64,000 bases of DNA from Microthyrium microscopicum (GCA_010405405.1 MU004231.1:4328884-4392883); one strand, 5' to 3'. Shown: positions 1 to 64,000, numbered from the stretch's first letter. The notes: generated by a model from the letters alone, not told the origin. Made by a program: numbers and translations.

Positions 1-489
1 TAATAATAAATAGTTTATTAACGCTATTATTAATAGCTACTTTGTAGGTTAATATAAGAAGCTATAATATAAGATTAAGTATATTAATTATAACAAAGCT
101 AAATAATATAATTAAATAGCTACTAAAAACGTACTAGAGCTTATTACTAAGTTTTATACTTAGTACTCTAATAAGCTAAGCCTATATTCTACCTAGATAC
201 TACTAATACTAGAGCCTACTAGTAATAGTATTAATTATAACTCTAATAGCGTTTCTATTAATTAGAAGGAGTAAATAATTATACTACTAATTCCCTTATA
301 CTAATAGGATTACTAACTACTAAACTATTAGGACTTAAGAACTAGAGTATTCTAAGGATATCTTAAGGTTTGTTAATACTTTTTAATAGTTACCTTAGTA
401 GGCTAAAGGTTAAGATGCTCTAAACGATTAGTAAGGTTAGTATTATACTATAGAAGGATTAAAATATTATTTATTACTAAAAGTTTGTT

Positions 490-545
490 AGACTAAACTA
501 GACTAAACTAAACTAGACTAAACTAGACTAAATAGGAATAGAATA
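490..545 (+). repeat. Degenerate pentanucleotide tandem repeat (gacta/aacta, then aatag)
   Basis: gactaaactagactaaactaaactagactaaactagactaaatagg read directly. Confidence 0.8.
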
Positions 546-559
546 GATTAGGAAAGTAG

Positions 560-1750
560 TTATAATTAGTAATCTATAGCCTAGAGAGCTATACTAAAGG
601 AGAGAGTTATATAATAATTCCTCTTTATAGGCTTTATAGCAGTATTATAAGAGAGATCTTATTATAAAATTATACACTAGACCTAAGAAGGTTAACGCGC
701 CTAAGAATCTGCTAAGCAAACTTATATCCCTTATAGATTTGTAGCTCTTCTAGATCTTCTTCTCTCTCTCTCCCGTTTATAGATTCTAGAATATAATCTA
801 ATTATCTACTTGCTCTGAGTTCCGTAGCTCGTTACAAGGTAGTAATCTAATTATATTTATTTCTTCCTCTTTAGTAAAATAACTTTATTATCTTTTATAA
901 TAACTTCTTTACTTCTATATATCTATTTAGCGCCTTATAGTAGTATAGAATTGCTATAGTAGGTACTACTTATACTAATTAGAAAAAATACCCTAAAGAG
1001 TACGCTTCTTTTAATAAGAAGAATAATAAATAGCCCTAGGAAGAGACTAATAAGTTAGTTATTTAAGATGTACTATCTCTAGTATAGTAAGATTATATTC
1101 TTATACGCTTTCTAACTACATCTTATAGTATTAGAATTATTAAAAAAGCTATTTAAACTAAACCTACGATCTTAAAGAAGATAATAAAGTATAAGAAAGA
1201 GAATATTAATTGTCTTTAGGGTTCTAAATCTTATAAATATCTTAAATAGCCTATAATAGCTATAGATTATAATTTCTATATAGGTAGAGTTAATATTACG
1301 GACTAGCATTAAGCTTACTATATAGTTTACTACTAGAGTAAGTAAACTAAAAACGCTATTAGAGTTTTTATAGACTTTAAATCTTAATATTATTTCTTAA
1401 AAATAGTACCGTTAGAAAGCTCTTAAAATTTTATACTAATATATTTTTATTTTAAGTAATAAAACGTAGTTTCCTTTATAGTTTTTTAACCTTAACGCTA
1501 TTATTAGTAATATATATATTATTACTTAGTAGGTAGAGCTTAAGATATAACTTAACTATACTAATACGTAAAATTAGTATTATAGATAATATCTATTAAA
1601 CGTAAGATAATTTTAAGTAATTCTAGCCTAGAATTTATATATATAAGGTCTAATTAAAGACTATAGTATTAAATTTAGTAAGAAATATATAGCTTTTAGT
1701 TACAAAATTAAAGTTAACTAGATAAGATAATACTAAAGTTAGGTTAACGT
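560..1750 (+). mobile_element. RIP-inactivated Ty3/Gypsy-like LTR retrotransposon fragment (LTR end, protease)
   Basis: LTR-like end ...ccgtagctcgttaCA at 836; att aga gtt ttt ata gac ttt aaa tct taa (~1358-1387) = IRVFIDFKS*, which de-RIPs to IRVFIDSGSQ (aspartic protease DSG motif); KIILS near 1604 resembles the DIILG protease flap. Boundaries approximate. Confidence 0.55.
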
Positions 1751-3096
1751 TTATCCTAGATCTAAATTGCCTATTATTTAACTTACTATAGGATAACATA
1801 CTCGCACTTCTATTAGTAGTAGTAGTAAAAGAGGAAGATACTTCTACTACCGTTAGAAATAAGCTAATAGTTATCTAAATAGGTATATTCCTATTATTAC
1901 TTAGCATTATACAAAATGTCTAGATATAGTTCTACTTTGTTGCTTTTATTTTAGGCCGTATTACGAGCATTGTAAGTATATAATTTATTTCTAGATTAGA
2001 TAAGAACTAACTAAATTATTTAGTAGTAATAAAAGGAGATTATATTAATTTAGAGAGACAGATTGTCAAACGTAAGTAGATCTAGCAATACTAATACTAA
2101 GAATTAAATTTGTATATAATAATTTATGCTATACTTCGTGATAATTATTAAGCCCCTTCAGATAATAGCCCTTTGGCTGTACCCTGCAAAATTTTAGTGG
2201 TGGTAACCGCTTTTAGATTAGAACGGTGGATCTAGGGATCACTGGCGGCACGCCACAATGTCGCTGTAGGTTAAGGGATCTCTTCCTTCTTCACCACTTC
2301 TCCTCCATGTTATCAATCTAAGCACCTGTACGGTATGTTAGGCATTTGAATGAGACAATGGTCAGGTTATCTTGACAGTTCTCTCAGCATTACTCCCCAT
2401 GATTCTTTGCCGCAATATCTTGTGTGGGGGAGAAATCAAGGATTAAATAGGCGAACGACTCAAACGCTTTGCAAGACTATGACCATCCCAAATGATGGCG
2501 ATGTAAGGCCTCCGAGCTTGAATATTGGTGACTCGAAAATAGTAGCCGAGCAAAGCTTGATGAGGTAAAGAACGAGTCCGAATCTCGCTTGTCCCATTGC
2601 AGCGGAACACGAACATAAGCGAGAATCTGGATGTAACTTCAATTCCGCCTCCAGGCCAAGATGGAATCCATGCTATCAAATTTACACTACTTCTCAAGGT
2701 TTTGTTACAGCATTGGAGGAAAATACTCTTGTCTGGAAGATAAAGCCCTCTGCTGCTATTCCTGGTGTACCGAAACGTAGGAATTTGGCGAGATATGAGA
2801 CCATCGCCTACCAGATCTCCATGAGCGCATGATCTTGCATGCAAAGGTGGGCTTGGAAATATCAGTCGACTTTTCAATAGATTTACCATTCTATTTCATA
2901 ATAGAAATGTTAGGGAAGATTTCGAGTAAGCCCAAATGGCTGGTATTCGTATCTAACGCGTAGCAATAGATGGCTACCCGATAATCCCCTTTTCCATATA
3001 TCCCGACTGTTGAATGACATTTGGTACAGTTCAATGTATCGTTTCCATTCCTGACTGACTTTGGTTGCTTGAATCCCTCAGGACAGTGTGAGAACC

Positions 3097-4887
3097 ATGG
3101 ACATGGACATAGCCATGCACTCTGGCATGGTGAACGAAGCATCAGACAAGACCTTGACTTCCGAGAACTCGAGGCCATCATTCTTCTTCCATCTGATACG
3201 CACCACTTCAACACCCGTTCACCGCGTCATACTCTACCTCTGGCTTTACCTACGATGGTACCTAGGAATACTTCTAATACTATGGATATCGCCTTCAACG
3301 ACAGCGCAAGAATCATTCCTAAATTGCAGCTCCATCACAGACAACTATGTCGGCAACGCCCAAGCAAAATTCCAAGTCATGGACTGGGTTGATCGCGGTT
3401 TATGCATTCGAAAGATAGGCAACGACTTCCAATGCTATTCTAGCCTCCAAAATGTCCTTGCCAACAACCTCAACGAAATCCGGAAAGCAGAGTATAGTGG
3501 AGCAGCTGGCGTACTGGCACTTCTTCCGACTATCGGTGCTTTACTTGGAACTCCTACCAACGAGATCTGGCGACTGTTGACTATGATTCCTTTTGGTGGA
3601 GTGTTGGCTATGGCTTCGTCTTTCGGTGGAGCTATGCTTCCTGTCAAGATCAAGGACTATGAGAGCGCTTTCATGAAGAAGAATATCAAGGGCGGTCTAC
3701 GTGGTGGAAAAAGTACGCTTACGCTATCCAAAGACGCTACCGCGGATGACCAAAGAATTGAGCAACGTGCGGATATCCTCATGCAAAGAGTCGAGCAGAA
3801 ACTGCTGAATGAGCTTCAAGACAAGGTGCCCAAGATGTATATCTGGGTAGGCCTGATAGGCATGGGCATGCTTCTTGCCGGAGCTCACGTAGCGATGGCT
3901 TTTGTCGAGCTTGGAGCCGTCCTACCTTGGTGGTGTTCCTCTAAATGGTGGGTACATCTCTGGTATCTCATGGTCATCTGCAGTGCTGCTGTCGACAATT
4001 ATGTCCAGCTACCCTTCTCTAAGCAGTGGAAAATCTGCCTCTCAGATGTTCCATACGACATAGATGTGGCACGCGGCGACGATATCACAAATTATCTACC
4101 TGGCAACAGAGATGCCATCGAGAATATCAAGAAAGCGCTTCCTCAACTCAACACTCTCAAAACTGGTATCGCTCGCTTCGCTGGCACGCGCCAACTCCCA
4201 GCGGAACCACGAAACATCCTCTTCGTGCTAGTCTCCGTCACTGACAAATCTCATCGCTGGAGCAGCACTTTTCTCCGATCCGTCAGCAAAATCAGCAGTA
4301 TCGCAGTCTTCATCGTCGGCACCGCCTGTTTCGCATCCGCCCAACTACTCTCAATCGCAATGGCAACCTTTGTCTTAACATGCGTTCTCGGCTCCGGTAT
4401 TTTCGGCCGCGCCATCGCTTCCTGGATCGTCACTGGCATCGAAAGCGCTGACCCCATGGTCCACTTCGTTGCCGATGAGGAGCGCGAAGCGCACTACGTG
4501 CTCGCTCGACTCTTCTCCATAAAACTTCCAGGTCGTAGTGCGTTACCTTCAAGACAAGTGCAGGTCGAATTGAACGGACATATTTTCCTTGATCGAAGAC
4601 GGGTTGTGCACCGTTCACCGTGGCCAATGAGGATACTTGGTATCATTGCATCTCCCTACGATCTTGCAAAGGCAGTGTACAAGATGCCGTTTGGTGATGG
4701 TGACGTCGAGGAAGAACGTTTAGGCAAGCTTGAGGAAGGGCATGAAGATAGGAAGGGAGCGCAGGGCGAGGTTCAGCTGAAGGCGTTGCGGACTGATACT
4801 TTCCAGTCGAATGATTCGAGCGAGGCAGATTTGTTTCATGGGCAAGTTCGGAGATCGACATATGCTTCTGGTGACTCTAGCACGTAG
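3097..4887 (+). CDS. Uncharacterised multi-pass membrane protein (~596 aa)
   Basis: Long uninterrupted ORF, first ATG at 3097; several hydrophobic segments (GAAGVLALLPTIGALLG, YIWVGLIGMGMLLAGAHVAMAFVELG, ISSIAVFIVGTACFASAQLLSIAMATFVLTCVLGSGIFG). Confidence 0.8.
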   Translation: MDMDIAMHSGMVNEASDKTLTSENSRPSFFFHLIRTTSTPVHRVILYLWLYLRWYLGILLILWISPSTTAQESFLNCSSITDNYVGNAQAKFQVMDWVDRGLCIRKIGNDFQCYSSLQNVLANNLNEIRKAEYSGAAGVLALLPTIGALLGTPTNEIWRLLTMIPFGGVLAMASSFGGAMLPVKIKDYESAFMKKNIKGGLRGGKSTLTLSKDATADDQRIEQRADILMQRVEQKLLNELQDKVPKMYIWVGLIGMGMLLAGAHVAMAFVELGAVLPWWCSSKWWVHLWYLMVICSAAVDNYVQLPFSKQWKICLSDVPYDIDVARGDDITNYLPGNRDAIENIKKALPQLNTLKTGIARFAGTRQLPAEPRNILFVLVSVTDKSHRWSSTFLRSVSKISSIAVFIVGTACFASAQLLSIAMATFVLTCVLGSGIFGRAIASWIVTGIESADPMVHFVADEEREAHYVLARLFSIKLPGRSALPSRQVQVELNGHIFLDRRRVVHRSPWPMRILGIIASPYDLAKAVYKMPFGDGDVEEERLGKLEEGHEDRKGAQGEVQLKALRTDTFQSNDSSEADLFHGQVRRSTYASGDSST

Positions 4888-5365
4888 CAACGTCAATTAA
4901 TAATCTGGTAAAGTTGTGGGGCTCTTGAGGTAATGTGCGTGAGATAGCTAAAGAAACTGAGCACTGTATAAATATGTCATTCAATAGAACGATATCTCTC
5001 CAGGGACAAAATAAGTGAGCCCGTTGGGATGGAGTTCCCGCCGATTACAATGGCTGCCATAACACTTCCTAAAGAGGAACTACTTAAATCTCTGCATCCT
5101 TGTAAGAATTACACCAGAGTGTCGAATACGATGGTAATCTAAGCAGTCACTCATTCGGAAGTATTATGGCAGCTCTCTTAATTGATGGAAACAGTCGTCG
5201 AAACGGCTCACTCATTTTGTCCCCGAAGAGCCATCGAACATATGTCATACGTAATTGCTGGATCGAGAACGAATGTTTTGATTTCTGTCTAGAAATATGT
5301 TCAAAAAAACAAAAAGAATGAGTAACCATCCAAGACGCCCTGCAAGGTATGGATATGTGCTCTCA

Positions 5366-7078
5366 TCAACGTCTGGGAGATGGCATGACCAGTCTGGGAT
5401 ATGGCTTCCAGACCATTGTCTGAGCAAGCTGCAGTAACACTCTCTTCAAGTCGTTCCCGTGATATATTAAGCCCGTAGTAGCGAGGCCATACGACTGCAT
5501 GGCACGATTCGTCCAGTGACCCATGGTGTTTTGCTCTATGATTTGCTCCGTGGCGCCTATCATTGAAACCGAGGGAAGGAAGCCAATGAGGAAGAGTCCT
5601 GCCTGAGTACGAAGACAGAGGAACTGAAGACTGACAGTCGACAGTACATTTGGAGTTGCGGCAGCTTCCTGAAGCGCCAGATCCCATCCAGTATGAAATA
5701 AGGTCACATGTTCCAGCACAAGAGTTTTCAAACTAGATTTGTGACGTCCAAGCAGTAACACCAGAAGGGTGCTCGGAAAGGACATTCTTTTGAATTTGAG
5801 AGATCTGAGAAGACTTTTTGAAGCAAGGCTAGTTTCCTGCAGGCCACGAAGGAATCCCCATCCCGTACTGGAGGGGAGCATATTCAAAAGATTACCTAGA
5901 GCCAGGGACTGTAGATTGTATGCTTCACGAAGGCATCCAAGGATGGGCTCAACGGTGGTGTCAAAGAGCCAAAAGTCGATCGTAAGGTGGGTGATATTTT
6001 GCTAAAACAGACCTTTGTTGGGGTGCAATAAGCATATTGGCGGTATCCTAGAATTGATCAATGTAAGATTACGATCGAAGCATTAAACTCGCATGACCCA
6101 TTGCATCCGAAGGCATCCATAGCCCCTGATTCAAGTCATATCTTACGGCCGCCATCGAGTGCAATGGACGATTGGGATTTTTGGTTTCATCGGTTGCCAT
6201 CTGGAAATATGGTTTGTTACAGGGGAATTTTACCTCGTTTCTCGGAGCAACAAGTGTTCGTACAAAGGCTTGTAAGCTGCGCCAGGTTGAACAAGACTGA
6301 GAGACTGGATGTTGAGGTCATCCTTGACAGACAGCTTAAAGATCAAAACGAAGACATCTGCTGCTGAAAGAGGACAGCTTATACTGTTGTATTCCGGACC
6401 AGCGTAGATATTGATTGATCTGCAATTGATGAGGTCACTAAGATTCGTTAGCCCAAGGTTTCATAGTGGTTTGATCAAGTGTAATGGCAGCCTCCACTTC
6501 TTCTAGCATTTCCAAACATCGTAACAGAACGGAACAAGACATGAGAAATCCCTACCTACTAAGGACGGCTCGAAGAAGTTGGAAGCCCGGAGTCTCGTCA
6601 CTGATATGATAAGGGTCAGTGATTCCAGCAGACCGTCGCCAGTCGAAGCCAAATCCCAGGACACCTTTTCCCCTATCCTTCTCAACTTTTCTGATTGTTA
6701 AATTATCTACACGCCGGGACAGCTCTGGACTAGGTTCGAGAAGCTTATGTAGGCCTGACACTTGTTAGCACGAGTCTTCCAAGTCGCCAAAGAGTGCTAC
6801 GGAGATTTGGGGAGTCGCGAAGCGTTATAGATATATCCTAAGATGTTTGGGAACCGCGGAGACTTACCAGAGAGACTGGCGCGGGAAAGGTTGGTTCTCA
6901 CAGACTTGAAACATGAAGTCCATATTCTGAAGCTCTTCCCATCAAGCTCTTTGCAAACAAGACGAAAGCGAAGTCGGTCATTGAAGCTTGGGATCTTCTT
7001 AACAATGATTTCAACAAGCTCTGTTGGAAGAGTCGGGAGAGTCGGGGAAGGTCGAGGCATGTTCATTGTTGTGGACAT
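5366..7078 (-). CDS. F-box-like protein with LRR-like C-terminus (multi-exon)
   Basis: N-terminal LPTLPTELVEIIVKKIPSFNDRLRFRLVCKEL F-box pattern; GTAAGT...GCTAAC...CAG intron joins it to GLHKLLEPSPELSRRV; further exons PLSAADVFVLIFKL and QNITHLTIDF...LQSLAL...SSLKTLVLEHVTL. Middle exon boundaries uncertain. Confidence 0.65.
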
Positions 7079-7631
7079 GTGGTAAAGTGTATGGCCCCAA
7101 GTAGACTTGGCGGGCAGGCTGTTCGTACTAGAATAATAGAATCCGAAGCTCACAGGTGTATGATATTGTGGATGTAATGTGAAAGATTGGATAAAAGTGG
7201 AGGTTTCGAGTAATAGTAGTATGGCTCTGCTGTGATGATTGTAAGTGATCTTGATGCAAGTTGACAAGGAGGCTTTCTCAATGAACCCTCGGCTGCTGGG
7301 AAATCAGTCAACAATCGAATTGACGAATGGAGAAGGAATTACACTGATACGGTAAGTACAATGTACAATGGGTAGGTAGGCTGTGCTGCTGCTTCTGCCT
7401 GCGAAGTAAGCCCACTCAACACCATGGATTTGCTGTACATCCAATCACATCCCAGTATTTGCCCACTTTAAAGCTTCGCCACGATCGCAGCCTTGAGCCA
7501 ACAAACATCACAAGACATATCGCAGCAATTATTTCCTACTTAAAGCCACCTGACAGCGCGCCCTTTTCGTGTTTCTTATTTTTCTCAAACGCGTTCTCGC
7601 AAATACAATCTACACGTCTTATCTTTTCATA

Positions 7632-8852
7632 ATGATGGCCTCAATTTTTGCCAGTCGATCACAAGCCTCCCAGATTGCCCCAACTACACCCAATGCCAGG
7701 AACAACCCTGATGATGTCAATGCTTCAAACCTCCCAGACACCAATGGTCGCTACCCAAAAAGAAAGCGTGCCACCGTGAAATATACTCTCTCCGACTCCG
7801 AACAAGATTCCAGCGATTCTGAAGCAGAGTACATCTTTTCCAAAGTATTTTATCCGTCAACCATCAAGTAGATCTATCTACTAACTACTGCCCAGCGTGT
7901 CCGCAAAACAATATCTAATCGGCCACTACCCAAACGCAAAATCTTTCCATTTCTCTCTCTCCCAGCAGAACTCCGGAACAAAATCTACAAAGAATGTCTC
8001 TGCGACGCCCATCTAGATCCCAACGGTGGTCCACCTGCCATCTGGATGCAATCCAAGCAGCGCGCCTACCGTCGCGGACTGAAGCGTACTGTCCCTGAGG
8101 ACGAAGACTGGGCTAACTACAACTACGGAGAACGCTATGGCGGACGAGGCTATGCGTATAGCAGTCGGCGTCGTGCGGGCAGCCCAGCTGACAGCGATGA
8201 CGACGCGGAGGGTGGGAAGCCAGGAGACAAGATCCTGAGTGTGCATTTGCTTGCGGTGTGCAAGCAGATCTACGCAGAAGCGGCGCCATTCATTTATGGA
8301 CAGAAGTTGGTTTTTGCGAGCACGGGAGCCTTGGTGTCCTTTGGAGCGGCGTTGAGTGAGAGAACAGCAAAGTTGATTCGACATGTGGAGGTCAAAAGCT
8401 GGGGTAAGGCAGAATTTCCTGCGATGGGGAGTCATTGTGTTAACATATCTTCAGGCCTTAGTCGGACGCACAAGAATGTGCCGTATTTGGCATTTACTTT
8501 ACTGGCGGCTAAAGGTGTCACCAATCTCGAGACTTTGAGCTTGAATTGCTCTCTGGGCTACTTCTACTCGTATAGTTGGAGAAGTACTGGCAAATCCACA
8601 GCAATTCCAAAACGAGTTGCAAGGCAAGTCTATCGACATTGCTATCCATGGCTCGAAGCAGTTGCTGCGGATCGAATGGCAAAGTCTGATGACCCAGAAG
8701 CCTTGTATGCTGGTGTGAACATTTTGCAAATCCATGCGAATAACCTCAAAGAAGGTCAAAGCTATGGCGCAAAGCTGGAACTGAAAGATGTGAAGGATGA
8801 AGTGGAAATGTATCGCAAGGAATTGAAGAAACTCATGAGAAGCCATGCGTGA
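7632..8852 (+). CDS. F-box-like hypothetical protein (FPFLSLPAELRNKIY motif), spliced
   Basis: Exon 1 with basic RYPKRKR; intron GTATTT...CTAAC...CAG (~7845-7895) leads to FPFLSLPAELRNKIYKECL and LLAVCKQIYAEAAPFIYG; probable in-frame intron 8404-8454. Confidence 0.75.
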
Positions 8853-9047
8853 GCTATCCTTACCCATGAACTTATATCAGTCTGACGATAAACCATCATC
8901 CACGCCATGAGCATTCATTTCTTAGCAGTTTTCGGCGGTTATGTATGCTTTTTTACTGTACTCTGATCACATATTAGCTTTTAGATTGCTCAGACTAGAT
9001 ATGGTGACGTAAATCTATAGTCTATATCGTTGATCTAACGCCATTAT

Positions 9048-10776
9048 TCATTTCAGCCAGAAAGGCTTCTTCTCTGAACAATAGTAGCTTGACTTTGTCC
9101 AGAAGCCTCCAAATCCCCAATATCGCGCCTTCTGTGGATATGGGCAAAGGATTCGTTCTCCAGCAGTGACGAGACCAGGGACAGTAACATTTAGCTGCTC
9201 AGGAGCTTCTCCGTGTTCCACCCATCGAGTCAAGCTGTCAAAGATGCCTTCGGGAAATAAGCCACTGCCAGAATAACAATGGCCTACACCAGCAGCTTCA
9301 AAGTGTCGGTGGAACTGAGCAGCTTTGGGATCCACTTTCAAAACGGCATCGACGTATCTTCTAGAGTTCTTGGATGGGATGATAGGATCCCCCTGATTAC
9401 GTTAGCAAGTGCCTTCATACATAGAGTGAGAAAGCTGATACATACCAGTCCATGATATCCCACAAGCTTTCCCCCAGCATTCCGAAAAGCCGTCAAATTT
9501 GGGTCAGCAGTCCCAATAACCTCTGTGAACTCCCTGACCGAAATATCAAAAACATCATCCAACATCCTCAAATCCACCCTCGACGTATTGAATGTCGTAT
9601 CCTTCAGCACGAACACTTTTAACCACGCTTCCACAATATGATGCGGTTTCCCATGACAACTCTTGCCTTCACAAACCACATCTGCCAATCCCCATGTATA
9701 ATTCAGCAGACTCAGAGCCGGTCCTAGAACCCCTGGATTCCCGCGCGTTGTAAATGCCGCCTCCTGGTTACTTCCGTGGTGCAGAAACTCATTGCGCGCT
9801 GTCGATATTCCGTACCAGCCTGTATTTGCTACCGTTGCTGCTTCCCGCGTGACTGTTACATTCCCATAGCCGATACAGCTCGTGACATTGCCGACAAGAG
9901 TATACGGATCGAAGTTACAAGCATCCGGGTCAGTGACAAGCCCATCAACCACGCCATCCTTTGCATCGCACGCCTTTGTCGCAGCATCCGTGAGCGCAGC
10001 CAGCTGACATGCATCCGGATACGCCTTCATCTCATTCATCAGCGCCTGCGCCCAGAAGCCTGCAATCATCAACGGTGTCCAGGTAATTGGTGCAGCGGAA
10101 GCGGCGATCCCGTTGTAAGCTGTCGGGTACTTTTGCGCGAGCATATAGCCTTGACGACCACCTTGCGAGCAGCCATTCCAGTAAGCGTAGGTAGGCGATT
10201 TGCCATAGTAGGAGGTGATGATGGACTTGGTGAGGATGGACAGATCATTGAGCGAAGTGGAGGCGTAGTGCTCTAGTACTTTCATGTCGACTTTGCCAGG
10301 GGAAGAATAAGCCCAGTCGGCGGGGTGGGCGGATGTTACGCCGCCGTTTGTTGTTGAGGCGGCATAGCCTAGGCCTGTCATGCCTGTCATGGCGGTGAAG
10401 GCGGCGTCGGTGAGACCTGCTGTCCAGCCTGAGCCACCTGGTGGATGGGTTAGATTCGAAGAAGAAGCCGTTTCTAAAGTGGCAACTTACCGGCTGATTG
10501 CATCTTGGTGTTCCAGTGTTGGGGAAGCCATATTTGAACTGTTGTGGGTTTTTGGAGTCCATTGGATGTGTAGTTGATGGTGACATTGCAGAATCGGAGG
10601 TCTGCTACGGTCACTGAGCCATGATTTGGGAATGCGCCTGCTGGGACATATTCGTAGCTGTTGTATCCTGGCGCAGCTATGATAGCATTGATTTTTGCCC
10701 CTGGTAATGTTGGGATTGGTATGGCGCGCGCTGTGCAATTGGCAAAGTCAGTCTGGCCAGACTGGAACAGCGCCAT
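9048..10776 (-). CDS. Tannase/feruloyl esterase family hydrolase
   Basis: YWNGCSQGGRQG nucleophile motif, CDAKDGVVDG, GGKLVGYHG, GVGHC and ILCPYPQ; two introns (~10438-10490, ~9393-9445). True start may lie further upstream. Confidence 0.92.
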
Positions 10777-11342
10777 TATGTCTATCTTTTTAGCTTTGGC
10801 CTAAACAAAACATTAGTTTCTAGCATCAATGGAAGATTTCGAGCCATGGCGAAGATAATATTATAATATGTTGGTCATCGACTTTGCATAGTGTAGAGAA
10901 TACAGAGTATTACCATATTGGATCGGGGCTTGCCATATGGGAGATGGCCAGAGCTCGACGAGCCTCATATATACTTTGGATTATGAATGGTCTGAATTGG
11001 GTGAGGATTGATTAGCAAGATTCGATTTAAGGTTATCCCGATCTGCAAACCGTTGTCCTGTTGTTGACGATATCAGTCTCAATAGGTTATGAAAGGATTG
11101 GAGGAGATGATTAGTCGAAGTGAAATTTTGAGCATATAAAAATACATATTCTGTCTACACGTCGGCTCAGTGAAGACATCCAGTCATGAGTGGGGTATCA
11201 TTACAAAAGAAAGATAAGACAGCAAATCGCTTTGGTCCAGGGCTCTTGGGAAGTCGGTGCTGCGCTACTGGTTCTCGAAGACTGGAATATGAGTGGAATT
11301 TTGTAGGGCTTGGATCGTACCCGTAGGGGCTTGTCGAGATCG

Positions 11343-11672
11343 TTACTCGTTAACTTCTTCTTTGGCCGGCCCTATTTTGGCCCAGATAACTTTGAACCAG
11401 AAAATCGACTCCATGGTCCCAACAACTGTGAACATTCCTATGATGAAGTATCTGGCAGCTGGGTGAAGGCCGTCTAACATTGAAAGGGCGGCTTTGAATC
11501 CATTTGGTTTTGTCTCATTCGGTGTAGGCTTAGACTCATTGTGAACCGATCTCTTTGGGAATAACGGTTTAGTCAATTGAAAGGCCGGGAACCGTGAGAC
11601 TGGATGACTTTGAGGGCGTCGCATCAAGACATTTCCATGCGAAAGAACTCGTCTGACACTGATTGAACTCAT
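11343..11672 (-). CDS. Small putative mitochondrial single-TM protein (109 aa)
   Basis: Arg/Ser-rich, acid-free N-terminus (MSSISVRRVLSHGNVLMRRP) and a C-terminal hydrophobic helix YFIIGMFTVVGTMESIFWFKVIW. Confidence 0.6.
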   Translation of the reverse strand: MSSISVRRVLSHGNVLMRRPQSHPVSRFPAFQLTKPLFPKRSVHNESKPTPNETKPNGFKAALSMLDGLHPAARYFIIGMFTVVGTMESIFWFKVIWAKIGPAKEEVNE

Positions 11673-12184
11673 AGCTGTTTGGATTGGAATTCCTAGATGG
11701 ACAGATTGACTGAATGACTGTAAATCGACTGTCGAGGACTTGGCCTGAAGTGCTTTAAGTGCCAAGGGGTATCAACGATTGTAGGGTGAGGATGGTGTAG
11801 TGTTGAGGATTTGACCGAAGATGGCTTGATGTCAAAGCAAAGAGAAAGGGGTCGCATTCAACGGAGGTGGATCTGGACTTAAGTAGCAGCATCTTTCGCG
11901 CATAGTTCTTCCAATGAGTCACAATGCCGCGCTCTTCAAGCCACGGCCTCGCAACGAGGTTGAACATGGGTTGTTTTGGACGACTTGACGTGCTGAATAC
12001 GAGAATGTGGTCAACCCTAACCCTATCGATGTAGCTGAATCTGGACTTTGGAGCTCCAACAACACGGAGGTTGACCATCTGTTAAGAAGAGCTTCATCTC
12101 GTACGACACTCTTCTTCAACTATTCGCGCTTCTATCGCCGAATTCTACTTCACCAGCCTTCCGAACGATGCGACGATCGTAAAT

Positions 12185-15032
12185 ATGCGATTCCTAACCG
12201 CCGTAGCGGCACTACTTCCTGCGGCATTCGCTCTCTTCCCCGACGAAGCATATAAACTCGACTACCATCACGCCGCTCTTGGCCTTCCCCAACGTCATGC
12301 TACATTCTTTCACCAACCCCAGAGAGACTCCAAAGCGAGTCTTATATACACACTCTCGGAACTTGGCATACTAGGGGCCGTGAATCCTAAGGATGGCTCT
12401 CTAATATGGCGCCAAAATCTCAATCAACAGAATAACTCTACAAAGAGCTTTCTAGTCCCTAGTTCGACGTACGGTACTGTCGTTAGCGGATTGGAGACAC
12501 AAATTGCTGCTTGGAGCGCAAAAGATGGCCGGTTAGCTTGGAGCAAAGAACAAGCTGGCTTAGGGAACGTGGTTGATTTGAAGAGTCTGGAAGCTTTGGG
12601 GAATGGCGAAGTTGGACCAAGCAAAGATATAATAGCAACCCTCGATGGAGTGACTGCGACAGTTCAAAGGTTGGATGGTAATACTGGCGAAACAAAATGG
12701 CAATACACCGATAGCAGGTATGTTTTTGACGACATGATCCCTGATCCTGCTGACATTCTTTAGTTCAGATTCTCCTTACGGCGTTTCCATGTCCCGAACT
12801 CATCTATATTATATCTCGTTGCATGGCTCCATAATAGGATCGCCGAAACTCAAAGTCACGACTCTGGATCTTATCAGTGGTCAAAGACTGGACCAAATCA
12901 CGCTCAGTGTGGATTCGGACTTCACCTCAGTTGCCGACATCATTCATCTTGACGCTGTTGCACCTGCCCCTATCCTGGTTTGGGCGGATAAGGCTAGAAA
13001 GAACCTTAAAGTCAACATCTTGGGAACCAAGGCAGCACAATCTTTCCCAATCTCCAATGAGTCCAATGAAGTAATCGAAAATATTGTTGTTCATGCGGCT
13101 GACAAAATTGCTGCTCCTACGCATTTCTTAGTCATGTACGACGCAGAAGATGCACATTGGGGAGAGGTTTTCCATATTGACACCGGAAAGCTATCGATCA
13201 AGAAGGCCTACGATATCACCCGACTGGCTGGAAAAGGTGCCATCGCGACAAGTGTGGCAGATAATCAAATCTATTATACGAGAATCGCAAAGGGAGCATT
13301 CATTGTTCTTTCTTCGGAAAAGCCAGACGTTGTAGATCGATATGTCTTGGGCGAATTTGGAGTGAAGAGCAAGGACTGGCCTGCTCCAATTCTTGCACAT
13401 GGAGAAATCAACCAGCGACTCGGAAAGTATGCTGCTCGTGCAGTTGTTCTTCTTTCCTCTGGAGATTGGTTTCTCACGTTGAACGGGCTTCGCCAATGGA
13501 CCAGACATGAGGAGCTTAGTTACATCACATCCGCAACTTTTGCTGAATTGCCTAGAAAGCAGACACTAGTCCAGCAGCTTCGAGAGGAAAGCCACTCAAC
13601 AATTGTCGCCGCATATCTTCACCGAGTTAAACGTCATCTCGCAGCTCTCAAGAGTTTGCCCAACTATATTGAATCCATACCAGCTCAGATCCAAAATAGT
13701 TTGTTTGGAAACGGAACGACCTCCGGAGACAAGACTGACCCCTTTGGCCTACATCAACATGTCATTGTCACTACTGCCCATGGTCGTGTCATGGCTCTCG
13801 ATACCGCTGAGCAGGGAAAAATTGTATGGAGCGATAAAATCGCTGGGTTTACGGAAGGCGAAACCCCAGTTGTCACTGCTACACCTCATGGCATCATTCG
13901 CGTCAAAACAAACCTTGCACATGGTGTTTACGATACATTGACGGGAAATTTCCTTCGCAAAGGAAAGGATACAGTACCAAAGGTCGCTGGCACCACCAAT
14001 GTTACAACTGTACGAGTTCTTCCCCTACAAGATCGCGTAGCCGGCTTTGTAGGTGAGCCACCAGTCGTGCTCTGGACTTTTAACCCACCCGCCGGCTCCA
14101 CCATCCAAGAACTTACCTACCGCCCGGCTGTCGATCCTGTTTCCAACATTGCCGACGTCCTTGGCGACCGTCGCGTCCTCTACAAATACCTCAACCCCAA
14201 CATCGGTCTCGTCACCAGCATCAACCCAACCGCGCAAACCGCCACCTTCACCCTCCTCGACACCGTCTCCGGCGCCGTCCTCTACACCACCACCACACCC
14301 GCCGTCGACACCACCCAGCCTATCCCCACATTCCTCTCAGAGAACTGGTTCACCTACAGCTACACCCTCGCCGCCAGCAACGCCACCGCCGCGCGCGGCT
14401 ACGCCCTCGTCCTCACCAAACTCTACGAATCACCCCACCCCGACAACCGCGGGCCCCTCGGCACCGCCAAATCTTTCTCCTCCCTCCACGCAGCCACATC
14501 CGGCGCAGCACATCAACCATTCGTCATTGCACGAACATTCTTCGTCCCTGAACAAATCTCCCGTCTCTCATCAACACGCACACGCCATGGAATCACAACC
14601 CGTCTTCTCCTAGCCTACATGCCCAACTCGGGCGCTCTAACCGGCATCCCGCTCGCAGCCCTTGATCCACGCCGTCCAGCTGGTCGCGATCCCAGCAAAT
14701 TGGAGATGGAAGAGGGGCTGACGCGCTATGTGCCAAACCTCGAATTAGATCCGCACTGGACATTAAGCCATCGCCGTAACGTGCAAGGCGTCACAGAGCT
14801 ACTTACGCAGCCAGCGCGGTTAGAAAGCACAAGTATTGTGTTTGCGTACGGCTACGGAGGCGATGTGTTTGGCGTGCGAACAGCGCCGAGTGGGATATTT
14901 GATGCGTTGGGTAAGGAGTTTAACCGGGTGCAGATGATTGGCACGGTGGTCGTGTTGCTAGTACTCACATTTGTTGCTGTGCCTTTTGTTGGTCGCAAGG
15001 GCAATGATATGTTATGGGGAATGGGGCAATAG
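12185..15032 (+). CDS. EMC1: ER membrane protein complex subunit 1
   Basis: Signal peptide, ALFPDEAYKLDYHHA N-terminus, GAVNPKDGSLIWRQ PQQ-like repeat, VLGDRRVLYKYLNPN, LESTSIVFAYG, PSGIFDAL and C-terminal TM; intron ~12718-12762. Confidence 0.95.
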
Positions 15033-15328
15033 AGTAGATGTATAGATCTTGTTTTGAATGTTTCCCAGTAGCGCGAGATGTGTATAATAAAGTTTTAAAA
15101 TGTTCTTGATATGTGGTAGGGTCTTGGCAACTGGGTATCTACATTTATACAACGGAAACTAATAGACTTGATGTCTTTCTCTGCCCTTTTGATACAATTC
15201 CCAAGTAACGCCATGCAATAAATTCACCAGTTAGACACTAGTGATTATGGTAACAAGTCTCGTCGCTGCGTCATACCCGGTGTCCGGTTCGCTAAGGGAA
15301 CAAAACAAGTAATACAAGAGTGGAAAAT

Positions 15329-16984
15329 TTAGGAAACATATGCTGGGGGCGCCTCGACTTCGTCATCCCTGCGGTCGGTCGCTTTGCCTTTGGTGGAGTC
15401 GCTGGTTTCGGCGCGGAGACGCTCTTCGTCTACGCGGCGCTTTATTTCGCGGGCCATTTTGCGGAGCCAGGCTTGTTCTAGAATACCGCCAGAGGAACCT
15501 GGACCTTCGGGGCTGAAGGTCAGGCGGTCGGCGGAGAGGGAGCGGAGAAGAGGGATGCTTCCAGTTGACGTGGTCTTCAAATGGAGTGGCCGGCGGGGCT
15601 TTTCAGTAAAGGTTGGTTTCGTGAAGTCGTGAACGTCGGTATCAGGTGGAGTATATGCTGGTGGTGGTTGAGCGGTTTCTTCTGTCTCAACCTTTGGTAC
15701 GCGAGCTTTGGAGCCGGATGCGTGGACGGTTACTGGCGCTGTTGGGGATAGCTCAAAGTTGAGGCTGCGAGGAGACTTGGGGCCCTCTTCGCTGATGCTT
15801 TCGAGCATGACTGATGGGGCTGATGAAGGTGCGATTGTGGGCTCTGGGGTTGATGAATTGGTAATTGCATCATCTTCCTTGACAGCCTCGTCCTTCTTCT
15901 TGCGGAGATCGATCACACGGCGTTTGGGTTTGCGTTGACGGCCACCAGATCTTGAGTATGTGTAGGAGGAGGCAGTGGATAGAGTCGGGCGGGAGGCTTC
16001 TGATCCAGCACCGCTCACCATGCTGTATGTCGACGATCCAGATCCATATGCTGAGCTGGCACGTGATAGTATAGGAGCATGCGGTGTTTGGATACCGGAG
16101 CTACGGTCGCTAACAACAGCCCAGGCTCGGAATACCACCTCTCGAATAGATGGAGTAGCAAGTGCTAGAGTGCGTTGAGAATCATTCAGAGTAGAAAGAT
16201 GCTGAAGGCTCTTTTGAGAAAATGTAGCATGTGGCTCAGATCGATTATCCATGGATGTAGATGGTATCGAATCGTCGCCAAACACTGTTTCCAGCCAATC
16301 TACCGGTTCCTGGAGAGGACTAGCCAGTGGATCAATGGGGATAGTTTCGTCCTCTTTGCGTGGTATTATAGGATCTGAAGGGTCGCAATAATCCGGAGAC
16401 CAAAGACGAAGCGAAAGTCGATGTAAAATTGCAGGTAGATCTTCCATAAACAACACCCGTAATTGTTCCTCGATAACTCGTTGTAGATAATCGCGAACAA
16501 AAGGTATAGAGTCGAATGTTGACGAGACTTTTAATGATTCCAATGGATCGTTCCGGAAGACCAATGTCAGGCCCTTTTGTTTTGAAAATACCAAAATGAC
16601 GAAGCCGCTCAATCGAAACTCGGATAAGGTTATTTGAAGAGGTATTGTGAGTCCGCTAGCCGCTGCCAACGGTTGTGGTGATGCGAAATCTGGTCGTGTA
16701 GAGAGATAGGTATTGAGTGGATTTGCTTGCACCCGTGTTTTGAGAGTAAGAAAGGCATCGCCGCCATAACTCATTTTAAAGATTCCCCTAAATCTATCTT
16801 CTGCCAAATCGCCTATTTCCAGTATTTCGAGATCGGGTGGTTGTTTGCCTAGATTGAGTTCTGTAACGATGATGTCGTCAACGATGATCGGAGGCTTGGG
16901 CGATTTGTTTAGGGCGGTTGTGAGCATTTCGCGGGCGCGGACAGTGTCCGCTATCAGCGGAGACCAGTTGAAATTGAAAGCCAT
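15329..16984 (-). CDS. MDM34: ERMES complex subunit Mdm34
   Basis: MAFNFNWSP...[28 protein letters not shown]...[21 protein letters not shown] domain; C-terminal PPAY motifs. Confidence 0.96.
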
Positions 16985-18187
16985 ATCGTTTGCGTCTATT
17001 GATGAGATGTATAGGATGAAGGAGAGAAGATTGAGGAGAATCGGCGGAGGCCTTTCAGGAAAAGTTTTGGTAGAGGATCAGCATTCGTGAGCCGAGATGA
17101 CAACAACAAGGACATGGGAGGCCTGGTTGATTTGCATGGATGCGCGAAATGGGTGGTGAATTGTCGGCCAGTGGTTTAGGAGGAATTAATCAAAGGTGAT
17201 GGTGGAAGTTTATCAGAGTGATATTGGAGAAGGGGTTGACTGGGAAGACGCGGGTGACGGGAGGCAAGTGATGTTGATGTCTTGGTCTTGGTGTTGCTTG
17301 TGCTTGATTCTTGGAAGAGAAGGAAGCTTCGACCCTGTCGTCAGGAATTTTCGGAAATCGGAAGGAACGCCTCGTGGACAAATCGTTTAATCGACCAATC
17401 AATCGCCCTTCTTTTCTTTTGACTTCAAATTTTCAACCAACAACAACATCAGAATTTCCCAAACTACGTGATAGAACCATATGATGGGATATTTTGTTGT
17501 TCTGGTTATGCCAACATATTTTCGATATCATAACACCTTGGCGTTATCGCTATGCTCATGAAAGCACGTAGGTCATGGTTTTCCGGGGCAATGGGATTTC
17601 AGCCGGTACCATCCGATCCCCCACAAACGCTACAACTTCACTACTGCACTCCACAGCAAACCAGATGAAGATTCCGAGGTTTCTGCAACCCATCAAGCAG
17701 CAGCATAATCAGTCCTTGTACTCATTGGTCGCACGACGTAGGCGATGTCTCTTATCATTGCACGACTTTGATGCAGGTCCTGTATGATCACGATCTCACT
17801 GCCATTGCGTCTGAAAAATTCAGTCGAAAGAAAACGCGAGAATTCTAGTTGGCAATCTATTTCATTACGCCAACGACACAAGAGCTTGGTATTAGGCTGC
17901 AGTATTGCCCTTATCCCAGCCTTATAACTTGAGTTATAGGGACAACTCAACTCTTGGACGCGTCTGTCTAGGACCCACCCCTGCTGCTCCACAACTTCAC
18001 ATGAGATTTGTAGATCTTTCTAGAAGTGGTTCTGGCAAGACTGCTCATGTTTCATGCGGAATTCATTTCTGGCCTGGCCGTTTACAACGGACAGCTATCT
18101 ACAAGATGAAGAGCGCTTGACCTGAAGTTGTTCCCCGATGCCCACTCATTATAGAATATTACTGTCAATACTGAACTCTAACAATGG

Positions 18188-21100
18188 TCATCTCCACCGG
18201 CAACAATCATCGCAAGCCAGATAATTCTGGGCATTGGCTAGAGTCTTTGATCTCAGCAAATCTATGATCTCCTTGAATTCCCAATCCTTGGATAGGTCAA
18301 TGTCCTCAATGATGTTGTACTTTGAAAGTGGTCCCATTTCTAGAAGGTCTTCGGCATAGTCCAATGCAGTTTTCCATTCCGCATCCTTGACGTTGAGATC
18401 GATGTCATGATGCTCCACAAGAAGTCGAATAGCGTCAATGTAGCCTCCCTGCATCGCTCTGTGTAATGCAGTTCTTCTAGCCTCATTGGTATTCCTGAGG
18501 TTGACATTCACGCCTGCGTCTAAAAGCTCTCTAACGATGCTTATGTGGCCATGCTCAACAGCAAGGAACAAGGCTCTTCTACCCGAGGAATCAACACAAT
18601 CAAGTTGAGTACCAGGATGGCGTATTAGCATTGCTACAACCTCTAGCAAATTTTGACGGTCTTTATAGTGCGGCCTTGGTGTTGTGTTATGGATTGCACA
18701 AATGAGCATGTGCATGGTGTATCGGCCTCCATAATCAGATAGCGTAGCATTCACATCCGCTCCGGCATTGAGAAGGAACCTTACCATAACCTCACGTCCG
18801 TGATATACTGCCCACATCAGATTTGACAAGGGACTATGCCCTGACCTCGCATCAATTCGAGCACCGGCTCGAAGCAGAATATCAGCAATCGGGTAATTTT
18901 CCTTCTTGACAGCAAGTGCCAGAGCTTTTGGAGACCCTTCGGAGCCGCCGTTGACATCTACACCGTCCTGCTCGAGAATTGATGCGACTTGGTCGAGGTT
19001 TTCAAAGATTACTGCCCATTTAAGTGCATGTGCCCAAGACGCGCTTTTGTGAGAGACCATGATCTTTATCAGGTCTTGATCGCCTCGCTCCACAGCCAAT
19101 CCAAGTGGTGAGAGGTTCCCGTCGATACCGTCATGATAATGTTGGTCGACTCTTATGCGATCCAAGGTACACAGTTGGCGGACGATGGCTTTGTGCCTCA
19201 ATGCTACGGCATACCACAGAGCGCTGCTGCGCATGGCGTTACCATCATTGATCTGCTCCTCATTTTCGGCGTTTGGTGTCATGGCGAGCACTTCTGGCAT
19301 GGTCAGCATGTCGACAATGGATGTATGTCCACGTTCAGCTGCATACGACAGTAGAGTCCTGCGGTTTCTGTCGCAAATAAAGAGCTGGATGTCTCGTTCC
19401 GTCTCTAAGAAGTCTGTTATAATATCGGCATGCCCAAGCTCCGCAGCATATGATACAGGGGTCCGACCAAAGCTATCTACAGCATTGATGTCGCCGCCTG
19501 CATAGACCAACGAATTACTTATCAGCAGGTTCCCACTAATTGCTGCTAAATGTAGTGGTGTTTGGCCCCACCTGTCGCCGATATTCAGTGCTGGATTTGA
19601 CATCCCAATATTTGAAGAGATGCATTCCCAAATGTCACTGTCGTCAAAATCGTGCCTGCTACATGCCGCGAGACATAAGGGTGTTCTCCCTGCATTGTCA
19701 GTAGCAGCGAGATCGCCTACATTGCGCCTTAAAAGCATAGTAAATGTCCTCCAATCCCCGTCTAGTGCTGCTCGATGTAAAGGAGTTTGACCATTGTACC
19801 CTCGGAGCCTGCAAACGGGAAACTGACCTTCACCATGGTGATATATGCAGTTTCGGCAGTGTTGTGCTGAAGGCTGTCCATCAACAAATGTGAAGCCTTT
19901 CCGATGCACTGACGCATATCGATGTAAGATAGTGTATCCAGAAAGATCTTGCTTGTCCTCGCCAATGAGTTCGGGCCTGCTATCGACTATATCATTATTG
20001 CGTTCGTGTACGTACAAGTGATCGGATCTTTCAAAAAGTTGATCCAACGTTTGATATCTTCTCAATGACCATCCCAGGGCATCTGTGCCCCCCTTGAAGT
20101 CGAACGATTGCGCATATTCAGGTGGAGGTGGAAGTGGCCAGGGTATCGAGATCGCAGAGTTGACACTATCTGCTGAGACTGTAGTTGTATCTAAAGTAGT
20201 GACTCTGTGAAATTCCCAGAGACGACCTTGGACGCCAAAGATGTACTGTAAGGATTTTAAAGGCTCACGGAAAAATGCGAGACTGCATATATCTGCTCCA
20301 AGTTTGTGTGCGGCCGTGCGAACTTCATCATATCGATCAGGGGATGTTTGAAGTGGGTGCTCCGTCACTCGAATAAGGAATTCAAGTATCACGGCTACTG
20401 TCCTGAGAACTAAACGATCTTGACTTTGGCGTTGCTGAGCAATTTCAAGTAATTGCTGGTAACGATCGAACGCAGTTGGCCAATCCAGATCGCGCTCGAA
20501 CTGTAAGATCTTTTCAAGCCACGCATCCACGAAGATCTCGTCAGGTAGAATGCGGTAGTAACTCAGAGGCGGAATGAGGCAGAGAGAAATGTCTTCTGAA
20601 TTTCCGAGGCCCGCTGAAGTGAGCACCTGAATCAGATCGGAAAGCCGATTATTTTGTAAGTGTGGCATGGTAGATCTATTGATGTTGATAAGATCAAAAC
20701 AGCAGGTTTGGCTAGGCTCTTGCTTGCTATTGGACTCTAAAGTCCTGCCTTTCACTGAACCAGGCAGGGATGAAGCCAAGAGACCTGGTCTAAGGCGTGA
20801 AGCGATAGCCCATACAGCGGCAGAGAATACATGTAGGATAAGTTGTTGGCTTCTGGTACGACCAGGAACTATAATAAGCGATCTTTCCCCTGCAGGAGAT
20901 TAGTAAGAAGTCCTGAGCCAAGACATTCGATTCCCCTCTCACCTGCTTTATGGACTTGCTCTTTGGGCCCACAGAACCCTGATACTGGGCGTTGCGGGTA
21001 CGTGTTGGTGTGCATTGTACACCCTACTTCTCGTGTCTCGTAGCCTAATTCATTATTGCTCATCCACCAGTAGAGATCATTGAGAAGGCAATTGGAAGCT

Positions 21101-23413
21101 GGGCCAAGGGCTAGGTCATAAGATGAATTGCAAGCTGGAGGGCCGAGCCGGTTAAAGTTGGTAGACTCAGTTGGGGCCATTGAAGTCTGACTCCGTCGCT
21201 TAGCAGTTTGAACAGAGTTCATGGAATAGCTGGTGAGTGACAAAAGAGCTTCCAGTGGGGTAATATTGATGAAATAGGCCGACTTTTGGGCATTTCGAAC
21301 ACATTTTATCGTCAAAGGGATCATTTCCTCCGCCTTTTGTTTGGAAGTTTCATCGACAACGCCGAGCCACAACTTCTCTCCATCTTGGATACTCGGCTCC
21401 AAGATCTTCAGAACATGGTTGATTGCGTTTGTGAGTAAATGCGCGTCGTTGAAATGAGGTGTGTCCCATCTCGTCAGATTAGCCAACCTGATTCGTATGT
21501 CCATTGCACGGGCAACGCTGGAAGTGGAAAGATCCAGGTCAGAAATCTTCGCAGAAGCGTCTCCGTAGTGTGGTTCCTCTTTACTTAGGCAATGGGAGTT
21601 ATGAATGCCTATTCTAAGTTCAGCCTTGGAATGGGAATAGGTGCCGTCATCCGCGAAAGCCCCTTGATCGTTCGCAAGGGCGGAGGCAAGATAATCCAAC
21701 TCATACCCATCAGGAGCCCTTCGATCTACTGGCTGGGTAACCAACGAGCGGCGAACTGTCGCTCGAAGGATTGTAGTCAGAGACAGTGCAGTTAATTGCG
21801 CAATTGAACAGGTCCAGTTTGACAGACGTAGCCCTTCGAATTGAGCGATGAAACCAATTACACCAATGGCCACTGCAACAACAGTTAAAGTTTCTACTTT
21901 GAGCACTGTTCTTGCTCTAATTACTTTCTGTATCGATCGCTTGGGATTTTTTACACCCTGGAAAACCTTGCCCAGACGAGACAGCGGCGTATGCCGTTTT
22001 ATGGCATTCTCCGTGTCTGTGTACTTGTCGAGAAACCGTGATCGACGCGATTGTATGATAAGCTGGCGTTTCCTCGCGATCATAACAAACGATTCGAATT
22101 CTTGGTCTCCAGCAGTGTGTCTTCGCTGTATCCAGTAAAGGGTCATCTGAGGTGTCCATTCGGCCATCCCGTTCAGTGGTGGAATGATAGGACGCTTGAT
22201 AGGCGAGATTGCCTTGTGCTTGTCTTCACGGGTTTCGGCCTCATCTGGTGAAGGTTTGGCCATGATATTGTGACCTGTCGTGTCCTACAATACCTTAGCT
22301 TTAGTTTATACAAGAGACGTAGCGTACTGACGCACTTGACCCACTTGTTCTCTTCGGTGCTATAATCTATAATCCAGGCACATGTTATCAGGCCTAATGC
22401 TAATGTTATAGTACCAATGGTTTGTAGTAGGAACCCTACCACTGAGTTTGAGTCTCCTCCAAGGTTAAGGCTTCGTCCATGCTTGGAAAACGTTATGAAC
22501 CCGGCCCATATCAATACGATAACTTGTAGGAAAGCCCCTGTTGCGGCGAAACAAGCAAGCTCGCCGATACTACTCCCAGCATGACTGTTGAGCGATATGT
22601 TCGGGGGTAGAGATATATTTCTTTCATCCGGTTTCTCTTTTTTGGAATGTATCTTTCCTTCCAGGTCCAAAGGTGAGCTCAAAAGCCGCTTGGTCTTGCG
22701 AACTGAGAAGGGGCGCGTGACCATGGAAAGGAAGTCATCTGGATCAGTCGATCCTGCCAGCCGATTAGTCTCATTATCGTATCAGGTTGACTTCTTTGGC
22801 TACCTTCTAATTTTAGCTTGTGGCTTCGGCTCCATGACTCTGGATCCAAGGTCAAGAACGATTGAGGCGAGACATCACCTTCATGAGCCGGCATGTGAAT
22901 AACCATCTTGACGTCTGGGCGCCCAATAGTACGTACAATCGCCTTCCCATTCCAAAGTTCGCAAACCTCATGGGATACAGAGGACATCAGCTCCAGCTCT
23001 GCCTGAGCAACATTCTCTCTTGCTCGTCCAATAAGTGCTTTTAGCCAATTAGGACCACCAACCCGAATGGCACTGACAAGAGCAGTCAAGACACCAAGCG
23101 GTGCCATAGCAAACACTACATCGAAAAGTTAGCTGCCAACACGGGTTTAGCGTGGACATGTAGAGCGTACAGATATAGTCGTACACCGTGAACGACTCGG
23201 ACAGGAATTGTTGTGCAACCCTGTCACCGAACAGTGTCAATAGTCTGAAACTTGTCAGTAATCCATGCTGCCAATAATACACCATACCCCGGCTCACGGT
23301 GCGAGATCTGTGAAGAGATTGTTGCTGAAGTCATCTCCATCAGTGCCGGCGACTGCACAGCTGGCGAGAAAAACAATGCCAAGCTGAAAGTGAATGAATC
23401 GGCAAAACGCCAT
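18188..23413 (-). CDS. Large signal-peptide/transmembrane protein with C-terminal ankyrin repeats (~1600 aa, ~6 exons)
   Basis: ATG 23413 MAFCRFIHFQLGIVFLASCAVAG-TDGDDFSNNLFTDLAP; canonical introns (e.g. ~22755-22803, ~20891-20942) link the separate ORFs in frame; ~13-14 ankyrin repeats (GQTPLHRAA, GQTPLHLAA, GRRALFLAV, RRTALHRA). Confidence 0.85.
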
Positions 23414-24198
23414 TGCTGAGCTGCTTCTGTTCTGCTGCCTCGTGTTGTTAGTATTGTTCGTGGATCAATATCACGAGTTTTGTCGGAGTTTTTGTGCGTT
23501 CAGCTCGGATGCTTTTTGACTTGGGGTTGGGAACATGTTCGAGAACGAAGTTTAAAGTCTTGACTTGGAGCATGCTTGGGCATGATGATCTATATGAGAC
23601 TTACATTGAGACACAGGATGGATTCTCAGAGGTTACTTAGGTAGCAGCAAGTTAGCCGCCATATCATATCGATCGAACAACTAGTAACACGGTTGTACTG
23701 CAGGCAATATTTAGCATGGTAAGTCGTCTTGCGAGTCAAAAGTCATACAAAATTCCTGATCGGACTCGTTCGGGACTTACAACAGGGGGAAATCACTGGT
23801 CACCAGGTAGAGTCGTATTCGGGAGTTCTGTGCAACGAAAGTACGAGGGAGCCTTGGGTTGCTCGTAAATCGCCACACTTGTAGATCTTGCGTTGTTACA
23901 TATTGTTGCAAAGAAAGGATGTAGTCGAACATCGATTCAGTATCGCTATAATGTAGAGCTCAGGATGGGAAGTAAATGGTAAGAGAAACAGTATGGATCG
24001 TCCTGTTAGAAGAAGGGAGCGCTGCATGTCAAGGGGGCGGTAAAAGTTGATTTTTGAGAGCCTTTTGTATTATGGTATTGTCATTACGTTAATGGCCAGT
24101 TGCCAGTCCGCTAGTCATCGATCACGAATCGGGCAAGTCACTGAGCCAAAAAGACATACCTTGGAGGTGTACAGTAGAGTACGAATCGACCGCATATC

Positions 24199-27100
24199 TT
24201 AGAAAGCCACTCTCGTCCGCAGGTCCTAGAGACTAATTAGCAACTTGAAACAAAGCAGGTCAATTTGACGTACCGATATCTTCCGTTCGACTTCACGACG
24301 ATCCCGTTCCACTTCTCCAGAAACGCGTTCCTGAAGGGTACTATCCAGTCGTAAGAATCGCTCGCACAAATCCCCGTCGATAGCGCCCTTGACTGGGACG
24401 TAGTACCCTCGGTAGATAAGGTGATCTCGACCAGCCAGCGGCGGGTCTTCATTACGCATCTGCGTCTCCAGACTCTGAAAGAAATCGACATCTTCTCTGC
24501 TCACAAATGGAATGAGAATGCCAATGGTGCCTTGCAAACCGCCCCAGAGAATTACATCTCGGCCACCGGGCACCAACGAGGCCTTACCTACGCTGGTGGG
24601 AATATCCTGGCAGAAGAAATTGACGAGAGATTCTAGACGGCCGGGTGTACCGCCTAGGTAACCTTTCTCGTGTACCAAGTGAGCGCCAGAACCTTCCTCG
24701 TCCGCTTGGTCGGATACTTTGGAGGGACAGCGAACCATCCAGAGATTGCCAAACTTGTCGCCGCCTGCTGTCGTTTCGTAGTCTACCATGGTAGTGGTAG
24801 TCGTCCATCGAGCGATAGTGTCGTCGACAAAAGGAATCAGGTTTCGGTCTTGATACTTGTACACCAAATAAGTGACTGATTGTTGGACGTCAGCGCAAAC
24901 AATACGCGAGCCTTGAGTTTGCAAGTCTACGATGAGGTTTGGTACCGCATCGAGTGCCTGAGCTTTCCGAAGTAGTTGCCGCATGCCCAAGTCGTATATG
25001 CGTAAATCTTTGCCCACTCCAGCCAGTACTTGACCTTGGAAGCCGAGCAAAGCTCGCGGGGGGGATTCGACCTTTGTCTTGTGAATGAACTCCAAGCCTC
25101 GACCATCTTCGTCGAATCGATAGACGTGAATGAATCCGCATTCAGCTGAAGCAGGACTAGGTATCATATCTTTACCAGTACCGACAAGTAGGAAAGTTTC
25201 GTCATCCTGGCTGGAGAATTGGACTGCAGCAACGCTTACGGCAGCTTCATTGTCTTCCAAGTGAATGGTTGCGAGAACCGATTTCGTATCTATTGGATCC
25301 ACAACCTGGATACATGATGCCCAATGGCCCTTGGCTTTAGCATGTCCGAATTGTTCCGGAGGTAGGGGTGAGGCGTCACCATTCATAAGACTTGGATCGT
25401 TGAGTAGCTTGTCTTTTGTGAATTTTGACATGGTGTTGGGATCGGATTCTATAACATAAAACAGAGGCTCTTTTGGATGCTTTACGAATGCTCGTGGCGT
25501 ATGTTCCAGAGGGACTGATTCTCGAAGCATATTGTTTGACAGTTGATCGATCGTGAAAATCCTATACCAGTTAGAAATGAGTGCGACCAAAAGAATGCCT
25601 CAAGGAAGATAGATGTGTTGCTTTTCAGTAGGAACAATTGGAAAAATAAAAGGTTCTTCAATGTTTTTCAGATAACCGTTCTCATCATTTGCAAGTGCTT
25701 GTGAATGGAAAATGGGTGTGACGTACCTCAAATGATTATTTTCGATTCCAACCATACCTTCAGGGCACTGTTCGCTGGTGAAGCTCCAGCCGTATTGGAG
25801 AGGGTCATAGTTGAGTGGTGTGAGTGTGAAGGCTCGAGTCTCTTGATTTGAATAACCAAGCCAAGGGCGAGTGCTTAGTGCCAGCACGGCAGTTTGTTTT
25901 TTAACAAGGACTTGGAACAGCTTCACTGGCTTAGGACCCAGGAATCGAGTTCGTGTGTCTACCAGGTCACCGGTAATATCGTCCAATACTGTTCGAAGGT
26001 ATACACCAGAATACAGTCCGATATGTAAATATAGAGTTGATACTCCAGATGCATCATCCATGGCCATAATCTTGAGAGCTGACGGAGCTGACGATAACGC
26101 CTGTACTGATTTGCTTTCAAGAGTGGAATCTGGATCAACACTGAGAACTCGTACCGTTGAATCGTCACAGCCAATAGCAAGGAACGAACTTCGTTGTCGG
26201 CCGGCTGGGACTTCGCCGAGACTCAGACAAGTTACTGTTCCACTCATTTCACGTCTCTCGTCATATTCGGCTAATGTGCCGTCCACGTCCAATTCGAAGT
26301 AAACGATTTCACCAGAACTTAGCGCAATGGCGACTTGTCTCTCGTTTGTAGTGGCCGCTACAATGGTTCGATGCTGAGGAGCAGGCCACTCGTTAATCTT
26401 CCCTCCTGCTTGGATATGTCGGATGCCTTTGGGGTATATTTGAACTATTGCATCCTCGCCCATTTGCTGAACAGCTATTGTGGGAGTCGAGGATAAGAAG
26501 CCAGTGTCTGTTACTTCCTCGACAGTCTCTCCAATGCTTAGAACAAGAGTCCCGTTGGAAAAGGACAGGATGATGTAAGCATCGAATTCATCATCTTTGG
26601 TGAGCTTGGTAGTCCAAACTGCAGATGGCGTACTTGGTAGATCACTTTCGACAATTTCTGAAACCTCCAAACCATGCCGTAAAGTTTTGAACGAACTTCG
26701 AGCACCAGTACCGCAGATTGCGTATATTTGTGGTGAATCATCCTCCAGTAGGTTGATGGCTTTCATGGCTACTAACGGATTCATTGAATCGACGCTTTCC
26801 ACCAATGCCAGATTTTCAAGTGGGCGCGGCTTGAAGTAAGCAGGTTCCCAAGCCTCAATATAGTCATCGCTTGAAAATTCAACCTCCTCGTCGTCGTCTC
26901 CAAGCTTTTCAAACTGGTAAAAGTGGTGGTTGCCACTTTCTGCGGCCACAAATAGGAAACCGCTTTTTAGAATGCAGAGGCCAGATGCTGGAGGGACTGT
27001 GTCGAAGTATTTGATTCGAAGTTGGCTCACTTCGCCGGTAGGTTGTTCGTCTGGACCTTCCACCATGTCAATCATGACTTTGAACAAGTCGCCGTCTTCT

Positions 27101-28181
27101 GTCTGTAAGAGGAAAAAGAATGTGCCTCTCATTTTATGCATCACGCCGCCAATTATGTATCGTTTTCGCTGAGGATCTTCCGTCGCGCCTCGTCTTCGCG
27201 GAACTGGTACACGGAACGTGCCTTGATTGGAGTGTCGGTACGTGATGTTCTCTTCTCCACATACGAGGACGCCGCTGGGCCCATCAGCGCCACCGGGGAC
27301 CTGGAACAGTATGTTGGAAGTTCTCTCAACCGTGTCAGTCCATTTGCGGACAACATGATTAAGACCAAGATCGAGTTCGTAGTATACTAGCTGCTTCTCA
27401 ATGTTCTCAAAAGCCTCGCCTGTAGGATCTTGATCGGAGTCACTGAAGTCGATTTCTAGAGCAGCGAATATCGGGTTCTCGTAACCGACATCTAGAGCAA
27501 TCATAGCCATCACCAGGGTTTGTGGTTTGTGTGCTTCGAGAGGAGAGGATATGGTGAGTTCGGCTTGAGCATTTCGGTTGAGCACATAAACGAGCTTGTT
27601 CTTCTCGACAGACGCAATCATACATGCGCGACCTTTCGGATCTGCGGCTAAGTACTGGCCAGGGATTACTCGACGTACTCCAGACTTTCCGAATGTTTCG
27701 AGATGAAGTCGACTCCATTTGTTTTGCGCTGGGTGGTACTCAACAATTGCGATTCGACCCGAGTCAGAAGATATGATCAGGTAGTCTATAGAGGTTCAGC
27801 AAGAATTCAATAAAATCCATCCTTTTCCGACCGGATTTTCAAGATATCGTTGGCAGTCGGCGGGGTGCGGGTTGCGCTGCACAGCATGCTTGAAAAATCA
27901 CTAATTGCCAGCAGTGGGGGAGACGTCAAGAACATACCTTTATTACTTCCAGCAATCTTGAATGCTGCGAGGCCTCTTATGATGCCGAATACATCGTGCG
28001 ATAGTATTGGGGTGATTTTTCCTTGTTGTGCATCGGCGCGGTGCAGAGTGAGGCGGGAGCCGCAAGCGGTGACTATTTGCTGCTCTTTGGTACCAGAGAA
28101 CTGGCCGAGTATTGCTTGTGATATGGCAGAGGGAGGTTGAATTGTAAGCGAGTACATGAACATAGAAGATGTCGTCGCCAT
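24199..28181 (-). CDS. RSE1: Splicing factor SF3b subunit 3 (Rse1/SAP130)
   Basis: [62 protein letters not shown], final exon DLRTRVAF*; introns 27786-27937, 25562-25726, ~24226-24272. Confidence 0.98.
25614..25696 (-). ncRNA. Intronic box C/D snoRNA, predicted guide for 18S rRNA 2'-O-methylation (yeast Am541 site, snR41-like)
   Basis: C box ATGATGA (25688-25682), D' CTGA (25671-25668), C'-like TTGAAGA, D CTGA (25628-25625), TTGC/GCAA terminal stem; 13-nt TCCAATTGTTCCT complementary to 18S AGGAACAAUUGGA. Confidence 0.85.
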
Positions 28182-28548
28182 TTCGAAGGCGGGTGGCCGT
28201 CAAGCCTTGCGAGAGATGGAGTGTGATGAGATGCAGCAAGACTGAAAGGGTGTGCGACACAGGGGTTTCAGTGTAAGAGGGTTATCGTACGGCGGCTTGG
28301 TGGTACCGTGATGGTGTTGTTGCCTTGGTGGAATAGCGAGTATTAGGAGTGGTAGAGGATTTGTCTGGTGCTCCGAAGTGAAGTTGATGCAAAGAAAGTT
28401 CGAGGAAGCTTGGGCGGCAAAATCGAGTCCTGATTGGCTCTCCACTTTTCGACTCTTGGATCGATCAACGACTCCAAAAAGATGGCCATACTCACTGCAA
28501 CTCTAACTTAGACCTCAATTCTGGCCGCAATGTCTACCTGCTAGCAAA

Positions 28549-30107
28549 ATGTCGACCAAATATACCTGTATTCGGTGCTTACATGCACTCCGCACCTCAT
28601 CACGGCCTACCGCTCCCTTATGGCGACCCATTTCCATACGTCTCTCATCCACGACGTCAACACCAAAGTCGCATCAAGCTACGCCTGCAGCAGCAAAGCG
28701 TCAAATATCAACTTTTCAAGAAACGACACCTGAATACGACTTTGATTATCCTGGAAAGGCAGCTTCTCTAAAGCGTCGCGCTGATGGCAAATCTGACGTC
28801 TCTCGACTGATCATCGGCCAAAATGATCTATTCCATCCACTTTCCGAGTCTCCTATACCCGCAATGCGCCAACGTGCTGCCTTTATGAAAGCTCACGCGT
28901 ACTGTCCACATCCAGAGCATAATCGGACCCGTATCGCTTTATCTGAAGAAGACCCAGAACGGCGCAAGCCCACCAACGGCGGTGTTCCACCAGCACATGT
29001 ACGGTTCGAATGTCCTCATTGCGGAGTACCATCCTTCTGCTCCGAAGAGCATTGGGCAGATGACTACGAAGAGCATATGAAGATATGTGACACTTTAAGA
29101 GAGATCAATGAGGACGACCATGATCTACGAAGTGGTCGGTACTTTGAGGAATATGATTTCCCAGATCGGTACCTAGAAGAAGCCGCTGTGAATTTCACCA
29201 ATTGGGACACTCTACTTTTTACTCGAGGATTTGAAGCAATAGATCAAGAAAGATCGCTGCGGCACACAACTCGTCTACTGACGTATCCATATACGATTGG
29301 TAGTATTCTACACGAATACAGTCCTTATGGTCTCCGCAACAGGATGACTCCAGAAGGATTGCGGAGTTTTACTGGTAAGTAGTTATAACCAATTTGATCA
29401 GGCTTCTTGCTAATCATATTACAGCTCTACGTTACACACTTCATCCTCCCAAGCCTGGTGATGGTCCTGCCATGAAACAAATCAAGCCAATACCACCACC
29501 CGTCCGCATCTTTGTCGTCGGCGCACGAGCCGAATCTTCATTACCACGCAATGTTTGGGAACAACTGGCATATCTTTATCGGGACGTTACATTTCACGTC
29601 ATCATGATTGGTCCAGAGTCCATGACAAATCGCGATGACGAGTTTCCGCTACCAGATCGAACTATGCGGAACCCTTTCGGAGCCGTCATCGAGGATCAAT
29701 TTTCTCGAGAAATGAAGATATCGACTTATGTTGATTACTTCCACACTCTGCATGAGGCTCGTCATTTCACTCCCTACGATCCCTACTTCGACTGCTTCGT
29801 GCTCTTTCACCCTGGTCTTGGTCACCCAGCTTCATCACACGAATGGGAGAAGACAGTTCCGCAACTGCTAGAAACGAAATGCCCAGTCATCGTCACTGGC
29901 TACACCGAATTTGATATGCAGCGAGATATTGACTGGATGCAGAAGCAGGTTGGAAAAGAGATGGATATACTACTTGAGCCTGGCCAGAACGAATTTCGTA
30001 GCCTCAAGTGGGACATGAACGATCTGGATCCTCAAGATATCAGTGCTGGTAACTGGGGTGTTTGGGCATTCAGGGGCAAGCGTTATGAGGCACAAACACG
30101 AGGATAG
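28549..30107 (+). CDS. MSS51: Mitochondrial COX1 translation/assembly factor Mss51
   Basis: Mitochondrial presequence, LFHPLSESPIP, CPHCGVPSFCSEEHW zinc finger, REINEDDHDLRSGR, IFVVGARAES, FHPGLGHP, NWGVWAFRGKRY; intron ~29375-29424. Confidence 0.93.
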
Positions 30108-30371
30108 ATCTTAATCATCCTTTTACTTCAACACTTCCCAGTGCTTCTGAATGTGATGCTAACACCAATTCCTTTTGATATGAATACCACAGTCATAGAC
30201 ATCCAGCATATATCTAACTCTGCAGCAGACATCCACCTCGATGTCAACACTTTTCAAATGATACTTATTACTCGTACCTTGTCAGTACTGTCCACATTTC
30301 AAACATAACTCTCTCCTCTTATCTGCAATCCTCTCTGTATCACAGACTGTTGAACAGCCCATATTGCAACC

Positions 30372-31427
30372 ATGCCCCCGAAGAAGAAAGTCAAGCTCAC
30401 AAACCTAGCCCTCAAAGATGCCAGTGCTGCGCAAAGAAGAGATCAAGCGGACAGGAACTTAACAAACCGATTAGCGGGTCTACCAAGCGAACGTCAGAAA
30501 CGGGCAGAAAAACGTAATCAGATTCGAAAGTACATGAAAATAAGTCAGCTAGCCAAAAGTTCTGCCACGATGGAAGAGGCCAAAGTCACACAGAACAATG
30601 AGCAGAAGGTCTTCGTCGAATCATCAGTTTCACAATCTAGCATACTGGCTGGCGTTCATGATGAACTTGTTGCTCGAGAGAGCAACTTGAGGTCTATCAG
30701 TCCTTATGGAGGTGATGGATCCGTTGCTTCAACCGGCCTGGTGTCAACGCTGCAAACAGTATATGAAGACCGACATGAAGTTGAAGTAATGAGACTACCA
30801 AAGCCCAAACCACCAGAAATATTGCGTGGTTTAAGACGTACAAGTCTGCATGGAGAGAATGGATCAGAATCATCAGATGTGTCGAGCAGTCGAGCTTCCT
30901 CACCGTTACAGCTGTGTGGCGACGACGATGATGTTCCATGTATGAGTTCTCCTGAGCCGGATTCGCAGCAGGATGACAGTGGCTCTATGACTTCTGTTTC
31001 ATCTCGAGGCAGCTCAGTCATCGTGCTTTCATCTCAAGCTAGTTCGGATGATGGCAACAGGGCAAGTGGCCAGGCTGTGATCAATACAACTTCGCATGCT
31101 AGAATCGAGAACCCGGTGCGGCAACGCAAAAAGAGTAAGTTCTCAACTGCCATCTGAGTAGAAGCTGTTAACCTTGTCTCGTGTGCAGGTTGCGGAGTCA
31201 AGATAACCAGAACGGGAATGACTAGGCTGGGAGCACCAGTTCCAACACCATGTCTCGAACAGAATTGCCTGACTTGTCCAGAATTCTGGCCAGGTTCTTA
31301 TCATCGTCGATATCACAAGTACAATAATAGCATCAAAATGAGCTCCAACTGTCCTTGTCAGGCTTGTCTCTGGCACTGTCACTCGCCTCATTACACTACA
31401 GGCAAAGATCTCAGTACAAGTAGATAA
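30372..31427 (+). CDS. Hypothetical protein with N-terminal NLS-like motif and Cys/His-rich C-terminal exon
   Basis: MPPKKKVK start; GTAAGT...TTAAC...CAG intron 31135-31188 joins ORF 30372 in frame to ORF 31218-31427. Confidence 0.65.
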
Positions 31428-31549
31428 CATAGCGAGACGAGAGGCTTTGCTCTGAGTATAGGCTTTTGCAGCGGCACATCACGAGCACCGTTTCTCCACG
31501 CCGCTCCACTCGAAACATATCGAACGCAGGTAATTTAATGGAAATGCTT

Positions 31550-32710
31550 CTACTTTTGATTTAGAGTATTGACAAAGCCTTTCGGGGGACTTGCCCACGC
31601 GTAATCAGCCCATTCTTTCAGTATCGCCCGAACTTCTTCTGCTAGCATTTCCACCGCGTGCCGTCGATTGAGGCTCCATTCATGAGCTCTTTCCCATCTC
31701 CCAGCCCGATCAGCATGAGCCTGCCCTCCCTCTAGACCATCAAGTATGCTATGCCAAACCAACATCGTCTTCTCCAACTCATCATGACGACTGACCCCGA
31801 TAACACTAACCCCTAACCTGCTCTCCTGCCCTTCCAATGTCGTCGCACTACCTCTCGTATGATCCTCACCAGGCCTTCCATACGACCCAACCTCACCACC
31901 GACCTTCAACCACGACTCAATCCCCCATCGAATCGCAACAACCTCCAACTTTTCCCCATGATCCTCACAAAACTCCGCCGCCTTCGCCACCACCGCTCTC
32001 AGTCCCTCCGGCGCAGGATGCCAATCCCCCTGACTCCCCACCGGCGCACCACCCGCCCGTAGCAATCCCATGCCCAACACCGACGCATTCGGCACAACCT
32101 GCACGCCCGCCTTCTTCAACCTCTCCAGCCCCACGCTCGCCAACCGCTCACTTTGAACCGTGTAGTTCGCATAACTCATCACGATATCCAGCGGTTCGCC
32201 TGTCTCTTTCAACACCAACTCCGCCATTTCGCAGAGCCTTTCCACTGGATACCCCGACACCCCCACAAACTTGATCACCCCCTCATTTCTAAGCTCGCGT
32301 AATGCGCGTATCGCCTCAAGCACTTCAGCGCCACTGACGAATTCGACGTCGTGGCAGTACACTACGTCTAGGAAATCTGTGTGTAGACGCTCGCAGGATC
32401 GTTTCACGCTAGCTTTCACGCTGGCTGCGCTGTAATCGAAGGAATCGCCAGCTATGCGGCCGACTTTCGTGAGCAATAGGTAGCTGTTCCGGGGATACTC
32501 TGTGCGGGCGGCAGCGAGGCCTTCGCCTAGGAGTGTTTCGGCGGGTCCATAGTAAGGGGAAGTGTCAAAGGCGCGGATCCCATGGTCGAGGGCAGCGCGG
32601 ACGAGGCCAGTGGTGTCGAGAGCGTAGGGGTCCTTGTTGTATTGGGAGGTGAATGTTGCGGTGCCGAATATTAGGGGTGGGAGGAGAGCCTTTAGAGGTT
32701 GTTTGGCCAT
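31550..32710 (-). CDS. Aldo-keto reductase (L-galactose/D-arabinose dehydrogenase-like)
   Basis: LIFGTA, GIRAFDTSPYYG, LLTKVGR, SCERLHTDFLDVVYCHDVEF, VGVSGYP. Confidence 0.92.
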   Translation of the reverse strand: MAKQPLKALLPPLIFGTATFTSQYNKDPYALDTTGLVRAALDHGIRAFDTSPYYGPAETLLGEGLAAARTEYPRNSYLLLTKVGRIAGDSFDYSAASVKASVKRSCERLHTDFLDVVYCHDVEFVSGAEVLEAIRALRELRNEGVIKFVGVSGYPVERLCEMAELVLKETGEPLDIVMSYANYTVQSERLASVGLERLKKAGVQVVPNASVLGMGLLRAGGAPVGSQGDWHPAPEGLRAVVAKAAEFCEDHGEKLEVVAIRWGIESWLKVGGEVGSYGRPGEDHTRGSATTLEGQESRLGVSVIGVSRHDELEKTMLVWHSILDGLEGGQAHADRAGRWERAHEWSLNRRHAVEMLAEEVRAILKEWADYAWASPPKGFVNTLNQK

Positions 32711-33129
32711 GGCTTGATGTATTGGACTTGACGATGTTGTATGATGATAGTATCAATAGAGGTGGATGTTCTGGTTGGTGATGCTGATTGTGAATATGAT
32801 AATCAATCTATGATGCGTTGGTTAGGCCATCACGTCATTGACATATACATTCTTGGTGATACACAAGCTCGTAAGTTTGTTTGTAAGAATAGTTTGGTTA
32901 TGAGTGGGATATTGTACCTCAGTGACATTTCGATGTCGAACTGGTGCTGGTTCCTGGATGATGATCCTTGTTGAGTGCTTTGGATCCGATGGCGGAAGCT
33001 GGTTGGGAGCTCCCGCATATATCCGATGGTTGAGATCCTACTTCACTCGAACACCAGAAGAAATACTCAAGTGAATGAATAGCATATTCTAATGAAAAAT
33101 TTAAGCGGATGACACAGTAGTGTAAGTCC

Positions 33130-36100
33130 TTACAAAAAAGCGCACCAGCCCACATACATCGCCATTAGGTTTCTTGGATCCACCGCCATACGAATAAGCG
33201 CGTCCACATAACCCTCTACACTCATAGGCACCGTCTCGCCCTTGAACATGCAATTGAACTTTGACTTGACGTTTGACAAAATCTCCGCTGGTGTCTCTGG
33301 CACACCCGGTATCCTCGGCCTCTTAGCGCCTATGAAATCCGTCGTGGGATCGTAGATGAATGACTCCATGATGGTCATCAACGTGTCTTCATACTGCTTG
33401 AGAATGCGCTGGGTCGTTTCAGCTGCTTTGCGGAAGGGTCCTTCGTAGCCGTACACGCCAAAGGCATCGACCATGTTGTGTGTTAGTCTGAAGGGAACGA
33501 GCTCAGGCTTGTCGAAAGTAAGACCTTTTTCGAACAAGCAGTTGAAATCGACGTGGAAAACACCACCGGAGCCTTGCTCGATAGAGATGTTCTCGCCATG
33601 TCGATCGCCGAGACCTAGTGCAGAGCCGACGATGCTCATGACAGCACAGGAGCGTGTGTAGCGAAGACGTGCATCGAACCAAGTCTCGGGTTCGAGGAAA
33701 GTTTCTAAAAACCATTTATACAGCTGAGGCGGGTACATTGGCAGAACCTTGTCCGTGAAAACTGTATGTCCGTCGAGTTTGTTGGTGAGTGCTTTATCCA
33801 TCATGCTTTTGACTCCATTATAGTCTACCCTAATACCATCACGACTCAAGAGGCCAGTGATGATATCTCTGAGAGCCTTGAGTCCGTCCACCCATTCCAG
33901 CACACCATGTTCATCGTTTAAAGTCGTTACAGCGTATGTTTTGATGTATAATTTGCGTTTGGCTGCATCAATGTCTCGTTTCAATGCTCGATCAATCATT
34001 AAGTTGAACTCCATCAGACGTTGATCTTTGCGCAGATCATCTTTGGGTTTGCATAGAATAGGATATGTGTTGCCATCAGCACCACGAATGACAAGCTTTC
34101 GAGGCTTTTGTAACGAGCTGAGCACCAAAACCTGGTCTTCGAAGCCATTGATGGTAATTCCTTCATGTGGGAACGGGGTATTTTTCCGCATGGCATGTAC
34201 TCCTGGAACACTGGCCAGTGTAGCTTGCAGCGTCTTCCGAAATGGAATGACAAGTCCACATGCGTCATCTAGTGAGCGTCTGAATTTCAGCTGTTTGGAA
34301 AGGCTGACATAGGCCGTTTTGTTATCCACGCCCACCTGGCAAACCTCCAGTAAGCATTCGGTCAGGAATTCTGCAGAGCGCGCAAGCTCTTTGAGAGAGC
34401 CGGATTCAAATGGGCGTTGCTATAAAGAGTTAGTGGTTGTCTATTCCCACAATGATGGCATGACTTACGATTACAGCGCTAAGAATCTGTCGACCAGATC
34501 GGCTCTTTTCGTCGCTGCTAGATCTTGAGACTGACAGCAGACTCCAAAGACTTTGGCGCGGATGATTTTGAACAACGTGAACAATGATTTCGGCTAGTAA
34601 TTTAGAAGTTTGTGGGTGAGGGTTATTGATACGGCTCAGCAATTGGGCGAAAGCAGTGTAAGTTATGTAACTAGGTGTTCGTTTGAGCAAGTATTTCTCG
34701 ATCTGAGAATTCATCTGAGCAAGGCGTTCCTGTCTCTCGTGGAAAAAGTTGTCGATCGCGGCTTTCGCAGTCTTACGGCGACCATGTGCCTGTTGTGCTT
34801 GTAGTTGAGCTTGCTGGTCCTGAGCAAAATCGAGCCACAAGGTAAGGACCTTTGGAAGTGTTCGGTAGAGATATTTTGGACCGAAGAGCATGGATCTCAG
34901 GTAATTGTCAATGGTCAGCTTGGTACACTCGCCGTTCAGGTACGTCACTGTCTGTCTGTTCTCTGGGGCTGCCTTTTCGGAATCTAGAATCTTGTTGTAA
35001 TAGGCTCCAAGGAAATAGTGACCCTTGTCCCACTTATTATATGTATCAGTAGATGCCTTGTAGAACGCCAGGACATCATTTGACTTTTCTTGGCCGCTGA
35101 TGCCGGTCCATTTGGCCAGAAGTAATTGTGTTTTCGCAAGAAGCACGTTCTCGTTAGAACTGCGATTCTTAGAAACTGTAGTGACGGTCACAGAGTCTGC
35201 AATATTAGGTTGTGCATAGGTCACGAAACTGCCATCAGCGATTGCATGTTGCAGCTGCTGAATGGCTTTTCGATAAGATCCGCTCTTCCAAAGTAGGCGA
35301 GCAGTCTCAATGTAAGAAGCAGGATCACCCAACATCGCGGCTCTCATAACGGAGTCGTACGCTGCGTCCATTCGGTTGGCTTTGCGGGCTAGTCGAGAGC
35401 TTACGAGCCACTCCGTAGCAATCTCCCGATTACTGAAGTTAAAGCTGGCCCACGTCAGTTACAGGGAAGAGCACCAATGATAAAACTTACTTCGAGAGAG
35501 ACATTGCAGCTCGTCTGACTGCAAGAATGTAGGCTTTGTCCTCGGTGAATGATCCTACAATGTCCAGTCTTCCTCTTAAACTCTGCAGGATGGCAGTCGT
35601 GTCTGTCGTTATGGTGCCATAGCCGCTGAGATACTCCAATTCATGGACAGCGTGTAATTTTATGAGTAGCGCGTGTGCGCTTGATAATGAAGCGGTGTTG
35701 GTGTGGGACATGGCTTTTGAGATATTGGATCTGGTCTCGGAAATGATCGATAGAAACTTGGTTTGATCTTCTTGCCGAAGAGCTACAAGTGCCTTACCAA
35801 GACAAAGATCAAAATCTGATGAGGAAGCAATTTGATCTTCTGCGAGAATACTGGCAAGCTTATCCCAATTATTGATAGTCCAAGCAGCTTCTACTGCAAA
35901 TGGTGCTGCCAGTATCGGAGCATCCGAGGAAAGTGACTTGAACATGTCATAAGAGTTCAACAAAGTGTCTAGTATGATAAGCAGGGGATCGGAAAGAACA
36001 AATGATGGACAGCTTACTGTATTGACCGGATGCTTTCAGGCAGCAGAGAAGGTCCAGTTGAAGATCAGTATCCTCTGGATACTCACGAACAGCCAAGTCA

Positions 36101-39100
36101 AAGTAAGTCAACGCAGCAGTCCAGCGGCCCGCTTGCTTATGGTCAACAACTTGCTGAGCTACGTCGAGTAGTCGCAGCTTGGAAGAAATTCCGTCCACGC
36201 CATCCGGCTCTTTGATTTCCTCGTAAATTAGCTGGAGTTGCTGAAATTCGAAGTCCACATCTTCCATGTCCATTGATTTCATATGTTGCTCATAGTGATA
36301 AACAGACCTAGGAAGATTCTCGCAAATGAAAGCACGGAGAGCTGTGACATTTTGAGGAACAGAGTCGAAGATGCGTTGTACCTGACTGATCTCTCTGGTT
36401 TCTTTCATGGCATCGAAATCTTCGGGAACGTCGTTGTGCCGATTTCGTGCTGTGTACTTTGCAAGCATTTTGCTCTTTTCTTGGACCCATCGATTCAAAT
36501 AGTCAAAGACTTGGAACACGTTCTGAAAACATTAGGCGAGTTCCTCTGAGACTGGATGATACTTACATAGCTGCATTGCTTTATGTTTTCTCTTTCTGTT
36601 TCTCCGCCTGGCGAAATGACATCGTACTTCATAATATTGCTGAACTCGTAGCATAGCCAATCTATTTCTTCATCCGTTCCTCCAGTGACGATAGTCTGGA
36701 CAACAAATGGGAGCATGAAGGTAGCGATTGATAGGTCGTGGTTGAGAATGACTCTAGATATCTTGGGGAATATGACTTTGGCGTTCTTTCCATTGGGTCT
36801 ATGAAGCAAGCCAAACACCAAAGTCCGGAGCCATGTTCCATGAGGAGGAGTGGGACCGGATGGAGGGAATGCCACCAGCTCGGTGGCCGCAGTTGGGTTG
36901 GTAAGGTGATATTTCGAGTTCAGGTAAGGAGTCAAAGTACTCTGTACAGATTCTGGAAAGACTTTCCATCTCTGAAGGGCCTGTCGTGGAGGACTTCCTT
37001 TACGTGTGTTAATGACTGCGTCAGAAAACCCGCTTATCTTCAAAAGCTCTTGCATAACATATGCCAGATAACTTTGCTGCTTTCCAGTTGGTGCTGAGCG
37101 AAACGCTGGCACAAGGACAGTCTCCAGAAGCTGAGCGATGAACTCAATGATTTCTGATGGTTTCTCAAAATTGGATAACACAAGAAGGCTGTGCTTTTCA
37201 CGCACAGTTTCGACTTGGTTAGGATCTATGCATCCAAGGACACCAAGTGCTCTGGCACATAAATCGACAACTTCGTCATCGAGTTCTTTGAATCGCATGC
37301 TGGCATCTAATAATGTGCGATAAAGCGCTGCAATTGCTGGGATAGGTTGCTGTCCTTGAGCGTTTTCGTGGATGTATCCTTGCTGTTTAACAAGATACGG
37401 CACAAGTTCTCTGAGTGCTTGCCGAACTACAAGTACATTGTCGTTAGAGCATCGTTTAGAGAATGCGTCGAGTAGCTTTTCCGGTTCGAGCTTGTTTTTA
37501 TGTGCACTAATTTCTCCAGCAAGTTTGTTGAACAAATCGATGCCCGCGAGGGAGGGTATCATGGCAACGTTGTCCATTATCTGCTGGTTGTATCTGGAAA
37601 CCAGCTGTGTGATGAGTAGGTAGCCCCTTTCTTGACTATAGGGACTGAGAACTTCCCACTTCTGAACAACAATGGCAAAGGTATGAGGAATGAGTTCCTT
37701 GAAGCTTTCATCACCAGTGTTATTCATCAGTGCAATCCAGGCTGCGAAGGCTGCATCTATCAAGTTTGTACTGTCCAAAGCCGATTGAAGCGTAGCTCGC
37801 ATCTATCATGAGAATTAGTATAAGCAAACAACACAGTTTGAACGCTTCTGTTTTACCTGAGGCAATGCTAAATCGACCGATTGATCGGAAACCGCCATGA
37901 GAAACTCAATAGCTTGGAGAGCTCTGACTTTTTCCGAAAGAGGCTGTCTTTCCTTAGAATTATCCACAATGTCGGTGAAGTGTGCCATGATGCCTAAAAC
38001 ATATTCCTCCATAAAGAGGGACATCAGATCAACCGATCGTTTGGAAGTGTTTTTCGAAGACATGGCTATCTTTGCAAGAAGTTTGAAAGCTTGATCGACC
38101 TTGCGGTATTAGTATATGGCAGCTGTAAGAGAGGTTCTTGTTACCTTTGCCTCAGCAGTATCTTTCGCTTCCAAAGTGGAGGTACCATAATCTGGAGCAG
38201 TCTTGAGGATCTCGCAAGCCGTATTGTTCGGTTCCAGTTGAACCAGCTCAGTGAATTTTCCTTTCAAATGCGGTGCTGCTTCTTGCAAAAGAGAGGCAGC
38301 CTTGGGCTCAGAGCCATCAACTTCAAGAAGAAGTTTTGATAATACGCAAGCCAAATTGCGTTTTGGCTCCATGATCAAAGCCTCGATCGAGCTAATATCA
38401 GGGCGTGCGTCAACAATTCGAGCAAGTATGTCATGTCGCTTGGTAAGAATCATATATGGGACAGTCTCCGTCTGAGTGAGAACTAGAAGTTCGTCTACGC
38501 CGCCCTTGAGTTGTAATAGTTCGGAAAGTTGTTGTGCCTTTTGAGGACAGCTCAAGACATCTCTCACAACTGATGGAGCAATGTTTCTCCAAAAAGGAGC
38601 AAAAAGCTGAGCAACCGACTGGCTTGTTGCTTTGGCAAGTCTTCGAATGCTCATATATGCCACTCCACAAATTATCATATGAGGATGACCCAATGCATTC
38701 ACCAGTTCAAGCAAGGCAATGTTAAGCTCTGTTTCACCACAAACGATGCCTATCTGAGTCCAAAGATAGAGCAAAGTCTCAAGCAGAGCCAGATTGTCAC
38801 GAGAATTCAGTTCCCTTAGCATCTCTAGCAGGAAATTTCGATTAAGATGCATGATTTTTGAATCGAGTTCACCTCGCAAGTATCCTAGCAACGCTTGCCT
38901 AAAACATCAATTAGCATTGAGCAAACGAAAAGCCAGGCTTCACTTACGAGGAGACAATGCGGAGTTCATGGGAAGTGCTTTGCAATGATTTCATGCAAAA
39001 TCGGGCCAATGGGTCCGTCCTTATGTCCAGATAGCCCGGATCCGATATATGCTTCACAAATCTACCAATTGTTTGCACCGTGGTTATACGCAGCAGTCGA

Positions 39101-40933
39101 GAATTCTTAACGTTTGTAAAACCCAAGAGTTCGGTCAACATTTGATGGAAAGCTTGACATTCCTCTTCCGAATCCCACGGCCATCCTTCATCTGGAGCAG
39201 AATCAGTACTGTAGGCTTCATCACATATCCGGCAGCCTGTAGGATATTGTTCTTCCAAGGTCTCGTCAATCCAGGCTCCAGAAGCAGCACAGGGGAGATT
39301 TTTTAGGGATTGGATCAGAGAAGCAACACCATCATCAGAATTATCTTTCAACTCGAAACTGTACCTTCTTATTAGTCTCATAGCAACTATTGCGGCAATA
39401 AAAGCACTTACACCGAGATATCCTGTATCGTGGTAATGGGGGATTCAGAATTGAATGCCTCCGTGATACTCTTAACAAGCCGTGTGCATGTCGTATCTGT
39501 TGCTTCCTCTTCAGCGGCAGTCTCCGAGATTTTCCGCCGTTTCTCAGGTCTCGAGACATCGGGGTCCTCCGAGTTTCTCTTCGTCTGACGTGTGGGCAGA
39601 TTGACTCGTAGGCTCTCGAAAGTCTCAGTCAAGCGTTTATCAATGAATTGGTCCTGGTCTCCATCACTTTCCGTGTCATTATGATCAGACACATTCTGTG
39701 GGGATCTCAAAAATATGTCGACTGCATTTTGTAGATCACTGCAAAGACGGGGCCAAATGGATGTGGTGTCCTTGAGTGCCCGAAGCCATTTAGAAACTCC
39801 AGACTGATCCAGCTTTGCATTCTGCATAATGAGAAGCAGCGAGTGAGCGAGAGAAATCTGCACATCCTCTCCATCGGGAGGTGAGACTAGGACCAGCAGC
39901 TTTTCGATCAGATCAACGGATCTTTGCAAGCACCATCGTCGAGAATCTTTCAAGAGTATGTCACAGGCTAGCGTTATGAGGGAAGTCACAATTCTTCTGC
40001 GATCGAGACATCGATGTTGCCTGAGCGCGCGATAGAAATCAACTACTGAGTGTGCCAAATCCAAGATCCATGGCAGTTTTTCAGAATCCAAGGATTTCGA
40101 ATGGATAACCTGATCAGAGAAGGAGATTATGATGAGCAGTAGTATGTTGTTCGCATCGTTTGGCCTTTTCAGCGTTAACTGATAGCCTGGAGGAAGTGCA
40201 ATGGACTGCTCGGAAGCCCAGAACTTGGAAATAGCTTTAGTTGGGGGACAAGTAGCTCGGTAGGATGATAGTTGGAAAGGTTTGGTTCCAGCGAAGGACT
40301 CAAGAGACTGTCGAAGGTCTAGGATATTAGCAAATGTATGGAGGATCTCCCACAAGACTCACTCTCAGCAATTGACTGTAAAAGCTCCACTACTTCTTGT
40401 CCAATGAGCCACGTCGTCGGCTTCGATAAAAGAGAAGATGTGCAAGCAGAAAGAGCTTGGAGTAATTGGGTCCAGACATCGGTCAATCGTTCTCTAGAGC
40501 CAATTGACAAGAGAGATGTCAATAGCCAGCATATAAACGGTGGTCGTTCTTCATCCTGTGAGTCTTCGCTGAACATTAGGAGTTCAGGCTGCTTTTGTAT
40601 TGTGATTCGTACAGCTCTAAGACAATCTGCTGCCTGTGCATCAAGGTCCTTTGGCGAGAAGAGCTCCTTTTGATTCCTTGATTCGCCAGCAGCTTCCACA
40701 AGAAATGTCACGAATCGAACATTGTCTTGTATGTTTTCATCAGTCAAATCCACGATTGGATCACTGAGAAATTCTGCTAGAAGTTTATCGAAAGCTTCTC
40801 TCTGAGCGGCACGGTTGATCTGAGCAGTTGCGGTGTTTCCATTGCGGAGAATCTGAGCCGCAATGGTTGAAGGAGGAATAGCGTAAGTAGGTTCGGCGGG
40901 AGCGGGATTCGCTTTAGGAACTGGAGGCGCCAT
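33130..40933 (-). CDS. MEC1: PIKK checkpoint kinase ATR (Mec1/Rad3/UvsB)
   Basis: C-terminal kinase motifs LCKPKDDLRKDQRLMEF, GLGDRHGENI, HVDFNCLFEKG, VPFRLTHNM and FATC tail NLMAMYVGWCAFL; FAT/HEAT regions upstream; several short canonical introns. Confidence 0.96.
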
Positions 40934-41054
40934 TTCATGATGGTTTGAGCGAAATTAAGCCATCAGATTCGATGAGCAAAATCTCAACATTTAGCTCCGA
41001 TGTGCGATGTGCTGATGTTCGATGAGGTTGAGGGGCACAACTCAAAAATACGTG

Positions 41055-41130
41055 TATGGTTCACGCGTTGGCTAGCCTTGCTAGCTCAGTTTAGACTGAA
41101 ATGGTCCAGCCAATCGCGTAGTCACATGAC
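41055..41130. promoter_or_regulatory. Divergent MEC1/COX16 promoter with MCB-like ACGCGT, CCAAT and GTCACATGAC elements
   Basis: ACGCGT at 41063-41068, CCAAT 41110-41114 followed by CGCGT, near-palindromic GTCACATGAC 41121-41130 in the 282-bp gap between start codons. Confidence 0.4.
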
Positions 41131-41215
41131 ATAAATTTATGCCAAGGCCATATATTGTAGCCAACTTCATTGTTCATGAAAACTTCAAGGTCAATAATAC
41201 ATAAGCGATGTCAAT

Positions 41216-41601
41216 ATGTTCAAAAAGCTGCCATCCAAGAAGTTTGGATCTACTCCTGGTAAACAGTTCAATGCTTTAGTGCAGCGTCATCCGTTTCTTC
41301 TCTTTGGGCTGCCATTTATATCAATGGTTGTTGTCGGAAGCCTCTTTCTATCACCTGTTACAGCACAGCGCTATGAGACTTTCGACAGGAAAAGGCGCTT
41401 TAATAATAAGCAGGATGCATTCGATACGTCAGGGTTGAAAAGAAGAAAGTTCGACGCACGAGAGGAGTACTATGTAAGGCTTTCAAGCAGATCACGAAAC
41501 GATGACTAATAGCTCAAAAGCGAATGGCAGCCAAAGACTTGGACAATTGGGAACAGCGCAGGGTGGAGAGATTGCCCGGCGAACCAGACGGCATTCTGTG
41601 A
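41216..41601 (+). CDS. COX16: Cytochrome c oxidase assembly protein Cox16
   Basis: RHPFLLFGLPFISMVVVGSLFL, FDAREEYY|RMAAKDLDNWEQRRVERLPGEPDGIL; intron 41474-41520. Confidence 0.93.
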
Positions 41602-41831
41602 TTCAGACATAAAAGTACAAACATAATCTATCGGGGGTATATCCATCATAAACAATCATGCAGTCGCTATCGTCGCAACAGAACTCCATAACCTTTCCGA
41701 GGCCGGAAACACTCTCAATCTTCGAACTCAGAGTACACTTTCTCCATCGCCTGTTAGGTGCAGCCTTTCCTTGCAAATACTCTGGACCAACACGAACTTG
41801 GGACCAACCGGACATGCTGAATACTCTCCGC

Positions 41832-42857
41832 TTAAGTCGACGATTGCTTCCGCGACATGGGCGGAGTTGCCACCGGCGCCACATACTAAGAGTTGGAAAG
41901 TTAGAACAACAATTGAGCGAATTTTGTGAGCACAGAGTGGTGGTGACTCAAACCTTTGAAAGGTCTAAGGGTATAATCTCAGTCTTGAGTTCGCGAGTCT
42001 TCTTCTGCTTTGGCTCGGGAGCCTTTTCGTTCTCTTGTATGTAGAACTTGCGAAGTAGCATGATGGCATCGTCACGGAAGATACCAGGGAAAGCGGGATA
42101 AGGAGGATCGACGTTTTCACTAGAAGAGCGTTAGCAATGGGAAAAGGCAAGGAGTGGCATGGGTAGATCTACTCTTCATGTATGCGTAGAACGCCGCCGG
42201 TTCCACCAAATCGATCGTTGAAGCAACCAAAGTATACGCATCGAATGTTGAATTGGCGGAGGGCCGACGCGCACATAATACAGGGCTCGACAGTGACATA
42301 GAGATCAGTCTCCTTGAGGATCGCTGGTGCGTGTGTCTGTAGTATCTCTGCGAGTGCAACGAACTCGGCGTGTCGGGTGCCCTTCAGTAGTATTAGCTTC
42401 AGAAACCCATGCAATGACTAGTTACCCACGTTGAGTGTCTTGTTGGTGTGATTCATGCCCCGTCCGATGATCTCGCCTTTGTGAACAAAGACACATCCAA
42501 CAGGAGTCTCATCACTCCGAAGAGCCAAGTCGGCCTGTTGATCATTAGTGCCAGATCACTTTGAAGATCAAGAGGTCAACTCACCATTGCAATGGCTTCC
42601 TTCATGAAGCCTTCGTGGATTTCTCGATTGGGAAGGGTGGCCATTTTGGCAATGTCGCCTAGCTGCTTTTGACGTAGATTCTCGAGGCGCTCAGCTTCAC
42701 GTTCGGGAATTGATCGCAGGTCTGATTTTTTGGCTGCAGAGGACGCGGACTCGGGGTCCTGGGAAGAGGCATCGTCGTTGAAGTTTCTGGCAGCAGCTTC
42801 CCCCAACAGAAAGAAGTCGCCGGCGGCGCCAAACACATCAGAAGGATCGAAATCCAT
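41832..42857 (-). CDS. TAD2: tRNA-specific adenosine-34 deaminase catalytic subunit
   Basis: FMKEAIAM|ADLALRSDETPVGCVFV, TRHAE, LYVTVEPCIMCASAL, YFGCFNDRFGGTG, LRKFYIQENEKAP; 4 introns; start codon (42857 vs ~42644) uncertain. Confidence 0.9.
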
Positions 42858-43785
42858 GCTCGAAACAGCAAATTTGGATGTCTGGAAGCTGCGCCACGTG
42901 TTAGTGGGTTTTTTGGATGAGTGCGACCCGATCGTGAACTTACTGGCAGACGAGTCAGAATTTCGTTGGCAGCTGTTTGCACTTTCGTTGGCAAGCTACA
43001 AAAGCGCCAAACTTGTTATTCTAGTGAAGAAATTGAATAGACCCGATTTGAGAGGGTTAGCTCTGGTCGGTCTATCTTAGCTAGATGTAAATTTGTTGGA
43101 TGGAGCGCACGCAATGAGTTGGAGGATTCTTGAGGATTGTTGTGGTGGAGGAAATTGTACGGAAAAACAGCAGGTGATGAAAGTAGCTGTTTGACAGGCT
43201 TCCAATCAAAATTAGGCATTCAAGTCACTACCTAGTTATGCTCACGGTAACACAGACAAACGAGGGGCTTGTTTTCTCCATCTTCAATTTATCAATTTAC
43301 ATCAAAATTGGGTTAATGATGTAGACCAAAAGCATGCCGTCTGAAGGAAGGTGCATGTGGGGTTTTATACCGCTCTTTCCAATATCTGAACCACCCCGCT
43401 AGCCAGCCAGGTTAAAATGTTCGATACATTTGGTATGGTACCTGTATGGTTTTCAAGGGCGTTAGCTCAATGTAAAAGATACATTTTGGTTTGCAATCTG
43501 GTTGGTTGGATGCTTTCAATTCCGCATAAAAGTCCTGAAATTGTTACACAACTCTACAATGGCATTAGTCTTCTCATCCAGTATACCTTAAGGCATCAAA
43601 ATGGCATATGTTGTTCGGGTATAATTATATTCTGCTAGTACTAATACTTCATTATTTTAAACAACCCAACAATCGAAATCCGCAAACATAGTTACAAAAC
43701 CTAAGAACAAAGAATTCGTGAAGGCCCTTGGGGAATACCATAAAAACATAAGACAAAGAGAATTGAGCCCGTAGTACAATCGGGC

Positions 43786-44109
43786 TCACATCACGGTGCA
43801 GCCACCGCTCTTACCAGCAGAAGAAGATTCAGCTTTGACGGTCTTCTTTGGCCGCCTTCGCACTTGCTGGAGTTGACCAGTCTCCCTGTCACGACGGACT
43901 TCTCGTTTCGTTTTCCTATCTTTCTTGCCTGCCTTCACTGCTATAGTCTGGGGGTTGGTATATCGTTGATATGAATCCTGGTCATTGTTCGTGGATTCAT
44001 CATATCTAGTATCAGTTTCCCCATCATTGTTCGTCGATTCATCGTATCCATTATCAGTCTCTCCCCGACTATCCAGATTACCCTCCTTTTTGGTACTTCC
44101 CTGCGTCAT
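43786..44109 (-). CDS. Small ORF (107 aa) with polybasic tail and C-terminal CaaX (GGCTVM)
   Basis: ATG 44109; 14-aa duplication GETDxxYDESTNND; KAGKKDRKTKREVRR...RRRPKK...SGGCTVM-stop. Confidence 0.5.
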   Translation of the reverse strand: MTQGSTKKEGNLDSRGETDNGYDESTNNDGETDTRYDESTNNDQDSYQRYTNPQTIAVKAGKKDRKTKREVRRDRETGQLQQVRRRPKKTVKAESSSAGKSGGCTVM

Positions 44110-44140
44110 CTTCGGGCCCAAAAAAATTCAGGAAGTTGGT

Positions 44141-46102
44141 TTATCGCCAAGGAATCCAGAAACTAGGACGAAGAGGATTGAGTGGACGAGAACGACGACG
44201 ACGATAGACGTGGTCTCCTCTATATCCAAATGGGACGCCAGTGTGTGGGTCTAGGAACTCGTAGCCTTGAGGATAGCGGTTCTGGTAACGCTGAGCTTCT
44301 AGATATTGCTGGTGGTACTGGCTAAGATTATAATTTCCTGGCCAATAATGCCCTGCGTGCTGATTTGCTGGTGGCGGATTGAATTCTTCCTGATAGAAAT
44401 TTGAGCCTTGATTCGCTGAACCAAAAAAATGGTTATTAATGGCAGGTGCGCTCGAGTTATGTTCCAGTCGTTGTCCGCCAGCTGCCAAAGGGAGGCGACG
44501 CTGTTCGCGGCGCGGCTCATTGTTCCCAGAAGAAAGACCAGAATTCATGGAAACTGACAAAGCTTCGTAGGAGATGGAACAAAACGCCGGATGGGGATGG
44601 CCCGCCAAGAACGAGTTGTAGGCGTTTACAATAAGTCTACGGTTCTCAAGGGGCAGGTCGTGGGCCATGATTGCTTCTCGGATGTTTTCTAGCGAATCTG
44701 CGACAGATGCCAGACGAACAGCTTCTTGAGCCTCCTCTGTCTCTGCGGCCTGTGCCCGCGCCATGGACTGATTATATTCCTCCAGGGACAAAGCAATTGC
44801 CCGCTCTAGAGCGCCATCAGACTCCACGAGTTCTGGGCTCGAAACTCGCGGGATATTTTGCTCCGATGTTGACGCCGCCTGGTGGGTTCGACGCACAGAT
44901 TTCGATTTCGGGGGTGGCTGAACAGGTGCTTCCGGCATTGAGCCTGATCGAGAAGTTGTGAGAGATGGGGAAGGGGAAGTTGGCGGCTGAGCACGTCGAG
45001 AATGTGACTGTTGCGCTGCAGGGACAGGTGCTGGCTGTCGACGACTGGACTTGCGTGGTGTGGGAGCAGGAAGTGGTGATGCGGATGCAGCAGAACCTCC
45101 TGGAGTGCTGTCAGTGCCATTATTTACCGTAGTCGTCTTTAGTGACCGAGCTCGAACAGAGCTGGACGAAATTTGAGTTGACGCTCCGATTGCTACTGCA
45201 GGTGATGGATTGCCAGATTGTCGATTTGAAATAGTGGTATTTGTGCTTCGGTCAGCGGGTTTGAGTTTGTCTGTTGACTTGGTTGAAGTGCCAGATCGGC
45301 TTCCAGATACAGATTGAGAAGATGTATTGTTGCCAACCTTGCTCTTTGCCAGCTTCTTTGCCTCATCAGTGCTAGATTGAATTCCAGGTTCACGTTGAGA
45401 AGATGTATTGTTGTCGACCTTGCTCTTTGCTGCTTTCTTTGCATCATCAGTGCTAGATTGAATTCCAGATTCTGGCTGAGAAGATGATTTGTTGTCAACC
45501 TTGCTATTTGTCAGCTTCTTTGCCTCATCATTGCCATGAGATGCTCCTGAGGTCTTAGGAACGTTTTCCCAGCCCCAAGCCGATGAAGAGTTTGCTTCAG
45601 TAGCTGGGGTCGTACCCTTCTTCAAAATGCTCTTCGGTGTCGCACTCACTGGCTGTAAGCTAGAAGTCTCCGCCGATTTAGTCCCTGGCTTTTCTGTCGC
45701 TACCGGCTTTGGAGTTGCGTTTTCTTTGTCTTCATCCTCGTAAATTGTCAACGCCTCGATTCGCGACGATAGGCCATGGCGAGCAGATTTACGGCGGGAC
45801 GAAGGTTGAGGAAAGAGTGGCGCAGGAGTAGCTTCCTCTTCTTTCTCTTCAACCTCTGCCGGTGCTTCAAAGGCGGTATTTGTACGAGACTTTCCCTTGC
45901 GAGCTAGTCGCGCCAAGTCGGACTCGTCTGGTACTTCGGGGTTCGCCTCAGACTCTTCTAGTGTTGGCAACTTCTGAACAACGTCGTTCGAACCAGATGC
46001 ACGTGTTGAAGAAGCTGGAGCTCCAGCAGGCATACGCTCTGCGGAGGCAGCAGCAGCAGCAGCTGCCTTAGCTTTGGCTTTTGCTTTGGCGTTCTTGCCC
46101 AT
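44141..46102 (-). CDS. Disordered orphan protein, paralog A (653 aa)
   Basis: Long intronless ORF; shares MG.K.KAKA, PLFP...RHGLSSR...TI.ED..DKEN and terminal FWIPW with the ORF at 47732-50884; three ~27-aa repeats; UIM-like segment. Confidence 0.85.
   Translation of the reverse strand: MGKNAKAKAKAKAAAAAAASAERMPAGAPASSTRASGSNDVVQKLPTLEESEANPEVPDESDLARLARKGKSRTNTAFEAPAEVEEKEEEATPAPLFPQPSSRRKSARHGLSSRIEALTIYEDEDKENATPKPVATEKPGTKSAETSSLQPVSATPKSILKKGTTPATEANSSSAWGWENVPKTSGASHGNDEAKKLTNSKVDNKSSSQPESGIQSSTDDAKKAAKSKVDNNTSSQREPGIQSSTDEAKKLAKSKVGNNTSSQSVSGSRSGTSTKSTDKLKPADRSTNTTISNRQSGNPSPAVAIGASTQISSSSVRARSLKTTTVNNGTDSTPGGSAASASPLPAPTPRKSSRRQPAPVPAAQQSHSRRAQPPTSPSPSLTTSRSGSMPEAPVQPPPKSKSVRRTHQAASTSEQNIPRVSSPELVESDGALERAIALSLEEYNQSMARAQAAETEEAQEAVRLASVADSLENIREAIMAHDLPLENRRLIVNAYNSFLAGHPHPAFCSISYEALSVSMNSGLSSGNNEPRREQRRLPLAAGGQRLEHNSSAPAINNHFFGSANQGSNFYQEEFNPPPANQHAGHYWPGNYNLSQYHQQYLEAQRYQNRYPQGYEFLDPHTGVPFGYRGDHVYRRRRSRPLNPLRPSFWIPWR
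45310..45535 (-). repeat. Three ~81-nt coding tandem repeats (DEAKK..KSKVDN.TSSQ.E.GIQSST)
   Basis: catcagtgctagattgaattccag occurs twice 81 nt apart; peptide unit repeated three times. Confidence 0.9.
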
Positions 46103-47731
46103 TGTGGAAGAGGCAGCTGGTAGACTCGATAGGAGGTAGAAAGGAGGGAAGAAGAAAAAGATGAAAGAGAAGTTGAAAGGGAAGCAAAGTGGTGAAAGTG
46201 TGTTGGAGCGTGGAAATGGTGTTGGAATTGTGGTTATGGAGTTGATAGAATTCGTGGGTCTATAGAGCTTGAGTGATTTTGATCGGGTGTGGGAGCAGTG
46301 TTTTGAAGAATTGTAGGAACGAGGGGATCTCTTCTGCTGAAATAGTAAAAATATTTGGTAGGGAACGGTTTTCAGGTGGACAAGGGAGACTTCAGTGACT
46401 ATCGTCAGTGACTATTTTGGTCCAAAGCGACACCAAAAGCAACCTCTGTCCCAGCGATTCAGTAACTATACCTAGAGACCTACCTGAGTACCTCGATAAG
46501 GTAGCTATCGAGAGGGGAAAGAGTATCGCCACATGATTTGAGTCAGCCATTATGACCAATGGAGACACCAGGTCGAGGCGCGAGAAGTGATCATCCCACC
46601 ACCTCAACCAGCCCGCTTTAGGATATCTTTTTGTGAAAGCGGCTTCATTAACCGCTAGTCGTCTTCCACAGAGGTAGATATCTGAACTCGTTCACTACAT
46701 CGATCACGTATGTTTCAGTGACTGCTATCATTGATTACCTCCCAGAGCGGGCGGACTTGCATTCGCAACTAGGCGAACCAGATTTGCATCCGCAATGCTA
46801 GCAATCAGATCGGATTGACAAGAAATACACCATAGCTGATCAGCTTGTGTAAAGGAGTAAAGTTTTGTTTGGACGCAATTGGAGATTTTGACTATTCGGC
46901 GTGTGGACTTAGAGGTATTTTCACGATATGTAACAGGAAACTCAGAAAATATTGAAGTGAATGACCCTCGAGGCAGACCAGAGATTCCAGAATTCGGACA
47001 TAATGGTGACACAAGTGCGATGTGCTCGCAGTTGGACATCATGGCCTTCAATTCCTACCTTTCCAAGAGGCAAAAAAACCTCAAAAGATCGATATAGAGC
47101 AGACCTTACAAGGAAGAATACCTACCTAGGTAACATAATATTAACTGTATGCTATGGCTTGATAAGCATCATGACTCATGAGTCCTTTCAACTTGTGTTT
47201 TCTTTTGCCTGAAAATGTCATTAGCAAGTATCTCTAGTCGTATACCACTAGACTCAATATCGGGTTCGGGTCGAGGATCTGAGTGGGCCACAATGTTGGG
47301 AAATGACTCGCTCCTAGAACAAGTCAACTTCGGCACTCGAGTATTCCTGTATTACAGCCATGCTTATTCTTAAGCCCCATATCCTCCTGCTCGGCTGCAT
47401 GTTCATCGTTTTCAAATGACAAACGCTGCAAACGGCAAATCACAGTTTCAAACTAGCTGGGGAAATGATCATCTGTCACGCTTTATATTGGAAGAGGTGT
47501 TGTATCATTTGAGTGAGTTTGGTTCATTAATTATAGTACAGTACATTTCAAGCTTCTCCAATGCGATGAAAATAAATTTTCATCTTGCTTGAAGGGAACA
47601 TAACAATTCCTTCATCATAATGGTCGGTACTCCCTACTCGCTATGCAACGGCCACTTTCCCCCTGATCATCTACAGTATCCTCACCGCCTAGTTACCAAG
47701 CGTCGAACCTTGCCGGTTTTGGAATGTCCTT

Positions 47732-50700
47732 CTACTTCCAGGGAATCCAGAAATTAGCCGAGGCCGGATTGTGAGTGAAGACTCGTCGCAAAGCGTTGTT
47801 GTGATCGTTAGGTCCCCAACCGCGACTATCGCGACCGTGATGACCGTGATGACCGTGATGACCATGATGACCGTGATGACCGTGATGACCGTGATGACCG
47901 TGATGACCGCGATGATGTCTAGCGGGGATTGGGAGCACGTCTCGAGGAGCGTGGTAAGCTGGATAGTCTGGGAAGTCTGGGAAGGCTGGAAAGGCTGGAA
48001 AAGCTGGAAAGACCGGAAAAGCTGCTGGAAAGACCGGAAATCCTGAATGGGCTGGATAAGCTGGATGAGCTGGTGTAATTTCTTGCCAGTATTCGTTTTG
48101 ATCAAGCACACTATTACAATTCCAGCAGGCGTGACGGAGGCAATAGTCCGTGTGAGCTTCGACACAGCCGAGGCACCCATGCTGTTGACAGTATGGGAAG
48201 ACAAGATGGCCATATCGATCAATACGTTCTTGGAGCGGGGGGTCTATGCACCGTGGCACATATTCCTGCTGATTGTTGGCCGCAGGCTGGACAGCACGAG
48301 AGACGCCCACTTGTGGAGAAGGACGGGCCATTCTATCATTTTCTGGAGCGGACTGGCCAACATTTGAATAGTAGCTGCGAAGAGCCTCATCAGCTGCTTC
48401 TGGCGTTATACCTGGAACACGAAGTCGCCCTTGCAATATTCGCCGCTCCTCTTCCTTTATCATTTCAACAACATTACGACGACTGTTTGAGTCCATGTTT
48501 GCGATGACTTGAGCATGAGTTCGGATCTCAGGAATCGCCTCTGGCACTGGATGAGCTGCTTGCCGAGACATGGCCGGTTGGCGATTCTGTCGTTGCTGCT
48601 GCCAATACTCTAGCTCTATTTGCTGTGCAGCAGAAGCTTGAATATCTCGCAGCTGCTCTTCGCTCAGAGGTGGATGTTGAGTTTGGTTTGGGACTTGTTG
48701 AATTTGGGCAACAGGCTCTTCGATGTGGGGAGCAGGTTGTCGGGTTCGTCTACTTCGTCGAGCTCGTCGAGGAGGCGAGACTTGCTGAACCTCTTGTTGA
48801 ACCTCTTGTTGGTCTTCTTGGTGAACCGCGGGTGTTGGAGCTTGCCGTGGACGAGGAGCAGTAGGTCGTTGCGAGCTCTGACGCTGAGTGCGTAGTGGAA
48901 GATTTGGGGGAATTGGGGAAGGAGTTCGAGTTTGTGGATGAGAGGCTTGAGAAGAGGACGAACGGGTAGATGTAGAAGTTGAGATTTCAGCTCCATCTTG
49001 CACCTCAACAGCAGTCTCTTCTGATCCAAGGGAGCCTTCCTCATCAGCCTGTTCGAGCTGAACTACTTCGTTCTGCACCTCAACAGCAGTTTCAGCTATT
49101 ATAGAGGACTCTTCCTCGTCAGACTGTTCTGAGGGAACCGCTTTCTTTGTCTCGTCAGCATCATCCATCTTGTAAGGTGGCTTATAGCTACGAACCTGAC
49201 GTGAAGACGGCTTGGAAGAGGTGCCAGTCGCAGTATTTATACCACTTTTGACGTTTTTGGGCTTGGGCACCGCAGGAGTGGCCGCTGTCAGTGTTTGACG
49301 CGTAGTCGGCGCTGTTTGACATGAAATGATGGTCACCTTGAAAGGTACAGCCGCTCGTGATGGCTGAACAAGGCCATTATTCGAGATGGTCTTGTTTGCG
49401 CTAGCAGACGCAGGTTTTGACCGTACAGCAGCCCAGTTTGGTAAGTCAAGTGGTGTCAAGTTTGTGCTCGCGGACGTAGATTTTGAGCGCACAGCAGCCC
49501 AGTTTGGCGAACCAATTGTCGTTGAGACGGTATTCTTTGTGCCAACGGACGGAGATTTGGACCGTTCAGCAGCCCGGTTTGGCGACTCAAATGAATTCAG
49601 GATGTCATTTTTCGTGCTAGCGGATGTAAGTTTTGACCGAACAGCAGCCCGGTTTGGCTGTTCCAATGCCTTCAAGTTTGTGCTCGCGGGGGGAGATTTC
49701 GACCGCAAAACAGCAGCCCAGTTTGGCGATTCCAGTGTCTTCGAGATCTTTTTTCTCGTGCTAGCGGATGTAGACTTTGACCGTACAGCAGCCCAGTTTG
49801 GCGAGTCAAATGATTTCGAGTTTGTACTCGCGGACGGAGATTTTGACCGTACAACAGCAGCCCAGTTTGGCGAGTCGATTGTCGTCGAGAGTCCTGTCTG
49901 GCCAATCTCGTTGGTTTGAGCTGGACTGTCGTGTCCAGGCGTCGCTGGCAACTTATTGCGACCAAAGCTATTCGTTTGTGCTGATTTGCGCTGTCCAGAG
50001 GTCGTCGAGATCTCAGTCTGGCCGAACAGATTGCTCTGGGTTGAATTTGACTGTCCAGGTGTCGCCCAGAATCGATCATTGGAGCTATTGCTCTTTATGC
50101 TTACAGCCGAAGATTTTGTCCCCGTCTTGGCTGACTTTGGCTTTCCAAATGTTGCAGGGACGCCTGTCCCAGCAATTGGGTTAGTTGGAGTTGTATTTTG
50201 CTGAATGATATTATTCCCGCTCCAAGCAGATCCAGTGGTCGCTCTAGCAGCTGAGTGATTGATACTTGCGTTGTCAACAACGGCCTGAAACGAAGGCGAT
50301 CTTGAAGCCTTCTTCCCAGCAGCTGAGTCGTTGCCACTTGCATTATCAACAATTGCTTGAAATGAAGTTGATCTTGATGCCTTCGTCCCCTTGTTCTTGA
50401 AGATAACCAGTGGGGATTCATTCTCCTTGTCCTCGTCTTCTTCGTCGTCCTCATGAATCGTCATAGATTGTAGGCGTGAAGACAATCCATGGCGGCTGGA
50501 TACGCTTCGTGGACGAGGTTTAGGAAAGAGCGGCGAAGGGCTGGCCTCTCGTTCGCTCTCTTGATCAATCGTGGCACGGAAGATGGGCTTAGATCGACGA
50601 GTCTCCCGGGGTATTCCAGAACCACCAGTTCCATTTCGTGGGGGAGGCTCGGGCCAGAACGGAGGAGGCTGCACTTGTTCTTCTGCTAAGGTTTCAAACG

Positions 50701-50884
50701 CGAAGCCAGATTGGACTTTCTTGTGCTTCTTTGACACCGGTGTAGAGTCGGAATCAGATGTTTGAGATCCTTCGAGAGATCCTTTTGTGTTTGGCGCGTA
50801 TTCGGCAATATCTACTGACGCCGGTAGAGTTGAAGCTCCGAGTGGCATGCGAGAAGCCTTGGCTTTAGCTTTCTTACCGCCCAT
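47732..50884 (-). CDS. Disordered orphan protein, paralog B (1050 aa)
   Basis: Long intronless ORF with the motifs shared with paralog A; ~8 SPNWAAVRSK repeats, Cys/His cluster, (PAF)n and (GHH)n tails. Confidence 0.88.
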   Translation of the reverse strand: MGGKKAKAKASRMPLGASTLPASVDIAEYAPNTKGSLEGSQTSDSDSTPVSKKHKKVQSGFAFETLAEEQVQPPPFWPEPPPRNGTGGSGIPRETRRSKPIFRATIDQESEREASPSPLFPKPRPRSVSSRHGLSSRLQSMTIHEDDEEDEDKENESPLVIFKNKGTKASRSTSFQAIVDNASGNDSAAGKKASRSPSFQAVVDNASINHSAARATTGSAWSGNNIIQQNTTPTNPIAGTGVPATFGKPKSAKTGTKSSAVSIKSNSSNDRFWATPGQSNSTQSNLFGQTEISTTSGQRKSAQTNSFGRNKLPATPGHDSPAQTNEIGQTGLSTTIDSPNWAAVVRSKSPSASTNSKSFDSPNWAAVRSKSTSASTRKKISKTLESPNWAAVLRSKSPPASTNLKALEQPNRAAVRSKLTSASTKNDILNSFESPNRAAERSKSPSVGTKNTVSTTIGSPNWAAVRSKSTSASTNLTPLDLPNWAAVRSKPASASANKTISNNGLVQPSRAAVPFKVTIISCQTAPTTRQTLTAATPAVPKPKNVKSGINTATGTSSKPSSRQVRSYKPPYKMDDADETKKAVPSEQSDEEESSIIAETAVEVQNEVVQLEQADEEGSLGSEETAVEVQDGAEISTSTSTRSSSSQASHPQTRTPSPIPPNLPLRTQRQSSQRPTAPRPRQAPTPAVHQEDQQEVQQEVQQVSPPRRARRSRRTRQPAPHIEEPVAQIQQVPNQTQHPPLSEEQLRDIQASAAQQIELEYWQQQRQNRQPAMSRQAAHPVPEAIPEIRTHAQVIANMDSNSRRNVVEMIKEEERRILQGRLRVPGITPEAADEALRSYYSNVGQSAPENDRMARPSPQVGVSRAVQPAANNQQEYVPRCIDPPLQERIDRYGHLVFPYCQQHGCLGCVEAHTDYCLRHACWNCNSVLDQNEYWQEITPAHPAYPAHSGFPVFPAAFPVFPAFPAFPAFPDFPDYPAYHAPRDVLPIPARHHRGHHGHHGHHGHHGHHGHHGHHGHHGRDSRGWGPNDHNNALRRVFTHNPASANFWIPWK
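47833..47910 (-). repeat. 9-bp minisatellite encoding (GHH)n
   Basis: (gaccgtgat)n on the + strand, ~8 units. Confidence 0.95.
47958..48072 (-). repeat. 9-bp degenerate minisatellite encoding PA(H/Y/F)/PVF/PD(F/Y) triplets
   Basis: Repeated gctggaaaa/gctggaaag/gtctgggaa units. Confidence 0.9.
49340..49880 (-). repeat. ~8 coding repeats of ~55-80 nt (SPNWAAVRSKSxSAST)
   Basis: cagcagccc(a/g)gtttgg recurs at ~49426, 49492, 49567, 49643, 49711, 49786, 49855, plus a degenerate copy near 49350. Confidence 0.95.
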
Positions 50885-51882
50885 TGCGATTATAGTGATT
50901 CTTGAAATCTATATAGGAGAAAAGGGATGATGGAAGAAAAGAAGAAAGAGGAATCGGGGAAGTGTGGTTAAGTAGGAACAGGTTTGGAAGCAGTGTTGAG
51001 GGTGTTGTTGGGAGTTGTTATGTTATGGGAGTTGCAGATGTTTGTGGGGTTTGGAGTGTGGGAGAAGTGTTGTAGAAGGATTTGGGAACGAAAGAAAGTT
51101 GCTTGCTGAAATAGTGTTCGAGAGAAGCTTCAGTGACTACTATCACATAGCAGCTTGACCGAATGCGGCCTGAAGTGACTGCACGAGCCAGGAAAGATAC
51201 CCAATATGGGAAAACTGGCAAGAACAGTGAAGGAATATCAGTAGACACTCCAACTCCGCGAGAGGACCAATGGAGGAGCCTGTCGAGGTTGAGAGAAGGT
51301 AGCCATAATGGGAGGCATGCACTGATGGTGTTGAACTCTCATATTCCGGTTGTCAGGCCAGTGATGATCGTGCGTAGAGGTTGATATATGGCAGCTACAT
51401 CTTGAAGTTCCACCTGAAAAGTTTCGACGACTGCGAATGGGCGTCGCGTCTATGGCCACAATATGATGAACATCTTGTAGCTGGAGCTGTCAAAAAGTGT
51501 CATCACTTGTGCTGTTATCATGACATGAGTCTTCCCAGCGAATACTCCAAACAGATATCTATAATCAATGAATAATGACATCTCTGCAGTATAGGAAGAA
51601 GTAATTGTTTTCCAACAAAATGACCTCTCACAGCTCGAGATTTTAGTCTTTGAATATCACCTGCAGGGCAATTAGTTTCTTAACGCCTTAGAAATGGACA
51701 TCGACATACCTTCAATGCGAAACCATTGGATATGGTTTTGTGTTCTCCTGAAGAGTCACCTTTACGCAAATAACGGACCCAAAACTGTCAAGCCCCCTGG
51801 GTTATGTTGAAAATCAAGATACGATTCAGTATTGATCCTTCATAATTATATCAATAATCCACCCCCATCGTATGCCATGTCC

Positions 51883-52446
51883 TCACTTCTTCTCCTTGAC
51901 CTCCTCACTCCCAACCGGCACCAACTTCCCCACAACCAAATACTTCTCCAAAAACCTCTCCTCCCACCCCTTCAGCGCCTCCATCTGCCCCTCATCTAAG
52001 TCTTTGAGCGGATCCAACGGCCCCTGCAAATCCTCCGTCAACATACTCTCATCAAAGCTCCCCAACGCCAACCCCCTACTCGCATCCCGCCCCGCAAAGT
52101 TCGCATATGGTCCGCCCGGTCCGTAAAAGTTTCGTCCCGGCGATACATCGAAGACTTGGCCGCGCACGGCGAAATAGATGGGTTTGTTGGCGGTGCCGTC
52201 GAATTCGGTGAGCTCAGGGGGGGTGAAGACGCGGAAGACGGTGGGTGGTGGAGCGGCTGGGGCGGTGGGGATTGTTCGTGGACGGAGACGTAGGTAGATT
52301 AGGAGGGCGAGGAGGGAGATGAGGATTAGATTTATGGGGGTGCCGATTGAGGCGCTGGGTTGGATGTTAGGTATGATGATGGGAGATGTTGGGGATGCTT
52401 ACACTTGTGTTGCGTCGGGATGGTCGGGGGAGGCTTGTTTGTCCAT
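51883..52446 (-). CDS. DAP1: Membrane-associated progesterone receptor family heme-binding protein (cytochrome b5-like)
   Basis: N-terminal TM after a short intron, FTPPELTEFDG, IYFAVRGQVFDVSPGRNFYGPGGPYANFAGRDASRGLA, WEERFLEKYLVVGKL. Confidence 0.93.
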
Positions 52447-54295
52447 GATGGGTGGTTGTGGTGGATTAGATGTCTTCTTTGGTTCTGGGTCTAGCTTTGA
52501 GAGTACTTTGATGACCCAATGAATGGTCTTTGAAATGTAGAAAAGGGTTGCGACAATGAATTGTGGTTAAGATGCTGGAGATGTAAAGTAGTTTGACGTC
52601 AAGGTTGAAACGTAGGAAGCTCGGACCTTTACAGGTTAGAACACGCGACTTCTGGAGATCATAATCCTCCCAACTACAATCCCCATTCCCCAACCATTCT
52701 GCCAGTTCAAGAAATACATAAGTCTACATGTGATGTTTAGTCCTCAGAAACCTCTCCCTTGATCGGTTCATCAAAGGCAGCGGGTTGAAATAAGTCCAAC
52801 CTTATAGGCTCATGTCCACGTGCGATCAATGGAAAAGGAACCTGAAACTTGAAGGGACCGAGGATACGTTGGCTGTCAACGAGTCAACCAGCAGCAATGT
52901 TACAGAATGAGAGTGACATTGTCGCCCAAGACCAATGGCTCAGAACATCAACATTTTCCCGGTCCTGGTGGTACAATGAACAGGAGAAGTTAACCACAGG
53001 CTTATAAGCTTTACAAACGGGAACGCAAATCAATGGACGGGTGCAAACGGCATTTCAATGAACCTAGTAACGACAAATCGAGAAGACGATGATGATATTT
53101 CGCTGGCGTATTGAAAGGGAGGCTCCGTTCTAGTTTGAAACACAAGCACAGATGACTTTGGGAGGCCGAGAGAGCCACACCACGACGCTTGGCTGCTTTG
53201 TATCGACAAGGCGAACCATGGGTGTAATCCTCGTGCTCAGGGGTCTGGATGGGCAACGGGCAACGGATAACTTGGGGAACTCAGGGATCAGACCTGGGGA
53301 GGATGTTGTAGGAAATAATGAAATAAAAGCTCAGAGACCCTTGGATGCACATTGTTGACAGGCGATAAAGGTGTTAGTGACAGAAGGTTCGTTCCAAACC
53401 CTGGATCTGCGCTAGTCCTAATCTAGGATTAGGAAGTAGAAATACTAAAATTTAGCCTCTATTAGCTATTACATCTTTTTGCCTTTTTTACCCCTTTCTA
53501 TATATTACTTTTGCCTCTATTATAGCCTAAATTCTAGGCTCTAAGAAGATACGTTTTACGTCTTTAATAAGGTATAAATATTATAGTTATTATAGTAGTT
53601 AGTTAATTAGATTCTTTAATATTTCCTTTACTAATTCTATATTCCTTAAGCTATATAAACTATATTTTATTAGTTATAAGCCTAGTATTCTAATATATTT
53701 TTATTATTTTATTATTCTATATATAAATTTTTTATAAACTATATTATTATAATCTCCTAAATTCTAGCTATTACTATATACTAGTTTTAGTATTAATACT
53801 TAATATTTAAATTATAAATTAACTTATAATATTGCTTCTAAAGTTATAATCGTTACTAAAGCTAAAACTACTATCTAAAGCTATTACTCTTTTAAGGTAG
53901 AGTTAGAAAGTACTTTACTTTACCTATTCTCTTCTATAGTAACTTATACCTCTCTTTATTACTTTACTATTTATAATACTTATTTAAATTATTAAGAAGT
54001 AATAAAAGAACCTTACTATATTATTTAATAGTAAGAAAGAATAAGAAATTAGCAAATTAAATTAAGAAATTACCTAAAGAGGTAATTCTATAAATCTTAA
54101 GAATATAAATATTCTTTTATCCTCTCTTCTTTTTTTTTTCTTCTTTTCTTCTTTATTACGTACTTTAAGCTTTATGCCTTTACTAGTACTCTTTTTACTA
54201 TATTTAGCGTTTATATAACCTTTACTATTAAGTTCCTAGCATATTCTTAATCTTAATAATTTTTTAAAAGCTATTACTTCCTTAAACTCTTAATA

Positions 54296-54730
54296 TATTA
54301 ATAGCCTTAGTATTAGTAGTACTAAAATATACTAATAGCCTTAATATTTATAAAGGTAAAGTATAAGTAATACTTCTTACTACTTTTAATTACTATCTAA
54401 TCCTTTAGTCTTTAATAATTCTTTTATTACTATTACTTCCTTAACTTTAAGGACTTAATTACTAGTAGTCCTTACCTTTAAGGACTTAACCTCTTTACTA
54501 AGCCTAATACGCTAATAGCCTTAGTATTAGTAGTACTAGAGTACGCTAATAGCCTTAGTATTAGTAATACTAGATAATGCCTTCTAACTCCTTAATAATA
54601 ACTATATTATTATACTTACTACTTCCTTTCTTATAGACTTAAGCTACTAAGTAAGTCTCTTAGAGAAACTTACTATTAATATTATATAAACTACTACTAT
54701 TATTCTTTAACTTTAAGGACTTAATCTCTT
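54296..54730. repeat. Short internal direct repeats (~33-bp ctaatagccttagtattagtagtacta; ccttaactttaaggacttaa)
   Basis: Units recur near 54300, 54512, 54546 and near 54439, 54471, 54707. Confidence 0.75.
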
Positions 54731-54874
54731 TACTACCTTAGCTATAATAATACTAAAACCTATACTACTTTTAAGTATATTCTAAATTCCTATAGAATAT
54801 TATTAATAATCCTACTACTATTAACCTAACCTTAGTACTTTAGTCTAAGCCTAATACGTTATAACTAAAAGGTA

Positions 54875-54995
54875 TATTTAGTAAAGATATATAAGTGTCT
54901 AATTATTCTATATTCTATTCCTAAGTAGAGTAGAAGAAGCATTTAGCGAAGATATATAAGTATCTAATTATTCTATATTCTATTCCTAAGTAAAG
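54875..54995. repeat. Tandem ~64-bp duplication, possibly within an LTR
   Basis: gatatataagt(g/a)tctaattattctatattctattcctaagta present twice. Confidence 0.8.
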
Positions 54996-54999
54996 AGAC

Positions 55000-57900
55000 A
55001 TAACGCTAAGCTTAAACTACTTAAAGAGGAAATCTTAGAGGCCTAAAAGGTATAAATATCTTCTCTTACTTATTCTTCTCTTCTTCTTCTTCTTCCTCTA
55101 TACTAAGGTAGTATCTCTTAAATAGAGGTATAGAGATACTAAGGTAGTATCTCCTAAACAAAGTAATAACCTATTAGAAGTACTTATTATAAGCTTACAT
55201 ATACTTCCTCTAAATAGACTAGACGTAAATTACCTAAATAAGTAATCCCTTATTTTTTAGGAGTATAAAATACTTTCTTCCTCTTCTTCTTTACCTCTTC
55301 TTTTTCTTCTTTTATATACTAAGATAGTTCCTCTAAATTAGAAGTATCTCTAAAATAGCCTACTAAGCTAAAGGAATAAGCCATAGTAACTTAATATAGT
55401 AGTAGCGTTTTTACCTTTTAATTAGAGTAGTATTAAAGATATTAGTCCTTATAAAAAGCTAGGTATTATTCCTAAGTATACTATATAAACTCTATAGAAG
55501 GATTACCTAAAATAGTAACTACTAGAGATCTTCTTATAATAATTATATTAAAGAATAGTAATAACTAGTATACCTAGATTAATTCTATAAAATAGTAAGT
55601 ATATACTCTAAATATTTAAGATTATATTAATCTAGAAAGAACTAGTTCTTCTCTAAAAGAACTAATACGCCTATCTAAAATATACCTAATAGAACCTACT
55701 ATTTCTTAAGTATCTATAAAGAATAATAAGGATTAACTTACTTAAATAGTAAAGTTAATTCCTACTTAAGAATATAATATCTTATTATAGATATATAATT
55801 TAGACTACTAAGAGTACTAAGATACTAAAAACATTATAGTTAAGATTAATAACTTTCTAAATAAGATAATATCTAAAAGTCTTTAGAACTATATTACTAA
55901 TATCTTTAAGGCTTAAGATATACTTTAAGCACTTTAGAAAGATATTTATCCTTCCTAAACTAGTATAATCTTAAAGCTAGATAAAGAATTTAATACCCTA
56001 AGAAAGAGGTATAAATAGTAAGAACTATAACTCTAGCTAACTTACTAAATATTCCTTTAAAGAGAAAGTTCTCTTTATAATAAGGATAGAATCTTTAAGA
56101 GATAGCTTATAAATGCTTTTATAGATACTACTTAAGCTCCTTACCTTAGTGCCTAGATATAGTTTACTTATTATTATATAAAAAATAAATAATTTACGCT
56201 ATTAGAGTATATTAAGAAGTATTAAACTATCTATAGTAAAGAAACTATACTAGTATTACAATCTAGTATTACTTTTACTATTACCCTTAATAGAAAGACT
56301 TAAGAAGAGATATCTTAACCTAAGAAGACTTCCTTAACTATAAATACTTATTAACCTTCTTTAATATCTAAATTATAGAGTTCTTAGAAGGATAGAAAGA
56401 TAACTCTTCCTTACCTCTATAGTAAGATAGAACTCTATAATAATTACCTTTATCTTTAACCTAATAAACATCTAAATAAATAGTATCCTAACCCTAAAGT
56501 AGAAGCTAAAGTTAAGGAGAGCCTTAAGAATTCTACGCTTAAAGCTAGAGTTAATTATATTCTATAAAGAGAGTAAGAATAAGAGCATAGTAATAATAAC
56601 TAACTACCTAAACTAATTAAACATATAGGTATTAGAATAGTAGTTATAAAAGTTATAATATCTATAGCAGTTAAGATATCTTTTAATAAAAAGTTTATTC
56701 TAAATTCTAGAGTAAATATATATATTTATAATAATAAATTCTACTTTAAGATATATAAGAGTATTTCTAGTTCTTTAATCTATAGTAGAGTCTTCTTATA
56801 AGTTATAAAATATAGTAATATAAATGTTACTATTTTAGGCTCTAAAGGATACTAAATAGTTACTCTCTATAATATTACTTATATACCTAGCTTCTATAAG
56901 AATCTAGCTTCCTACTATAGAATAAAAACTATAGAATATTACTAGAATAACAAAATAGGCTAAATTAGGTATATTAAAATAAGAAAGCTTCTAGCTAAGA
57001 TTATCCTTTCTAATATTTACTTTCTCTTTAAAAATAATCTTTACTACACCTTCCCTACAATATTATTACTTCCTTATACTTCTATAGCTTCTATATCTAA
57101 ATAGCACTAATAAATAAATTATATTAGTAAAGCTATAGTATCTTATATAGAATACACTACTAAAGGCGTAAAAATTACTCTAAATATTACCTCTTCTAAA
57201 GATACTAAAGATAATAACTATTTCTATAAAATCTATATCAAAATAAAGCAGAAGAAACAAATCTCCTATTAACTAATAGATTTAGGCTTAAAGCCCTTTA
57301 AGAAGCTTTATATTAACCTAATTTAGGTTAAGAAAGGCTATAATAATAATTACTAGATTATTTACACCTACTATGCTATTATAAAGTTCTATTTACTAGA
57401 AATACTTCCTTAGAAAATATAAAAGAACTATATTTAATTCCTATGCTACGTACTTACTATTATTAAAAATATAAGTTATAAAGTAGGCAATATTAAATAT
57501 AAGGTCCTTTAAATCTATAGGAATTATAAGGCTATAATAAGCAAAAAGTAGGATAATAAGATCTAGCTAAATAGTATTATTAAAGAACTATCTATACCTT
57601 ATACTACTTTATAAAATAGTCCTATAGAAGTATTAAGACAAATTCTAATATCTATTATAAGAGTACTAAAATAACATAGTAGTTTTCTAGATACATTATA
57701 GCCTAAACTTACTTACTTAGTAGTCTATCTACTTAATAGGATCTTAAAGAAGTAGCTAAACTAAAGAATACCCTTTAAAATAGTATTTAAATAAGTACTA
57801 AATCTCTTATTAGTCTAAATTATTAGCTTAAAAGCCTATATTTATAATCCTAATATTCTAAAGCTTAAGAAGCTTTAATCTTACTTAATTAAAAGCTAAC

Positions 57901-58170
57901 TAATAGGTTATACTAGAAGTAATATCTTTAGGGTCTAAATTCCTTTAAATAACTATATTATTAAAGTATAAGATATTATAATTAATAAAACTATTAAATT
58001 TAATACTACTATGCTTACTATAATTAATAACTAATCTACTAACGTACCTCTAAACATACTATTCTCTTATCTTAAAATAGACGTTAATAGTAGTATATTT
58101 AACTTATAAGAAGCTAAACAACAGCCTAATCAAAATTAAGAGGCATAAGATAATTAATAATAAGAATAAG
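55000..58170 (+). mobile_element. RIP-inactivated Ty1/Copia retrotransposon (protease-integrase, truncated before RT)
   Basis: FILNSRVNIYIYNN (~56694; de-RIP FILDSGA..H.C), TLYNITYIPSFYKNL, K*H**INYI (WH..MGH), FYKIYI (C..C), PFKKLYINL (PFE.LHID), PYTTL*NSPIE (PYT..QNGPAE), LIGYTRSNIFRV*IP; protease then integrase order is Copia-type. 5' boundary approximate. Confidence 0.85.
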
Positions 58171-61100
58171 ATTATTAGAAACGGGTCGTTCTAAGTAGGT
58201 AAAGACTATAATTATTATGGTTTAAGTAGATACGTAAAAATAGAGACGAGAGTAATTGCTAGGGAGTTACTTAGACCCTTATAATCCCTCTTCTTTATTA
58301 CCTAGAGCTATAAGGACTCTACTAAGTTATCTATGTTTATAATAGGTTATTATTAGTTAACCTAACTAATAATGCTTTATCCTACGTAGATATATCCTAT
58401 TAGTAGTTATCTTAAATTAAAGGTGTCCTAGTTCTTAATATTATCTTTCTTCTTAAGGCTATTCATCCTAAAGAGTATATTTAAAGGTTTTAATAGATAT
58501 TTCTTATACTTATATATAGCTTTTAACTATACTCTATTATACTAAGACTTAGGAGAAGATAAGGCTTAACTAAATATATAGGATTAAGCTATCTATATCT
58601 TAGAGAGTCTTTTATAGCTTAGTAATGTCCTTATTCTCTAGCTTTAGTATATTATTTATTTAAGATAGATAGCCCTTTATTTTTTACTTACTTTAGATAG
58701 ATAGCTCTCTATTTTCTACTAGTCTTAGGCTATAATTAACTATATTAACTTAAACTTAAAGGAGTCTAGTTATTAAAGTCTAATATATTAATAAGATATC
58801 TAATAAGTAATTAATAGCTCTATTAGGATCTTAATTAGTTAATATTAGCTTTATTAGAGTTAAATTAACTTATTTATAAATATAGCGTAGTGCTACTATT
58901 TATATTTAATTAGATCTTATTAAAATGCTACTAGATAGTTATTCTATATATAGTATAGGTTATTTAGTTATTAAAATATATATAGCTTAACTTAGTTAAT
59001 TATACTATGTTAAATATACTAAATTTATATTAGTTTAGTATAATTAGCTTTATAGTAGGTTAGGTAGCTATAACTTATATATAAAACTACTTTATAAGCC
59101 TTATTTAGCTTTAAATTAAAGGCATATTTTGACTTTATTTTACGTTAAAAAGGATTCTTAAAGGAGTACCCCTTATATATATATCTTAATACTTTTTATA
59201 TTTAATTAAAGGTTATTTTACGTTATTTATAATAAGGTATTTAAATCCTTACTTAAAAGTTTAAAGACTCTAAGACTAAGATTATACCTTTCTATTTAGG
59301 AAGTTATAACTTCTCTAAGTACTTATTATACTATGCGCGACTTCCTTTTATTATAGGAGGCTCTTATAGGTCTTTATTAAGTATTATTACGTTAATACTT
59401 AGCTATTTTAAGAAAGTAAAGAGATTTAGGTATAAAATAACTTTTCTTACTCTAAATCCTTTATCTCTTATTTTTTATACTCTAAATCTTAAGGTAAGTA
59501 GAAATTCTATAGTTTTATAAATATATATAAAGATTACTATTACTAACCTATTTTACGTTATAAGTTTTTCTTTAGTAACTATAAATTTTCTCTTCTTAAT
59601 TATTAAGCTACTTAGCGCTTTCTTAAATCCTCTTAACCTATTTTAGTATACTTTATACTCTTTTAACTTTTAATAACTTATCTTAACTAACCTATATACT
59701 TTTAAACTTATCTTTATTTAAAGCAAACATTAATATAAATAAGTTACTTAAAGATTCTATTAAAGGCTCTTAAGTCTTTACTAAGGGTAACTTTAACTCT
59801 ACTAAGATTATAGTAACTATTCCTACTAGTAATAATATTATTATGTCCTATAATAACTAAATCTTAATTATTAATATTATAAACCTTATTAAAGTAGTCT
59901 TTAAGAATAAGATAGAGTAAGAATATGCTAATAAGAGCATTATAGCCTTACTTAGCTTATTATAGTACTACTTAACTCTAAATTCTTATTAGCGTTATAT
60001 AGAGGTCTATGTAGTATATTTTTCTTCTTCTTTAACTACTAAACTTTACCTTATTCCTAACTTAGACTATTATTATACTTAGTAAGTTAGTTTAGGTAAG
60101 TACTTTATTAAATACCTTAATATAAAGTTAACTAAGGATTATTTAGAAGTAATATTCTATTCTAGCTTATTTTACGTTATATTATACTAATATAAGTAGG
60201 TTATTTCTTATAAGGACCTTTATAACGAAATTAAGCTTATTTTAGTCTATGTTATAATTAATAAGGTTATTTATACTCTTAAGAATAGTTTTTAGGATAA
60301 ATTATCTTATAAGAATAAGTATATACTTTATAGTAGTATTTAGTACGCTTATAAGTACGTAGTAACTCTTTATAAGTTATAAGTACTTATTTTAACTAAT
60401 TCTAGTTTAGCTTTATATATTTAGACGCTAATTAGTTTATAGTTATATATTTAAGTAGCTAGTAGCTAACTTCTTTCTATTATATTTTAATATTACTAAG
60501 GATAGCTTTTATATGACTTATGCGTTTATTAACTACTATATAAGTGCTAAAGCTACCTAAAAGCTAGTAGATAATAGCCTTTTAGAATTAGAGAAGTATA
60601 TTATAGTTTATCTAGCTCTCTTAGCTACTAATATTTAATTCTATCCTCTTAAGTACTTTAAGTACTATAATGTACTATATTTTTAGCGTATAGACTTTAT
60701 ATATATTATTAGTCCTTAAGGACCTAATATATCTTAAGTAAGTCTTTTTATATCTATAGTAGGTTACTTTGCGTCTAACTATCTTATAGTAACTTACTAA
60801 TATTAAAGAGGCTCTATCTAATATCCTTATAAGCTCTTAAGTACTTCTTAAATGCTATAAAGCTTATCTTAGCGCTTCTAAGTGCTAAGAGGTTAAGGGC
60901 TATATTAAAAAGGCTATTAAGGCTTTTTATAAGAATAGTTATACTAATAAGGACTATTCTAAGGTTAAGGTTATAAGTCTTACTATAAAAAAGCGCAAGA
61001 TAGGCTAAGTAGCTTCTTCTTAAGTTAAAATAAAGTTAGATAAGTTGTCTTAGGTCTTTTAGAATTTAATATTATCTATACTTAGCCTTAATTAGCTAAA

Positions 61101-61499
61101 TAGGGCTATTTCTTATTATATTAAGTTATTTTACGTTCCTTAAGGATAAGTTAGTTAGTAGATACCTTTTTAGGACTTCTTAAAGATAGGTTTATTAGTA
61201 GATACCCTTATAGAACTATTATATAGCTAATTTGACTCTTAGTTAGAAATTACTTATTTTTTTATATATTTTTTAATATATATTTTAACTCTATTTTGTG
61301 TTATAAAAGATTCTTAAAAGAGTATTCTTTATATACGTATAGAGACTTATTTTATGTATTATTTTAGGTTATTTTATATATTTATAACTTAATAGTTTTC
61401 TTATATACTTATTATTTAGTACTATTTTTAAGTTACTTTAAGTTAATTTATTATAATATATATATAAGGAGGTTAATTTAGGTTCTAATTAATAAAAAA

Positions 61500-64000
61500 A
61501 TTATAAAGTAACTATTCCTCTTCTTTAAAAGCTTATCTTAAGTCTTTTAAGTCTTCTTTAGCCTTCTTAGTTATTATTTTAGTCTTATAAGGTTAAGATC
61601 TATTAACCTATTTATAATATTATCTAGATATATTATTTTATATTTAACTACTTCTCTAATTATACTTATTACTAGTATAATGCCTTTCTTAGCTAACTTT
61701 ACGTAATAGCGCTTTAAAGTAGTTAAAAAAAAGTTAGCTATAAGCTTTTAGGTTAATTTAGACTCTAGGTAATCTTTCTATTTTATAAGGTAGTAGTATT
61801 TATTTCTTTTATTTACTATATACTTTATTATCTCCTCTATATTATATATATTTAGGTCTTTTAGGTTTAAAGAATCCTATAGTAATATAGACTTCTATAG
61901 AAAGTAGGGGTTTAGCTTATATAGCTCTAATAGAGAGATATAGAATATATTATAGACTTATATATTCTTTAGGAAGTTAAGCTAGTAAGTATTAGTATTT
62001 ATAACTTTTATAATCTTAAAGAGACCTATATATTTAATATTAAGTTTCTTCTTAACGTAAGTAGTCTAAATATTCTTTATATTAAGTAGGACTTAATTAC
62101 TAACGTTTAAATAAACGTCCTTCTTTTCTTTATTATACTAGTTAGCCTAGTATAGCTATACTTTAGCTAATTTATTTTTTATTACATATTATAGAGATAG
62201 AATATAGTTTATTATTCCTTTAGTATTAGGTATAATACTTTTTAATAGCGTTTTAGCTAATTTAGAAGTATAGGAGTTCCTTCTAGTATATATAATAAAA
62301 GGAGTAACTCTAATTAATAAGTAAATACTATTATTATAGTTAAACTTAGCTAAACTAAGCTATTTTACCTAATTATCTTATTCTTAATATTTATAAATCT
62401 ATAGGTAGTACTTAACTTCCTAGTTTAAGCGCTCTATTTAACTATTAGTTTATAGGTAAAATACTATTAAGAGCTTTTTAAGGATAGAAAGGTAATAAAG
62501 GAATATTTTCTAGTACTTAAAAATAAAGAGAGGTCCTTAATTAGATATAATAGTATAAGGTACGCTATATAGGCGTATAACCTTTTATAAGAAGATCTTA
62601 ATAAGGTTTTTTATGTTTATATTCTTTCTTATTAAAATATAGTAGGCTATTTTAATTAATTTATTAATAACTACTATAATAGAGTTATAGGTTTAACTAT
62701 TATAAATACTTAAGAGTAAATTTATAATAAAATCTATAGTAATATCCTCTTATAGCGCTTCTAGGACTAGTAAAGCTATTAATAATCCTTTCTAGACTTA
62801 TTTAATAGATTTATTATGTTAGTAGTTAAGATAAGCCTTATAATAGTTCTTAATATCTTTCTAGACGTAGTCCTAAGTATAATAGCGCTTAATTTTCTTA
62901 AGTATCTTCTTTAACTCTCTATAACTATCTTCTATAGTATCGTTATAAAACCTTTATAGGATTTTCTTCTTTTATAACTCTTCCTTAATAAAAACGAGAT
63001 TTCTACTTATTTATTTAGCTTTATTTAAGTTATTCTTAGCTAGAGGGGGTTTATTAATAGCTAAGATCTTACTAGAGCTTATTTTTAGATATTTCTAGGT
63101 CTTAGTAGGCTTATCTTAACCCTTCTTAAGTTAATTTATAATAAGATACTACGTATTAATACTAATATATATAATAATAGAGTTTATAAGTTTAATAGCG
63201 TTAATTTTAATTATAGGAGCGTTATTAAATTATAACTTATTATAAAGTAGGTTAAGTAATGCTTCTATAGTCTTTTTTTATTCTTTTTAGCTCTTTTTAA
63301 CGTAGTTTAGATATCTTAAGAGTCTATTAGCTAAATTTATCTTACTTAGGTAATGCTTAATATTAAAATTATATTCTAAGAGTAAATCTACTTACCTTGC
63401 GTATATTAATAATATTTTTAGTATTATTTTAAGCGATTTAAGGTTTATATAATCTATTAAGATCTAAAATTGGTTTAGTAAGCTTTATAAGTACTTTCTA
63501 AATACTTTTAAGGAATTTATAATTATTAAGAACTTTTGTTATAGAGTTTTATAGTAGCTTTTTAGTAGAAATAATTTTTAAGAATAGAATATAATAGGTT
63601 TTTATAGGCTATTCTAGCCCTTATTGCGTTATCTTTAGCTTAATATTCTATAAATTGCTCTTTTAGAGATATTAGTTTCTAACTATATAGGAAGCATAGG
63701 GTTAAAATAAACTAAAATTAGCGTATTTATAAAAGAATCTTTTAGTTTATTAAAAGAATCTAAGGCGTCTAGTAGTAATTTAATATTTATAAACTCTTCC
63801 TATTATAGCTTTAAGCCTTTTAGGGCCTAACCTAGTTCTTTTTAGGTTAAGATGTTTAATAGTATAGTAATATAAAAGAATTTAGTAATAAACTAATAAT
63901 AGTAGTTTATAAAGCTAATAAATTTCCTTACTTAGTATACGTTATATAGTTTTAGCTAATCTAGGTACGTATTAACTTATAACTAATCTATAGTAGTACT
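61500..64000 (-). mobile_element. RIP-inactivated Ty3/Gypsy chromovirus pol (RNase H-integrase-chromodomain)
   Basis: Minus strand: ILVYFNP..PI*LETNIS (ILVHFDP...LETDAS), YSVPYTIISN*GPLF (HGVP..IVSDRG), IVFYL*TNS*IERLN (TAFHPQTDGQTERLN), VYNIFYISLLE (VHNVFHISLLE), YLIK*KDYLESKLT*K (YLVKWKGYPES..TWE); element continues past the window end. Confidence 0.88.

Follow-up and report, generated by a model that had tools for sequence, protein, structure and literature searches.

A Diverged Tandem Pair of Disordered Orphan Proteins Built from Short Conserved Motifs in Microthyrium microscopicum

Introduction

Orphan genes encoding disordered proteins are common in fungi. A 64,000-nucleotide stretch of the Microthyrium microscopicum genome (GCA_010405405.1 MU004231.1:4328884-4392883; hereafter the window, with positions counted from its first letter) carries two neighboring long open reading frames (ORFs) whose products resemble each other in only a few short stretches. 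Are these genes a family, what has been kept in them since they parted, and what might the kept parts do? An earlier note on this DNA had proposed an undescribed family of regulated scaffold proteins, and we have examined that proposal by computational analysis.

The Gene Pair and Its Transcript

Both ORFs lie on the minus strand, arranged in tandem, at exactly the coordinates and lengths claimed for them: paralogue 1 (P0001; 44141..46102) is an uninterrupted ORF of 653 aa, and paralogue 2 (P0002; 47732..50884) is an ORF of 1050 aa. The exact sequence of paralogue 1 is present in NCBI/UniRef as a singleton cluster. The earlier description as intronless is wrong for paralogue 2. A spliced RNA contig from run X1 carries the joint left by removal of a 51-nt, in-frame, stop-free GT..AG intron (49145..49195, minus strand; ORF residues 564-580), which has a GTTCGT start, a CTGAC branch-like site, and an AG end; the spliced product is 1033 aa. 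This contig is in the sense orientation, with three GT..AG introns absent, and, starting at 47880, spans the rest of paralogue 2 toward higher coordinates. Paralogue 2, at least, is expressed and spliced, and the case in which neither ORF is expressed, named earlier as counting against the family, therefore does not apply. A CaaX ORF, previously taken as part of the same system, begins 32 nt past the stop codon of paralogue 1, and a low-depth contig joins both; no functional link between it and the gene pair was found.

Conserved Islands and Selection

The pair had been described as mostly unalignable but sharing ordered islands. BLASTP bears out the sharing, aligning residues 73-152 of paralogue 1 with residues 97-178 of paralogue 2 (39% identity, E 6e-11) and the last 24 residues of both, FWIPW included (E 0.002). 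In shuffle tests the central island of ~45 aa (z 20.8; 0/500 shuffles match the observed score) and the last 40 aa (z 8.4; 0/500) stood firmly. The central island (45710..45832, aa 91-131, in paralogue 1; 50411..50545, aa 114-158, in paralogue 2; both minus strand) follows the pattern PLFPxP, seven residues, RHGLSSR[IL]xx[LM]TI[YH]ED, an acidic run, and DKENxxP; beyond PLFPxP it reads RHGLSSRI, LTIYED, and EDEDKENATP in the first protein and RHGLSSRL, MTIHED, and EDEDKENESP in the second. The C-terminus has the pattern NPxxxxFWIPW[RK]-COOH, with NPLRPSFWIPWR (44144..44179) and NPASANFWIPWK (47735..47770), on the minus strand, each followed directly by the stop codon.

Other listed islands fared less well. 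The basic N-terminus (minus strand; 46019..46102 in paralogue 1, MGKNAKAKAKAKA...RMPAGA; 50834..50884 in paralogue 2, MGGKKAKAKASRMPLGA) is weakly supported, its first 30 aa, which contain MGxxKAKA and the RMPxGA common to both proteins, giving z 2.6 (20/1000 shuffles), as is TAFE/FAFE (z 2.6, 27/1000). The SAW motif (z 0.7, 253/1000), the Gln/Pro region (z 1.1, 140/1000), and the sequence of the "helical" region (z 0.8, 101/500) did no better than shuffled sequence. RMPxGA, near the N-terminus of both proteins, was absent from the earlier list.

Across the 41 codons compared in the central island, pS is 0.88 (saturated) and pN is 0.20; the tail gives dN/dS 0.15 over 20 codons, and the same codon is used at 15 of 35 identical residues. 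Since synonymous sites are saturated while pN in the island is 0.20, selection keeps both copies. Start and stop positions also agree between the copies, and both frames stay open (653 and 1050 codons). Comparison at the level of sequence shows the genes to be true, very old tandem duplicates of a lineage-restricted gene, in which selection kept only a few short blocks: the basic N-terminus, the ~45-aa island, the extreme C-terminus, and several promoter or 5'-leader blocks.

Upstream Regions and RIP

The shared upstream elements reported earlier are real, ~600 nt of upstream DNA containing collinear exact 9-12-mers. Exact matches of at least 9 nt total 109 nt, as against a mean of 19 and a maximum of 78 in shuffled sequence (0/1000 reach 109) and a maximum of 64 nt in real-sequence controls (0/276 reach 109). 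The blocks, all on the minus strand, lie within 46151..46564 for paralogue 1 and, in identical order, within 50933..51275 for paralogue 2: CTCCATTGGTC (46554-46564 and 51265-51275, respectively), TAGTCACTGAAG (46390-46401 and 51128-51139), ACTATTTCAGCA (46335-46346 and 51104-51115), CTCCCACAC (46287-46295 and 51056-51064), and TTTTCTTC (46151-46158 and 50933-50940). There are only two occurrences of ACTATTTCAGCA in the 64 kb, one upstream of each gene, and four of the six exact copies of AGTCACTGA are upstream of the two genes on the sense strand. These common blocks suggest that the two copies may be co-regulated.

The argument that the duplicate had survived RIP loses its basis, as synonymous differences between the copies have reached saturation and their nucleotide sequences agree, at best, at 74% over 47 nt. 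By RIP indices the two genes carry no RIP signature and look like ordinary genes; the flanking AT-rich blocks are strongly RIP-like.

Disorder, Repeats, and Local Structure

Both proteins are long, Ser/Ala/Pro/Thr-rich, net-basic, and predicted to be almost wholly disordered. In keeping with the disorder claimed earlier, single-sequence AF2 models have mean pLDDT of 44.6 (paralogue 1) and 35.8 (paralogue 2), with values <50 at 527/653 and 960/1050 residues; for the 653-aa protein, the ESM Atlas model gives pLDDT 0.38. The repeats were indeed expanded independently, with different units in each gene: an 81-nt (27-aa) repeat x 3.1 in paralogue 1 (45287..45534, minus strand), and in paralogue 2 about seven 69-75-nt repeats (SPNWAAVRSKS units; 49400..49890, minus strand), a 72-nt repeat x 2, and two kinds of 9-nt unit, HHG (x 9) and FPA-type (x 7).

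AF2 predicts a helical hairpin in paralogue 1 (44606..44821, minus strand; aa 428-499, pLDDT 82-92) and helices in paralogue 2 (48359..48661, minus strand; aa 742-842, pLDDT 50-71), which sit at a similar relative place in chains of 653 and 1050 residues. The hairpin opens with a sequence (aa 429-442) that fits the LxxAxxxSxxE of the ubiquitin-interacting motif (UIM; PF02809), where a helix predicted with confidence begins, but its 13.2 bits (E 0.086) fall below the Pfam gathering cut-off of 21, and Pfam finds no UIM in paralogue 2. A Cys/His-rich stretch with two CxxHxCxxC units (48110..48253, minus strand; aa 878-925), without a Pfam match, is confined to paralogue 2; paralogue 1 has a single Cys.

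Search for Relatives

Word and exhaustive searches and a profile search with the central island recovered nothing besides the protein itself, and no relatives appeared in 1.84 billion representative proteins, in 5.8 billion clusters, in Pfam, or in two metagenome scans. No known family having emerged from any of these, the designation "undescribed family" is sustained. Neither RHGLSSR nor FWIPW[RK] is named as a motif in the literature searched for these strings. The family is real and lineage-restricted, and its members are disordered proteins constructed around short motifs, whose function can only be inferred.

The lack of relatives anywhere and the low-complexity composition would also suit genes that make no functional protein, whether decaying duplicates, non-coding transcripts, or chance ORFs, or, in a variant, genes for secreted Ser/Thr-rich wall proteins. 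We regard this as highly improbable given the length of the open frames in DNA of about 51% GC, the protein-level conservation despite saturated synonymous sites, the conserved starts and stops, and the spliced sense transcript of paralogue 2; against the secreted variant, the Lys/Ala-rich N-termini have, by eye, no hydrophobic signal-peptide core.

A Candidate KEN Degron

Each protein has a single KEN, as DKENATP in paralogue 1 (45710..45730, minus strand; aa 125-131) and DKENESP in paralogue 2 (50411..50431, minus strand; aa 152-158). Of the earlier suggestion of an APC/C degron in an acidic disordered context, the context stands: both copies match [DNE]KENxxP right after an acidic run (EDE), and AF2 pLDDT is <50 across both islands in single-sequence models, placing the KEN in a predicted disordered region. 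A review of such motifs gives the extended consensus as [DNE]KENxxP, usually with acidic residues immediately N-terminal to it and with Asp or Asn favored at P-1 (PMC5717348). A motif this short may nevertheless arise by chance, and composition arithmetic puts the estimate at about 2e-3 chance matches to [DNE]KENxxP per protein. Conservation of the KEN between paralogues is not independent evidence, because it lies inside an island perhaps kept for another reason.

The same source gives an ABBA consensus, Fx[ILV][FY]x[DE], and a D box consensus, RxxLx[D/E][hydrophobic]xN[N/S] (PMC5717348). We rejected both identities for the segments upstream of the KEN: LTIYED and MTIHED have L or M instead of F at P1, with H at P4 in paralogue 2, and in RHGLSSRIEA and RHGLSSRLQS only R1 and L4 fit, P7 being Arg. 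The two hexamers fit only what we take to be a looser form of the ABBA pattern.

The best explanation, which we hold tentatively, is that these proteins are flexible adaptors that dock onto folded partners and whose level may be set by the APC/C through DKENxxP. The conserved motifs would do the docking; DKENxxP, placed behind the acidic run, would engage the top face of the Cdh1 or Cdc20 WD40 propeller, leading to destruction of the proteins, or to their action as pseudosubstrates, in a particular period of the cell cycle; the repeat-rich middles would be spacers free to evolve; and the common upstream blocks would co-regulate the copies. Regulation by the cell cycle or during development, the formation of condensates, and dependence on the APC/C are inferences. 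Known KEN-box substrates and pseudosubstrate APC/C inhibitors include Acm1, Mad3/BubR1, and securin, and in BubR1 the D1, A1, and K2 motifs contact one Cdc20 (PMC5717348). The pair resembles them in that [DNE]KENxxP stands behind acidic residues in disordered sequence, with an RxxL and an ABBA-like hexamer just upstream. It differs in lacking sequence homology to them, in the departures of the hexamer at P1 and, in one copy, P4, in a D box without the P7 hydrophobic residue and P9 Asn, in confining the three motifs to 21 residues, and in being far larger, with a conserved C-terminal FWIPW[RK] tail.

Resemblance to AFF4

The PLF...LSSR part of the island is open to a different reading, in which the first part of the island (PLFPxP ... 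LSSR[IL]xx[LM]) would dock cyclin-T in the manner of human AFF4 residues 34-66, and the proteins would be fungal, disordered SEC-like scaffolds recruiting Cdk9/cyclin-T, a role compatible with a KEN degron. We think this unlikely, on evidence that points both ways. Against 177,635 distinct PDB sequences, the island profile finds only AFF4 N-terminal fragments (E 0.042, 16.9 bits; 4imy_G and three others, all one protein), and the island of paralogue 2 alone puts AFF4 top (E 0.18). These values (E 0.04-0.18) fall short of significance, however; the island of paralogue 1 alone finds nothing in PDB at E <= 10, and full-length queries give no AFF match there.

Aligned identities include AFF4 Pro33, Leu34, Phe35, Pro38, Leu48, Ser49, Ser50, and Arg51, with Ile52 (I/L) and Met55 (M/L) alongside. 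The AFF4 study reports that alanine substitutions of Pro33/Leu34, Phe35, and Met55/Leu56 are the most deleterious, that Pro38 is buried and Arg51 forms an ion pair, and that Arg51/Ile52 substitutions lower P-TEFb binding (PMC3589825). PLF..P and LSSR[IL]..[ML] thus coincide with mutational hot spots, although agreement at contact residues tests the relationship only weakly, since CycT1 is touched by 26 residues of the AFF4 segment. AFF4 Tyr59/Asp60 can be paired with the Y/H-E of the island only by opening a one-residue gap, which is absent from the HMMER alignment.

In architecture, too, the likeness is partial. AFF4 is likewise long, rich in Ser, and intrinsically disordered; it carries a short docking segment in its N-terminal part and binds partners via short segments (PDB 4IMY; PMC3589825). 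In the pair, however, similarity to the AFF family is marginal, and an acidic run and KEN box follow the segment; the pair is fungal, whereas AFF proteins have been described from metazoa. Pfam models of AFF proteins cover an N-terminal region, an AF9/ENL-binding motif, and a C-terminal homology domain. No AF-4-type Pfam family was found with the islands and first 200 aa (E <= 10) or the whole proteins (E <= 1). Nor is a folded C-terminal domain predicted, AF2 showing isolated helices and a disordered aromatic tail, whereas the AFF-family C-terminal signature or homology domain is folded and of about 250 aa (PMC6212713).

That source describes Ebp1 of Schizosaccharomyces pombe, an AFF-like subunit of a rudimentary super elongation complex, which like the pair is a fungal, largely disordered "sequence orphan" (PMC6212713). 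Ebp1 is AFF-like only in the C-terminal signature, and P-TEFb is absent from the Ebp1 complex purification, which weighs against P-TEFb scaffolding here (PMC6212713). The resemblance of the pair is N-terminal, and no C-terminal AFF signature was detected in it; the pair is therefore not an Ebp1 orthologue. That these are the first fungal proteins with an AFF4-type cyclin-T docking segment, acting as SEC-like P-TEFb scaffolds gated by the adjacent KEN degron, is a decidedly improbable conjunction.

Both motif matches may instead be due to chance, the conserved blocks docking partners of some other kind or serving localisation. This we consider a serious possibility, short of an even chance: short motifs are degenerate, no motif was found to correspond to RHGLSSR (the strictest conserved stretch) or to the C-terminal FWIPW[RK], and no family, fold, or atlas match was obtained. 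Both copies nonetheless agree at every position with the extended KEN consensus and have the acidic, disordered surroundings expected for it, and the sole PDB match falls on functional hot spots of a similarly built protein.

Significance

If the AFF4-like reading is true, it bears on whether fungi have a scaffold joining P-TEFb to an elongation complex, a matter raised in PMC6212713; if the KEN degron gates such scaffolds as well, elongation control would be tied to the cell cycle, and the P-TEFb-binding half lacking in the Ebp1 complex would be supplied. If neither that reading nor APC/C control is true, the pair would still be a clean, expressed orphan family whose two strictly conserved motifs, RHGLSSR and the C-terminal FWIPW[RK], are explained by no known partner. 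If the motif readings are true, the pair would offer a small, natural case of the evolution of a disordered regulator: >90% of the sequence changes or repeat-expands freely, while about 70 motif residues and about 60 nt upstream stay fixed past synonymous saturation.

Gene Models, Transcripts, and Genomic Setting

Reading of the ORFs places two genes in tandem on the minus strand, one of 653 codons at 44141–46102 (paralogue 1, P0001) and one of 1,050 codons at 47732–50884 (paralogue 2, P0002), exactly where the earlier note had located them; no third copy was detected in the window by tblastn. The pair stands at the edge of a block of housekeeping genes and is adjoined by a 10-kb block of 23% GC. 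The housekeeping block includes genes for an ATR-type kinase at about 33–41 kb, a propeller protein of RSE1/CPSF_A type, EMC1, an ankyrin protein, and an aldo-keto reductase.

A single public sequencing run (X1), labelled "RNA?" and not recorded as RNA, was found to carry window sequence, and contains 52% of the sampled words. An X1 contig of 5,332 nt, which spans 47880 to beyond 52403, lacks three short segments that begin with GT and end with AG (GT..AG) when read on the minus strand (49145–49195, 51659–51707, and 52355–52402); because its joints have such ends, the contig is spliced RNA, sense for P0002. The first segment is a 51-nt intron of P0002 (minus strand), so that the description of this ORF as intronless no longer holds. 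The spliced product is 1,033 amino acids long, and removal of the intron accounts for the absence of the 1,050-amino-acid form from the protein collection. Being in frame and stop-free, the intron leaves both the 1,033-amino-acid spliced and the 1,050-amino-acid retained forms translatable; X1 shows the spliced form only. The other two segments are introns of a separate gene just upstream of P0002 (51883–52446, minus strand), whose 171-amino-acid product combines an N-terminal hydrophobic segment with a cytochrome-b5-like haem/steroid-binding domain (E 6e-11). Since transcripts of P0002 and of the cytochrome-b5 gene are joined in one X1 contig, they overlap or read through. An X1 contig end at 47555, 177 nt past the P0002 stop, carries 21 loose adapter-like letters; it marks an artefact of the library rather than a transcript boundary.

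X1 gives no cover from 44268 to 47437, which takes in most of the P0001 ORF, and is uninformative as to P0001 expression. Three low-depth contigs (2.6–3.2) fall at the 3′ end of P0001 and just downstream (43430–43614, 43732–43886, and 43946–44251), of which only the last overlaps the ORF, over the 111 nt at its 3′ end. That contig connects the P0001 stop with the beginning, 32 nt past it, of a 107-amino-acid ORF (43786–44109, minus strand) that has a 42-nt internal repeat and ends in CTVM after a basic stretch. Because the contig spans both, this so-called CaaX ORF may be merely part of the P0001 3′ UTR. Its exact sequence is absent from the protein collection, and Pfam returned nothing above cut-offs for it (best, DUF7033, E 0.0096).

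Conserved Segments and Search for Relatives

BLASTP aligns residues 73–152 of P0001 with 97–178 of P0002 (39% identity, E 6e-11) and, separately, the last 24 residues of each (E 0.002), both proteins ending in FWIPW[RK] immediately before the stop codon. A longer series of shared islands had been proposed, and the local alignment score of each was compared with those of composition-preserving shuffles. Two islands are solid: a central block of about 45 amino acids (PLFPxP, seven residues, RHGLSSR[IL]xx[LM]TI[YH]ED, an acidic run, and DKENxxP; z 20.8, with 0 of 500 shuffles reaching the observed score) and the last 40 residues (z 8.4, 0 of 500). The first 30 residues (z 2.6, 20 of 1,000) and TAFE/FAFE (z 2.6, 27 of 1,000) are weak; the former have in common MGxxKAKA and also RMPxGA, which is absent from the earlier note. 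The SAW motif (z 0.7, 253 of 1,000), the Gln/Pro region (z 1.1, 140 of 1,000), and a supposedly helical region (z 0.8, 101 of 500) are at chance level. The repeat-rich middle gives z 0.2 (87 of 200 shuffles); the internal repeats of P0001 differ from those of P0002 and therefore arose by independent expansion, as had been suggested.

Conservation is strictest in RHGLSSR and in NPxxxxFWIPW[RK] at the C-terminus. A full-text literature search for RHGLSSR, GLSSRI, and FWIPW returned one unrelated paper, and matched no described motif. Co-activators of the APC/C dock to Apc3 by C-terminal Ile-Arg tails (PMC5717348); the tails of P0001 and P0002 end in Trp-Arg or Trp-Lys, and differ from that motif.

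Word-based searches with each whole protein matched P0001 alone, as did an exhaustive phmmer search of P0001 against 1.84 billion representatives; a profile of the island run against longer proteins (E ≤ 10) likewise recovered only itself among 985 candidates. Pfam yielded nothing above cut-offs for either protein, and in the ESM Atlas the feature search gave no usable match for either, with all structure rows at TM ≤ 0.20. In metagenomes, none of 594 pattern matches was upheld by tblastn, and a back-translated PLFPxP-7-RHGLSSR pattern, present in exactly two copies in the window, found no match. Outside P0001 itself, the protein, Pfam, Atlas, and metagenome searches thus agree with the proposal of an undescribed family. 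The thresholds of these searches would probably exclude any relative that has drifted as far as the two paralogues have from each other. P0001 is a singleton in NCBI/UniRef. The lineage also seems thinly sampled: even the neighboring aldo-keto reductase, a conserved enzyme, stands as a singleton at 90% identity. The orphan status of the pair partly reflects such sampling together with limits of detection.

Age of the Duplication and Shared Upstream DNA

The 41 best-aligned island codons show a synonymous difference of 0.88 per site (saturated) and a non-synonymous difference of 0.20, and dN/dS over 20 tail codons is 0.15; the same codon is used at only 15 of 35 identical residues. The saturated synonymous sites, the lower non-synonymous value, and the tail ratio indicate that the duplication is old and that the common blocks have been held at the protein level. 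Such constraint and the intact frames, 653 and 1,050 codons long, argue that both are working genes.

The pair had been portrayed as a duplicate that survived RIP. Both ORFs have ordinary RIP indices, the same as a control gene (TpA/ApT 0.54–0.62; (CpA+TpG)/(ApC+GpT) 1.3–1.4), and bear no sign that RIP touched them; they are now too diverged for the question to arise. RIP has been active in this genome, the AT-rich blocks at 1–2000 and 54000–64000 (23–25% GC) giving TpA/ApT of 1.72–1.74 and (CpA+TpG)/(ApC+GpT) of 0.10–0.16. These blocks of extreme RIP indices directly border the gene-rich segment, and a repeat block mutated by RIP lies approximately 3 kb from the pair.

The two 700-nt stretches that precede the start codons have in common the collinear exact blocks CTCCATTGGTC, TAGTCACTGAAG, ACTATTTCAGCA, CTCCCACAC, and TTTTCTTC. 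Exact matches of at least 9 nt total 109 nt, a figure attained by none of 1,000 shuffles (mean 19, maximum 78) and by none of 276 controls drawn from real window sequence (maximum 64), so that the shared upstream elements noticed earlier exceed both kinds of control. CTCCATTGGTC is a CCAAT box on the opposite strand, and ACTATTTCAGCA is found upstream of each gene and nowhere else in the 64 kb. Because they outlast the saturation of synonymous sites, these non-coding blocks are probably regulatory, and their retention makes co-regulation of P0001 and P0002 likely. The 9-mer AGTCACTGA may be a transcription-factor site: four of its six exact copies are sense-strand upstream of the two genes. 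They cluster at 46390–46413, 46715–46723, and 51130–51138 (minus strand), and include a tandem pair 13 nt apart.

Predicted Protein Architecture

Both proteins are rich in Ser, Ala, Pro, and Thr and net basic (+16 for P0001 and +24 for P0002). Single-sequence AF2 models have mean pLDDT of 44.6 for P0001 (527 of 653 residues below 50) and 35.8 for P0002 (960 of 1,050), and P0001 is modeled in the ESM Atlas at pLDDT 0.38; the proteins are accordingly predicted to be mostly disordered, as had been supposed. AF2 models only one element with confidence, a helical hairpin of P0001 (residues 428–480 and 485–499, pLDDT 82–92), which opens with a UIM-like LxxAxxxSxxE (13.2 bits in Pfam, under the cut-off of 21). 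Weaker helices are modeled in P0002 at residues 742–842.

P0002 also has a Cys/His-rich stretch, lacking in P0001, at residues 878–925 (48110–48253, minus strand; low AF2 confidence), in which 7 residues separate two CxxHxCxxC units. The stretch is possibly metal-binding; a search for a family match found none. Beyond the stretch come aromatic repeats of the FPA type and eight HHG repeats (47834–47905, minus strand).

Putative Functions of the Central Island

Each protein has one KEN, which in both reads EDEDKENxxP. The KEN motif is described as [DNE]KENxxP, usually directly after acidic residues; Asp or Asn at P-1 stabilizes it, and nearby prolines steer the chain off the propeller (PMC5717348). 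Both copies fit this extended consensus and its acidic context, at an estimated approximately 2e-3 chance matches per protein given their compositions. The KEN of each protein would, on this reading, serve as an APC/C degron, a mechanism that we rank first and propose tentatively. It is counted on KEN alone because the neighboring look-alikes fail the published consensus: RHGL resembles a D box and L/M-T-I-Y/H-E-D an ABBA motif, and neither fits the forms set out in PMC5717348 (RxxLx[D/E][hydrophobic]xN[N/S] and Fx[ILV][FY]x[DE], respectively). N-myristoylation of the MG start was rejected, since its pattern would suit just one of the copies; PP1 RVxF, B56 LxxIxE, and LIR motifs, judged by eye, do not fit.

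A second reading, compatible with an APC/C degron, is that the island is a docking segment like that of AFF4, a human AF4/FMR2-family scaffold whose N-terminal segment binds cyclin T1 of P-TEFb. A two-island profile searched against all PDB sequences matched a single protein, the AFF4 N-terminal fragment in crystals with P-TEFb (4IMY and related entries; 16.9 bits), but its E-value of 0.042 is not significant; AFF4 was again the top match to the P0002 island alone (E 0.18), whereas the P0001 island alone matched nothing in the PDB. Identity with AFF4 falls at PLF..P and LSSR[IL]..[ML]. In AFF4, alanine substitutions do most damage at Pro33/Leu34, Phe35, and Met55/Leu56, Pro38 lies buried, Arg51 takes part in an ion pair, and substitutions of Arg51/Ile52 lower P-TEFb binding (PMC3589825); overlap with these contacts is, however, a weak test, since 26 residues of the segment are contacts. 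As a disordered scaffold, AFF4 engages its partners through segments of 20–50 residues (PMC3589825), and P0001 and P0002 parallel it in carrying an N-terminal motif in a long, Ser-rich disordered protein, but no C-terminal domain is predicted in either, Pfam reports no AF-4-type family, and full-length PDB searches gave no AFF match. Fungi had no identified AFF member until Ebp1, which is AFF-like at its C-terminus only and with which P-TEFb failed to co-purify (PMC6212713). A literature search for a fungal AFF4/cyclin-T motif gave nothing relevant. The evidence against an AFF4-like segment is fuller than that for it, and we regard it as unlikely, and less probable than the APC/C degron.

Of the observation that began this analysis, the ORFs and two islands stand, three islands and the intronless structure of P0002 do not, and its interpretation is partly supported. 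P0001 and P0002 form a real family of disordered proteins that is expressed, goes back to an ancient duplication, and is so far restricted to its lineage, and we infer that the conserved parts function as short putative docking motifs, one of them a consensus KEN degron.
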